Source of the DNA: Thermoanaerobaculia bacterium
GTDB taxonomy: Bacteria > Acidobacteriota > Thermoanaerobaculia > Gp7-AA8
Direction of reading: 5' to 3'
Assembly: GCA_036264035.1 (NCBI GenBank)
Contig: DATART010000124.1
Span: forward strand, 1 to 35,795
Length of the DNA stretch: 35,795 nt
The position numbers and the translations under genes were made by a program. Within the stretch, counting starts at the first letter, position 1, and every line of letters begins with the position of its first letter. A model generated the notes under the pieces. It ran no database searches. It was given only the letters and a program-made list of their open reading frames with translations, and was not told where the DNA came from. Shown here in pieces: positions 1 to 35,795 of this stretch.

Positions 1-1104
1 GAGGCCGGCGGCCTGGTCAAGAACATCTTCCTGAACCGCATTTTCGGAACGACTAACGGCAAGACGCTGACGAAGTCGTACGCGGTCTTCGGCGACGGCA
101 GCTACGCCGTGAACAGCAAGTTGAATCTCAACGGCGGACTGCGCCTCACCAGCGAGAAGAAGAACGGCATCGCCTTCAACGCCGGCTACACGAACGACAC
201 TTTCTCCGTCGTCAACGCCATCACCGCGAATTACAACAAGTCGAAGACCTTCTCCTCAGTCGCGCCGAAGATCGGACTCGACTACAAGGTCAGCGACAAG
301 ATCATGGCCTACGGTTCGCTGAGCCGCGGCTTCAAGAGCGGCGGCTACAACGTGCGCGCGCAGTCGACGGTCTTTCCGAAGTCGGCGGATCCGTTCAAGG
401 ATGAGGTGCTCGACGTCGGCGAGATCGGACTGAAGTCGAGCCTCGCGGACGGCCAGCTGACCCTCAACTCGGCGGTCTTCGATGGCAAGTACAAAGACAT
501 CCAGGTGTCGACCTTCACCGCGTACGACTCGAACGGCGACGGCGTCGAGGACGCGTTTTTCGGCAACTTTCTCAATGCCGGCAATGCCACCATGAGGGGC
601 GCCGAGGTTGAGTTCGACGCGGCGCCGCACAGCGTGAGCTGGTTCGCCTTGAACGGATACGTCAGCTATCTCGACCTCAAGCCGGACGGCTTCCTCGACG
701 CGAACCACGACGGATTCGTCGACACGCAGGTGATCACGAACGCGCCGCACTGGACCACCGGCCTGCACCTCAACTTCGACTTCCCGCTGATGAAGGGACT
801 GCTGACGGCCAGCGTTGGCGGCGCGTATCGCGACAACTCGGTCCTGACGAATGAGGGCGGCGCCTATCCGGGACGTCCCGGTCAGCCGCTGAAGCCGATC
901 ACGCAGAAGGCCTACACGATTTACGACGCGTGGGTGAGCTGGCTGTCGCCCGACGCGAAGTGGCGCCTCGGCATCAACGGCAAGAACCTGACGAACAAGG
1001 GCTATCTGACCAACGGCTACAACATCCCGTCGCTCGGCATCCTGACCGGTTCGTACGGCGCGCCGCGCACGGTGCTGGCCACCATCGAGTACCGTTTCTT
1101 CTAA
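1..1104 (+). CDS. TonB-dependent outer-membrane receptor, C-terminal beta-barrel portion (5' end outside window)
   Basis: Frame 1 is open from nt 1, with no stop before the listed GTG at 109. Beta-barrel-like sequence ending ...TVLATIEYRFF with terminal Phe, typical of TonB-dependent receptors. TAA at 1102-1104. Confidence 0.8.
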   Translation, partial: EAGGLVKNIFLNRIFGTTNGKTLTKSYAVFGDGSYAVNSKLNLNGGLRLTSEKKNGIAFNAGYTNDTFSVVNAITANYNKSKTFSSVAPKIGLDYKVSDKIMAYGSLSRGFKSGGYNVRAQSTVFPKSADPFKDEVLDVGEIGLKSSLADGQLTLNSAVFDGKYKDIQVSTFTAYDSNGDGVEDAFFGNFLNAGNATMRGAEVEFDAAPHSVSWFALNGYVSYLDLKPDGFLDANHDGFVDTQVITNAPHWTTGLHLNFDFPLMKGLLTASVGGAYRDNSVLTNEGGAYPGRPGQPLKPITQKAYTIYDAWVSWLSPDAKWRLGINGKNLTNKGYLTNGYNIPSLGILTGSYGAPRTVLATIEYRFF

Positions 1105-1125
1105 ATCCTGCGTCACGAGGCCGGC

Positions 1126-2415
1126 ATGACCGAAACTCCTGAGGAGCTCCGCTTCATGCCGGCCGTCGGGGCGGACAATCCCGCCGAGCCGGTCCCCGCG
1201 TCGTCGTGGGGCCTGCTTGCGTTTCTCACGGCGCTCAACATCCTCAACTTCGTCGACAGGATGCTGATCGCGAGCCTCGCGCCGCTTCTGATCAAAGACC
1301 TCGGATTGACGCGGGCGCAGATCGGATTGCTGGCCGGATTCGGGTTCGTTTTCTTCTACACATTCGTCGGTCTCTTCCTCGGTGTGGCCGCGGACCGCTT
1401 CAAACGCTTTCCGCTGATCGGAATCGGCCTCGCACTCTGGAGCGCGATGACGGCACTGTCGGGATGGGCGCGCAGCTTCCTCCAGCTTGCGCTTCCGCGC
1501 ATCTTCGTCGGCGTCGGCGAAGCGACGCTGACACCCGCGGCACTCTCGATGCTCGGTGACGCATTTCCGCGCCGCCGGCTCGGACTGGCGATCGGCGTCT
1601 ATTACTCCGGCATTCCGCTCGGCCTGGCGGTAGCGCTGATCTCGTCGAGCTTCATTGCGCCGCGCTTCGGCTGGCGCGTGGCGTTCTTCGCCCTCGGCAT
1701 CATCGGGCTGCTGGCGACGGTGCTGCTGTTCGTTTTGCGCGAGCCGGCGCGCCGCAAGTCCACCGCCGTGCGCGGCGTCCCCGAGCCACGCCCCTCGGTT
1801 CGCGAGCTCCTGCGCGATCTGGGCCGCGCGCTCGTCGAGCGTCCGGCGCTGGTTTTCGCGCTGGCCGGAGGTTCGCTGCTCTGCTACGGCTCTGGCGCGG
1901 CGCTCCACGGCGTGACGTGGCTCGTCGAAGAGCGCGGATTCCGCTACGCCGACGCCGCCTTCCGCTCCGGCGTCGTCGCCGTCTTCGCTGGTTTCCTCGG
2001 CAACCTCGCCGGCGGCGCGTTCAGCGACTTCTGCGCGAAGCGTTTCCCGGCCGGCCGGTTGTGGAGCCTGGCGATCATGACGGCGTTCTTCACCATTCCG
2101 GCGTGGCTGTTCTACTCAGTCGTCCCCGGCGGGCCGCTCTTCTACGTCTGCTGGTTCTTCACCAGCGCCGGCACGACGGCATGGTTCGGACCGCTCTTCT
2201 CAACGTTCCAGGAGCTTTCCCCGGTGCGCGCGCGATCGACGATGGTCGCCTTCGCGCTTCTGGTTCTCAACCTCCTCGGCGTCGGTCCGGGTCCGCTGAT
2301 CACCGGCATGATCGGCGATCGGAGTGGATTGAGCTTCGGATTGCTCGTGAGTCTCGTGATCACGGCGATGGCGATCATCCCGTTCTTCCTCGCGGCTCGC
2401 AAAGAGACCGTTTGA
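1126..2415 (+). CDS. MFS transporter
   Basis: 429 aa, about 12 hydrophobic spans. MFS-type motifs: LNFVDRMLIASLAPLL near the N-terminus and GVAADRFKRFPLI (loop 2-3 D-R-x-x-R-like). Starts 21 nt after the receptor gene. Confidence 0.8.
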   Translation: MTETPEELRFMPAVGADNPAEPVPASSWGLLAFLTALNILNFVDRMLIASLAPLLIKDLGLTRAQIGLLAGFGFVFFYTFVGLFLGVAADRFKRFPLIGIGLALWSAMTALSGWARSFLQLALPRIFVGVGEATLTPAALSMLGDAFPRRRLGLAIGVYYSGIPLGLAVALISSSFIAPRFGWRVAFFALGIIGLLATVLLFVLREPARRKSTAVRGVPEPRPSVRELLRDLGRALVERPALVFALAGGSLLCYGSGAALHGVTWLVEERGFRYADAAFRSGVVAVFAGFLGNLAGGAFSDFCAKRFPAGRLWSLAIMTAFFTIPAWLFYSVVPGGPLFYVCWFFTSAGTTAWFGPLFSTFQELSPVRARSTMVAFALLVLNLLGVGPGPLITGMIGDRSGLSFGLLVSLVITAMAIIPFFLAARKETV

Positions 2416-2423
2416 ACCGCTTT

Positions 2424-3068
2424 TCAGTTCTGCTTCAACATCCCATGCCGCAATATCCGCGAGATCTCGCCGATCGCGTCCTCGGTGCCCATGCCGAAGT
2501 GGTCTTTGACGCCGAAGAGGATCTCGACGGAGAAGTAGTTCATGAAAATGCGCGTGGCCAGCATCACCGCGGAGATCGGTGAGAGTCCGTTGGCGAGTTT
2601 CGACTGGAGTTCCCCTTCCATTCCGTGCTTCTTGAAAAACGCATCGAAGCGGACCGCCATGTCCTCGTAAAACTTGCGGACGTGCGCGCCCTCGAACTCG
2701 ACGACGTCGACGTAGATGAGTGCCACGTATTCGCGGTATTCGCGGACCATGTCGCGCGCGGCCAGGCCGAGGCTTTCCAGGTTTTCGGGGAACGTGCCTT
2801 CGGAGAGGGCGCGGTTGAAGGGGAACTGCGGCTGCGACATCAAAAGAAAGTAGCGGTCGAGCAGCGAGCGGAAGATCGTCTCCTTGTCAGGGAAGTGGTG
2901 ATAGACATTGCCCTTCGAGACGCCGGCGTCGGCGGCGATGTCCTGCACGCTCGTGGCGCCGTAGCCGCGGTGGGAGAAGAGTTTCAGCGCGCTTTCGAGG
3001 ATCAGCTGGCGCGACTTTTCGGAGCGCTCCTCCTGCGTCGATGCTTTCAGGCGAGTTGCTTTCGTAAC
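2424..3068 (-). CDS. TetR/AcrR-family transcriptional regulator (5' boundary unresolved)
   Basis: N-terminal HTH signature ...SRQLILESALKLFSHRGYGATSVQDIAADAGVSKGNVYHHFPDKE. Stop at 2424-2426. No ATG/GTG/TTG lies between the in-frame ATG at 3230 and the HTH, so the start is uncertain (see findings). Confidence 0.75.
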   Translation of the reverse strand, partial: VTKATRLKASTQEERSEKSRQLILESALKLFSHRGYGATSVQDIAADAGVSKGNVYHHFPDKETIFRSLLDRYFLLMSQPQFPFNRALSEGTFPENLESLGLAARDMVREYREYVALIYVDVVEFEGAHVRKFYEDMAVRFDAFFKKHGMEGELQSKLANGLSPISAVMLATRIFMNYFSVEILFGVKDHFGMGTEDAIGEISRILRHGMLKQN

Positions 3069-4480
3069 TCCTCCTTCAGGACCTTGCCGTACGGCGTGCG
3101 CGGCAGCGCGCCGACAAAGATGAACCTGCGCGGGATTTTCAGCCGCGAAAGGCGCGCGCCAAGAAACGCGGTGAGATCGGAGTCGTCGACATCGTGCGCG
3201 ACGACGAACGCAGTTCCCACTTCTCCCCATTTTTCGTCGGCGACCGCGATGACGGCCGCGTCGGAGACATGCGGATGCTGCAGCAACTCCGCTTCGACTT
3301 CGGCCGGATAGACGTTGACGCCGCCGCTGATGAACATTTCCTTGCGGCGGCCAACGATGAAGAAGGATCCGCCGGCATCGCGGCGAGCGACGTCTCCGGT
3401 CCTGAACCAACCTTCAACGTACGCTTCCGCCGTTGCTTCGGGATTGTTCCAGTAGCCGCTGCTTACGTGCGGACCGCGGAGCCATATCTCGCCAATATCG
3501 GCATCGCGGCCGGCGTCATCGACGAGACGGACATCGGTAAACATCATCGGCCGGCCGATCGAGCCGGGCCTGGCGCGCGCATCCTCGATCGTCATCGTGA
3601 AGCAGTTCACTCCAACCTCGGTCAGACCGTAACCTTGTTTGAGAGTAACACCGCGTCGCTGGTACGCATCGATGAGAAACGCGGGCAGCGGCGCGCCGCC
3701 GCTGATGAACCAACGCACGCGGCTCAGATCGACGGTGGCGAATTGCGGAGCGTCGTGGAGCATCTTCCAGATCGTCGGCACGCCCATCACGACCGTGCAG
3801 CGTTCGCGTTCGATCGTCTCCCAAACCTCGGCCGCGTCGAAGCCCCGGTGAAGGACGATCGTGCCGCCGATGAGGAAGAGCGGGATCAGAAAGACCGCGA
3901 CGCCGCCGGCGTGATAAAGCGGCGTGAAGATCGGCGCGACGTCATCCTCGCGCAGCCCCCAATTCGTGATCGTGCTGTAGCCGTTCCAGAGGAGCTGCCG
4001 ATGCGGAATCATCACGCCCTTCGGTTTGCCGGTCGTGCCGCTGGTGTAGAGCAGGCAGGCGGTCGATTCGGGATCGTGAACGACCATGGGAAATGCGCGT
4101 GATGTTTGCGGGATATCGATTTTCCTCAGCGGTACACCGTCCACGTCCGGAGTGCTGCCGTCGCGAAGCAGAGTCTTCATCCCGCAGTCGGCGGCGATGA
4201 TCGATAACTCATGCGCGGTCGCGCGCGTGGAAAGCGGCACGACGATGACCCCGGCTTTGAGCGCGCCGAAGAAGACCGCGATGAAATCGATGCTGTTCTG
4301 TGCGAGGAGACCGGCTCGATCGCCGGGCCCGAGACCGGCGTCGAGAAGCATCGCGGCCGCACGATTCGCGCGCTCGTTGATCTCCGCGTACGTCAGGCGT
4401 TCTCCGGTTTCGACGGAGATCAGTGCAACGCGATCGGGCGTGATGCGCGCGCGCTCAGCTAGGAGGTCGCCTGCAAACAT
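3047..4480 (-). CDS. AMP-dependent acyl-CoA synthetase/ligase (ANL superfamily)
   Basis: Motifs LLYTSGTTGKPKGVMIPH, GYGLTE, FRTGDVARRD..FFIVGRRKEMFISGGVNVYPAEVE and C-terminal PRTPYGKV. Start taken at ATG 4480 (MFAGDLLAERARITPDRVALI...). The upstream part of ORF 3047..4741 is Arg-rich noise. Confidence 0.85.
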   Translation of the reverse strand: MFAGDLLAERARITPDRVALISVETGERLTYAEINERANRAAAMLLDAGLGPGDRAGLLAQNSIDFIAVFFGALKAGVIVVPLSTRATAHELSIIAADCGMKTLLRDGSTPDVDGVPLRKIDIPQTSRAFPMVVHDPESTACLLYTSGTTGKPKGVMIPHRQLLWNGYSTITNWGLREDDVAPIFTPLYHAGGVAVFLIPLFLIGGTIVLHRGFDAAEVWETIERERCTVVMGVPTIWKMLHDAPQFATVDLSRVRWFISGGAPLPAFLIDAYQRRGVTLKQGYGLTEVGVNCFTMTIEDARARPGSIGRPMMFTDVRLVDDAGRDADIGEIWLRGPHVSSGYWNNPEATAEAYVEGWFRTGDVARRDAGGSFFIVGRRKEMFISGGVNVYPAEVEAELLQHPHVSDAAVIAVADEKWGEVGTAFVVAHDVDDSDLTAFLGARLSRLKIPRRFIFVGALPRTPYGKVLKEELRKQLA

Positions 4481-5214
4481 GCGATGAATCGCTCCGGCTG
4501 CTGCGCGTGCGGAATGTGCGCGGCATCGTCGATGATGCAGAGCCGCGACCCGGCGATTCCGGCGTGCAGTTGCTCGATGTAGGCGCGGGTGACGACGCCA
4601 TCGTTCGCGCCCCAGATAACGGTCGTCGGGACGCGGAGGGTGCCGAGGCGGTCGTCGATGAAGTACGCCATCATCCCGCCCGCGATCAGACGAAGCATAG
4701 GCGAGTCGCTGCTGCGCGTGATGAGCGCGTCGATTGCCCAATCCGGAAACTGCGCGTTGACGCCGTGTACCGCCTGAAGAATCGGCACCGCTTCGTCGCG
4801 ATTCGACGCGACCAGCGAAACGCCTAACGGGATTGCCAGGCCGCCGCCGGACTCGAGGAAGAGCTCAGCGACTCGCGAGGGCTGCGCGAGCGCGTAGAGG
4901 ATGCTGATCCACGCGCCCATCGAGTTGCCGGCCAGGGTCGCGCGCCCACTCCCTTCGGCATCCAGCACGGCCGCGAGACGGTCGACGAGGTACTGCATGG
5001 TCAGCGCGCCGGTCTGCGGTTCGCTTTCTCCGTGGCCGGCGAGATCGGGAATGATGAGGCGGTACGACTTCATCAGCGATGGCGCGACCAGCGACCACGT
5101 ACCGGCGTGGTCGTTGACGCCGTGGATCAGAGCGAGGGTCCGTTCGCCCTCGCCGCCCGTCCAATAGACCGCCCCGTCGAGCGATTTTCGCGTCAGGCCG
5201 GCCAGCGTCAGCAT
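4459..5214 (-). CDS. alpha/beta-fold hydrolase (Ser nucleophile)
   Basis: HG oxyanion motif (LALIHGVNDHAG), nucleophile elbow GNSMGA, and later GANDGVV and AAHIPHAQQP. Start taken at ATG 5214. The 3' end overlaps the ligase start by 22 nt. Confidence 0.75.
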   Translation of the reverse strand: MLTLAGLTRKSLDGAVYWTGGEGERTLALIHGVNDHAGTWSLVAPSLMKSYRLIIPDLAGHGESEPQTGALTMQYLVDRLAAVLDAEGSGRATLAGNSMGAWISILYALAQPSRVAELFLESGGGLAIPLGVSLVASNRDEAVPILQAVHGVNAQFPDWAIDALITRSSDSPMLRLIAGGMMAYFIDDRLGTLRVPTTVIWGANDGVVTRAYIEQLHAGIAGSRLCIIDDAAHIPHAQQPERFIACLQATS

Positions 5215-5254
5215 CGATCGCGTTTGGGCGATGAAGTCGGCGTGCGAGGTGATT

Positions 5255-6280
5255 TCAGGCAAAGAGCCGTCCTTGATCGAGCGGCATGCGCAAGGCCACC
5301 GCGGCCTGGTTGTAGCCGACGCCGGATCCGACCAGCACGACGAGGTGACCGGCCTTGATCCTGCCGCCGCGAAGCGCATCATCGAGCGCCATTGGGATGC
5401 AGGCCGAACCGGTGTAGCCGGCGTGCTCCATGATCGTGTGGGTCTTCGTCATCGGCATGCCGAGGTCGTTCATCACGATCTCGATGGTCGGCTTGCGGAC
5501 TTGCGAGAAGATGATCATGTCGATATCGGTCAGCGCGAAGCCGCCGTTTTCTGCGAGACGGCGGACCAGTTTCGGCCAGCCGGCGTCGTTGATTTCGGGC
5601 GGATAGCGCTCGACCATCCGCACCGAGGTGCGGCCGGCCTGGACCGACTCCGCGGTGGCCGGTTCGACTGTGCCGCCCGACTCGATCAGCCAGTTGCGAT
5701 GGTAAGAGCCGTCGGCGGCAAAGGCCGAGGCGATGTATCCCGGCGCGTCGCTGCGATCGAGCACCACGGCGCCTGCGCCGTCGCCATAGAAAAAGACGAA
5801 CGGATCGTCGGCGCGGGCGAGCTTGCGCATCAGATAGACGGCCACCACGAGGACGGTTCTCAGCGACGGATTGCTGGTCATCAAGCCCGCCGCCGCCGAA
5901 AGCGCGGTTGGAAATGATGCGCAAGCACAGCCGACGTCGAACGTGCCGGCGTTGACCGCGCCGAGCTTCGACTGCAGCACGACCGAGGTTGCGGGCGTGA
6001 TGTAGTCGGGAGAGTCGGTGCCGAGAATGATCAGGTCGAGCTCTTCGGGCGATTTGCCCGCGCGGGAGAGCGCCTGTTGCGCCGCCTGCAGCGCGAGATC
6101 TGAGGCCGCCCATCCGTCCGGCGCCTGCCAGCGTTTGAGGATGCCGCTGGCTTTCTCCATCTTGTTCACGAACTCCGGCGCGATCTCCGCGAATCGTGCG
6201 CGCAAATCGTCGTTGGTGACTTCGATCTCGGGCAGGTAGCTCCCCGTACTGACGATGTTCGCGTACGCCGGCACGCTCAT
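5255..6280 (-). CDS. KASIII (FabH)-like thiolase-fold enzyme, non-canonical active site
   Basis: Collinear with FabH: N-terminal IVSTGSYLPE, FDVGCACASF (active-site Cys region), FGDGAG-like YGDGAGAVVL, C-terminal GRIKAGHLVVLVGSGVGY. The FabH HQAN and GNTSAAS motifs read SQVR and GYTGSAC here. The ATG overlaps the SDR stop (ATGA at 6277-6280). Confidence 0.8.
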   Translation of the reverse strand: MSVPAYANIVSTGSYLPEIEVTNDDLRARFAEIAPEFVNKMEKASGILKRWQAPDGWAASDLALQAAQQALSRAGKSPEELDLIILGTDSPDYITPATSVVLQSKLGAVNAGTFDVGCACASFPTALSAAAGLMTSNPSLRTVLVVAVYLMRKLARADDPFVFFYGDGAGAVVLDRSDAPGYIASAFAADGSYHRNWLIESGGTVEPATAESVQAGRTSVRMVERYPPEINDAGWPKLVRRLAENGGFALTDIDMIIFSQVRKPTIEIVMNDLGMPMTKTHTIMEHAGYTGSACIPMALDDALRGGRIKAGHLVVLVGSGVGYNQAAVALRMPLDQGRLFA

Positions 6281-7002
6281 GTCCCCAGCACCAGTCCCCC
6301 ATCAACCGACAGCACCGTGCCGCTGATGAATCGGGCCGCGTCCGAGGCGAGCCAGACGTAGGCGTTGGCGACGTCCGCCGGATCGCCGAGCCGGTCCAGC
6401 GGTGTTTTCGCCAGCATTACACCGAGCACTTTCTGCGGCATGGCCTGGACCATCTCCGTGGCGATGAATCCCGGCGCGACGGCGTTGACGCGAATTCCGA
6501 ATCGCCCGAGCTCGCGCGCCCACGTCTGCGTGAAGCTGATCACGCCGGCCTTCGTGGCCGCGTAGTTGGTCTGCCCGAAGTTGCCGTAGAGGCCGACGAT
6601 GGACGACGCGTTCAGGATGACGCCTGACGATTGCCGGATCAAGTGGGGCACAACGGCGCGCGTGCAGAGGAAAACGCCTTTGAGGTTGACGTTGACGACG
6701 GCGTCGAATGTCGCGTCGTCCATCGTCGAGAGGACTTCGCCGTCCTTCCACTTCACGAGCTGAGCGTCGCGAACGATTCCGGCGTTGTTGACCAGGACAT
6801 CGACCCGTCCATGCTCGGCGATGACCGCCGCCGTGGCCGCTTCGACCGACTCTTTGCTGGTGACATCGACCTTTGGTTCCGAGGTGACATCCCATACGAC
6901 GACCTTCGCTCCCTCGGCGCGAAATGCCTCGGCGGAAGCGAGTCCGATTCCAGCGCCGCCGCCGGTAATGACGACGACTTTGTCCTTTAGATTGAGGTTC
7001 AT
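6277..7002 (-). CDS. classical short-chain dehydrogenase/reductase (FabG-like)
   Basis: TGGGAGIGLASA (TGxxxGxG), NNAG, NASS...YAATKAG (Ser / YxxxK). 241 aa. Confidence 0.85.
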   Translation of the reverse strand: MNLNLKDKVVVITGGGAGIGLASAEAFRAEGAKVVVWDVTSEPKVDVTSKESVEAATAAVIAEHGRVDVLVNNAGIVRDAQLVKWKDGEVLSTMDDATFDAVVNVNLKGVFLCTRAVVPHLIRQSSGVILNASSIVGLYGNFGQTNYAATKAGVISFTQTWARELGRFGIRVNAVAPGFIATEMVQAMPQKVLGVMLAKTPLDRLGDPADVANAYVWLASDAARFISGTVLSVDGGLVLGT

Positions 7003-7035
7003 CGTTGAATGGTACGTTCGATGAGAGCAGCGTCT

Positions 7036-7059
7036 GTCGGCAACTTGCCGACTGGTCGG
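7036..7059. promoter_or_regulatory. Perfect palindrome GTCGGCAA-c-TTGCCGAC (7036-7052) overlapping CCGAC-tg-GTCGG (7048-7059); candidate operator
   Basis: Read directly. Lies 34-57 nt upstream of the SDR start codon (7002, minus strand), in the divergent region between the operon and the protease gene. The operon ends with a TetR gene. Confidence 0.4.
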
Positions 7060-7103
7060 TTTGTTTTGCGGTCAATGTAAAGCGGAGTGCGCTGGTTGTC
7101 AAC

Positions 7104-8963
7104 GTGACCCCCGTTACGTCCCCATCCGCGACGAGAACCCATCCTCGTAGCTTGTCCTCGATCAGAGTGTCGCTGGCCGCGTTCGTTCTCGCCATCGCCA
7201 CGCCGTCATTCGCCATCACGTACGTCGTCCCGCCGGATCGGTTCGAGATCGACCGGGCGGCGGCGATTGTGGTCGGACGCATTCTCGGCGCGCATGTGGA
7301 ACGGTCGCGGTTCGGGATCGAGACGGTGACGACGGTCGCGATCGACGAGGCAATCAAGGGAAATCCCGGCACCGTCGCCAACGTACATACGCCCGGCGGA
7401 ACGCTCGGCGCGGAGACGCGCGTAGTTCCCGGCGCTCCGACATTTGTCGACGGCGAGCGTGTTCTTCTTTTTCTCTCCCGGCGCGGCGATGGCGGCTACG
7501 TCATCACCGACCTCGGACTCGGAACCTTTCGTCTCGTGCGCGATGAGTTTGGCCGCGAACTCGCCGTCCGCAACGACGCGGACATCGAAGGGTGGGACGC
7601 CGGCGGCAACGTGCATGTCGAGCAGCAGCGATCCGCGGATCGATTCCTCGACTACATTCGCGGCGTTCTTCGCGGCGAAACGATTGCCGAGGATTACTTC
7701 GTTGCGAGGATGACGAACGTGAAGGCGGAATCGCTGCACCCGATCGCGGCCGCATCATTCACCGCCACTTCCTACATGCTCACCTACGGCTCCGGCCTCG
7801 GCACGCGCTGGAACGTCTTTCCGAGCGCCGTGAGCTGGAACCGTGGCAACTCCGAAACGGGTCCGCTCGGAAACGGCGCCGCCGAGATCAGCGCCGCCTT
7901 CAGCACCTGGAACGCCGGCGGAACGAACTACGTCCTCTCCAGCGCCAACGCGAATCCGAATGGATTCCTCGACGCCACCGACGGCACGAACAACATTGTC
8001 TTCGAAAAGAACCTCACCTCGGCCGGCCTGCAGCCATTCAGCTGTTCCTCCGGCGGCGCGCTCGGCATCGCCGGCATGACGCACGCGGGCTTCGGAGGCG
8101 GGACACACGTCTTCCGCGGCGAGACGTTCGCCACAACGCTCGAAGCCGACGTCAGCATGAATCAGGGTGTGGGCACCTGCACGCCAGGACAGGTTCCGCA
8201 GGAGCTTTTCAAAAGCGCGATCACGCACGAGTTCGGCCACACGCTTGGATTCCGCCACTCCGATCAGACCCGCAACCTGAGCGCGTCGTGCGCCGGCGAT
8301 CCGACGCTCGACTGCACCAGCTCCGCGATCATGAATCACATCCTCGTCTCAGGGCTCAACGGCCAGCTCCTGGCCTGGGACAACACCGCGCTCAACGCCG
8401 TCTACGGAGCCGCACCGGCCTGCACCCCGCCGTCGATCACGCTGCAACCGTTCGGCGCGTCGATCAACGCCGGCAACTCTGTGCAACTTTCCGTCGCCGC
8501 CACCGGCACGCCTCCACTGTCGTATCAATGGTTCGTCGGATTCACAGGCGATACATCAACGCCGGTGGTTAATGGGACGACGTCGACGATCGTCGTGGCG
8601 CCGGCAATCACGACGTCGTATTGGGTTCGCGTCACGGGCGCCTGCGCACCGGTCGCGAACAGCAACGCGGCAACAATCGTCGTGACGGTATGCGTGCCGC
8701 CGCAAATTCTGAACACGCTGAAGGATCAGACGGTCCTCGCAGGAACCGTCGTCTCGCTCACCGTGAATGTCATCGGCACAAATCCGGCCGTCTCCTGGAT
8801 GGCGAACGGAAACCTGATCGGCTTCGGTCCGACCCTGACCACAACCCCGCTGACGCAGACAACGCAATTCCGCGCGCATGCGGTCAACGCCTGCGGCTCC
8901 GCCGACAGCAACCTCGTCACGATCACCGTGACTCCGCCGCGGCGGCGGCCGGTACTGCACTAA
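7104..8963 (+). CDS. secreted zinc metalloprotease (metzincin, matrixin/serralysin-like) with two C-terminal Ig-like repeats
   Basis: HEFGHTLGFRHSD (HExxHxxGxxH) followed by a SSAIMNH Met-turn candidate. Signal-like SSIRVSLAAFVLAIATPSFA. Two ~85-aa repeats, each with the pattern G..V.L.V...G..P..(YQ)W. Start ambiguous: GTG 7104 or TTG 7152. TTG 7005 is unlikely because it sits 3 nt from the divergent SDR start. Confidence 0.7.
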   Translation: MTPVTSPSATRTHPRSLSSIRVSLAAFVLAIATPSFAITYVVPPDRFEIDRAAAIVVGRILGAHVERSRFGIETVTTVAIDEAIKGNPGTVANVHTPGGTLGAETRVVPGAPTFVDGERVLLFLSRRGDGGYVITDLGLGTFRLVRDEFGRELAVRNDADIEGWDAGGNVHVEQQRSADRFLDYIRGVLRGETIAEDYFVARMTNVKAESLHPIAAASFTATSYMLTYGSGLGTRWNVFPSAVSWNRGNSETGPLGNGAAEISAAFSTWNAGGTNYVLSSANANPNGFLDATDGTNNIVFEKNLTSAGLQPFSCSSGGALGIAGMTHAGFGGGTHVFRGETFATTLEADVSMNQGVGTCTPGQVPQELFKSAITHEFGHTLGFRHSDQTRNLSASCAGDPTLDCTSSAIMNHILVSGLNGQLLAWDNTALNAVYGAAPACTPPSITLQPFGASINAGNSVQLSVAATGTPPLSYQWFVGFTGDTSTPVVNGTTSTIVVAPAITTSYWVRVTGACAPVANSNAATIVVTVCVPPQILNTLKDQTVLAGTVVSLTVNVIGTNPAVSWMANGNLIGFGPTLTTTPLTQTTQFRAHAVNACGSADSNLVTITVTPPRRRPVLH

Positions 8964-8992
8964 CTCCGGAAATCAGAGTTCCGGGAACACCT

Positions 8993-9226
8993 TCAGAAGG
9001 GATGCCTCCAGCGGAGGCCTGGGAAGCGGCTGTAATCGCGGTCGGTCGTAATCCACTCGCAGCCCGATTCGACCGCGAGCGCAGCCAGGAACGCGTCGGC
9101 GATGATGTCGCCGCGCGCCTGAGCCTTCACACAAAAGGAAGTGAAGATTCCCCAATGCCGCTCGCCGGGAGTGATCAGGACTGCGTTGGGTTGATCGCGC
9201 AGAAATCCGCAAAACTCGAGCGCGCG
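8993..9226 (-). pseudogene. vapC: 5'-truncated vapC-type PIN-domain toxin remnant
   Basis: Manual minus-strand translation gives ...ALEFCGFLRDQPNAVLITPGERHWGIFTSFCVKAQARGDIIADAFLAALAVESGCEWITTDRDYSRFPGLRWRHPF*. This matches the C-terminal half of VapC toxins that end ..DAHLAALA..TxDRDFxRFPGLRWxNP. The N-terminal half with the first acidic residues and any start codon are absent. Not in the ORF track because it has no start. Confidence 0.7.
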
Positions 9227-9928
9227 TCGAAGTCGTCGAAGGCGACGACATGGTTTACCGGGCTGGATCCGGAGCGGCGAAGAGTCAGGGCGGCTTGCGG
9301 CTGGCCATGACCAGGAGCCTGTCAGGTCTCGCTGTCCGCGAAAACGCTGATGCGTTGCGACAACACCGAAACCGATCCGCGCGTCGATGGCGCAGCCTGC
9401 CGTGCGCTTGGAATCCGCTCGATGATGATCGCGCCGCTGTTGGAAGGGACGAACGCCGTCGGAGCGCTCAAAACATTCTCGCGGGATGCGCAGGCCTTCT
9501 CCGATCTCGACGCGTACGTGCTGCAGCTTCTGGCCGGCATGACCTCGGCCGCACTGCTGCAGGCGCGCACGTTCCGCGAGCTGGAGGCGTCGGAAGCGCG
9601 GTATCGCATGCTCTTCGACCGCAACATCGCCGGCGTGTTTCGGTCAACGCTCGACGGCCGCATTCTCGACTGCAATGAGTCGCTGGCGCAGTATCTCGGC
9701 TATGACTCCCGCGAAGAGCTGATCGCGCAGCCGGCATGGAATCTCTACCATCAGCGCTCCGACCGGGGAGAGCTGATCCGCCTCGTGCAGCAGAACCGGA
9801 CCATGCTCAATATCCGCATGCCCTTCCGCCGCAAGGATGGCTCGTCGCTCCTCGGCATGATCAGCGCCAGCATCGTTCACAGCAACACGGACGAGCCGCA
9901 ACTGCTCGGGACGCTGGTCGAAGCGTAA
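9220..9928 (+). pseudogene. GAF-PAS sensor remnant (5'-truncated, frameshifted, no output domain)
   Basis: Frame 1 reads ..ARVEVVEGDDMVYRAGSGAAKSQGGLRLAMTRSLSGLAVR. Frame 2 continues KTLMRCDNTETDPRVDGAACRALGIRSMMIAPL.... These are two halves of one GAF domain, joined only by a frameshift near 9338-9345. A PAS domain follows (RYRMLFDRNIAGVFRSTLDGRILDCNESLAQYLGY...), then a stop at 9926-9928 without a kinase or other output. The ATG-initiated ORF 9350..9928 could still yield a partial protein. Confidence 0.65.
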
Positions 9929-9954
9929 ATCCGCTGGCCCGAAAGTCTGGCGCG

Positions 9955-11433
9955 TCAATCGAGATGGTAGACGCGGATCGACTTTCCGATGCGCGTGTAC
10001 GGCTTGCCGGCGATCATGCCGTCGAGCCAGTTCTTCACTTTCGGGCTGTGTGTTTCGCCGATGGCGATCTCCATCTCGCTCGTCGCAAACCAGCCATGGA
10101 TCTCCTCCACATTCTTGATCACCTTGTGCGGCGGTAAGCCGAGGCGATCGAGGTCGGCCGACGTGAAGAGGAGCAGCGAGATGCTCGGGATGTGCTCGCG
10201 GCGTGTGTAGCGTACGAGGCGCAGCACGTCCTGTCCCCAATCGAGATTGCTGTCGTTGAGCACCTTCTCCGGATGCGGCGCAAATGCGTTGAACCACGGC
10301 AGATAGTCGGGATGCGCGGCCACTCCGCTGACGAAAAGCCAGAGCACGAGTAACGCCGACGCGATGCGAAGGCGCGGCCACGCCAGAATCGCAGCGGCAG
10401 CGGCGATCGCGAGTGGTGCATACATCGGCAACACGTGACGGACGCCGATGTTGATCTGGCTCGTCATCGCCACGCCGAGGATCGCCAGCGCGATCAGAGG
10501 CACCTCGGGGCGGCGGCGCGCCAGCAGAGCGCATCCGGTCAGTGCGATCAGCAGAAACGGGATCGGCGTCTTGAAAAAGAGCGCGACCGGGAAGTAATAC
10601 CACCAGCCGTTCCAGTTCAGTTGCTCGAAAAGGAAATTGCGATGGCCGGTGGCGTCGTGATGGCGGACGTCGGCGATGCCGTCGATCAATGGTTGAAAAC
10701 TGAATCCGAATCCGGCCCAGACCAACGCCACGGCAAGAATCAAGGCCACGACTCCGCAGATCAGAAACGTCGAACGGATCGCTGATGCGTTTTTCCGGCC
10801 TCGAATCCACATCACGGCCAGCAGGACCGCGGCAGCGGCGGGAAAGAAGACAAGGAACGAGTACTTCGAGAGCACGCCCGCGGCGAGGGCGATGCCGGTC
10901 ATCGCCGTACGCCGCCACGATGGATGTTCAGCGAGCCGCGTCAGTTCGTCGAGCGCGAACGGCATCATCGCCGTCACCACCATGTCCGTCGTCGCAAGTC
11001 CGCCGTGCGCCAGGACCGGCGGGAGCAGGGCGAAGAGAGCGGCCGAAAGGAGGCCCGCTTCCGGCGAGAAGAGATGCATCGCCCATCGCGCCACGAAAAT
11101 AATTGCGAGCGCGAGAAAGAGAAGATTGCCGATGCGCATTCGCGCCAGGTTGCTGGTGTAGCGGCCGTTCGTCAGGAGCTCATTGCCGCGGATTGCGCGG
11201 TCCGTACCCGCGGGTTCGGGCGCATTCAAGAACGGCAGCGCGAAGAAGACACGCGCCAGCGGCGGATGGTGCAGGTCCGTCGTCCAGGAGTGGTGTTTGA
11301 GGATGTCGTAGCCGGCGATGAGATGCAGATTCTCGTCGCTGGTCTGCGCGAAGACGCGATGCGTTGCCGCGACGCGCCCGACGGACAGCGCCACGATGAT
11401 CGCCACTCCGATCCAGGCGCGCCGCCGCGTCAC
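9955..11433 (-). CDS. GT-C fold glycosyltransferase, family 39 / PMT_2-like (ArnT / protein-O-mannosyltransferase-like)
   Basis: Polytopic membrane protein. Has an early DE-containing loop (SDENLHLIAGY), LSKYSFLVFFP and NGWWYYFPVALFFKTPIPFL, typical of GT39/PMT_2 proteins, plus a C-terminal soluble domain. Start taken at GTG 11433, which overlaps the stop of the upstream small ORF (GTGA). Confidence 0.7.
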   Translation of the reverse strand: MTRRRAWIGVAIIVALSVGRVAATHRVFAQTSDENLHLIAGYDILKHHSWTTDLHHPPLARVFFALPFLNAPEPAGTDRAIRGNELLTNGRYTSNLARMRIGNLLFLALAIIFVARWAMHLFSPEAGLLSAALFALLPPVLAHGGLATTDMVVTAMMPFALDELTRLAEHPSWRRTAMTGIALAAGVLSKYSFLVFFPAAAAVLLAVMWIRGRKNASAIRSTFLICGVVALILAVALVWAGFGFSFQPLIDGIADVRHHDATGHRNFLFEQLNWNGWWYYFPVALFFKTPIPFLLIALTGCALLARRRPEVPLIALAILGVAMTSQINIGVRHVLPMYAPLAIAAAAAILAWPRLRIASALLVLWLFVSGVAAHPDYLPWFNAFAPHPEKVLNDSNLDWGQDVLRLVRYTRREHIPSISLLLFTSADLDRLGLPPHKVIKNVEEIHGWFATSEMEIAIGETHSPKVKNWLDGMIAGKPYTRIGKSIRVYHLD

Positions 11434-11759
11434 GAACGCCTCTTCAGCCAGAGACTGCGGCCCGGATTCTCCAGCGTCAGCGGCATCAATTCGGCGAGCA
11501 GCCCGCGATGGAATCGCGCCAGCCAGGTTCCGAACAGCACGACCTCGAACGCATCGTTGAACTCGAGAAAGGCGCGCAGGATGTAGTTCTCGTTCCACGC
11601 CCGGCCTTCGCACACCCACTCCTTCGGATCCCGCTCCGCTTCGAGCGCCACGATGTACCGATGCAGATCACCAAGCCGTGGCAACCGCCGCGCCGCGCGT
11701 TTCAGGAAGCCGGACACTGTGCGCGATTCTAAACGTAGGATTGCAGATCGCGGCGGCAA
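11430..11759 (-). CDS. hypothetical small soluble protein (start uncertain: TTG 11759 or GTG 11717)
   Basis: Protein-like sequence ..DLHRYIVALEAERDPKEWVCEGRAWNENYILRAFLEFNDAFEVVLFGTWLARFHRGLL... Its stop is fused to the GT39 start (GTGA at 11430-11433). Confidence 0.5.
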   Translation of the reverse strand: MPPRSAILRLESRTVSGFLKRAARRLPRLGDLHRYIVALEAERDPKEWVCEGRAWNENYILRAFLEFNDAFEVVLFGTWLARFHRGLLAELMPLTLENPGRSLWLKRRS

Positions 11760-11816
11760 GCGACGCTCGACGCCGCCCTCGCCCTCGCGAAGACGGCGAT
11801 GTGCGAAATGTTGGGA

Positions 11817-12569
11817 TCAACTGATCGTGCCGCCGAGGTAGTTGATGCAGTTGAGGATGAACGAGAGATTGCTGCCGTGCGCAACTTCGCCCGGCGCGGG
11901 ATAGCCCGTTCCCGCATCGCCGCAGAGTCCCGACCGCGCCGCCATGATCACAGTGCCGTCGTTGCTGTAAGAGAACTCCACTGCGAACGCGTAATCCGCC
12001 GGGCTGTAGTTGCTGCCGCTCGTGTCGCTGACGTTTGGCGGAAACGAGTAAAGCACCGTTCCGTTCCCTGGCGCGACACCGCACGACAGGAGCGCATAGA
12101 CGTTAGGGAGCAGCCAGTCCCGCGGTGCCGGCTTAGGTACTTGCATCACCGCCAGCGCCAACGGCGTAAACGGAAGTTGTGCGACCTCGAACCCCGCGGG
12201 CACGATCGTAATCCCGAGCGCCCCCGCCAGTACAGCGTCGAAGCCGGTATAAAACGTGTGGTTGCTGATGAACAGCAACTGTCCTCCGTTGTTCACCCAG
12301 GCCGGGATTCCAGTCAGGTCAGTCTCCGAAAAATCGAAGCTCGTTTCGTTCGGAATCGCGGGCGTGTAACCGGGTTGCGTGGCCGGGTAATGGGTGAGGA
12401 TCACGAGGACGTCCACTCCGTCGAGTTGCTGCGAGATGGGCTGCGTGTAATCCGTGAATGAATACGTGGTGCCCTGAGCGTCCAGCGCGTTGAGGAGCGT
12501 GACGAGATGGTTGGATGTTTCATTCTGGACTTGCACCTGAGTTCCCATACTGTCGAACAGGATGTTCAT
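11817..12569 (-). CDS. hypothetical protein, possibly class-I glutamine-amidotransferase-like / ThuA-like fold
   Basis: ATG 12569 preceded by AGGAGG (12577-12582, minus strand). 250 aa, MNILFDSMGTQVQVQ.... The pattern DGVDVLVILTHY...LTGIPAWVNNGGQLLFISNH resembles ThuA/DUF4159-type domains. No signal peptide. Visibly lower G+C than its neighbours. The rest of ORF 11817..13727 is antisense shadow. Confidence 0.6.
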   Translation of the reverse strand: MNILFDSMGTQVQVQNETSNHLVTLLNALDAQGTTYSFTDYTQPISQQLDGVDVLVILTHYPATQPGYTPAIPNETSFDFSETDLTGIPAWVNNGGQLLFISNHTFYTGFDAVLAGALGITIVPAGFEVAQLPFTPLALAVMQVPKPAPRDWLLPNVYALLSCGVAPGNGTVLYSFPPNVSDTSGSNYSPADYAFAVEFSYSNDGTVIMAARSGLCGDAGTGYPAPGEVAHGSNLSFILNCINYLGGTIS

Positions 12570-12657
12570 GACTACCTCCTGCTGACAGGGACTGACGGGC
12601 GTGGCGCTTTTTCCAGACCGCAAATTTTGTGATGCAGACGCACCTTCAATCTCCCGT

Positions 12658-12685
12658 GGAAACCGGACGCCCCGTGGCAGTCGAA
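12658..12685 (+). promoter_or_regulatory. candidate ECF-type promoter GGAAACC-N15-GTCGAA
   Basis: AAC at 12661-12663, a 16-nt spacer, then GTC at 12680-12682. About 20 nt upstream of ATG 12705. The same AACC...GTC(G/C)AA pattern recurs at 19002-19027. Confidence 0.25.
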
Positions 12686-12704
12686 TTGGATGGAGGAAAG
12701 GAAA

Positions 12705-13721
12705 ATGTCCAATACGACTTCGACGACGATCACTCCCGTTCCAATGATCTATGCCTCGTTTTTCGGCGTCTGTAATCCCGACGATTCCACACTCGAGTCC
12801 TACAATGCCTCCGCGACCGATCTCGCCGGCTCTGGATTCGCGACGGTGAATCTCTGGCAATTTCACGTCGACGCTGCCGGCAACCTGCTCTTCAACGCGG
12901 CCGCGCCAGGACCGGCTCTGATCTCCGGCGGTGCGCTGCAGAGCGGGTTCTCGTACGTTCCCGGAGTCTTTGCCGCGTTGACAGCATCGGCAAGCAAGGT
13001 GACGAAGGTCCGGGCCACCATCGGCGGCTGGGGACTCGATAACACCTTCAACAACATGGTGCAACTGATCAACCAATTCGGCACCGGGCCGGCCAATCCC
13101 CTCTATCAGAACTTTGTCGCCCTGAAGGCGTTGGGAGTCACCGGGATCGATCTCGATCTCGAGCCCTCCGGCGGAAAGGTCATCCACGACTACCCTTACT
13201 ACATCGGCCCACTCGCGCAACTGATCACCATGATCGCGGGGCTGGGGCTGGGCACGACATTCTGCCCGTACCAGAACGAGAATTTCTGGCTCGTTCTCCT
13301 TGCCGCCGTTTACACGCAGAACGGCGGCCAGCAGCCGGTCAAGTCGATGAACGTGCAGTGCTACTCCGGCGGAGCAGGCAACACGCAAACCGCCTGGATC
13401 GACGTCCTCAACCAGTTCCCGGATCTGCAGACCGGAATGGCCACAACGGCGTCGGAAGCGCTTGGCATCAGCGATCCGGCCTCCTTCGTCGTTCCCGGAC
13501 TGGGACTTATGCTCAGCGGCCAGCCGCAATGCCCGTCCGCGCTTCAGCAGGCGCTGACGGCCAAGGGCTTCGCGCAGAAGGGCATCACCGGCGCCTACCT
13601 GTTCAACTACGCGAACATCCAGAGCATTCAGCAGAGCGGGAGCTGCCCGAACGACAACACGACGGCCGACTACGCAAACGCCATCATCGCGGGCATTAAC
13701 GCGGTGAACGGTGCGAGCTGA
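12705..13721 (+). CDS. glycoside hydrolase family 18-like (chitinase / endo-beta-N-acetylglucosaminidase-like) protein without signal peptide
   Basis: KVRATIGGWG ... LGVTGIDLDLEPSG matches the GH18 SxGG and DGxDxDxE catalytic strand (D-L-D-L-E). Later QCYSGG and GAYLFNY. ATG 12705 is preferred over 12690 because GGAGG (12692-12696) sits 8 nt upstream. Confidence 0.65.
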   Translation: MSNTTSTTITPVPMIYASFFGVCNPDDSTLESYNASATDLAGSGFATVNLWQFHVDAAGNLLFNAAAPGPALISGGALQSGFSYVPGVFAALTASASKVTKVRATIGGWGLDNTFNNMVQLINQFGTGPANPLYQNFVALKALGVTGIDLDLEPSGGKVIHDYPYYIGPLAQLITMIAGLGLGTTFCPYQNENFWLVLLAAVYTQNGGQQPVKSMNVQCYSGGAGNTQTAWIDVLNQFPDLQTGMATTASEALGISDPASFVVPGLGLMLSGQPQCPSALQQALTAKGFAQKGITGAYLFNYANIQSIQQSGSCPNDNTTADYANAIIAGINAVNGAS

Positions 13722-13747
13722 CGGCAATCCCTATCTACGTACTGTCG

Positions 13748-14623
13748 GTGTATCCTTTAGGGCGGGTCCACCGACAATTGAATCCTTCCTCGCTGTTCGA
13801 GACGAACCTGGCGGTCATCGATGGCGTGATCGCCATGGTGTGCAGGCGCGCACGGCTGCACGGCGCGGACGCCGAAGATTTCGCCTCATCGGTCCGCATC
13901 GCGCTCATGGAGAACGACTACGCCATCCTGCGCCAGTACGCCGGACGCTCCTCGTTCGCCACCTATCTCGGCGTGGTGGTCCAACGCCTTCTCCTCGATC
14001 AGCGCTCGCGGGCGCTGGGCCGCTGGCGTCCATCGCGCGAGGCGGAACGATTCGGCGAGGCAGGTGTGCTATTGGAGACGCTGCTGCATCGCGACCTTCG
14101 CACCCTCGAAGAATCGCTTCCCATCATTCAACGCCTCGACGGCACGATCACGCGCGAGCGCGCGGCCGGGATGGCGGCGCGCTTTCCCCTCCGGATAACA
14201 AAACCTCGCGCGGTGGATCTCGATGAGGATGTGCCCGTTGCCGGCAGCTATGCGGCAGATGACCGCGTCGTAGACGCCGACCGCCGCAGGCTGAGCGCCG
14301 AGACCAGCCGCGTGGTGCGGAAGGCGCTGGCGGCATTGCCGGACGAAGACGCCATGATCCTTCGCTTCCGTTTCGCCTCGGAGATGAGCATCGCCGACAT
14401 CTCGCGCATGCTGCGGCTGCCGCAGCGCCCGCTCTACCGCCGGTTGGAATCGCTGATCGCACGCCTTCGTGCGGCCCTGGCCGCGGCTGGTCTCAACGCG
14501 GGCGATGTCATCGCGTTGGTCGGCGAAGCGCAGGAGATGGATTTCGGCCTCGCAGACGGGAAAACCGATCCCGCGCGGCAGTCGCTCATTACGGAGACCC
14601 GAGCGGCGGAGGAGGGCCGATGA
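13748..14623 (+). CDS. ECF-type sigma-70 family factor with extended sigma2-sigma4 linker
   Basis: Sigma2-like DAEDFASSVRIALMENDYAILRQYAGRSSFATYLGVVVQRLLLDQRSR. Sigma4-like LPDEDAMILRFRFASEMSIADISRMLRLPQRPLYRRLESLIARLR. GTG 13748 or TTG 13778 start. Stop overlaps the next ATG. Confidence 0.8.
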   Translation: MYPLGRVHRQLNPSSLFETNLAVIDGVIAMVCRRARLHGADAEDFASSVRIALMENDYAILRQYAGRSSFATYLGVVVQRLLLDQRSRALGRWRPSREAERFGEAGVLLETLLHRDLRTLEESLPIIQRLDGTITRERAAGMAARFPLRITKPRAVDLDEDVPVAGSYAADDRVVDADRRRLSAETSRVVRKALAALPDEDAMILRFRFASEMSIADISRMLRLPQRPLYRRLESLIARLRAALAAAGLNAGDVIALVGEAQEMDFGLADGKTDPARQSLITETRAAEEGR

Positions 14624-17600
14624 CCATCGAGAACCGAAGTGCCGCGTGTCTCGATGCAGAAGTCCTCGCTGCCTTTGCCGACGGAAAGTTGACGAGGAGC
14701 GAAATGCCGGCGGTGCTGGCGCACCTGCGCGACTGCCCGAACTGTATGAGCGCATTGGAAATCGCGAACGAGATTGCCGGCGCAAAGGAGGCGCATTCCT
14801 TTCGCTTGTGGTGGGCCGCGGCCGCGGCGGTAATCGCGATCGCGATCGTCGTCGCCATTCCGCTGCTGCGCCGCGACGAATCGCCGACCGCGAAGCTCAG
14901 CAGGTACGCGCCGGCTGATGCGCGAACGGTCGAGACGCGGCTCGCGGCATTTCCGTGGGCGCCATACCGCGGGCCGCTCCGCGCCGGCGACGCTGCAGAA
15001 GACGCCCGGCGCCTGCAACTGGCCGGTGTTGCCGGCGATGCCGTCGCGCGCGCGAACACCGATCCCGCCGCCGAAGCGCAGCGGACGGCCGGCGTCGCTC
15101 TTCTGCTGGTCGGCGAACCCGAGAACGCGCTGAAGCGATTGCGACTCGCTGCCGAGCGAGCCCCCAACGATGCCGCGACGTGGTCCGACCTCGCTGCGGC
15201 TCTCGACGCCGCGGCCGTGCGCCTGGAGCGGAAGTCGCTACATACCGAGGCGTTGGCGGCGGCCGATCACGCGCTCGCGGTGGATGCATCGCATCCGGCC
15301 GCGCTCTTCAATCGCGCGTTGATCCTCGAGCACCTCGGCCTCGGCGGCGAGGCGCGCAAGGCATGGGATCGCTATCTCGCCGTCGATCCGTCGTCCCACT
15401 GGGCCGATGAGGCACGGCAGCACCTCCGCCGCTTGCCGGTGTCGACGGGCGAGGCGCGCTTCCGCGCCGCGCAGACCGACCTCGCGACCGTGGCAACCAT
15501 GGTGCCTTCGTTTCCGCAACTGAGCCGCGCGTACGCGGAAGGCATCTACCTCGGGCGCTGGGGCGCATCGGGCGACGTCGCGAATCTCGATGCAGCTCGC
15601 GCCATCGGCGACGCGCTGGTCCGATCGTCGGGTGAATCGTTGCTGCGCGACAGCGTGCGGGTCATCGACGCGTCGGCGGGCGAACGGCGGAAGCAACTCG
15701 CCGCAGCGCATGCGCTCTACGACCGCGCGCGCGCCACACTCTGGCATCGCCAGTCGCAGTCCGCGGAGCGCGAGCTTCGCGACGCTGCGGCCGACTTCGA
15801 GCGCGTTGGCAGTCCCATGTCGCTCGTAGCGCGGTACTACGCGGCCTGCGCGCGGTTCGAGAACGACGACATCGCGGGTTCCCGCGCGGAGCTCGAGCGC
15901 CTGCTCGCCGAGAGCAACGCACATCCGGAGTTCGTCGCTTTGCAGGCGCAGATCCACTGGCAGTTGGCGACCGTGGCCTTTTCCGCGGCCGACTGGGTCT
16001 CGGCTCTGGAGCCATTGAGCGAGGCCGAGCAACGTTTCCGCCGTCTCGGCGAGCGCGCCAACCTCGCCTTCATCAAGGGCATGCAGTCGACCGCGCTGGG
16101 CTGTCTCGGCCGGCCGGATGAAGCGTGGGCGGCCCGCATCGAAGCCTTTCGCGGCCTTGACTGGGAGGGGTATGCCGATCGTCTGCCGGTCACGCTCGGC
16201 GGCGCTGCGCGCATGGAATTGCACGCCGGACGGCTCGACACCGCCCAGTCGTTTCTGCACCTCGAAGTTAATGCTCTGCGTAACCTCCAAGACCATGCGC
16301 AATTGACCAACGCGCTCGTCCGCGAGACCTTGCTGCAGATCGAGCGCGGCGATCGCGTTGCTGCGTCGGAAGCGGAGCGCCAGGCCATGATCGCCGCGAG
16401 GTCACTCTCCGGACCGGCGCGCGGCATCGCCTTCGCCGATACATCGCTCGCCGCCGGCGCGGTCGCGCTGCCGGACAATGCCAGAGCGGCGCGCGAAGCG
16501 CTGACGTCCGCTATCGATTTCTACCGCGCCTCGGGGCGAATGATCTTCCTCCCGCAGGCGCATCTGCTTCGCGCCCGGGCCTCGCTGCGCGTTGCCGACC
16601 GCGCCGCCGCTCTGCGCGATCTCGACGAAGGGCTGGAGGTCCTCGACCGTCATGGCCGCCGCCTTGCCGGCCCGCTCGTCGGGACGGACATTCTCGACGC
16701 CGGCGCGGCGCTCGGGCAGGAAGCGATCCGGCTGCGCCTTGACATGGGCGACGTCGCGGGCGCGTTTCGCGAAGGCGAACGGCGCAATCTCCGTGTTGAT
16801 GGATCTGCGGATTCCCCTGTCCTTCTCGACGTCCTGCAGCACCGCCTGGCCGGTTCGTCCTCGGCCGTGATGATGCTGATGGTGGTCCCCGGCGAGGCCA
16901 TGGCGATCACCGTCACTGCAACGACGATCGCCACAGCTCGCGCGCCGCTCGACGAGCAGGCGCTCGATGCGCGGATTCGTGGCGCCGTTGAAGGTAAAAA
17001 CGACGATGCGGCCGGGCTGTACGACGCTCTCGTCCGCCCGTCGGAACCGGTCCTCGCGGGCATCGAACGGCTGATCGTCGTAGCCGATCCTCGATTGCGC
17101 AACGTTCCATATGCGGCACTTTACGATCGGATGAAAAAGCGTTACCTCATCGAAGCGGTCGCGGTTGCCGTCGCGCAGAGCGCCTCATCGCTGCGCGAGC
17201 AGCACGCGGCAGCCCCGCGGCTGGCCGTCGCTGTGGCGTTGCCGTCGGGTACGTTGGCGCCGCTGCCCGGCGCACGGCGGGAGCTCGACGATTTGACGTC
17301 GCTGTATCCGAAGCTCGTCGTCATCGAGCCCGCGTTCGCGACGCTGCCGGCGTTCGCGGCCGCCGCCGCGCACGCCGGAGTGGTCCACATTGCCGGACAC
17401 ACGTCGCACGTACCCGGCATGAGCGAGCCGGCGCTTCCTTTCGCACAGCACAGCGCGACGTGGAGAGATCTGTGCGGCCTTCGATTCGAAGCCGCCTCGG
17501 TGGTAATCCTCTCCGCCTGCGAGACGCTCAGCCGCACCTCCACGGGCAGTCTCGGAAGCGGCGTGCTCGCCGCGGGAGCGGGAGACGTGATCGGCACGCT

Positions 17601-17781
17601 GGCGCCGATCGCCGACGACGACGCGGCCGGCCTCTTCCAGCAGATCCATCGCGGCCTCGCCGCCGGAATGCCGGCATCGGACGCGCTCCGGCGCGCGCAA
17701 CTCGACGCTCTCGCCATGGAGTCAGCGACCGACCGTCACACAACGTGGCGCGCCGTGGCCTTGCTAACGCGACACATTTGA
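14620..17781 (+). CDS. membrane anti-sigma factor (zf-HC2) fused to TPR repeats and a CHAT (caspase-like) protease domain
   Basis: AHLRDCPNC (HxxxCxxC), TM span FRLWWAAAAAVIAIAIVVAIPLL, long TPR-like helical region, C-terminal CHAT motifs VVHIAGHTSH and VVILSACETL. ATGA overlap with the sigma gene and GGAGGAGGG just upstream. Confidence 0.8.
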   Translation: MTIENRSAACLDAEVLAAFADGKLTRSEMPAVLAHLRDCPNCMSALEIANEIAGAKEAHSFRLWWAAAAAVIAIAIVVAIPLLRRDESPTAKLSRYAPADARTVETRLAAFPWAPYRGPLRAGDAAEDARRLQLAGVAGDAVARANTDPAAEAQRTAGVALLLVGEPENALKRLRLAAERAPNDAATWSDLAAALDAAAVRLERKSLHTEALAAADHALAVDASHPAALFNRALILEHLGLGGEARKAWDRYLAVDPSSHWADEARQHLRRLPVSTGEARFRAAQTDLATVATMVPSFPQLSRAYAEGIYLGRWGASGDVANLDAARAIGDALVRSSGESLLRDSVRVIDASAGERRKQLAAAHALYDRARATLWHRQSQSAERELRDAAADFERVGSPMSLVARYYAACARFENDDIAGSRAELERLLAESNAHPEFVALQAQIHWQLATVAFSAADWVSALEPLSEAEQRFRRLGERANLAFIKGMQSTALGCLGRPDEAWAARIEAFRGLDWEGYADRLPVTLGGAARMELHAGRLDTAQSFLHLEVNALRNLQDHAQLTNALVRETLLQIERGDRVAASEAERQAMIAARSLSGPARGIAFADTSLAAGAVALPDNARAAREALTSAIDFYRASGRMIFLPQAHLLRARASLRVADRAAALRDLDEGLEVLDRHGRRLAGPLVGTDILDAGAALGQEAIRLRLDMGDVAGAFREGERRNLRVDGSADSPVLLDVLQHRLAGSSSAVMMLMVVPGEAMAITVTATTIATARAPLDEQALDARIRGAVEGKNDDAAGLYDALVRPSEPVLAGIERLIVVADPRLRNVPYAALYDRMKKRYLIEAVAVAVAQSASSLREQHAAAPRLAVAVALPSGTLAPLPGARRELDDLTSLYPKLVVIEPAFATLPAFAAAAAHAGVVHIAGHTSHVPGMSEPALPFAQHSATWRDLCGLRFEAASVVILSACETLSRTSTGSLGSGVLAAGAGDVIGTLAPIADDDAAGLFQQIHRGLAAGMPASDALRRAQLDALAMESATDRHTTWRAVALLTRHI

Positions 17782-17793
17782 AAGGAGAACATT

Positions 17794-18600
17794 ATGGGCA
17801 CCGTGAACATCAATTTTCTCGGCGTTTGCACGATTTTCAGGAATCTGGAGGTCACGCCCGGCGAGGTCATCAATCGCGTGGTGCTCGCGCGAACAACCGA
17901 GGCGTTCCAAAGACTAACAGGCGTCGTTGAGCACATTGCCAAGCTGCAGTTCGGGGCTGACGAGATCATCATCGATCAAGGACCGGGGTTGCCGCCGTTC
18001 CGGTCGCCGTTCCAGCCGCCTGCCGCAGGGTCATACGAACTCGACCAAGGAGTGCGATTGACGATCCCCAATGCAAAAAGGAGTACCGAGCTATTGCCGG
18101 AGCGCGGGTTGGATTGTCTTCCCAGCCTGGCGGTATTTCTCGATGGGACCATCGGACCTCCGGCCTCCTGGGTGTTCAATCCAGATATTGAGAACGTCCA
18201 GGCGTGGTTCGATTTCAATGGAGGTGAGGCGCTGGCCTACAAGCTGAATCCCGAGCCCCCATGCGACATTGTGCCCAGCATTACGGTCCTGACCATCGAA
18301 ACCCAAGACGATCCCCAGCTCGAATACAAGCCGCTGGGAGGCCTCCCGACCCTGATTACGCTGAAGAGCGCGTTGGAGCCGCCCAGCATATACGTCATGA
18401 ACTTCGCAGAAGGGCAGGGAGTGATCGAAGACAACAAGGATTTTCTGCTCAATTATTGCCTCGTCGATCCGTTTCCGGACATCTCGAAAATCTCCATTCC
18501 GAGAGCCAATGCTTGCCTGCTCCCGTCGCCAGGAACACCAGTCCATTTCCCCCGCTGCGGCGACGCGGGCCCGGGGTGCTCGAACACGACGTATCCGTGA
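17794..18600 (+). CDS. hypothetical protein (orphan, no recognisable motifs, no signal peptide)
   Basis: AAAGGAGAA Shine-Dalgarno 5 nt before the ATG. Starts 12 nt after the CHAT gene stop. 268 aa of protein-like composition. Lower G+C than the two upstream genes. Confidence 0.65.
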   Translation: MGTVNINFLGVCTIFRNLEVTPGEVINRVVLARTTEAFQRLTGVVEHIAKLQFGADEIIIDQGPGLPPFRSPFQPPAAGSYELDQGVRLTIPNAKRSTELLPERGLDCLPSLAVFLDGTIGPPASWVFNPDIENVQAWFDFNGGEALAYKLNPEPPCDIVPSITVLTIETQDDPQLEYKPLGGLPTLITLKSALEPPSIYVMNFAEGQGVIEDNKDFLLNYCLVDPFPDISKISIPRANACLLPSPGTPVHFPRCGDAGPGCSNTTYP

Positions 18601-18616
18601 ATTGCCGGTTGCCCCA

Positions 18617-18650
18617 CGTCACGATCGTGAATCTGAAGGGAATCGTGACG
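18617..18650. repeat. inverted repeat CGTCACGAT-N16-ATCGTGACG containing the 12-bp perfect palindrome TCACGATCGTGA
   Basis: Read directly. Starts 17 nt after the stop at 18600. No U-tract follows, so it is not a classic intrinsic terminator. Confidence 0.5.
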
Positions 18651-18998
18651 CTGGCGCGAGCGGCGTGGCCGGTGGGCCGTGGCTCTCCAGACCACGCACG
18701 TCTAATGCGATATCCACCGGCTATCGCTGTGCGCGTATCGTATTGCGCTAGCTCGGGTAGTAAAGAACATCTCACAGAGAAGCCATCTGCCGCAGTTTCG
18801 AGAACTCACCAAGGAATCCGGACCGAATTTAGTCTGATCTCCGGGGAAAACGAGCGAGGCTTGCCAGTCACAAATGGCAATCTCATTTCTTTGGTTGATG
18901 ACGTTTCTCTGTCCGTCGACCTCCCGGTCTTCCGTAAAATCTTCGTCATTCAGGCCTCAGACGCACGCGAGACCGGTCACGGAGATTTCGCGCGCTTG

Positions 18999-19027
18999 GC
19001 TAACCTTCCCGCAGACCCGGCGTCCAA
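18999..19027 (+). promoter_or_regulatory. candidate ECF-type promoter GCTAACC-N15-CGTCCAA
   Basis: AAC 19002-19004, a 16-nt spacer, then CGTC 19021-19024. About 22 nt upstream of ATG 19050, before the SD GGAGGA (19039-19044). Confidence 0.3.
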
Positions 19028-19049
19028 CACCTCGAAACGGAGGAACACC

Positions 19050-19976
19050 ATGCGACGACTTGCCCTCGTACCCGCCCTGATCGCCCTCGCCCTTCCCCTC
19101 GCTGCCATCTCCGATTACCACGGACACAGCAATTACTCGAATCACGGACTCTCGGTCTCGATTGATGACTGGGAAGACGTTCGCGACTGCAGCGCGCTGC
19201 ATGTCAGCTACAACGACCGCACCGTGCCGGTAATCGAAGAGAACGTGCCGGTGAGCGGCATGCGCTCGCTCAAAGTGCGCAGCGATCGAAACGGCTCGAT
19301 CCGCGTCGTCGGCACGACGTCTTCGACCTTCGGCGTCAAAGCCTGCAAGGCTTCCGCGCTCGGCAATGCGAATGACATCCGCGTCAACGTCAGCGGCAAT
19401 GAAGTCAGCGCTGACCCGATCGACAACGAGTCGCGATCGATCGTCTACTTTCTGGTTTCCGCACCGCGCAATGCCACGCTTAATCTCGATGCCACGAATG
19501 GCCCGATCTCCATCGACGGCGTCGATGGCTCCGTCACCGCCAACGCGCTCAACGGCCCCATCTCCGTGAAGGACTCGAACGGTACACTCGACATTCACAC
19601 GCAGAATGGCCCGATCGCGTTTGCGGGCAACTCCGGCAACGTGAAGCTGCGAGCGACGAACGGTCCCATCTCCGTAAAACTGGCCGGCTCCTCCTGGACC
19701 TCCGGCAGCCTCGATGCCTCGACGGAAAACGGCCCGCTGTCGCTCAAGGTCCCGGCGAGCTACGGTTCCGGCGTGCACGTCGAGACGGACGGCAATTCGC
19801 CGGTGAGCTGCCGCGGCGCCGCCTGCCGTGCGGCGAGGAAGGCATATGACGAAAGCGGCGAAAACGATGAAGACTACGGTCCGCGCTGGCCACGCCGCAT
19901 CGACCTCGGCTCCGGCGCGCGCATGGTGACGCTGACCACGCACAACGGTCCTGTGTCGGTGAAAGAAGGCGACTGA
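19050..19976 (+). CDS. secreted DUF4097-like (putative adhesin / beta-helix) protein
   Basis: Signal peptide MRRLALVPALIALALPLAA. Five NGP(I/L)S repeats about every 18-20 aa (ATNGPISIDG, LNGPISVKD, TQNGPIAFAG, ATNGPISVKL, TENGPLSLKV). SD GGAGGA upstream. Confidence 0.7.
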   Translation: MRRLALVPALIALALPLAAISDYHGHSNYSNHGLSVSIDDWEDVRDCSALHVSYNDRTVPVIEENVPVSGMRSLKVRSDRNGSIRVVGTTSSTFGVKACKASALGNANDIRVNVSGNEVSADPIDNESRSIVYFLVSAPRNATLNLDATNGPISIDGVDGSVTANALNGPISVKDSNGTLDIHTQNGPIAFAGNSGNVKLRATNGPISVKLAGSSWTSGSLDASTENGPLSLKVPASYGSGVHVETDGNSPVSCRGAACRAARKAYDESGENDEDYGPRWPRRIDLGSGARMVTLTTHNGPVSVKEGD

Positions 19977-19986
19977 GTCCCCCATT

Positions 19987-20014
19987 GAGGCGGCAGCGTC
20001 ACTGCTGCCGTCTC
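19987..20014. terminator. hairpin between convergent genes (stem CGGCAGC/GCTGCCG, extendable to about 11 bp with one G-U)
   Basis: gaggCGGCAGCgtcactGCTGCCGtctc followed by tcatcgttt on the plus strand. Lies between the DUF4097 stop (19976) and the dehydrogenase stop (20013). Confidence 0.35.
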
Positions 20015-21311
20015 ATCGTTTCGGCGTCACACGCCAGATCGTGTTGCCGACGTCGTCCGCGACCAGCAATGCGCCCGATCTGTCGACCGCGACGCCGACC
20101 GGACGTCCGCGCGCATCGCCTTTCTCGTCGACGAATCCCGTCAGGACATCCTCGGGCATTCCGTTCGGACGCCCATTCGCAAACGGCACGAAGATCACTT
20201 TGTAGCCGCTGAGCGGTTTGCGATTCCACGAGCCGTGCTGGCCGACGAACGCGCCGCCGGAGTAGCGCGCTGGAAAGAGCTTCGCGTCGTAGAACGTCAA
20301 GCCGAGCGACGCGGTATGCGCGCCGAGGGCGTAGTCGGGAACCGTGGCTGAAGCGACGAGATCGGGACGCTGCGGTTTCACGCGGTCGTCAACATGTTGG
20401 CCGTAGTAGCTGAACGGCCAGCCGTAAAACGCGCCGTCTTTCACGGATGTCATGTAGTCGGGAACGAGGTCGCTGCCGATTTCGTCGCGCTCATTGACCG
20501 AAGTCCAGAGAACGCCGCTTTGCGGTTGCCACGCCATGCCGACCGGATTGCGCAGTCCCGACGCGAAAATGCGCGAGCGGCCGGTCGCGCGATCGATCTC
20601 CATGATCGCGGCGCGGCCCGTCTCTTTGTCCAAGCCATTTTCAGCGGCGTTGCTATTCGATCCGATCGAAACGTAAAGCCGCGCGCCATCACGGCTGGCG
20701 ATCACGTTCTTCGTCCAGTGATGGTTGATCGTTCCCGCAAGCAGGTCGGCAACTTTCACTGCCGCACCGGCGATCTTTCCCTCGGCATATGGAAAGCGCA
20801 GCAACGCGTCCGTGTCGGCGACATAGAAGTCGTTGCCGACCAGCGCCATGCCGAACGGCGACGTTAGTCCCTGCAGAAACACGCTGCGCGTTTCCGCGAC
20901 TCCGTCGCCATCCGCATCGCGCAGCAGCGTGATGCGATTCGCGCTCGGCACCGCGCCGCCGGCCTTCTTCGACATCTTCTTCATGATCCAGCCCTTTATC
21001 CCTTTGCGGTCGTCGGGACGCTCCGGCCCATTCGTTTCGGCGACGAGAACATCGCCATTTGGAAGAACGTAGAGCCAGCGCGGATGATCGAGTCCGGTCG
21101 CGAGCGCGTTGACGGTGAAGCCGCTTGCAGCGACAGGAGTCGTCCCGGGCGGCCATCCTTTCGCCGGCGCGATCTGAAACGTCGGAATGAGCTGAGGCCT
21201 CGGCTCGACCAGCGTCGGATTCGGTCCCGTCACCGCCGACACGGGAAGCTTCGCAGTCTCCCCGCAGCCATACGCGAACAGCAGAAGGAGAAACGGAATG
21301 GCCTTGCGCAT
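20013..21311 (-). CDS. PQQ-dependent sugar (sorbosone/glucose) dehydrogenase family lipoprotein
   Basis: Lipobox LLLFAYGC. Beta-propeller motifs [48 protein letters not shown] and [26 protein letters not shown]. Confidence 0.8.
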
Positions 21312-21385
21312 GGACGGTTCGGGTTCATGATCCGTTCCCGCTCTGCGTTACCATGAGCGAGTCACAAAAACCTGAGGAGGACGTC

Positions 21386-21448
21386 ATGGCCAAAGGCAAC
21401 AACGCCCGGAAAAAAGAGACCAAGAAGCCGAAGAAAGACAAGAAGTAA
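21386..21448 (+). CDS. Lys-rich 20-aa micro-ORF (MAKGNNARKKETKKPKKDKK)
   Basis: GAGGAGG 5 nt upstream of the ATG. TAA at 21446-21448, 8 nt before the GNAT ATG. Too short for the ORF track. Confidence 0.35.
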   Translation: MAKGNNARKKETKKPKKDKK

Positions 21449-21456
21449 CGCCCTTC

Positions 21457-22062
21457 ATGTTCCTCATCGAGACCGAACGTCTCGTCATCCGACCGTGGCA
21501 GCCGGACGACCGTCCGGCTTTCACCGCGGTCATGTCGCACGCCGAGGTGACGCAGTACATTCACGGCGGCAAGCCGTACACCGAAGCGGATGTCGATCAG
21601 TGGTTTGAGCGCCAGGCGCGCCAGATCGCCGAACACGGCATGTGCATGGGCGCGCTCGTCGAGAAATCGACGAACGTTGTCGCCGGCATCTCGGGCGTCC
21701 AACCCCTCGGCACGACGAACGACATCGAGATCGGCTGGATCCTCGGCCGCGAAGCGTGGGGCCGCGGCTTCGCCACCGAAGCCGGCGCAGCCTGCATGCG
21801 CTACGTCCTTGAAACGCTCGGTCGCCCGCGCGTCGTGGCGATCATCGATCCCGCCAACCACCCCTCCAAACGCGTCGCCGCCCGCCTCGGCATGACCTAC
21901 GAAGCGACGTACACCGGTGAACAACTAGGACATCGCTACCCGGAGATCGTGGTGGATCTGTTCGCGCGGGAGAGGGCAGCACGATTTCCGGTGTTCGACG
22001 TCGCAGCTGATCATCCACCGATCACAATCGACGACGTGAAGAGCGCGCTCGACGAAGACTAA
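21457..22062 (+). CDS. GNAT family N-acetyltransferase (RimJ/RimL-like)
   Basis: ETERLVIRPWQPDD..., IGWILGREAWGRGFATEAGAACMRY..., NHPSKRVAARLGM. Confidence 0.8.
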   Translation: MFLIETERLVIRPWQPDDRPAFTAVMSHAEVTQYIHGGKPYTEADVDQWFERQARQIAEHGMCMGALVEKSTNVVAGISGVQPLGTTNDIEIGWILGREAWGRGFATEAGAACMRYVLETLGRPRVVAIIDPANHPSKRVAARLGMTYEATYTGEQLGHRYPEIVVDLFARERAARFPVFDVAADHPPITIDDVKSALDED

Positions 22063-22209
22063 GAATCAGTGCTCGCATTTCGCGGTACCACTACCCTTGC
22101 GCAGGCTTCCCATTCGGCGGCGACGACGACGCGGAGCCAGCCGGCGAGACGCCAGCGCTCCGTTCCCACCCACAGTCGCGGCGCGCGAAATGCAATTTGT
22201 TCCGCCGTT

Positions 22210-23763
22210 GTGATTTTGCGCCGCACCTTCGTTCTGCTTCTGGTGGTCGCGTGCGCGCGACATGAGCCTGCCCCGGTCCGCGCGCCAACGGCTCCGCCGC
22301 GGGCCGTTGCGCCGCCGCAACTGCCGAAGCCGGCCGAGTCGGCGCCGGCGAAGGCGCCGGATGTTGCGCCGGTGGCGCGCGACCTGCCGGAGATCGCCAG
22401 CGATGGGACGCTGCGCGTTCTTTTCACGTTCAACTCCACCGGCTACTTTTTGTATCGCGGCGAAACGCTCGGATACGAATACGAGCTGCTGACGATGTTT
22501 GCGCGCGACGCGAAGCTGCGGCTGGAGCCGCTGGTGATCCGCGACAGCAGCGAATTGTTCGATCATCTCAATCGAGGCGACGGCGACCTCGTAGCGGCGC
22601 AGCTGTCGATTCCATCCGCTACGCCGCCGATTGGCGTGGCCGTCACCGACTCGCTGTACGAGACTGCGCCGGTGGTCGTGCAGCGTTCGCCATCCGGCGG
22701 CAGCGCGACGCCGACGGTCGCGAAAGATCTGGCGCGCGAAGAGAAGACGACGCCGTCTACCGTCGAAGTGCGAGCGCGGCTGGTTTCGACGCCACGCGAT
22801 CTCGCCGGCCAACGCGTCGAGATTCCGCGCACATCGCCCTATCGCCAGCGGCTACTCGAGCTGAACGAGGAACTAACGCAGGACATCGACGTGGTCGAGG
22901 TCGATGAGTCGAGCGATCGCATCATTCAGGAACTGGCGGAAGGTGAAATCGCCTTCACCGTGGCCGCGGAGAACGTTGCCGCGCTGAAGAGCGGCGAATA
23001 TACGAATTTGATCATCAAGCCGGCCATCGGTCCGCCGCAGCCGGTGGTCTGGGCCGTCCGCCGCAACTCTCCGCAACTCCTCAGCGCACTCAATCAGTGG
23101 CTCGCGAACAAGCGCAAGGCCGGACTGCTCGCCGTGCTCTATCGCAAGTACTTCCTCGATCGCCGCGCGTACACGGCCCGCGTCAACAGTCCGTTTCTGA
23201 CGGCCGAGACGGGGACGCTTTCGCCATACGACGACTGGTTTCGCGAGTACGCGCGCATTCCCGGTTGGGATTGGCGCCTCGTCGCCGCGCAGGCCTTTCA
23301 GGAATCGCGTTTCAATCCGCGCGCGCATTCATGGGCCGGCGCAGTCGGGCTGATGCAGATCATGCCGAAGACAGCGCGACAGCTTCACGCCAACGCCGCC
23401 GATCCAAAACAGAGCGTGGAAGCGGCCTGCCGCTATCTCTGGACGATCGACGAGCAGTGGAAGGAGATCAAGTCCGACAGCGAGCGGATCAAGTTCATCC
23501 TGGCCTCGTACAACGTCGGCACCGGCCACGTGCAGGATGCCGTGCGCCTTGCTGCGAAGAACGGCGACGATCCGCAATCGTGGCTGGATGTGAGTTACTG
23601 GCTGATCCGCAAATCGAAACGCAGCGTCTACAACGATCCGGTCGTTAAACACGGCTTCGCGCGCGGTACTGAGCCGGTCGCCTACGTCGATCAAATTCTG
23701 CAGCGCTGGAGCAATTACAAGGAGTTCGTGAAGGAACCGGAGGCTGCGACGACGACTCAGTAG
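22210..23763 (+). CDS. mltF: MltF-like membrane-bound lytic murein transglycosylase (solute-binding-like domain plus SLT domain)
   Basis: Lipobox-like LLLVVACA after GTG 22210. Ala/Pro-rich linker. SBP_bac_3-like LRVLFTFNSTGYFLYRGETLGYEYELL. SLT catalytic region AQAFQESRFNPRAHSWAGAVGLMQIMPKTA ... ASYNVGTGHV. Confidence 0.75.
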   Translation: MILRRTFVLLLVVACARHEPAPVRAPTAPPRAVAPPQLPKPAESAPAKAPDVAPVARDLPEIASDGTLRVLFTFNSTGYFLYRGETLGYEYELLTMFARDAKLRLEPLVIRDSSELFDHLNRGDGDLVAAQLSIPSATPPIGVAVTDSLYETAPVVVQRSPSGGSATPTVAKDLAREEKTTPSTVEVRARLVSTPRDLAGQRVEIPRTSPYRQRLLELNEELTQDIDVVEVDESSDRIIQELAEGEIAFTVAAENVAALKSGEYTNLIIKPAIGPPQPVVWAVRRNSPQLLSALNQWLANKRKAGLLAVLYRKYFLDRRAYTARVNSPFLTAETGTLSPYDDWFREYARIPGWDWRLVAAQAFQESRFNPRAHSWAGAVGLMQIMPKTARQLHANAADPKQSVEAACRYLWTIDEQWKEIKSDSERIKFILASYNVGTGHVQDAVRLAAKNGDDPQSWLDVSYWLIRKSKRSVYNDPVVKHGFARGTEPVAYVDQILQRWSNYKEFVKEPEAATTTQ

Positions 23764-23766
23764 CCG

Positions 23767-24993
23767 CTACTTCGCCGCGTACGGTCCGAACATCGCCACC
23801 ACGTTGCCTGTATCGGTCATGTCGTCGAGCACGAAGACGCGGTACTCATCGCCGCCCGGCGCGACGCGGACGACGATGTGTCCGTGTTGCGCCTTGAGCT
23901 GGTCCGCGCGCGAGCCGATGCTGGCCTTGGTAGGTTCGCGCAGCGTCGTGATGAAAATGTCGCGAGGACCGGGATACAGCCGCGTGGCCATCATCCGCTT
24001 CAGCGAATCCTGCGACGGATGCGTCGCCGACCACGCCGGCACGATGATTACGCTCGAACGCAGCGTAGCCAGAAACCCGGCGCTCTCCGGATCGATCGAG
24101 CCGTGATGGTTGGCCACATGTACGTCCGTCGGACCGATGACGCGCGCCACGGCTGTCTCTACGGACTGCCACTCCGGCGCGCCGGCGTCGGGAACGCCGG
24201 GCATGTCGCCGCCTGTGAAGTAATCGAATTTTCCGTACCGAATCCGCAACCCGATGCTGCACATGTTTTCCGACGGCCTGTCCTCGTCCGCGATCGATTC
24301 CAGCGGCGGAAAAATCGAACGCGGCTCGTCGCCGCTGCCGGTCCACACCATGCCATTGCCCGCCACATTGCGCACTTCGAAATTCGGAAACGCCTTGGCC
24401 TCGTGCCGCAACACAATCTGATCCGCGCGTCCGACCTTGATCGTCTCTTCGCGCATGCGCTCTTTGTATGCATTCACGAACGCATGGAAGTTCTTCAACA
24501 TCGCATCTTCCGGCGGCGGCAGATATGAGTAGCCGCGATCGATGAGCGTGTCGATCGGCATGGCCTCCCCTACTTCGGCGATGCCCGTCAGCTTGAATGC
24601 GCCGCTCTTCGACGGCAGCGACGCCGCGGTCGGCGCGCCCATGTGGTCAGGATGGAAATGCGTGAGCAGCGCGTAGTCGAGATGCGGGGACGCCGGCGCC
24701 ATGGCGCGCTCGATGTAGCGCACGATCCAGCTGCCGGCGGTTCGCGAGGCATCCGGCCGCGGATCGGTATCGGCCATCTTGACGCCATCGTTCGCGGCGC
24801 CGGCGTCGACGAGCATCGTCGTTCCATCCGGAAAAATCAGGAAGGCCGAGTTGCCGCGTCCCGTGCTGATCTGATGGATGTCGAGCACGCCGCGCGACCA
24901 GGCAGGCAGCGACTTGCCAATCTCCTGCGCGGCGAGGGGAAACGCGAAGAGCAGAAGGAGGAGGATCGAACGCAAAACTCGCATGCCGCGCAT
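23767..24993 (-). CDS. secreted metallo-beta-lactamase-fold hydrolase
   Basis: Signal peptide ..LLLLLFAFPLAAQE. HxHxDH motif (LTHFHPDHMG). Later HVANHHGS. Alternative start ATG 24984. Confidence 0.75.
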   Translation of the reverse strand: MRGMRVLRSILLLLLFAFPLAAQEIGKSLPAWSRGVLDIHQISTGRGNSAFLIFPDGTTMLVDAGAANDGVKMADTDPRPDASRTAGSWIVRYIERAMAPASPHLDYALLTHFHPDHMGAPTAASLPSKSGAFKLTGIAEVGEAMPIDTLIDRGYSYLPPPEDAMLKNFHAFVNAYKERMREETIKVGRADQIVLRHEAKAFPNFEVRNVAGNGMVWTGSGDEPRSIFPPLESIADEDRPSENMCSIGLRIRYGKFDYFTGGDMPGVPDAGAPEWQSVETAVARVIGPTDVHVANHHGSIDPESAGFLATLRSSVIIVPAWSATHPSQDSLKRMMATRLYPGPRDIFITTLREPTKASIGSRADQLKAQHGHIVVRVAPGGDEYRVFVLDDMTDTGNVVAMFGPYAAK

Positions 24994-24995
24994 TC

Positions 24996-25015
24996 TGTCA
25001 TCACGCCGAATGACA
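24996..25015. promoter_or_regulatory. inverted repeat TGTCAT-N8-ATGACA in a 36-bp divergent intergenic region
   Basis: Read directly. It is the only structured element between the MBL start (24993) and the helicase start (25030). Confidence 0.2.
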
Positions 25016-25029
25016 TAAAGTCCCGCACT

Positions 25030-26877
25030 ATGTCTGACGACGCAACCTTTGCATCCCTCGGCCTCTCCGCTCCGCTCCTCGAGACGCTAGCGCAACTCGG
25101 CTACGAGGCTCCGACACCGATTCAGGCGCGTACGATTCCGGCGCTCCTGGCCGGACGCGATCTGATCGGTCAGGCGCAAACCGGCACCGGCAAGACGGCC
25201 GCGTTCGCGCTGCCGATCCTCCAACAGCTCGATCTGAAGAGCAAAGCCACGCAGGCGCTCGTGCTGACGCCGACTCGCGAGCTGGCCATGCAGGTCTCCG
25301 ACGCCATGCACTCCTACGCGAAAAAACTCGACGGCGTGGCCGTCCTTCCCGTCTACGGTGGCGCGCCGATCTTCGGGCAGATGAAGCATCTGCAGCGCGG
25401 CGCGCACGTCGTCGTCGGTACACCGGGACGGCTCATCGATCACCTCGACCGCGGCACGCTCGATCTCGCCAAGGTGCGCATGGTGGTTTTGGATGAAGCC
25501 GACGAAATGCTGAAGATGGGCTTCATCGACGAGGTCGAGCGGATGCTCTCGCTCGTGCCGACGCCGCGGCAGGTAGCGCTCTTCTCCGCCACGATGCCGG
25601 AGCCGATCGCGCGCATCGCGCAGCGGCATCTCGTCAAACCGGAGCGGGTAGAAATCGAGCATCACGGAATCTCCGCGCCCGATATCGAGCAGCGCTTTCT
25701 GAATGTGGCCGAGGGGCAGAAGCTCGAGGTGCTGACGCAGATGCTGGAGTTGGAGGAGGCGGACGCCGTCCTCATCTTCCGCCGCACGAAGAATGGCGCG
25801 GCCGAGTTGGCGGAGAAACTAGGCGGACGTGGATTCGCGGCCGAGCCGATGCACGGCGATATGAAACAAGCCGAGCGCGAGACGGTCATCCGCAAATTGA
25901 GAGCTGGAAAGATCGACATCGTCGTCGCCACCGACGTCGCCGCACGCGGCCTCGACGTCGAGCAGATCACGCACGTCGTCAACTACGACATCCCGAACGA
26001 CGTCGAGGCGTACGTGCATCGCATCGGACGCACGGGCCGCGCCGGCCGCAGCGGCGTGGCCACGCTCTTTATTACGCCGCGCGAGCGCCGCATGATGCGC
26101 GAGATCGAGCGCTTCACCGGCACGCAGATCAAGCCGATGAAGATGCCGTCGCGCGCCGACGTGGCCGCGCGCCGCATCGCCGTTTTCAAGGAGACGCTGC
26201 GCAAGGAGCTGCAGAACGGCGATCTCGATCTCTACGTGCAGGTCGTCACGGAGCTCGCCGACGAAGGTCCGTCCGACATGGCCGAAGTCGCCGCGGCCGC
26301 GGCGCGTCTCGCGCACGGCGCGCGCGCGGTAGCCGCGCCGGTCGTGGAGACGCCGCCTGTGCCGGTGCGCGCGGAACGCGACGATGAGGAACCAAAGGTG
26401 CGACTCTCGATGGCCGTCGGCAAAAAGGACGGAATCCGTCCCGCCGACGTCGTCGGCTCCATCGCCAATGAGGCCGGCATCTCGGGACGTGAGATCGGAC
26501 CGATCGACATCCGCGACGAGATCACCTACGTTTCGATCCCGATGCGCCTGCGCGACGATGTCATCACCAAACTCGGCGGCGCGAAGTTCCGCGGACGGCC
26601 GGTGAATTTGAAAGTGGCCGGCGCCGAAGCGCCGTCCGACCGCCCGAAATTCGGCGGAGCTCCCGGCGCGCGTTTCCGGCGCGATGAAGCTCCTCGAACA
26701 GCGAAGACATTCGATCGCGACAAGAAGCCATTCGATCGCGCGAAGAAGCCGTACGATCGCAGCAAGACGCCGTACGAGAAGAAGCCGTACGACCGAAGCA
26801 AGAAACCGTTTGAGAAGAGCACGCCGTTCGACAAATTCAAGAAGCCGTTCGCCAAGGGCAAGCCGAAGAAACGGTGA
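25030..26877 (+). CDS. deaD: DEAD-box ATP-dependent RNA helicase, DeaD/CsdA-like, with DbpA-type RNA-binding domain and basic repeat tail
   Basis: Q motif (FASLGL..PTPIQ), AQTGTGKTAAF, PTRELA, DEAD (VLDEADEM), SAT, ARGLDV, HRIGRTGRAG. Also ..VRLSMAVGKKDGIRPADVVGSIANEAG... and the tail KKPFDRAKKPYDRSKTPYEKKPYDRSKKPFEK. Start ATG 25030; the upstream extension of ORF 24643 is antisense to the MBL gene. Confidence 0.85.
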   Translation: MSDDATFASLGLSAPLLETLAQLGYEAPTPIQARTIPALLAGRDLIGQAQTGTGKTAAFALPILQQLDLKSKATQALVLTPTRELAMQVSDAMHSYAKKLDGVAVLPVYGGAPIFGQMKHLQRGAHVVVGTPGRLIDHLDRGTLDLAKVRMVVLDEADEMLKMGFIDEVERMLSLVPTPRQVALFSATMPEPIARIAQRHLVKPERVEIEHHGISAPDIEQRFLNVAEGQKLEVLTQMLELEEADAVLIFRRTKNGAAELAEKLGGRGFAAEPMHGDMKQAERETVIRKLRAGKIDIVVATDVAARGLDVEQITHVVNYDIPNDVEAYVHRIGRTGRAGRSGVATLFITPRERRMMREIERFTGTQIKPMKMPSRADVAARRIAVFKETLRKELQNGDLDLYVQVVTELADEGPSDMAEVAAAAARLAHGARAVAAPVVETPPVPVRAERDDEEPKVRLSMAVGKKDGIRPADVVGSIANEAGISGREIGPIDIRDEITYVSIPMRLRDDVITKLGGAKFRGRPVNLKVAGAEAPSDRPKFGGAPGARFRRDEAPRTAKTFDRDKKPFDRAKKPYDRSKTPYEKKPYDRSKKPFEKSTPFDKFKKPFAKGKPKKR

Positions 26878-26892
26878 CCCGTAGCTCGTTCT

Positions 26893-26921
26893 CATCTGCG
26901 CGCCCATCTGCGTCATCTGCG
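26893..26921 (+). repeat. three direct copies of CATCTGCG (26893, 26905, 26914)
   Basis: Read directly in the 59-nt spacer between the helicase stop and the methyltransferase GTG 26937. Confidence 0.5.
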
Positions 26922-26936
26922 GATTAACATCCCTCG

Positions 26937-27767
26937 GTGGACGATCTCGACTTTCTAAATTTCAATCCCGACTTCAATTCGCCGCAGGTGATCGCCGTTT
27001 ACGACGAGGTCGCGCTCTGGTCGGCGATGTTCGGACTGCTGCTTCTCGAAGAAGTGCCGATGGCGAATGTGACGAACGCTCTCGACGTCGGCTGCGGCAC
27101 CGGCTTTCCACTCATCGAGCTGGCCGAGCGACTCGGCGATCGCGCGCACGTGCACGGCATCGATCCGTGGAGCGGGGCGCTCAAACGCGCCGCCGAAAAA
27201 ATCGCCAGCCGCGGAACGCGCAACGTGACACTGCACGAAGGAAGCGCGGCCGCGATGCCGTTTCCCGACGCTACCTTCGATCTCATCGTCTCCAACCTCG
27301 GCGTAAACAATTTCGACGACCGCGCCGCCGCCATCCGCGAATGCCGCCGCGTCGCCAGGCGCGGTGCGACGCTCGCTCTTACGACAAATCTGCAAGGCCA
27401 CATGCGCGAGTTCTACGACGTCTTCGCTGACGTCGTTCGCGATGACGCCGAGGCGTCAAAGCGGCTTCGCGATCACATCGAACATCGCGCCACGGTCGAC
27501 AACGTGCGCGAGTTGCTCGAAGGCGGCGGATTCAAAATCGCGCGGGTCGTCGAGCGCGAGTCCACCATGCGCTTCGCAAATGGCACCGCCCTCCTCAACC
27601 ACTACTTCATCAAGCTCGGCTTCCTCAATGCCTGGAAGAAAGTCGCCGCACCAGATGAGCGCGACGTCTTCGCGCGGCTTCGCAACGCACTCGATGAACT
27701 CGCACGACGTAACGGCGAGCTGCGCCTGACCGTCCCAATGGCGTACGTCGACGCAATGGCGCGATAA
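26937..27767 (+). CDS. class I SAM-dependent methyltransferase
   Basis: Motif I LDVGCGTGFPLIELAERLG, post-I HGIDPW, and FDLIVSNLGVNNF. Confidence 0.8.
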   Translation: MDDLDFLNFNPDFNSPQVIAVYDEVALWSAMFGLLLLEEVPMANVTNALDVGCGTGFPLIELAERLGDRAHVHGIDPWSGALKRAAEKIASRGTRNVTLHEGSAAAMPFPDATFDLIVSNLGVNNFDDRAAAIRECRRVARRGATLALTTNLQGHMREFYDVFADVVRDDAEASKRLRDHIEHRATVDNVRELLEGGGFKIARVVERESTMRFANGTALLNHYFIKLGFLNAWKKVAAPDERDVFARLRNALDELARRNGELRLTVPMAYVDAMAR

Positions 27768-27790
27768 TCGACGGCATCGGGAGGATTCCA

Positions 27791-29857
27791 ATGCGATTCA
27801 TCTCCGCGGTTTTCTGCGCAGTGCTCAGTGTGTCCGCATTCGCCGATAACACTTCCACGCAAGCGGGGGCCGCACAGGGATCGAGCGTGACCATTCCGCT
27901 GACCCGCTACGACGAGCTGCAGAAAGCGACGGAGAACGCCGCGGCGACAGTGATTGACACGCTATCGCTGGCCGGCACTTTCCACGATCACAACCTCACG
28001 ATGACGTTCGCCGGACGCAGCGTCGGCGCGCGCGCCGCCACGACCGTCATCAGCGGCGCTCCCGATCTCACGCTCTCCGGCTGCAGCGGCGACGCGCTTC
28101 TCGTGCGCAGCAGTAAGGGCGTTTACGACCTCATCGCGCTCGCGCCTTCGTTCACGCTTCGCTGCGATGCGCGTCCGAGCGGCAGCGACCGCGTTCGCAT
28201 GGACGTCGCGCAATCGGTGCTGGCCGTGCGCTCCAACGTCGCCGATGGTGAGCTCGTCCCGGGCGACGATAGCGCGGACAACCTGCGAGGCTACTCGCTG
28301 GTGCGTCAGGTCGCGGGCGGCAACGAGACGCTCGCGGCGACGGCCACCGGCCGCTATCTCATCACGCTCCTGCCGGACACCACGCGTTTCCGCTACGTGA
28401 TCCAGATCCACAATCCGAATCGCAACACCTCGCCGCTGCTCATCCATCTCGTGTCCGGCGAACACCTGCAGCAGATCGACTCCGCGGCGCCGTACGAGCC
28501 GAAGGACGGCAGCTACGCGTTCGCGATGCCGCCCGGCGACTCCACGATCACCATGACCGGCGAGTTGCAGGGAACCAACTTCGCGCCGCCAGTCGAGGCC
28601 AGCCTGCAGTACGTCGTCGTCGAATCGCATCCGTTGTTGCGTCCGGCCATGAAGTCGGCGGCCAAACGCCTGAGCACCGGGGAGACCGGCATCACGACGC
28701 AGTATCGCGGCGCGCTCGCGTTCGAAATCGGGCCGCGCGAACGCATCTCGTGGACGGTGACCCGCCTCGAAGCACTGCGTGCCATCAGCTACGCGGTACG
28801 CAACGTCACCCACACTCTGTTCGTGCCGGCGAACGGTCCTGTCCTCGGCGAGTCGGACCTCTATCTCGACAATCAGGGCGCGCCCGAGGTCGTCCTCCCG
28901 CCGAAACCGGAGCCGACGTTCGTCAGCCTGGAGGGCGAGCCGGTATTGATGACGAAGAATGCCGGCGGCGAACTTACCGTCCCACTTTCCGCCGGCGTGC
29001 AACACGTGATCGTGCAGCATCGCCAGGGCATCGCGCACCTCCCCATCGTCTTCGCGCAACTGCAGGTGCCAAGGCTTCCGGTGCCGTCGACGTATACGAA
29101 CGTGACCATCCGCTATCCCGATCACTGGATTCCGCTCTGGCAGTCGTTCGCCAGCCGAGGAACTACGTGGCGGCCGGACGCAGAGGCGATGATGGTTTTT
29201 GTTCTGCTGATGCTTTGGATCGAACGCGCGCTTGCATTCGTCAAGCTCGGCGTTCGCGTACGGTTGATTGCGGCGATATTTTTCGCGTTTGCGGCGATGG
29301 CCATTCCGATGGTGTTGTGGATCGTCGTTCTCGGATGCAGCGCGGTGACGTTGTTATGGATCGCGACCCAGCGCCGCGCGATTTCGCTTCCTCGGATCAT
29401 CGGAGTCGCCCTGGCGGCTGGCCTGCTGGTCGTCCTCGCATTCGTCTATTCGATGTCGCAACGCGCCGCATCCGATTACACGAACAGCGCGAAAATGGAG
29501 TCCGGGTCCGGGGGCATTGCCGCCGTCACCGATACGGCCACGACAAGCGCGCAGTCGGTGCCGCCGCCATCACCGAAGGCCGCGCCGGCGCGCAGTGCAT
29601 TCGCCTATCAAGGCCTCCCCGCGAAGTTCGAGCTTCCTGATGGCGTGCGATCGCAATCGTTCAGCGAGCAGTTACTCTCGCCGGAGCGGCCGCAGACGAT
29701 CACGCTCGTTCTGCTTTCGATGACGATCGTGACGTGGACTGCAGTCGCGCTGGCACTCATTGCCGCGTGGATGTTGTTGCGTGAACGGGGAACGATCAAG
29801 GAGTCGGTGCGAGGTCGGCTGGCCGAGGCCGCACCGGTCGCGCCGGCGGTCGTATAG
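27791..29857 (+). CDS. large envelope protein of unknown function (signal peptide, ~450-aa extracytoplasmic part, C-terminal multi-TM region)
   Basis: GGGAGG SD. MRFISAVFCAVLSVSAFA signal. Hydrophobic spans between MMVFVLLMLWIERALAF and GVALAAGLLVVLAFVY, plus a last span ITLVLLSMTIVTWTAVALALIAAWMLL. Confidence 0.65.
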   Translation: MRFISAVFCAVLSVSAFADNTSTQAGAAQGSSVTIPLTRYDELQKATENAAATVIDTLSLAGTFHDHNLTMTFAGRSVGARAATTVISGAPDLTLSGCSGDALLVRSSKGVYDLIALAPSFTLRCDARPSGSDRVRMDVAQSVLAVRSNVADGELVPGDDSADNLRGYSLVRQVAGGNETLAATATGRYLITLLPDTTRFRYVIQIHNPNRNTSPLLIHLVSGEHLQQIDSAAPYEPKDGSYAFAMPPGDSTITMTGELQGTNFAPPVEASLQYVVVESHPLLRPAMKSAAKRLSTGETGITTQYRGALAFEIGPRERISWTVTRLEALRAISYAVRNVTHTLFVPANGPVLGESDLYLDNQGAPEVVLPPKPEPTFVSLEGEPVLMTKNAGGELTVPLSAGVQHVIVQHRQGIAHLPIVFAQLQVPRLPVPSTYTNVTIRYPDHWIPLWQSFASRGTTWRPDAEAMMVFVLLMLWIERALAFVKLGVRVRLIAAIFFAFAAMAIPMVLWIVVLGCSAVTLLWIATQRRAISLPRIIGVALAAGLLVVLAFVYSMSQRAASDYTNSAKMESGSGGIAAVTDTATTSAQSVPPPSPKAAPARSAFAYQGLPAKFELPDGVRSQSFSEQLLSPERPQTITLVLLSMTIVTWTAVALALIAAWMLLRERGTIKESVRGRLAEAAPVAPAVV

Positions 29858-29860
29858 CTA

Positions 29861-30730
29861 TTACTTGTCGATTAATCCCGCGTTCGTGGCCCGGTCGAAG
29901 ACCCACTTCGATCCGTCCTTCACCATGCGCACGAGGAAGAGCGCCTTCTGGTTTTCGAAGAGATCTCCTTCGACGTTGAGGATCGCGCTGTCGCCGCGCA
30001 CCTCGCCGCCGGTGATCTTGCCGGGCTTCTTCGGAAGATGGAAGCCGAGGGTTTGGATGGCGTCGGCGAGGTTCTCGTTTTCACTGCGGTCGGATTCGTA
30101 GAACGACTCCAGCGTTTTCGCGGTCACGTTTCCCTTGATGCCGGCCCAACTCTTTTTCGCGATCGCCGTCTGCAGCGCGTTGAACGCCTTGCCCGGTTCG
30201 CCGCCATCGGCCGGCAGCTTCGTTCCCGCGGGCGGATGCGTGACCTCGGTCGAAAACTTCAGGTCGATCGCGTAGTCATCGCCATCCATCGTCTTCAGCG
30301 GCTTCGGCGAGAAGATGCGGCCGGCCACCTTGTCGCGCGTGTTGGTGATCATGTCTGCGGTCATGCGGCTGCCGGTCATCTCGACGTACTGCGTCATCGT
30401 GTCGGAGTAGGTGGCGTTCATGCTCACGTCGTTATCGGGACGCACCCAAAGCAGCACGTAGTTGTGATCGCGCAATGCTTTCTGGTTGATGACGTTCGTA
30501 TGCGGATCGAGCTCCGCCGCCGCTTCGGCGACGTCGATCGGCTCCTCGGAAAGCACGACTTCGATCGCGGACTTGCGCGCGTCGCGCTGATCGTGCGTCT
30601 CGTACGCCGCCGCGTATTTCGGCTTGATCGGAGGCCGCTTGCCAGCGGTGAATTGTCCCGAGGCTTCGCCGCCGAGGGCGATGACAGGGCAAAGAAGGAT
30701 GAGAAGCGCGGCGATTCGTTTGTGCGGCAT
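29861..30730 (-). CDS. secreted hypothetical protein
   Basis: Start ATG 30730 gives MPHKRIAALLILLCPVIALGGEA (signal peptide). 289 aa, balanced composition. The upstream 31 codons of the listed ORF were discarded. Confidence 0.6.
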   Translation of the reverse strand: MPHKRIAALLILLCPVIALGGEASGQFTAGKRPPIKPKYAAAYETHDQRDARKSAIEVVLSEEPIDVAEAAAELDPHTNVINQKALRDHNYVLLWVRPDNDVSMNATYSDTMTQYVEMTGSRMTADMITNTRDKVAGRIFSPKPLKTMDGDDYAIDLKFSTEVTHPPAGTKLPADGGEPGKAFNALQTAIAKKSWAGIKGNVTAKTLESFYESDRSENENLADAIQTLGFHLPKKPGKITGGEVRGDSAILNVEGDLFENQKALFLVRMVKDGSKWVFDRATNAGLIDK

Positions 30731-30782
30731 CGCGATACCGTAGGTCGCCGCTCCGCCCGCGGTCAAGTCATACTCTCCTCGC

Positions 30783-30986
30783 ATGAGCCTCTTCCTCGGC
30801 CTGCTCTTCGGATCGATCGGCATGGTCTACATGATCTACGGCAAGCGGCAGTCGAGCGTGCTCCACATCGTGGTCGGCGCGATCCTGATCATCTATCCCT
30901 ATCTTTTTTCGAACGCGTTGCTGGTCTTCATCGCCGGCGTGATCCTCACCGCGATTCCGTATGCACGTCTTCGAGGACTGATCTGA
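30783..30986 (+). CDS. small membrane protein (67 aa, 2-3 TM)
   Basis: MSLFLGLLFGSIGMVYMIYGKRQSSVLHIVVGAILIIYPYLFSNALLVFIAGVILTAIPY. The stop overlaps the next ATG (TGATG). No obvious SD. Confidence 0.5.
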   Translation: MSLFLGLLFGSIGMVYMIYGKRQSSVLHIVVGAILIIYPYLFSNALLVFIAGVILTAIPYARLRGLI

Positions 30987-31174
30987 TGAGCGACTACCTT
31001 CCGCTGACCTGTCCCTATTGCGGCGAGCCGGTCGAGCTGGCGGTCGAGGACACCGGCTGGAGCCGGCAGTCGTTCGTGCAGGATTGCCCCGTCTGTTGTC
31101 AGCCGTGGCAGGTCGAGCTGACGCGCGATGCATACGGGGATTGGAGCGCGACGTTGCGGACGGGGGACGAGTGA
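30986..31174 (+). CDS. CPXCG-motif cysteine-rich (zinc-ribbon-like) protein
   Basis: MSDYLPLTCPYCGEPVELAVEDTG....FVQDCPVCCQPWQVEL: CPxCG plus CPVCC, 62 aa. It is the 3' tail of the otherwise spurious ORF 30038..31174. Confidence 0.7.
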   Translation: MSDYLPLTCPYCGEPVELAVEDTGWSRQSFVQDCPVCCQPWQVELTRDAYGDWSATLRTGDE

Positions 31175-31176
31175 AC

Positions 31177-31371
31177 TGTCATCCTGAGCCGCCGGAGGCG
31201 CGTAGCCGAAGGCGTAGCGCTGGAGGACGGCGAAGGATCCCCGGCTGGTAACAACGGGCGGTCGGCGGAAGTAAACCACCCCCTCCCGACCCTGGTTACC
31301 AGCCGGGGATCCTTCGACCGTCCTGCGCTGCTCCGGCTTCGCCTACGCAGCTCCGGCGGCTCAGGATGACA
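31177..31371. repeat. ~195-bp imperfect palindrome (REP/MITE-like), followed by a tandem GGATGACAGTC duplication (31364-31374 and 31376-31386)
   Basis: Left arm 31177-31252 versus the reverse complement of 31295-31371. The outer 21 nt (TGTCATCCTGAGCCGCCGGAG) and the inner 22 nt (CGAAGGATCCCCGGCTGGTAAC) are perfect; the middle is imperfect. 42-nt centre. Sits between convergent genes. Confidence 0.8.
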
Positions 31372-31388
31372 GTCGGGATGACAGTCAG

Positions 31389-32078
31389 TCAATCCGGATT
31401 CGTCGCCCACACCGACAGTTCCGTGATGAAGCCACGGTCGTCCATCTCGAGCATCGACAGTGCCGCATGCGCGATTTCGGTCGCGCGCAGTTTGCGCTCG
31501 CTCAGCGGACGTCCGCGGAAAAACTCCGTCTGTACTTCGCTGGGATTGATTTGCATGACGCGGATGTCGTGCTTGCGCAGCTCGGCGCGCCAGCACTCGG
31601 TCATGCCGGACAGCGCGAACTTGCTTGCGACGTACGCCGTGCCGCCGGCGAAGCCGCGAACGCCCGCGGACGAGGAGATGTTGATGATGTTGCCGCGCTT
31701 GCGGGTGATGAAATGATGCGCCGACTCGCGCGCCACGACCATCGCGCCGAAGACGTTCGTGGCCATGACGCGCTGCATCTCCGTGAGGTCGAGGTCGACG
31801 AGCGGACCGAAGGAGCCGAAGCCGGCGTTGTTGACGAGGACGTTGTAATCGGGAACGAGCTCGATCGTCTTCCGCACCAGCGCAACCGCGTCGGCTTCGA
31901 CGCTGACGTCCGCGCGAATGCCGTGCGCGTCGATCGTTTTCGCGGCAGCGATCGCCTTCTCCTCATCGCGTCCGCACAGTACGACTTCGGCGCCGCGTTC
32001 CTTGAGTTGTTTGGCGATTTCGAATCCGATTCCTGAACTGCCGCCGGTGACGAGCGCGCGAACGTCGGAGAGTTTCAT
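31389..32078 (-). CDS. short-chain dehydrogenase/reductase
   Basis: VTGGSSGIGFEIA, NNAG, SSSAG...YVASKFAL (Ser / YxxxK). 229 aa. Confidence 0.85.
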   Translation of the reverse strand: MKLSDVRALVTGGSSGIGFEIAKQLKERGAEVVLCGRDEEKAIAAAKTIDAHGIRADVSVEADAVALVRKTIELVPDYNVLVNNAGFGSFGPLVDLDLTEMQRVMATNVFGAMVVARESAHHFITRKRGNIINISSSAGVRGFAGGTAYVASKFALSGMTECWRAELRKHDIRVMQINPSEVQTEFFRGRPLSERKLRATEIAHAALSMLEMDDRGFITELSVWATNPD

Positions 32079-32094
32079 GCGCCGATTCTATGTC

Positions 32095-33672
32095 TCACCG
32101 GCAGCCGCGTCCTGCTTCGACGGGAGCGAACGCAGTCGGAAACAGCGCGTGTGCGGCGTGGGCATGTTCGCATCGTGCGCGGCCGCCCATGCGCGCGAGG
32201 CGCATCTGCACGCGGTAGTTGCCGGGGTCGATCTGCGCGGCGCGGATGAGTGAAGCGCGGTCGCTGTGCGTGGCGAAGATGTCCATCGCGACGATCTGTG
32301 ACGCACTTCGAACCACGCCGGCGATCGACATCAGGAGCACGGCGACGACGGCGAATCGCCACGACGTCCGCGGTGCCGCCTCCTCCGGAATCCATAAGGC
32401 GCCGAGCGCGCACCAGACCACGAATGCCGGAACGGCCAGCAGCAGCACGGCGTCGAAGGTTCCGGCAACCACGGCGCCGGCGATGACGCCGAGGAACGCG
32501 ACCGCGGCCAGCGCCTCCTGCGCGTCGAACGCGCGCCGCAGTTGCCGCAGGCCGGACCAGGTCAAGCGGAACAACGCCAGCGTGAGCAGAACGAACGCGG
32601 CGATGCCGCGCTCCGAAATACAGGCGAACAGATCGCTGCTCGGCCATGGATTCGCGGTCATCCCGCGATCGTTTGGATCGAGCGACGGATCGCGGCGCGC
32701 TGCGCGGACCGGATAGTCGACCGGCCAGTTTCCCGGCCCGGCGCCGAGGAAAGGATGACGGAGCGTCATCAGAAGCGAATAGCCGTACTGCACGAGCCGT
32801 CCGCGTCCGCTTCCCTCCGAATAGCCGGCAATGTTGCGCACCGAATCGAGATAGGGGTTGCTTCCATGCCAGTGCAGTGCGTTGGGAAGCACCAATGACA
32901 ACGCAACGCAGGCGGCGGAGAGCGCGACCACGCCGGCGATGCGTTTCCAGATCCCGCGATCGCGCCGTAGCGGCGCCGAGACGAGCATGGCCACGATCAC
33001 CACCAGCATGACCGCGGCGAATGCCAGCCACGCCGCGCGCGATCGCGTCAGCACGAGCGCGGCTACGACCAGCGCGGACGCGACGGCCCAGCGCAAGTAC
33101 GTCGCCCGCCGCGCCGCGCGCAACGTGCAAAGCAGCAGCAGGGGAAATCCGAACGCGGCGACATGCGCCACAAAATTGCGATTGCCGAGAGTGCCGCCCG
33201 GCGCGCGGTTCACGGAGAAAAAGTCGATATCGAGTCCGTACGTCTGCAGCAGCGAAGTTGCCGCCGCCGCGACCACTGCCAGCGCGAGCGCGCCGAGGAG
33301 CGGACGGGCCAGGCCGGCGTCGCGGAGCGTACGCGCGATCCAGAAAAGGAGCAGCGATGAAGCGCTCACGGCCAGCGCGCGAATCGCCAGCCAGCGATTT
33401 GTCGCGAACAGCGCGGAGAGCGCGCTCAGCGCAAAGTATCCGGCCAGCAACAGATCGACACGCGTCACGCTCATCCGCCACAACGCGCGGATCGCCAGCA
33501 GTCCCGCCAGCGCCGCCGCGAGATGCAGCGCCAACTCCTTCGGGATGAAAAATCGATCGAGCTCGAACGCGTGAAATGTCGTGACAGCGAGGATGACCGC
33601 GATTGCGCCAACCTGCACCACTCGCAAGGCGAGACTTCCGGCAGGCTTCGGCGCCACTTCGACAATGCTCAT
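32095..33672 (-). CDS. O-antigen ligase / Wzy_C-family polytopic membrane protein
   Basis: More than 10 hydrophobic spans. GTLGNRNFVAHVAAFGFPLLL and LTRSRAAWLAFAAVMLVVIV are typical of the Wzy_C family. Has a large loop ..HPFLGAGPGNWPVDYP... Confidence 0.65.
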   Translation of the reverse strand: MSIVEVAPKPAGSLALRVVQVGAIAVILAVTTFHAFELDRFFIPKELALHLAAALAGLLAIRALWRMSVTRVDLLLAGYFALSALSALFATNRWLAIRALAVSASSLLLFWIARTLRDAGLARPLLGALALAVVAAAATSLLQTYGLDIDFFSVNRAPGGTLGNRNFVAHVAAFGFPLLLLCTLRAARRATYLRWAVASALVVAALVLTRSRAAWLAFAAVMLVVIVAMLVSAPLRRDRGIWKRIAGVVALSAACVALSLVLPNALHWHGSNPYLDSVRNIAGYSEGSGRGRLVQYGYSLLMTLRHPFLGAGPGNWPVDYPVRAARRDPSLDPNDRGMTANPWPSSDLFACISERGIAAFVLLTLALFRLTWSGLRQLRRAFDAQEALAAVAFLGVIAGAVVAGTFDAVLLLAVPAFVVWCALGALWIPEEAAPRTSWRFAVVAVLLMSIAGVVRSASQIVAMDIFATHSDRASLIRAAQIDPGNYRVQMRLARMGGRARCEHAHAAHALFPTAFAPVEAGRGCR

Positions 33673-33688
33673 GACGCGCGATTGTCCG

Positions 33689-34792
33689 TCAGGTCTGCTT
33701 CTTCTGCCGCCGCCAGAAAAGAACCAGCGGAATGATCAGCGTCGTAAGAAGCCACTGCCAGTACGTCCCAAGAAACTGCGAGAAGGAACGGCCGGCGTTC
33801 GCGCTCACGTGCACGGGCCAGCGTTTCGCAACTCCCTTCACTTTTCCATCGATCTCGACGTACACGGTGGCCACCAGCTCGCGGTTGCCGCTCTCGAGCG
33901 GCGTGACCTGCCACGACCATTCCGTGTACGAGCCGCCGCCGATTATCTGTTCTTCGCTGGAGTTGCTCTGAATCGTAAAGCCGCTTCCTGCCAGCGTCGC
34001 GCGCATCGTCGGCGTCAGGTGAATCGTCGACGTGGACGTCTGACCGCCGGTGGGAAGATCGGAAGAAATCTCCGCGCTCTGATTCGCCGGTGCGATGCGC
34101 AGAACGAATGTTTGCGGCACTGCGACGCGCATCTCAGTCGGCGCGCTGATGAACAACACGCCTGGATTCAGCTCGCGAAATTTGCGATCGATCTCGCTCC
34201 AAAGCTGCCCTTCCGTCGTCGTCGTATCGTGGTGATGCTCGGTCGTCGTCGCGGTGCCGGTAGTTTCCGTAGCGCCGGTCGTCATCGCCGCGGTCTCGGA
34301 GCTCGTTGTCGTCAAACCGGTATCCGTCGTCGACGTCTGGCTCAGGATCACGTGAGGTTGCGGAGCCGGCGGCGGAGAAGGCTGAGGCAGTGGCAGCGGA
34401 AGGACGATATGCACCGGAGGACGCACCGCCATCTTCATGTGCGCCGACATTCGTTGCTTCATCGCCCCTTCCTCGGGCGTCCCTTTGATTGCTCCCTGCC
34501 GCTGCGACTCCCGCCATTCCGCGAACGCGTTCGACGTCTGATGCAACTCGTCGTACGCCAGGCCAAGCCAGTAATGCGGGAAGTAGCCCGGCCGCTCGTT
34601 GGGATCGAGCTTGATGGCCTGACGGAAATCTTCCGCGGCCAGATCCCATCGCTTCGCTTCCGCGGCGGCGATGCCGGCCTTGTAACTCTGCGCCGCCGTC
34701 TGCACGACCAGAACGCGCGGATCGACACGCAGTTGCGCCGAGCGCGTCTGAGCAAGAATCGCGAGCAGCGGGAGGACGAATCGCAATGCCAT
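33689..34792 (-). CDS. exported TPR-like protein with Pro-rich and Thr-rich linker and C-terminal TM anchor
   Basis: Start ATG 34792: MALRFVLPLLAILAQTRSAQ signal. TPR-like AAEDFRQAIKLDPNERPGYFPHYWLGLAYDEL. LPLPLPQPSPPPAPQP. TSTTDTGLTTTSSETAAMTTGATETTGTATTTEHHHDTTTTEG. C-terminal WQWLLTTLIIPLVLFWRRQKKQT. Confidence 0.65.
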   Translation of the reverse strand: MALRFVLPLLAILAQTRSAQLRVDPRVLVVQTAAQSYKAGIAAAEAKRWDLAAEDFRQAIKLDPNERPGYFPHYWLGLAYDELHQTSNAFAEWRESQRQGAIKGTPEEGAMKQRMSAHMKMAVRPPVHIVLPLPLPQPSPPPAPQPHVILSQTSTTDTGLTTTSSETAAMTTGATETTGTATTTEHHHDTTTTEGQLWSEIDRKFRELNPGVLFISAPTEMRVAVPQTFVLRIAPANQSAEISSDLPTGGQTSTSTIHLTPTMRATLAGSGFTIQSNSSEEQIIGGGSYTEWSWQVTPLESGNRELVATVYVEIDGKVKGVAKRWPVHVSANAGRSFSQFLGTYWQWLLTTLIIPLVLFWRRQKKQT

Positions 34793-34886
34793 ACCTGGGA
34801 GAGTATGAACCACGGCAGTTTCCTACCCTCGGAACTTAATCGCCAGCATTCGCGTCCCACCACCAAACCGACTGCTGGAGGCACGA

Positions 34887-35795
34887 ATGACCCGGAAGCT
34901 CTCGCCCGCGCTCTTCATCCTCGCCCTCATCGCCGCAAACGCGAACGCCGCCGACCTCGTTCGCATCGTTCGCTACAAGCTCTCCGCCGGCGATCTCGCC
35001 AGCGGGATGGCCGCGGTCGAGGATTACAAACGCGCCACCGGCGTCGACGCCGAGTATCTCGATGCGGTCGGCTGGCTGGCCCGCGGCGCCGAGATGCAGC
35101 ATCGTCCGGAATTGGCGAAGGAGTTTGTCACCGAACTGCGCCGCGAGATTCCCGCCGAGAAGCCCGAGATCGTCGTCCCCCTCGGCGCCGCGATCGAAGT
35201 GGAGGCGCGGCTGATCGCATCGCAGACCGGCCGCGGCGCGGCGATCCGCTTCCTCGAAGGCGAGCTTGCGCACGCGAATGCAGTCCCGCTCCGCGCGCGC
35301 ATCAACAAGAACATCAACCTCCTCTCGCTCGAAGGAAAACCGGCGCCGGCGCTCGATATGGCCAACGTCATCGGCGCGCCGGCACCGTCGCTGGCATCGC
35401 TGCGCGGCAAACCGGTGCTGATGTATTTCTTCGCCTGGGGCTGCGGCGACTGCAAAGCGCAGGCGCCGTCGCTCACGCGCGTCTGGCAAAAATACAAGTC
35501 GAGCGGACTGGCGCTGATCACCGCCACGCGCCTCTACGGATCGCTCGACGACAAGCCGGCCACGCCCGCCGACGAAACGGCGAAGATCGAGAGCGTCTGG
35601 AAGGACCTCTACGCCGGACTGGAAGGCGTCCCGGCGATCATCGACACGGAGACGATGGTCCGCTACGGCGTCTCCGCCACACCGACGTTCGTCCTGCTCG
35701 ACCGCAAAGGAATCGTGCGGCTTTACACGCCGACGCGCTTATCCGAAGCCGAGCTGTCGCGAAGGATTGATGAGGTGCTGGCCGAAGCGCCGTAG
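34887..35795 (+). CDS. TlpA-like thiol:disulfide oxidoreductase (thioredoxin fold) with N-terminal helical domain
   Basis: GGAGG SD. Signal MTRKLSPALFILALIAANANA. Thioredoxin-type KPVLMYFFAWGCGDCKAQAP (CxxC) ...YGVSATPTFVLLDRKG. TAG at 35793-35795. Confidence 0.75.
   Translation: MTRKLSPALFILALIAANANAADLVRIVRYKLSAGDLASGMAAVEDYKRATGVDAEYLDAVGWLARGAEMQHRPELAKEFVTELRREIPAEKPEIVVPLGAAIEVEARLIASQTGRGAAIRFLEGELAHANAVPLRARINKNINLLSLEGKPAPALDMANVIGAPAPSLASLRGKPVLMYFFAWGCGDCKAQAPSLTRVWQKYKSSGLALITATRLYGSLDDKPATPADETAKIESVWKDLYAGLEGVPAIIDTETMVRYGVSATPTFVLLDRKGIVRLYTPTRLSEAELSRRIDEVLAEAP

Follow-up and report, generated by a model that had tools for sequence, protein, structure and literature searches.

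A conserved acidobacterial operon encoding a divergent KAS III-fold enzyme and linked to importer genes

Introduction

Thiolase-fold enzymes, alpha/beta-hydrolases, ANL ligases and SDRs are brought together in single operons in the OleABCD and beta-lactone (Lst, Nlt) systems. Other described systems share different parts of such a gene set. An archaeal complex is built of a thiolase, HMG-CoA synthase and a DUF35 protein, and the bacterial PhlACB comprises a KAS III-like protein, an SCP-x-type thiolase and a DUF35 protein. DdvT/DdvK of Sphingobium SYK-6, a lignin-dimer uptake system, represents the catabolic type in which a TonB receptor and an MFS transporter are under TetR control. In FabH, to which the closest solved relatives of the enzyme considered below belong, roles have been assigned to Cys112, His244, Asn274 and Gly306, and the mechanism is such that transfer of the acyl group from acyl-CoA to Cys needs neither His nor Asn (PMC10054515).

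Here we analyze a locus in a 35,795-nt stretch of DNA (the window) from a Thermoanaerobaculia bacterium, in which the same four superfamilies occur side by side.

Results

A five-gene minus-strand operon had been proposed in the first-pass annotation, and both the gene set and the junctions were confirmed by the ORF list and Pfam. The array comprises genes for a classical SDR, a KAS III-fold enzyme, a Ser-nucleophile alpha/beta-hydrolase (ABH), an ANL ligase and a TetR regulator. The SDR and KAS genes share an ATGA overlap (6277-6280), the KAS and hydrolase genes are separated by 40 nt (5215-5254), and the hydrolase and ligase genes overlap by 22 nt (4459-4480). The operon contains no ACP gene, and no ACP, NRPS or NIS genes were found at the locus. 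Genes for enoyl-CoA hydratase and acyl-CoA dehydrogenase are likewise absent from it, which indicates that the locus does not encode ordinary beta-oxidation of unfunctionalised acids.

No fewer than 11 further acidobacterial loci show the identical order SDR-KAS-ABH-ANL(-TetR), their KAS proteins being 67-91% identical, so the arrangement cannot be ascribed to chance. This order is shared by several acidobacterial families and is kept in loci L002-L006, L009-L015, L019, L031, L032 and L040-L046. The KAS gene is accessory, being carried by 22 of 41 genomes of the same taxonomic family and by 17/151 genomes across the phylum. Since the genome itself has two further FabH-like loci and the KAS gene is present in only those 22 genomes of the family, the operon does not represent housekeeping FAS, in agreement with the first-pass annotation.

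The KAS III-fold enzyme (5255..6280, minus strand; Pfam ACP_syn_III and ACP_syn_III_C) has FabH as its best match among solved structures (8.6e-47), and its AF2 model (pLDDT 94.7) adopts the FabH fold (Foldseek TM 0.88/0.93). Its score remains below every NCBIfam cut-off, that of FabH included (190 versus 249 bits). Like FabH (E. coli 1HN9, B. xenovorans 4DFE), it has a nucleophilic Cys and a Gly-rich oxyanion loop. HMMER comparison with solved FabH structures and MAFFT alignment showed, however, that His244 is replaced by Ser and Asn274 by Tyr; the reported loss of the His/Asn pair is thus real. The aligned active-site set is D89, C120, S259, Y289 and C294, and from the alignment to FabH the other four residues are predicted to lie near C120.

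This enzyme belongs to a monophyletic clade (support 1.0), referred to here as DCTYC (Asp-Cys-Ser/Thr-Tyr-Cys). Across the clade FabH His244 is replaced by Ser/Thr and Asn274 by Tyr, and FabH residues W32, R36, R151 and R249 are not conserved. The invariant positions are D89, N231, Y289, C294 and S319, of which Asp89, Asn231, Cys294 and Ser319 distinguish the clade from FabH. We found no solved or characterised member of the clade, which, judged by its residues, is a large uncharacterised family lacking those needed to build carbon chains.

The SDR (6277..7002, minus strand; Pfam adh_short_C2, 4.7e-58) is a classical enzyme of 241 aa, classified as a FabG-like 3-hydroxy/3-oxoacyl dehydrogenase of the NAD(H) type, in line with its earlier description as a short FabG-type protein. 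Its closest solved relative is PDB 4NBW (72% identity over 198 aa), with which it has in common the beta2 Asp and an insertion that follows the NNAG motif. We take this entry to be the NADH-dependent FabG of Plesiocystis pacifica, which has reportedly been studied as an NADH-dependent reductase and as a tool for fatty-acid production. In the window SDR, Asp38 is placed at the end of beta2 (VVVWDV; a rule cited in PMC11467476 associates D36 with NADH). The window SDR and its counterparts in other lineages all carry this NAD-type beta2 Asp, six partner SDRs having been examined.

The hydrolase (4459..5214, minus strand; Pfam Abhydrolase_1, 2.5e-21) may be an esterase, a thioesterase or a C-C hydrolase. 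Its nucleophile elbow is GNSMGA, the Ser elbow noted previously, and its best PDB match is the esterase 5EGN (1e-19), the matches to MCP hydrolases being weaker. Of the proteins of the operon it evolves fastest (32-88% identity between loci), and it is missing from L001. The ligase (3047..4480, minus strand; Pfam AMP-binding, 5.3e-93, and AMP-binding_C) is an ANL acyl-CoA synthetase of the FadD13 / feruloyl-CoA-synthetase type (PDB 8WEV, 1.4e-100; FadD13 3R44, 6.8e-99). A GRRKE stretch and, near the C-terminus, PYGK are presumably its ANL hinge and catalytic-Lys motifs.

In the case of the TetR-family gene (2424..3050, minus strand; Pfam TetR_N, 5.8e-19), no ATG, GTG or TTG occurs in frame between 3230 and 2948. 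The start is probably a CTG at 3050-3048 overlapping the ligase stop codon (CTGA), to judge from the reading frame; CTGA is common to four close relatives, and the homologous position in L001 reads GTGA. The N-terminus of the protein matches autoregulator-binding ScbR-type regulators (3.2e-15), far below the NCBIfam cut-off.

A probable TetR operator, AAACAAACCGACCAGTCGGCAAGTT (7042..7066, minus strand), with the palindromic core CCGACcaGTCGG at 7048-7059, is conserved 5' of the SDR gene in L002, L004, L005 and L006. Across the 3.26-Mb genome just 10 matches to the core pattern are present. The operator was also detected 5' of receptor genes (L001, L003, L004, L040 and L041-L043), and in L003, L004, L040 and L001 the operator before the receptor gene is the same as that of the SDR gene; within the lineage of the window, enzyme and receptor genes have it in common. 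Immediately upstream of the operator lies a sigma-70-type promoter, TTGACA-N17-TACATT (7074..7102, minus strand; 10 of the 12 consensus positions), which is conserved in L002, L004 and L005; no other promoter-like site lies within 2300-7250.

At the edge of the contig, where its 5' end is missing, is a gene for a TonB-dependent receptor (1..1104, plus strand; C-terminal 367 aa; Pfam TonB_dep_Rec_b-barrel, 2.2e-30). The best NCBIfam match of the receptor is the siderophore-receptor subfamily TIGR01783 (7.2e-47, below cut-off). It is followed by a gene for an MFS inner-membrane transporter (1126..2415, plus strand; Pfam MFS_1, 3.5e-43), which best matches the aromatic-acid:H+ symporter type (NCBIfam TIGR00895; 3.6e-27, below the curated cut-off) and weakly matches the exporter MxcK (1.2e-11).

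Receptor orthologues (72-94% identical) adjoin the enzyme genes in every arrangement. In L001, L031, L032, L041-L043 and L046 the receptor gene immediately precedes the enzyme genes on their strand. In L040 the receptor and MFS genes follow the enzyme genes in the same orientation, and in the window, L004 and L006 they are convergent with them. The MFS gene comes after the receptor gene in L003, L004, L006 and L040. Elsewhere we observed the orders MarR-TBDR-SDR-KAS-SSF-ABH, ABH-KAS-SDR-Liv-type ABC importer-TetR and TetR-KAS-thiolase-SDR-porin-like protein-binding protein, as well as SDR-KAS-SSF-ANL-ABH-TBDR on a Bacteroidota plasmid and SDR-KAS-CoA-transferase-thiolase-DUF35-ABH-ABC importer on a Chloroflexota plasmid. 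Other lineages have a CoA-transferase in place of the ligase, and an added thiolase with DUF35. We take the binding-protein-dependent ABC systems and SSF symporters to be importers. In every lineage examined a TonB-dependent receptor is linked to the enzyme genes, in some cases together with an importer of the MFS, SSF or binding-protein ABC type, and this linkage to importers persists through independent rearrangements and phyla.

Discussion

On balance we favor the view that the locus is a substrate-inducible system for importing and processing an acid or ester, and not a lipid factory. The TetR repressor would bind the palindromic operator just downstream of the promoter and before the SDR gene, and the second operator copy, before the receptor-MFS pair of close relatives, suggests that uptake and enzymes are induced together. 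Receptor and MFS transporter would import a carboxylic acid, or its ester or lactone, which the Ser hydrolase may open or trim. We infer a catabolic direction and chemistry at the level of CoA thioesters: the FadD13-like ligase (in other lineages the CoA-transferase) would form the thioester, and the NAD-type SDR would convert a 3-hydroxyacyl thioester, probably with (R)-specificity, to its 3-oxo form. Candidate substrates include (R)-3-hydroxyalkanoate oligomers and other 3-hydroxy-acid esters, beta-diketone or polyketide-type acids, and phenylpropanoid acids. NADH-type FabG-like enzymes can work reductively too, which counts against an oxidative reading of the SDR.

The loss of the His/Asn pair predicts that the DCTYC enzyme cannot decarboxylate malonyl-ACP; the residues with which FabH docks ACP and CoA are lost as well. 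Our best guess for its reaction is non-decarboxylative acyl-Cys chemistry on a 3-oxo/3-hydroxy acyl thioester or ester. Cys120 would form an acyl-enzyme, and the next step would be a retro-Claisen cleavage of the thiolase type or else acyl (ester) transfer dependent on CoA, with the invariant Asp89 as a putative acid/base and Ser259 and Tyr289 as putative hydrogen-bond donors.

The first-pass annotation had instead presented the operon as a biosynthetic lipid pathway with the enzyme-class set of Ole. The comparison holds at the superfamily level, in that all four superfamilies occur within one operon, but every window member belongs to another subfamily and the gene order differs. In a divergent Ole/Lst-type pathway the KAS enzyme would condense two acyl-CoAs head to head, the SDR would reduce the resulting 2-alkyl-3-ketoacid, the ANL enzyme would form a beta-lactone and the hydrolase would decarboxylate this to an olefin. 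The KAS enzyme, however, lacks the catalytic His and Asn that OleA keeps and gives no more than partial matches to OleA structures (about 1e-16; FabH, 9e-47), the SDR is a classical NAD-type enzyme without the 3beta-HSD domain, and the hydrolase nucleophile is Ser instead of Asp. Three of the four enzymes thus do not fit the comparison; moreover, the ANL enzyme has FadD13 and feruloyl-CoA synthetase as its closest matches, and importers and a TetR regulator are tied to the locus, the importers being probably co-regulated with it. An Ole/Lst-type pathway is accordingly highly improbable and already largely refuted. The failed Ole features, the NAD-type Asp, the missing ACP gene and the importer linkage leave the lipid-pathway framing unsupported as well. 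The further proposals, that the operon is not canonical Ole and encodes an undescribed pathway, were upheld. It looks catabolic, yet matches no known catabolic operon.

That the operon makes a secreted lipid-like signal or metallophore by a small biosynthetic pathway is unlikely, although this is the alternative that we rate highest. Here the ligase would activate a fatty acid, the KAS-like enzyme would transfer or condense it, and the SDR would use NADH to reduce the product, which the hydrolase would release for export by the MFS transporter and retrieval, as such or as a metal complex, by the TonB receptor. The enzyme classes fit the synthesis of a 3-hydroxy or 3-oxo acyl product, and the reductase role said to have been studied for 4NBW agrees with this. 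The siderophore-type receptor matches and the weak MxcK match of the MFS transporter leave room for such a make-export-reimport cycle, and the ScbR-type match of the TetR N-terminus points the same way, but all of these NCBIfam matches are far below their cut-offs. Against it are the use of ABC and SSF importers in other lineages, the degradation hallmarks found there (an acetyl-CoA-type CoA-transferase replacing the ligase, and added thiolase and DUF35), the KAS enzyme without residues for decarboxylative condensation, and the lack of ACP, NRPS or NIS genes at the locus. Still less probable is a scavenging route that brings exogenous fatty acids, with or without a 3-hydroxy group, into the lipids of the cell itself, in which acyl-CoA made by the ligase would be passed by a Cys-only KAS III, acting as an acyl-CoA:ACP or acyl-CoA:lipid transacylase, to FAS or to lipid A/phospholipid synthesis, the SDR adjusting the 3-position. 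The His/Asn-independent half-reaction of FabH (PMC10054515), the position of true FabH enzymes as the closest solved KAS relatives and the FadD13-like ligase are in its favor. Nevertheless, the docking residues R36, R151, R249 and W32 are not conserved in the DCTYC clade, an ACP gene is absent nearby, the SDR is NAD-type, and the thiolase, DUF35 and CoA-transferase of other lineages suit breakdown, not incorporation.

As a proposed import-and-process system, the locus resembles DdvT/DdvK by description, with a TonB receptor, an aromatic-acid-type MFS transporter and CoA-dependent enzymes under a small-molecule repressor, although the enzyme set is different. A likeness to the thiolase/HMG-CoA synthase/DUF35 complex and to PhlACB is seen at the level of genes: Chloroflexota ZRK35 clusters the DCTYC gene with genes for a thiolase of archaeal type and a Zn-ribbon OB-fold protein of the DUF35 family, and Holophagae-type loci cluster it with a thiolase but without DUF35, whereas the window locus has neither. 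The clustered thiolase matches NF053570 (M. thermolithotrophicus-type thiolase; 3.5e-81), and its presence in both the Holophagae-type loci and ZRK35 would make a thiolase role for the DCTYC enzyme redundant there. The DCTYC enzyme also differs from HMG-CoA synthase in lacking the His that the latter retains. The invariant Asp89 lies in a 'T-D-S/T' loop, at what we take to be the position of the catalytic Glu of HMG-CoA synthase ('T-E-S').

Organization and regulation of the operon

The ORF list, a start-codon survey and Pfam matches bore out the five co-directional minus-strand genes of the first-pass annotation: a classical SDR (6277-7002), a KAS III-like protein (5255-6280; referred to as KAS), an alpha/beta-hydrolase with a GNSMGA elbow (4459-5214), an ANL ligase (3047-4480) and a TetR regulator (2424 to ~3050; N-terminal HTH domain PF00440, 5.8e-19). 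The junctions are exactly those described there: the SDR and KAS genes overlap by ATGA (6277-6280), 40 nt separate the KAS gene from that of the hydrolase, and the hydrolase and ligase genes overlap by 22 nt (4459-4480). Two further genes converge on the operon; these encode a TonB-dependent receptor, cut by the contig end (1-1104), and an MFS transporter (1126-2415). In the NCBIfam profile search none of the operon's enzymes reached a curated cut-off, and thus the NCBI models do not recognise FabG, FabH, MenE, FadD or a named hydrolase here.

The start-codon survey found no ATG, GTG or TTG in the TetR frame between 3230 and 2948. In the homologous locus L001 the stop codon of the ligase gene is overlapped by a GTG (GTGA), while the homologous codon of the window is CTG (CTGA, 3047-3050), as it is in four relatives approximately 90% identical to the window (L002-L005). 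This makes CTG the likeliest start of the regulator gene, and suggests that its translation is coupled to that of the ligase by termination-reinitiation.

The only sigma-70-like promoter in the region 2300-7250 (TTGACA-N17-TACATT, minus strand, 7102-7074) is directly followed by a putative TetR operator, AAACAAACCGACCAGTCGGCAAGTT (7042-7066), and both are kept in close relatives. The conserved part of this operator is its core, CCGACnnGTCGG, at 7048-7059. An 8+1+8 palindrome singled out in the first-pass annotation (GTCGGCAAcTTGCCGAC, 7036-7052) is indeed perfect in the window, but it is specific to this genome; in L002, L004 and L005 the right arm has another sequence. What is conserved is an overlapping element, the CCGACcaGTCGG core with A/T-rich flanks (7042-7066).

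The same putative operator was found upstream of receptor genes in two of the ~90% relatives that share the window's arrangement (L003 and L004) and in loci L001 and L041-L043, as well as in the interval that separates the TetR and receptor genes of L040; the receptor-promoter copy of L004 lies at 15530-15560. The core pattern occurs 10 times in the 3.26-Mb genome to which the window belongs (approx. 0.06 expected per 20 kb); within this 71%-complete assembly, from which the contig with the 5′ part of the receptor gene is missing, extended flanks are present only at the 7048 copy. Because the putative operator is common to the enzyme and receptor promoters and its core is rare in the genome, the enzymes and the importer appear, judging from these sequence patterns, to constitute one TetR regulon. 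The HTH domain and the conserved palindrome at both types of promoter, to which binding is predicted, agree with the assignment of the regulator to the TetR repressors.

A metzincin/Ig-repeat protease gene (7005-8963), oriented divergently, has its promoter region in common with the operon in the window and in L005, but lies approx. 3.5 kb away in L004 and more than 6 kb away in L002. Since close relatives differ in where it lies with respect to the SDR gene, it was left out of the system and is probably outside the regulon.

Conservation and distribution

Conservation of the arrangement was a check named in the first-pass annotation. The order SDR-KAS-hydrolase-ligase(-TetR) is kept in at least 11 other loci, representing several acidobacterial families, so the objection that it does not recur in related genomes falls. 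The four enzymes have diverged at unequal rates: across the conserved loci the identity is 67-91% for KAS, 32-88% for the hydrolase, which was lost in one lineage (L001), and 40-84% for the ligase. The operon is real and conserved, and it is mis-annotated as a fatty-acid-synthesis-like one.

Relatives of the window KAS number in the thousands. Identity to it is 72% or more in each of the best 120 clusters, of which the few named ones are labelled as MAGs of Thermoanaerobaculia or Acidobacteria. The gene is present in 17 of 151 genomes of the phylum and, always in single copy, in 22 of 41 genomes of the same taxonomic family; it is therefore an accessory gene.

A KAS III-fold enzyme with an altered active site

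The KAS protein has the fold of FabH (AF2 model, pLDDT 94.7; TM 0.88/0.93 versus 4DFE) and keeps the nucleophile, Cys120 being aligned with FabH Cys112. As the first-pass annotation had noted, however, the His/Asn pair is missing: alignments place Ser259 at the position of His244 and Tyr289 at that of Asn274. In FabH, these two residues stabilise the enolate of decarboxylated malonyl-ACP, whereas Cys112 and backbone amides suffice for the transfer of the acyl group from acyl-CoA to the cysteine (PMC10054515). The residues involved in CoA/ACP docking (W32, R36, R151 and R249) are replaced by K, A, D and P, respectively, and these positions are variable across the clade of the protein (see below).

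An exhaustive HMMER search with the KAS sequence gave 12,567 matches, and 96 full-length proteins (300-500 aa) out of the 150 best-scoring representatives were used for clade analysis. The proteins with Thr/Ser and Tyr at the two FabH positions form one clade (support 1.0 among 97 representatives), across which this pair is invariant. We refer to it as DCTYC, after Asp89, Cys120, Thr/Ser259, Tyr289 and Cys294, all five of which are present in the window KAS. The clade-invariant residues are Asp89, Asn231, Tyr289, Gly291, Cys294 and Ser319, with Pro227 and Trp235 nearly so. Every member is labelled "ketoacyl-ACP synthase III" by genome pipelines, but because the His/Asn pair is missing the FabH reaction is not to be expected of the clade. 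The solved structures matched in sequence and structure searches include no DCTYC member, and a full-text literature search for characterised Cys-only or Thr/Tyr KAS III enzymes, or for this gene cluster, returned nothing relevant.

Partner enzymes

Among solved structures the SDR is closest to 4NBW, with 72% identity across 198 aligned residues (6.2e-91). We take 4NBW to belong to the NADH-dependent FabG homologues described by Javidpour et al. 2014; the window protein is also a strong match to 2ET6, a (3R)-hydroxyacyl-CoA dehydrogenase. Its beta2 strand ends in Asp38 (VVVWDV), and an Asp is also found there in the SDRs that accompany KAS at five other loci. According to a rule for which PMC11467476 cites Javidpour et al. 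2014, D36 rather than S36 marks the use of NADH. Judged by its motifs and the beta2 Asp, the SDR is predicted to be an NAD(H)-dependent FabG-like enzyme of the classical type.

The ligase is closest to the feruloyl/fatty-acyl-CoA synthetase 8WEV (1.4e-100), followed by FadD13 (3R44). The best match of the hydrolase is the esterase 5EGN, with meta-cleavage C-C hydrolases matching more weakly; its nucleophile elbow is G-N-S-M-G (Ser), and its best solved relatives are Ser esterases.

Comparison with FabH, Ole and HMG-CoA synthase systems

The identification of KAS as a housekeeping FabH (EC 2.3.1.180) was rejected on the grounds of the accessory distribution, a score below the cut-off (190 bits for NF006829 versus the required 249) and the presence in the same genome of two more FabH-like loci (on contigs C366 and C107). 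The better of these two (C366, 8406-9510) is probably the housekeeping fabH; its alignment with E. coli FabH is split into two overlapping segments, which points to a frameshift or to misassembly of this MAG (71% complete). With respect to HMG-CoA synthase, the acidic residue Asp89 presumably occupies a loop position comparable to that of the catalytic Glu of this enzyme. HMG-CoA synthase models match the N-terminal half of KAS alone (2.2e-15, far below the cut-off), the His of the Glu-Cys-His set is absent, and a PF01154 search for a true HMG-CoA synthase among the relatives gave weak matches only.

The likeness to the Ole/beta-lactone pathway drawn in the first-pass annotation holds at the superfamily level, at which the set of enzyme classes is the same, but breaks down at the level of families for three of the four enzymes. 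OleA has a Cys-His-Asn site with a Glu base, and KAS neither has this site nor is nearer to OleA than to FabH: OleA chains (3ROW, 3S21, 4KTI and others) align over partial stretches only (~1e-16), as against 8.6e-47 for FabH. OleB is a haloalkane-dehalogenase-like alpha/beta-hydrolase with an Asp nucleophile, whereas the window hydrolase has the Ser elbow to which the first-pass annotation drew attention, and matches the NCBIfam haloalkane dehalogenase model at just 2.1e-7. OleD is an extended SDR of the 3beta-HSD type (approx. 330 aa); in contrast, the window SDR is, as had been proposed, a short FabG-type protein (241 aa) whose Pfam matches are limited to adh_short, adh_short_C2 and KR. As for OleC, the window ligase has the ANL fold, its nearest relatives are 8WEV and FadD13, and there is no OleC model among its best 25 NCBIfam matches. 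Since the OleA, OleB and OleD tests fail, and gene order, regulator and importer linkage also differ, membership in the Ole/Lst systems was rejected on residue and subfamily evidence. The earlier view of a distinct, undescribed pathway, belonging neither to fatty acid synthesis nor to Ole, stands.

Linkage to importers in other lineages

The genomic context is the decisive evidence for the reading of the operon. The receptor stays linked to the enzyme genes through independent rearrangements: in L001 it immediately precedes them in the same orientation, a second receptor type occupies this position in six other loci (L031, L032, L041-L043 and L046), and in L040 the entire string SDR-KAS-hydrolase-ligase-TetR-receptor-MFS is on one strand. 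More distant members of the KAS clade are found in the arrangements MarR-receptor-SDR-KAS-SSF symporter-hydrolase and hydrolase-KAS-SDR-Liv-type ABC importer-TetR, and two complete Holophagae-like genomes and one draft contain TetR-KAS-thiolase-small protein-SDR-porin-like protein-binding protein. TonB receptors and binding-protein ABC systems mediate inward transport only.

Two named strains also have the locus on a plasmid. In the Bacteroidota isolate Chondrinema litorale WSW3-B12 (NZ_CP111049, OQ292_RS29205-29235) it reads SDR-KAS-SSF-ligase-hydrolase-hypothetical protein-TonB receptor, and in Chloroflexota ZRK35 (CP069395, JR338_12550-12600) it reads SDR-KAS-acetyl-CoA-type CoA-transferase-small protein-thiolase-DUF35-hydrolase-ABC importer. 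Both plasmid-borne KAS proteins have the active-site set of the DCTYC clade. A CoA-transferase in place of the ligase, and additional thiolase and DUF35 genes, are signatures of CoA-thioester catabolism.

The thiolase of DCTYC loci matches NF053570 (3.5e-81). In ZRK35 the DCTYC gene clusters with genes for an archaeal-type thiolase and DUF35, and in the Holophagae-type loci with that for the thiolase only, which is reminiscent of PhlACB and of the archaeal thiolase/HMG-CoA synthase/DUF35 complex. This clustering suggests that the DCTYC enzyme handles a substrate or product of the thiolase.

Proposed function

The first-pass annotation assumed a biosynthetic direction; a catabolic one is more likely. 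We consider it more likely than not that the operon is an import-and-degrade module under TetR control, with an uncharacterised class of KAS III-fold enzymes at its centre. In such a module, the hydrolase would trim an imported acid, ester or lactone, the ligase (in other lineages the CoA-transferase) would make the CoA thioester, and the NAD-type SDR would oxidise this thioester at C3. The DCTYC enzyme would work through an acyl-Cys120 intermediate, without decarboxylation. It would either cleave the 3-oxoacyl thioester in a thiolase-like retro-Claisen reaction or transfer the acyl group of an oxo-ester in a CoA-dependent step; Asp89 would be the acid/base, and Ser259 and Tyr289 would donate hydrogen bonds. 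Any one specific reaction put forward for this enzyme is unlikely to be the correct one. The candidate substrates, which the data do not discriminate, would be (R)-3-hydroxyalkanoate oligomers, other 3-hydroxy-acid esters, beta-diketone or polyketo acids, and phenylpropanoid acids.

Our broader proposal is tentative, and we rate it as less likely than not: DCTYC may represent a new catalytic type of the thiolase superfamily, placed on a FabH scaffold devoid of ACP docking and of the His/Asn pair, that uses Cys120, Asp89 and the Ser/Thr-Tyr pair to make or break C-C bonds without decarboxylation, or to thiolyse oxo-esters with CoA. Together with its invariable NAD-type SDR partner, it might mark a catabolic route, coupled to importers and hitherto unrecognised, that is present in Acidobacteriota, Bacteroidota and Chloroflexota (the enzyme is also encoded in a Myxococcota genome), with (R)-3-hydroxy-acid esters and beta-polyketo acids as candidate substrates.

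Few enzyme scaffolds have been studied as thoroughly as the KAS III fold, which is also a drug target, and Acidobacteriota are a dominant soil phylum, in which the "ketoacyl-ACP synthase III" label misleads reconstructions of fatty acid synthesis. A His-free, non-decarboxylative cleavage of C-C or ester bonds would, if true, be a new reaction type for the thiolase superfamily and would provide soil and marine bacteria with a widespread route to harvest a class of acids or esters. The locus would be a compact regulon, in which a single putative operator and its repressor go with two importer components and four enzymes.

Other genes adjoining DCTYC loci

In the Holophagae-type locus L025, a gene for a 105-aa protein of unknown function (7348-7665) adjoins the thiolase gene; its identification as DUF35 was rejected, as it has no Pfam match and no CxxC motifs. 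The ZRK35 locus (L053) also has a small gene next to that of the thiolase (11349-11657), whose 102-aa product matches DUF5640 weakly; no similarity was detectable between these two proteins.

Two loci contain a second KAS III-like gene. In a Myxococcota MAG (L007, 756-5262), the DCTYC gene (64% identical to that of the window) is arranged head to head with a divergent one (398 aa) and is followed by NfeD-like and flotillin-like genes, an atypical context with no adjacent SDR, hydrolase or importer. On a short metagenome contig (L038, 327-2319), a KAS III-like gene (330 aa) lies directly upstream of the DCTYC-clade gene (329 aa); some lineages may therefore form heterodimers.

On the Chondrinema litorale plasmid (L052, 6521-7783), hxlB and hxlA, genes of ribulose-monophosphate formaldehyde assimilation, are located immediately upstream of the SDR-DCTYC string; this adjacency may be a coincidence or a pointer to a methoxylated substrate.

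Follow-up and report, generated by a model that had tools for sequence, protein, structure and literature searches.

A DdvA-like transmembrane anti-sigma factor with TPR and CHAT modules in a three-gene cassette of Thermoanaerobaculia

The anti-sigma architecture ZASD-TPR-CHAT was catalogued in NAR in 2018 (PMC6061681), and the structure of one such protein, DdvA of Myxococcus xanthus, was determined with cryo-EM and NMR (Sci Adv 2024, PMC11506125). DdvA is a dimer, and its TPR-CHAT part was placed in the periplasm by cryo-EM. For DdvA without TPR-CHAT, dependence on RseP was demonstrated experimentally, and the authors proposed that CHAT makes the site-1 cut by autoproteolysis in trans, after which RseP acts. 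Autoproteolysis was not observed, including on phage infection; the H862A and C907A variants showed no phenotype in unstimulated cells; and the dyad was found in a resting geometry, in an active site that was called incomplete, without the three-helix motif (PMC11506125). In the published survey, DdvA-like pairs were confined to Myxococcota and one Comamonas, and only a subset was near defence systems (PMC11506125).

A related locus was found in a 35.8 kb stretch of DNA from the Acidobacteriota, class Thermoanaerobaculia, the whole of which is called the window here. Its features are as follows.

13747–13757, + strand: GGTGTATCCTT element, 21–31 nt upstream of the sigma start codon
13778–14623, + strand: sigma-70-family (ECF-like) sigma factor, 281 aa, TTG start, matching TIGR02937
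14608–14623, + strand: translational coupling, GGAGGAGGG and ATGA overlap, read from the sequence
14620–17781, + strand: DdvA-like transmembrane anti-sigma factor, 1053 aa, with ZASD, TM helix, linker, scaffold/TPR and CHAT
14647–14787, + strand: putative cytoplasmic zinc-binding anti-sigma domain (aa 10–56), three helices, CHCC ligands C10, H35, C39 and C42
14800–14871, + strand: predicted single transmembrane helix (aa ∼61–84), from Kyte-Doolittle hydropathy and alignment with the DdvA TM helix W71–L92
14923–14982, + strand: juxtamembrane linker motif (aa 102–121), R-x-x-E-x-R-x-x-x-F-x-W-x-x-Y-x-G-P-x-R
14992–16824, + strand: predicted extracytoplasmic scaffold and TPR superhelix (aa 125–735), from the AF2 model and Foldseek against DdvA
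16825–17778, + strand: CHAT caspase-like domain (aa 736–1053), with H927 (17398–17400) and C967 (17518–17520)
17794–18600 (element 17782–18600), + strand: third cassette gene, X, 268 aa, AAGGAG 6 nt before the ATG

Translation of 14620–17781 (+) gave the 1053-aa product as first noted, and the His and Cys codons named in the first-pass annotation were placed correctly (H35 at 14722, C39 at 14734, C42 at 14743, H923 at 17386, H927 at 17398 and C967 at 17518). More than 340 full-length homologues had the same length and domain order. The codon-position GC of the ORF was like that of the other window genes, and the AlphaFold (AF2) model of the protein had a pLDDT of 86.7. Pfam matches above cutoff were obtained for both zf-HC2 (residues 16–42, 23.4 bits versus 22.2) and CHAT (residues 797–1044, E = 6.3e-36, 124.7 bits versus 24), the two families that had been named. 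The TPR array suggested at the same time appeared in the AF2 model as a helix-turn-helix superhelix, unbroken over residues 125–727 (∼35 consecutive helices, pLDDT mostly >90), but none of the TPR Pfam models reached its cutoff, the best being TPR_9 (27.1 versus 35). The design, in which a zinc anti-sigma domain, a TM helix and a TPR superhelix are joined to a CHAT domain whose His/Cys dyad is complete, was thereby confirmed as real and intact.

Sequence and model comparisons indicated that the protein is a distant homologue of DdvA. The family profile matched PDB 8rot/8rw5 with E = 7.1e-28 in two collinear stretches, the first covering the ZASD, TM helix, linker and first TPRs and the second the CHAT domain. 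BLASTP against DdvA residues 8–390 aligned 285 aa at 29% identity (E = 2e-9), and Foldseek with the AF2 model ranked DdvA first (E = 3e-20, TM 0.59–0.69, ∼1000 aligned columns), with separases and craspases far below. The domain order was the same as in the DdvA-DdvS structures (PDB 8ROT, 8RW5, 8RLZ), namely CHCC ZASD, single TM helix, long linker, scaffold/TPR and CHAT. On the other hand, identity to DdvA was only ∼20–29%, the window comes from another phylum, and the long 37-residue 'midrib' helix of DdvA was absent from the AF2 model. The architecture, whose novelty the first-pass annotation had implied but left open, was already catalogued (PMC6061681) and structurally solved (PMC11506125).

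In the AF2 model, the zinc domain formed helices at 13–20, 26–38 and 40–55. H35, C39 and C42 had been recognized correctly and were kept in 72/73 family members, but the fourth ligand, C10 (codon 14647), had been overlooked; of the 73 members, 45 have Cys and 27 have His at this position. The four ligands match the DdvA zinc centre C6/H28/C32/C35. Variation within the family was greatest where the third ZASD helix ends, in the tail and in the TM segment, and it was suggested by the DdvA authors that this variable region sets sigma/anti-sigma specificity among paralogues (PMC11506125). The mean Kyte-Doolittle value of a 19-residue window exceeded 2 at residues ∼60–84, and no second span of comparable hydrophobicity was found in the whole 1053-aa protein outside the CHAT core. 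The single TM helix read earlier was thus also predicted here, and the same span was found in 73/73 members. The N-terminal anti-sigma domain must be cytoplasmic because sigma binding is required there, and the periplasmic TPR-CHAT of DdvA (PMC11506125) supported the topology proposed before, with the zinc domain inside and TPR-CHAT outside. The positive-inside rule was not decisive: one K/R flanked the TM helix of the window protein on the N-side and four on the C-side, whereas the family means were 2.96 and 2.12, respectively.

The stretch 101–120 was among the most conserved 20-aa windows of the protein. R102, R107, G118 and R121 of the linker motif were present in 73/73 members and E105 in 71/73, a conservation equal to that of the catalytic dyad. 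The motif is common to DdvA in the form R-x-x-E-x-R...Y-R-x-P, where it aligns with R109...P127, directly N-terminal to the segment V129–P140, which faces the dyad of the other protomer (PMC11506125). It may serve as a latch or as a determinant of site-1 cleavage. The FNRAL...W-x-x-EAR motif of the TPR region was also common to both proteins, as [FW]NR[AS]L...W-x-x-EAR. In the CHAT domain, H923, H927 and C967 occurred in 73/73 members, and the dyad H927/C967 aligned with DdvA H862/C907. Both dyad motifs were intact as annotated, but the catalytic His is H927 of the GHT motif, which aligns with H862, and H923 is family-specific.

The start of the sigma gene is most likely TTG 13778 (281 aa) and not GTG 13748, because its position matches the ATG of the homologues. 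TIGR02937 matched with 56.7 bits (cutoff 42.9), and the Pfam r4 and r2 matches were weak. The upstream gene, annotated as an ECF sigma factor, does belong to the sigma-70 family, but it is not a minimal ECF: sigma2 (aa ∼20–80) was followed by a conserved insert of ∼85 aa (aa ∼81–170), sigma4 (aa ∼175–245), in which QRPLYRR is invariant, and a C-terminal tail that is also conserved (LDFGL). It is ∼100 aa longer than DdvS, a 182-aa minimal ECF. Comparison with a DdvS orthologue gave generic sigma4 similarity only (hhalign probability of 7%). The Shine-Dalgarno-like GGAGGAGGG lies at 14608–14616, and the overlap of sigma stop and anti-sigma ATG, noticed earlier, is present as ATGA at 14620–14623; the same 4-nt overlap recurred in 66/76 related loci. 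In 77/80 loci the CHAT gene was directly preceded by a sigma homologue, and ddvS likewise precedes ddvA immediately and is translationally coupled to it. Conservation of the GGTGTATCCTT element was seen across four loci, orthologous or paralogous; GTATC was present in 20/77 loci and in most of these lay 19–34 nt ahead of the start codon. The recurrence of the element elsewhere in the window was not above chance, no sigma-70-type promoter was found, and no shared promoter or regulon was definable. GGTGTATCCTT might be a −10-like promoter element.

The X gene begins 12 nt beyond the stop codon of the anti-sigma gene and is preceded by AAGGAG. Its AF2 model was all-beta (pLDDT 92.6), and its motifs were F-x-G-[IV]-C-T at the N-terminus and CS[ND][ST]x[YF]P-COOH at the C-terminus. 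A same-strand ORF with these motifs was directly downstream in ∼70/73 loci, and at least 64 X loci clustered by BLAST. No fold match was found in PDB or BFVD, and X matched none of the families of Pfam, NCBIfam, PADLOC and PHROGs. No signal peptide was found in X, so how it would meet a periplasmic TPR-CHAT is not obvious. Besides sigma, X was the sole recurrent partner of the anti-sigma gene. The operon of ddvS and ddvA also includes an uncharacterised gene after ddvA (MXAN_7287). X was strongly conserved in the cassettes of the window family; in L086, a locus closer to DdvA, the third gene is other than X.

In Thermoanaerobaculia, 193 loci were found in representative genomes, with at least six copies on one contig, compared with three in M. 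xanthus. This abundance, beyond Myxococcota and one Comamonas, is newly seen; the 281-aa sigma with insert and tail, gene X and the invariant linker motif are further, modest novelties. With many divergent paralogues in each genome, the family may form a set of sensors that are insulated from one another and respond to different inputs. One database relative, P0151, was a frameshift artefact. No cas or defence genes were found in the 35.8 kb window and no defence island nearby; 'CRISPR-independent', as the module had been described, was therefore right for the window, which offers no tie of the module to CRISPR or CBASS.

On sequence, model and analogy, we put the probability at roughly 0.7 that sigma, anti-sigma and X form a three-gene operon with a DdvA-type anti-sigma factor at its centre. 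As in DdvA, the zinc domain would sequester the co-encoded sigma at the inner membrane face, and the ∼970-residue TPR-CHAT module would sense a signal in the periplasm and sterically block the site-2 protease RseP. [quoted passage not shown] Such a signal-triggered trans cut followed by RseP appears to be the likeliest route of release, with a chance that we judge a little short of even. The earlier idea of sensor, protease and inhibitor in one polypeptide fits what is shown or proposed for DdvA, but cleavage is only proposed there (PMC11506125).

It is possible, though rather unlikely, that the anti-sigma factor is of DdvA type and its CHAT domain spares its own chain, acting on another periplasmic substrate or as a non-catalytic sensor and steric plug. 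A separate protease would then make the site-1 cut, as in RseA/DegS or RsiW/PrsW-type systems, and classical ECF anti-sigma factors do depend on such proteases, yet no protease gene recurred among the neighbours across the cassette loci. The incomplete resting active site of DdvA without the three-helix motif, its phenotype-free dyad mutants and the lack of self-cleavage on phage infection are in line with a CHAT domain of this kind (PMC11506125). However, the invariance of the dyad in 73/73 paralogues, which differ by 40–70% overall, speaks for retained catalysis, and the linker was conserved like the dyad, is common to DdvA and faces the active site of the other protomer there.

TPR arrays classically bind C-terminal peptides, and the motif at the very C-terminus of X is strictly conserved; a craspase-like logic without CRISPR might thus be imagined, in which a cytoplasmic TPR-CHAT cleaves X (cf. 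Csx29/Csx30) and the C-terminal tail of X is the TPR ligand. The missing signal peptide of X, its place as sole recurrent partner besides sigma and the K/R-richer C-side of the TM flanks in the window protein would suit this scheme. It is nevertheless very improbable, given the single TM helix with an anti-sigma domain needed in the cytoplasm, the family-average charge bias favouring N-in, the fold-level-only similarity to Csx29, the absence of cas genes from the window and the periplasmic TPR-CHAT of the homologue DdvA by cryo-EM (PMC11506125). That the domain combination is chance or an annotation artefact (fused gene call, pseudogene or spurious motifs), as the sub-cutoff TPR models, a zf-HC2 score only 1.2 bits over cutoff and the frameshifted P0151 might hint, was refuted by the >340 full-length homologues of the same length and order, the 193 loci in representative genomes, the invariant functional residues, the confident AF2 model, the highly significant DdvA homology and the codon-position GC equal to that of other window genes.

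For the preferred DdvA-type reading, three further systems provide a comparison. Eukaryotic separases, the second-best structural match group (Foldseek TM-scores of 0.2–0.4), also combine a helical-repeat superhelix with a caspase-like domain after it, but they are functionally unrelated, cytoplasmic or nuclear, monomeric and much larger, and their control is exerted through securin and phosphorylation. Craspase Csx29 (type III-E) shares the TPR-CHAT fold class and the His/Cys dyad, and in both craspase (Csx29 on Csx30/Csx31-RpoE) and the window system proteolysis would be linked to sigma-factor control. The analogy drawn in the first-pass annotation is only a distant relation at the level of the fold (Foldseek TM 0.26–0.43, profile E ∼0.6): Csx29 is a soluble cytoplasmic protein that Cas7-11 and target RNA activate, and its substrate Csx30 is a separate protein, whereas in the window protein the protease domain is fused to an anti-sigma factor behind a TM helix, with no cas genes. 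The self-cleaving Firmicutes anti-sigmas cited by the DdvA authors have no CHAT module (PMC11506125). Like the window protein, these anti-sigmas and those of RseA/DegS/RseP and RsiW/PrsW/RasP cross the membrane once and carry their (Z)ASD in the cytoplasm, and the loss of the extracytoplasmic domain licenses site-2 cleavage, as with truncated DdvA. The classical systems rely on a second protein for the site-1 cut, whereas the candidate site-1 protease of the window protein is the CHAT domain in the same chain.

Translation of the window bore out the open reading frame of the first-pass annotation, 14620..17781 (+), a 1053-aa product containing the peptides quoted there, and the codons of His35, Cys39, Cys42, His923, His927 and Cys967 lay where that annotation had put them. 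The CHAT and zf-HC2 domains that had been recognized by motif both passed Pfam, CHAT at residues 797-1044 with E=6.3e-36 and zf-HC2 at residues 16-42 with 23.4 bits (gathering cutoff 22.2). A TPR array had also been proposed. Every TPR model scored under its Pfam cutoff in this protein, and it was an AlphaFold2 model based on 35 members of the family (mean pLDDT 86.7, pTM 0.78) that upheld the array as an unbroken helix-turn-helix superhelix at residues 125-727, followed by an alpha/beta domain. In the same model the zinc-binding anti-sigma domain (ZASD) comprised three helices within residues 13-55. Its zinc ligands were C10, H35, C39 and C42; the last three had been noted before, and C10 had been overlooked. 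The CHAT dyad motifs were intact as claimed. The catalytic histidine was assigned to H927 (in G-H-T) by alignment to the solved homologue, and H923 was found to be an extra invariant residue specific to this family. The single hydrophobic span was recovered as one strong span at approximately residues 60-84; it was found in 73/73 members and aligned with the TM helix of DdvA, an anti-sigma factor of Myxococcus xanthus. From the span and this alignment, a single TM helix directly C-terminal to the ZASD was predicted.

Whether the architecture had been catalogued could not be told from the sequence in the first-pass annotation; the literature search showed it to be known from DdvA. This is a single-pass anti-sigma factor whose zinc anti-sigma domain is cytoplasmic and whose TPR-CHAT region, ∼900 residues long, is periplasmic; it is translationally coupled to the ECF sigma factor DdvS (PMC6061681), and its cryo-EM and NMR structures were published in 2024 (PMC11506125). 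A single-sequence phmmer search of the PDB with the window anti-sigma returned no DdvA or CHAT structure. With a profile of 35 family members, DdvA (8rot/8rw5) was matched at E=7.1e-28 along two collinear stretches: profile 15-394 with DdvA 8-390, covering the ZASD, TM helix, linker and first TPRs, and profile 918-1068 with DdvA 834-985, the catalytic part of CHAT. Craspase Csx29 chains reached only E ∼0.6 in the same search. BLASTP of the window protein against DdvA 8-390 gave 29% identity over 285 residues (E=2e-9). When the predicted structure was searched with Foldseek, DdvA was the top match (E=3e-20, TM 0.59/0.69, ∼1000 aligned columns, 20% identity), with separases and craspases behind it at TM 0.2-0.4. 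Judged by these profile and structure comparisons, the window anti-sigma is a distant homologue of DdvA.

As a query for DdvA and its operon, residues 8-390 of the protein were reconstructed out of the PDB alignment. The sole return of the protein search was the database protein P0150 at locus L086, 39% identical, and a metagenome scan gave one 3.1-kb contig, L087, which ended inside ddvA and supplied a DdvS orthologue. The DdvA orthologue of L087 was 93% identical to DdvA. A 642-aa ORF at 8-1936 (+) lay upstream of this pair, a position that would correspond to that of the CBASS CHAT-SAVED effector upstream of ddvS in M. xanthus.

The window gene stood in a cassette with an upstream sigma gene and a downstream gene termed X.

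Features of the cassette in the window (coordinates, strand, description)
13778-14623, + strand, sigma-70-family sigma factor gene (TIGR02937; 281 aa)
14923-14982, + strand, juxtamembrane linker motif R-x-x-E-x-R...F-x-W-x-x-Y-x-G-P-x-R of the anti-sigma (aa 102-121), defined by family conservation
17794-18600, + strand, X, directly downstream of the anti-sigma gene; recurs 3' of the CHAT gene in the related loci L006-L085

As had been described, the anti-sigma start codon and the sigma stop codon overlapped as ATGA (14620-14623), with GGAGGAGGG ahead of the ATG at 14608-14616. The same 4-nt start/stop overlap was observed in 66/76 loci. The sigma start is most probably TTG 13778, giving 281 aa, and not GTG 13748, because the public gene call and the ATG codons of homologues fall there. 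The upstream product had been called an ECF sigma factor. It did pass the sigma-70/ECF superfamily model TIGR02937 (56.7 bits, cutoff 42.9), yet it departs from the minimal ECF architecture of sigma2 and sigma4 joined by a short linker (∼180-200 aa), because it carries a conserved insert and tail compared with DdvS and the ECF of L086. DdvS is a minimal ECF factor of 182 aa with a 29-residue linker. In the window family, a conserved segment of ∼85 aa (residues ∼81-170, GRW-x-PS-x-EA-x-R-x-G ... LP-x-R-x-x-RPR) lay between sigma2 and sigma4, and the C-terminal tail of ∼35 aa (residues 246-281, LDFGL) was conserved as well; within sigma4, QRPLYRR was invariant. Sigma70_r4_2 matched 11/16 members and Sigma70_r2 5/16, all weakly, and no member was matched by Sigma70_r3. 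Only generic sigma4 similarity to the DdvS orthologue of L087 was detected (hhalign probability 7%), and against the canonical 182-aa ECF factor of L086 the insert was left unmatched. The main text of the ECF classification (Casas-Pastor 2021) does not mention CHAT.

Conservation was counted over 73 full-length members of the anti-sigma family. The zinc ligands H35/C39/C42 were kept as H/C/C in 72/73 members, position 10 was Cys in 45 and His in 27, and the dyad H927/C967 was present in all 73. Unexpectedly, the juxtamembrane linker equalled the catalytic dyad in invariance: R102, R107, G118 and R121 were found in 73/73 members and E105 in 71/73, while F111, W113 and Y116 were nearly invariant. 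Residues 101-120 ranked with the best-conserved 20-residue segments of the anti-sigma. The motif aligned with R109-T-L-E-A-R...Y-R-R-P-P127 of DdvA, whose residues 109-127 adjoin the segment proposed as the self-cleavage site of DdvA. The most variable stretches included residues 41-60, which hold the end of the third ZASD helix and its tail, and parts of CHAT. The variable ZASD tail fits the proposal of the DdvA authors, in which the specificity of sigma/anti-sigma pairing among paralogues would be set here.

One relative differed at its N-terminus. The L080 gene (2203-4467), on a contig labelled Gemmatimonadales, kept the TM helix, the invariant linker motif and the TPRs, and a short unrelated N-terminus replaced the zinc domain; no sigma gene was present upstream, and the contig ended inside the gene. 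The gene may represent a variant that works without a sigma factor, or else an oddity of binning or assembly.

Binding and inhibition of the sigma factor by the ZASD are putative, on the grounds of gene linkage and ZASD conservation. By homology to DdvA, the zinc domain would hold the sigma factor at the membrane, and the bulky periplasmic TPR-CHAT region would sense a signal and block RseP. Removal of TPR-CHAT would then let RseP and cytoplasmic proteases free the sigma factor, and the freed sigma would transcribe its own operon more. For DdvA itself, experiments have shown both that the block is steric and that the truncated protein depends on RseP (PMC11506125). That CHAT performs the removal, by self-cleavage of the anti-sigma, is given a probability of about 40-50%. 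The joint invariance of dyad and linker offers new circumstantial support, read from the alignment, for a catalytic role that would involve the linker. It is rather unlikely that a separate site-1 protease makes the cut, or that CHAT acts on a different substrate; for DdvA, trans self-cleavage by CHAT is a hypothesis, the dyad mutants were without phenotype in the absence of signal (PMC11506125), and cleavage was not seen on phage infection (PMC11506125), and the invariant dyad and linker stand on the side of self-cleavage. A cytoplasmic, craspase-like arrangement is highly improbable. Homology to DdvA together with the need for a cytoplasmic ZASD would place TPR-CHAT in the periplasm; the charge bias at the TM helix was weak (K/R on the N-side and C-side averaged 2.96 vs 2.12 in the family and were 1 vs 4 in the window protein). 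The constraint on the linker motif makes it a concrete, mutable candidate for the unproven self-cleavage step.

The window takes up the full length of a 35.8-kb contig from a Thermoanaerobaculia (Acidobacteriota) MAG. More than 340 full-length relatives of the window anti-sigma, with 43-72% identity, were found in the protein collection, and a scan of one genome per species gave 193 loci. The best 80 of these 193 were all from Thermoanaerobaculia/Acidobacteriota MAGs, bar one partial match. The sigma adjacency seen in the window was general, with a sigma homologue immediately upstream in 77/80 loci; the remainder were partial or lacked upstream DNA. Many genomes contained several copies. At least six cassettes were located on the 5.08-Mb contig CAVWUH010000002.1 (L009, L013, L022, L026, L058 and L082), at least five were present in each of two further MAGs, and L002 carried two full cassettes ∼8 kb apart (1-2531 and 9135-14088). 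The survey in the DdvA paper reported DdvA-like proteins in Myxococcota and one Comamonas only (PMC11506125), and the literature search found no later paper that widened this range.

When the flanking ORFs of the 80 loci were clustered, the only recurrent genes were those for sigma, the TPR-CHAT anti-sigma and X. The first-pass annotation had proposed independence from CRISPR, and this was upheld: with both flanks annotated, no CRISPR, cas, CBASS or PADLOC defence genes were found in the 35.8-kb window. A defence-island reading of the window was rejected once the flanks proved to consist of ordinary genes. These encoded a TonB-dependent receptor, an MFS transporter, a TetR regulator, an acyl-CoA ligase, KAS III, SDRs, an M57 peptidase, a PAS/GAF protein, a PMT-family glycosyltransferase, a GSDH-like protein, GNAT, SLT, a DEAD-box helicase, a methyltransferase and a Wzy-like protein.

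The gene just upstream of sigma, 12744-13721 (+), encoded a 325-aa protein with a weak GH18-like match (E ∼0.01) and no signal peptide. Its homologues, 58-81% identical, were found near the orthologous cassettes of L004 and L023, and the gene immediately after X in L004 was a bona fide GH18+CBM5/12 gene (regions concerned: L004, 19783-20754 and 14022-15530; L023, 2006-2980 (-)). Such GH18-type neighbours may hint at the regulon that belongs to this orthologous group. Divergent from the 325-aa gene, 11817-12569 (-) encoded a 250-aa protein with no Pfam, PADLOC or PHROG family. The cassette flanks at 12-13 kb and 18-19 kb had the lowest GC in the window, 0.58-0.59 compared with a mean of 0.64. 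The gene at 19050-19976 (+) encoded a secreted protein with a signal-like N-terminus, MRRLALVPALIALALPLAAIS, and repeated NGPIS/NGPIA units, which suggests a beta-helix or adhesin-like fold; its sole family match, to DUF5114, was sub-threshold, and it was not kept beside the cassette in other loci. Two further sizeable ORFs, 27791-29857 (+) (688 aa) and 29861-30823 (-) (320 aa), had coding-like GC3 and no Pfam or PHROG family.

The start of X lay 12 nt past the anti-sigma stop codon, with AAGGAG ahead of it, and its product had 268 aa. A same-strand ORF of 190-310 aa was observed directly 3' of the CHAT gene in ∼70/73 loci. These ORFs shared an N-terminal F-x-G-[IV]-C-T-H-F...H-R-V-V-L motif, an extreme C-terminal CS[ND][ST]x[YF]P-COOH and several conserved cysteines, and the GC content of X was 0.58 compared with 0.69 for the CHAT gene. 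The AlphaFold2 model of X was all-beta and scored highly (pLDDT 92.6, pTM 0.91). A fold search in PDB and BFVD found no match, the best TM being ∼0.1, and no family was assigned in Pfam, NCBIfam, PADLOC or PHROGs. Only 333 relatives, all stand-alone, were returned by an exhaustive profile search of 1.84 billion representatives. No signal peptide was found in X; therefore, contact with a periplasmic TPR-CHAT region is not obvious. The 835-aa database protein P0151 was considered as a CHAT-X fusion and was rejected as a frameshift/pseudogene artefact. It consisted of the C-terminal half of a TPR-CHAT gene, an Arg/Pro-rich out-of-frame stretch and then intact X sequence.

The DNA upstream of the sigma genes was searched for a common promoter that might serve as a handle on the regulon, and none was found. 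No shared dyad occurred in more than 15/75 loci. For about half of the loci (for example, L012, L024, L030, L044, L056 and L060 among L006-L085), Gibbs sampling returned a T-rich TTTTCCA element that lay 20-80 nt 5' of the sigma start. CGTATC followed 16-17 nt after it in some loci, and GTATC was present in 20/77, with inconsistent spacing; the two elements are a possible candidate for an ECF-type -35/-10 pair. The window sigma gene was without TTTTCCA and had only GGTGTATCC at 13747-13755. The recurrence of GGTGTATCCTT in the window was not above chance.

A wider reading, which we consider quite unlikely, is that the cassette is a self-contained, diversifying envelope-surveillance module with many insulated paralogues in each genome, in which the linker R102...R121 is the CHAT self-cleavage or latch site and X is a dedicated partner. 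If this were true, R102-x-x-E-x-R107...Y116-x-G118-P-x-R121, common to DdvA, would be the long-sought site, and the orphan-fold X with its conserved C-terminal tail would act as effector output, as inhibitor or as TPR-CHAT ligand. The cassette would then be a three-component variant not described for DdvA.

A single chain that unites sensor, protease and sigma inhibitor, as proposed in the first-pass annotation, is essentially the published DdvA model; the observation stood and its novelty did not, since the arrangement is established through DdvA and no new category is opened. The value of the family is comparative, as hundreds of divergent copies from a second phylum expose the absolute constraints, namely the dyad, the zinc ligands and the linker motif. 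It also shows that this type of switch is tied neither to CRISPR/CBASS islands nor to Myxococcota, that it can be paired with an atypically long sigma factor and that it travels with an orphan-fold third gene.

Csx29 of type III-E systems is soluble and is encoded with Cas7-11/gRAMP, Csx30, Csx31 and RpoE, whereas the window protein has a TM helix and a ZASD. The likeness between the two is at the fold level only, and the window is without cas genes. DdvA is much closer. The DdvA-like features present in the window were the ZASD, the TM helix, the scaffold/TPR and CHAT with its His-Cys dyad, and the coupled upstream sigma gene. The CHCC zinc centre of DdvA (C6/H28/C32/C35) resembles the CHCC/HHCC centre of the window family, and the window CHAT domain is ∼30 residues longer than that of DdvA, in which the three-helix motif known from separase and craspase is absent. 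DdvA assembles as an arrow-shaped dimer, with the active site of either chain turned towards the linker of the other. Control of a CBASS/CRISPR island belongs to DdvA itself and not to every DdvA-like pair, and none adjoins the window cassette. In M. xanthus, the uncharacterised, co-regulated MXAN_7287 comes right after ddvA, in the place that X occupies in the window, and L086 has a third gene that does not resemble X. The window gene adds a new and uncharacterised member to the DdvA kind, from a lineage with an expanded family and with variant features relative to DdvA-DdvS: the long sigma factor, the conserved third gene and the invariant linker motif.
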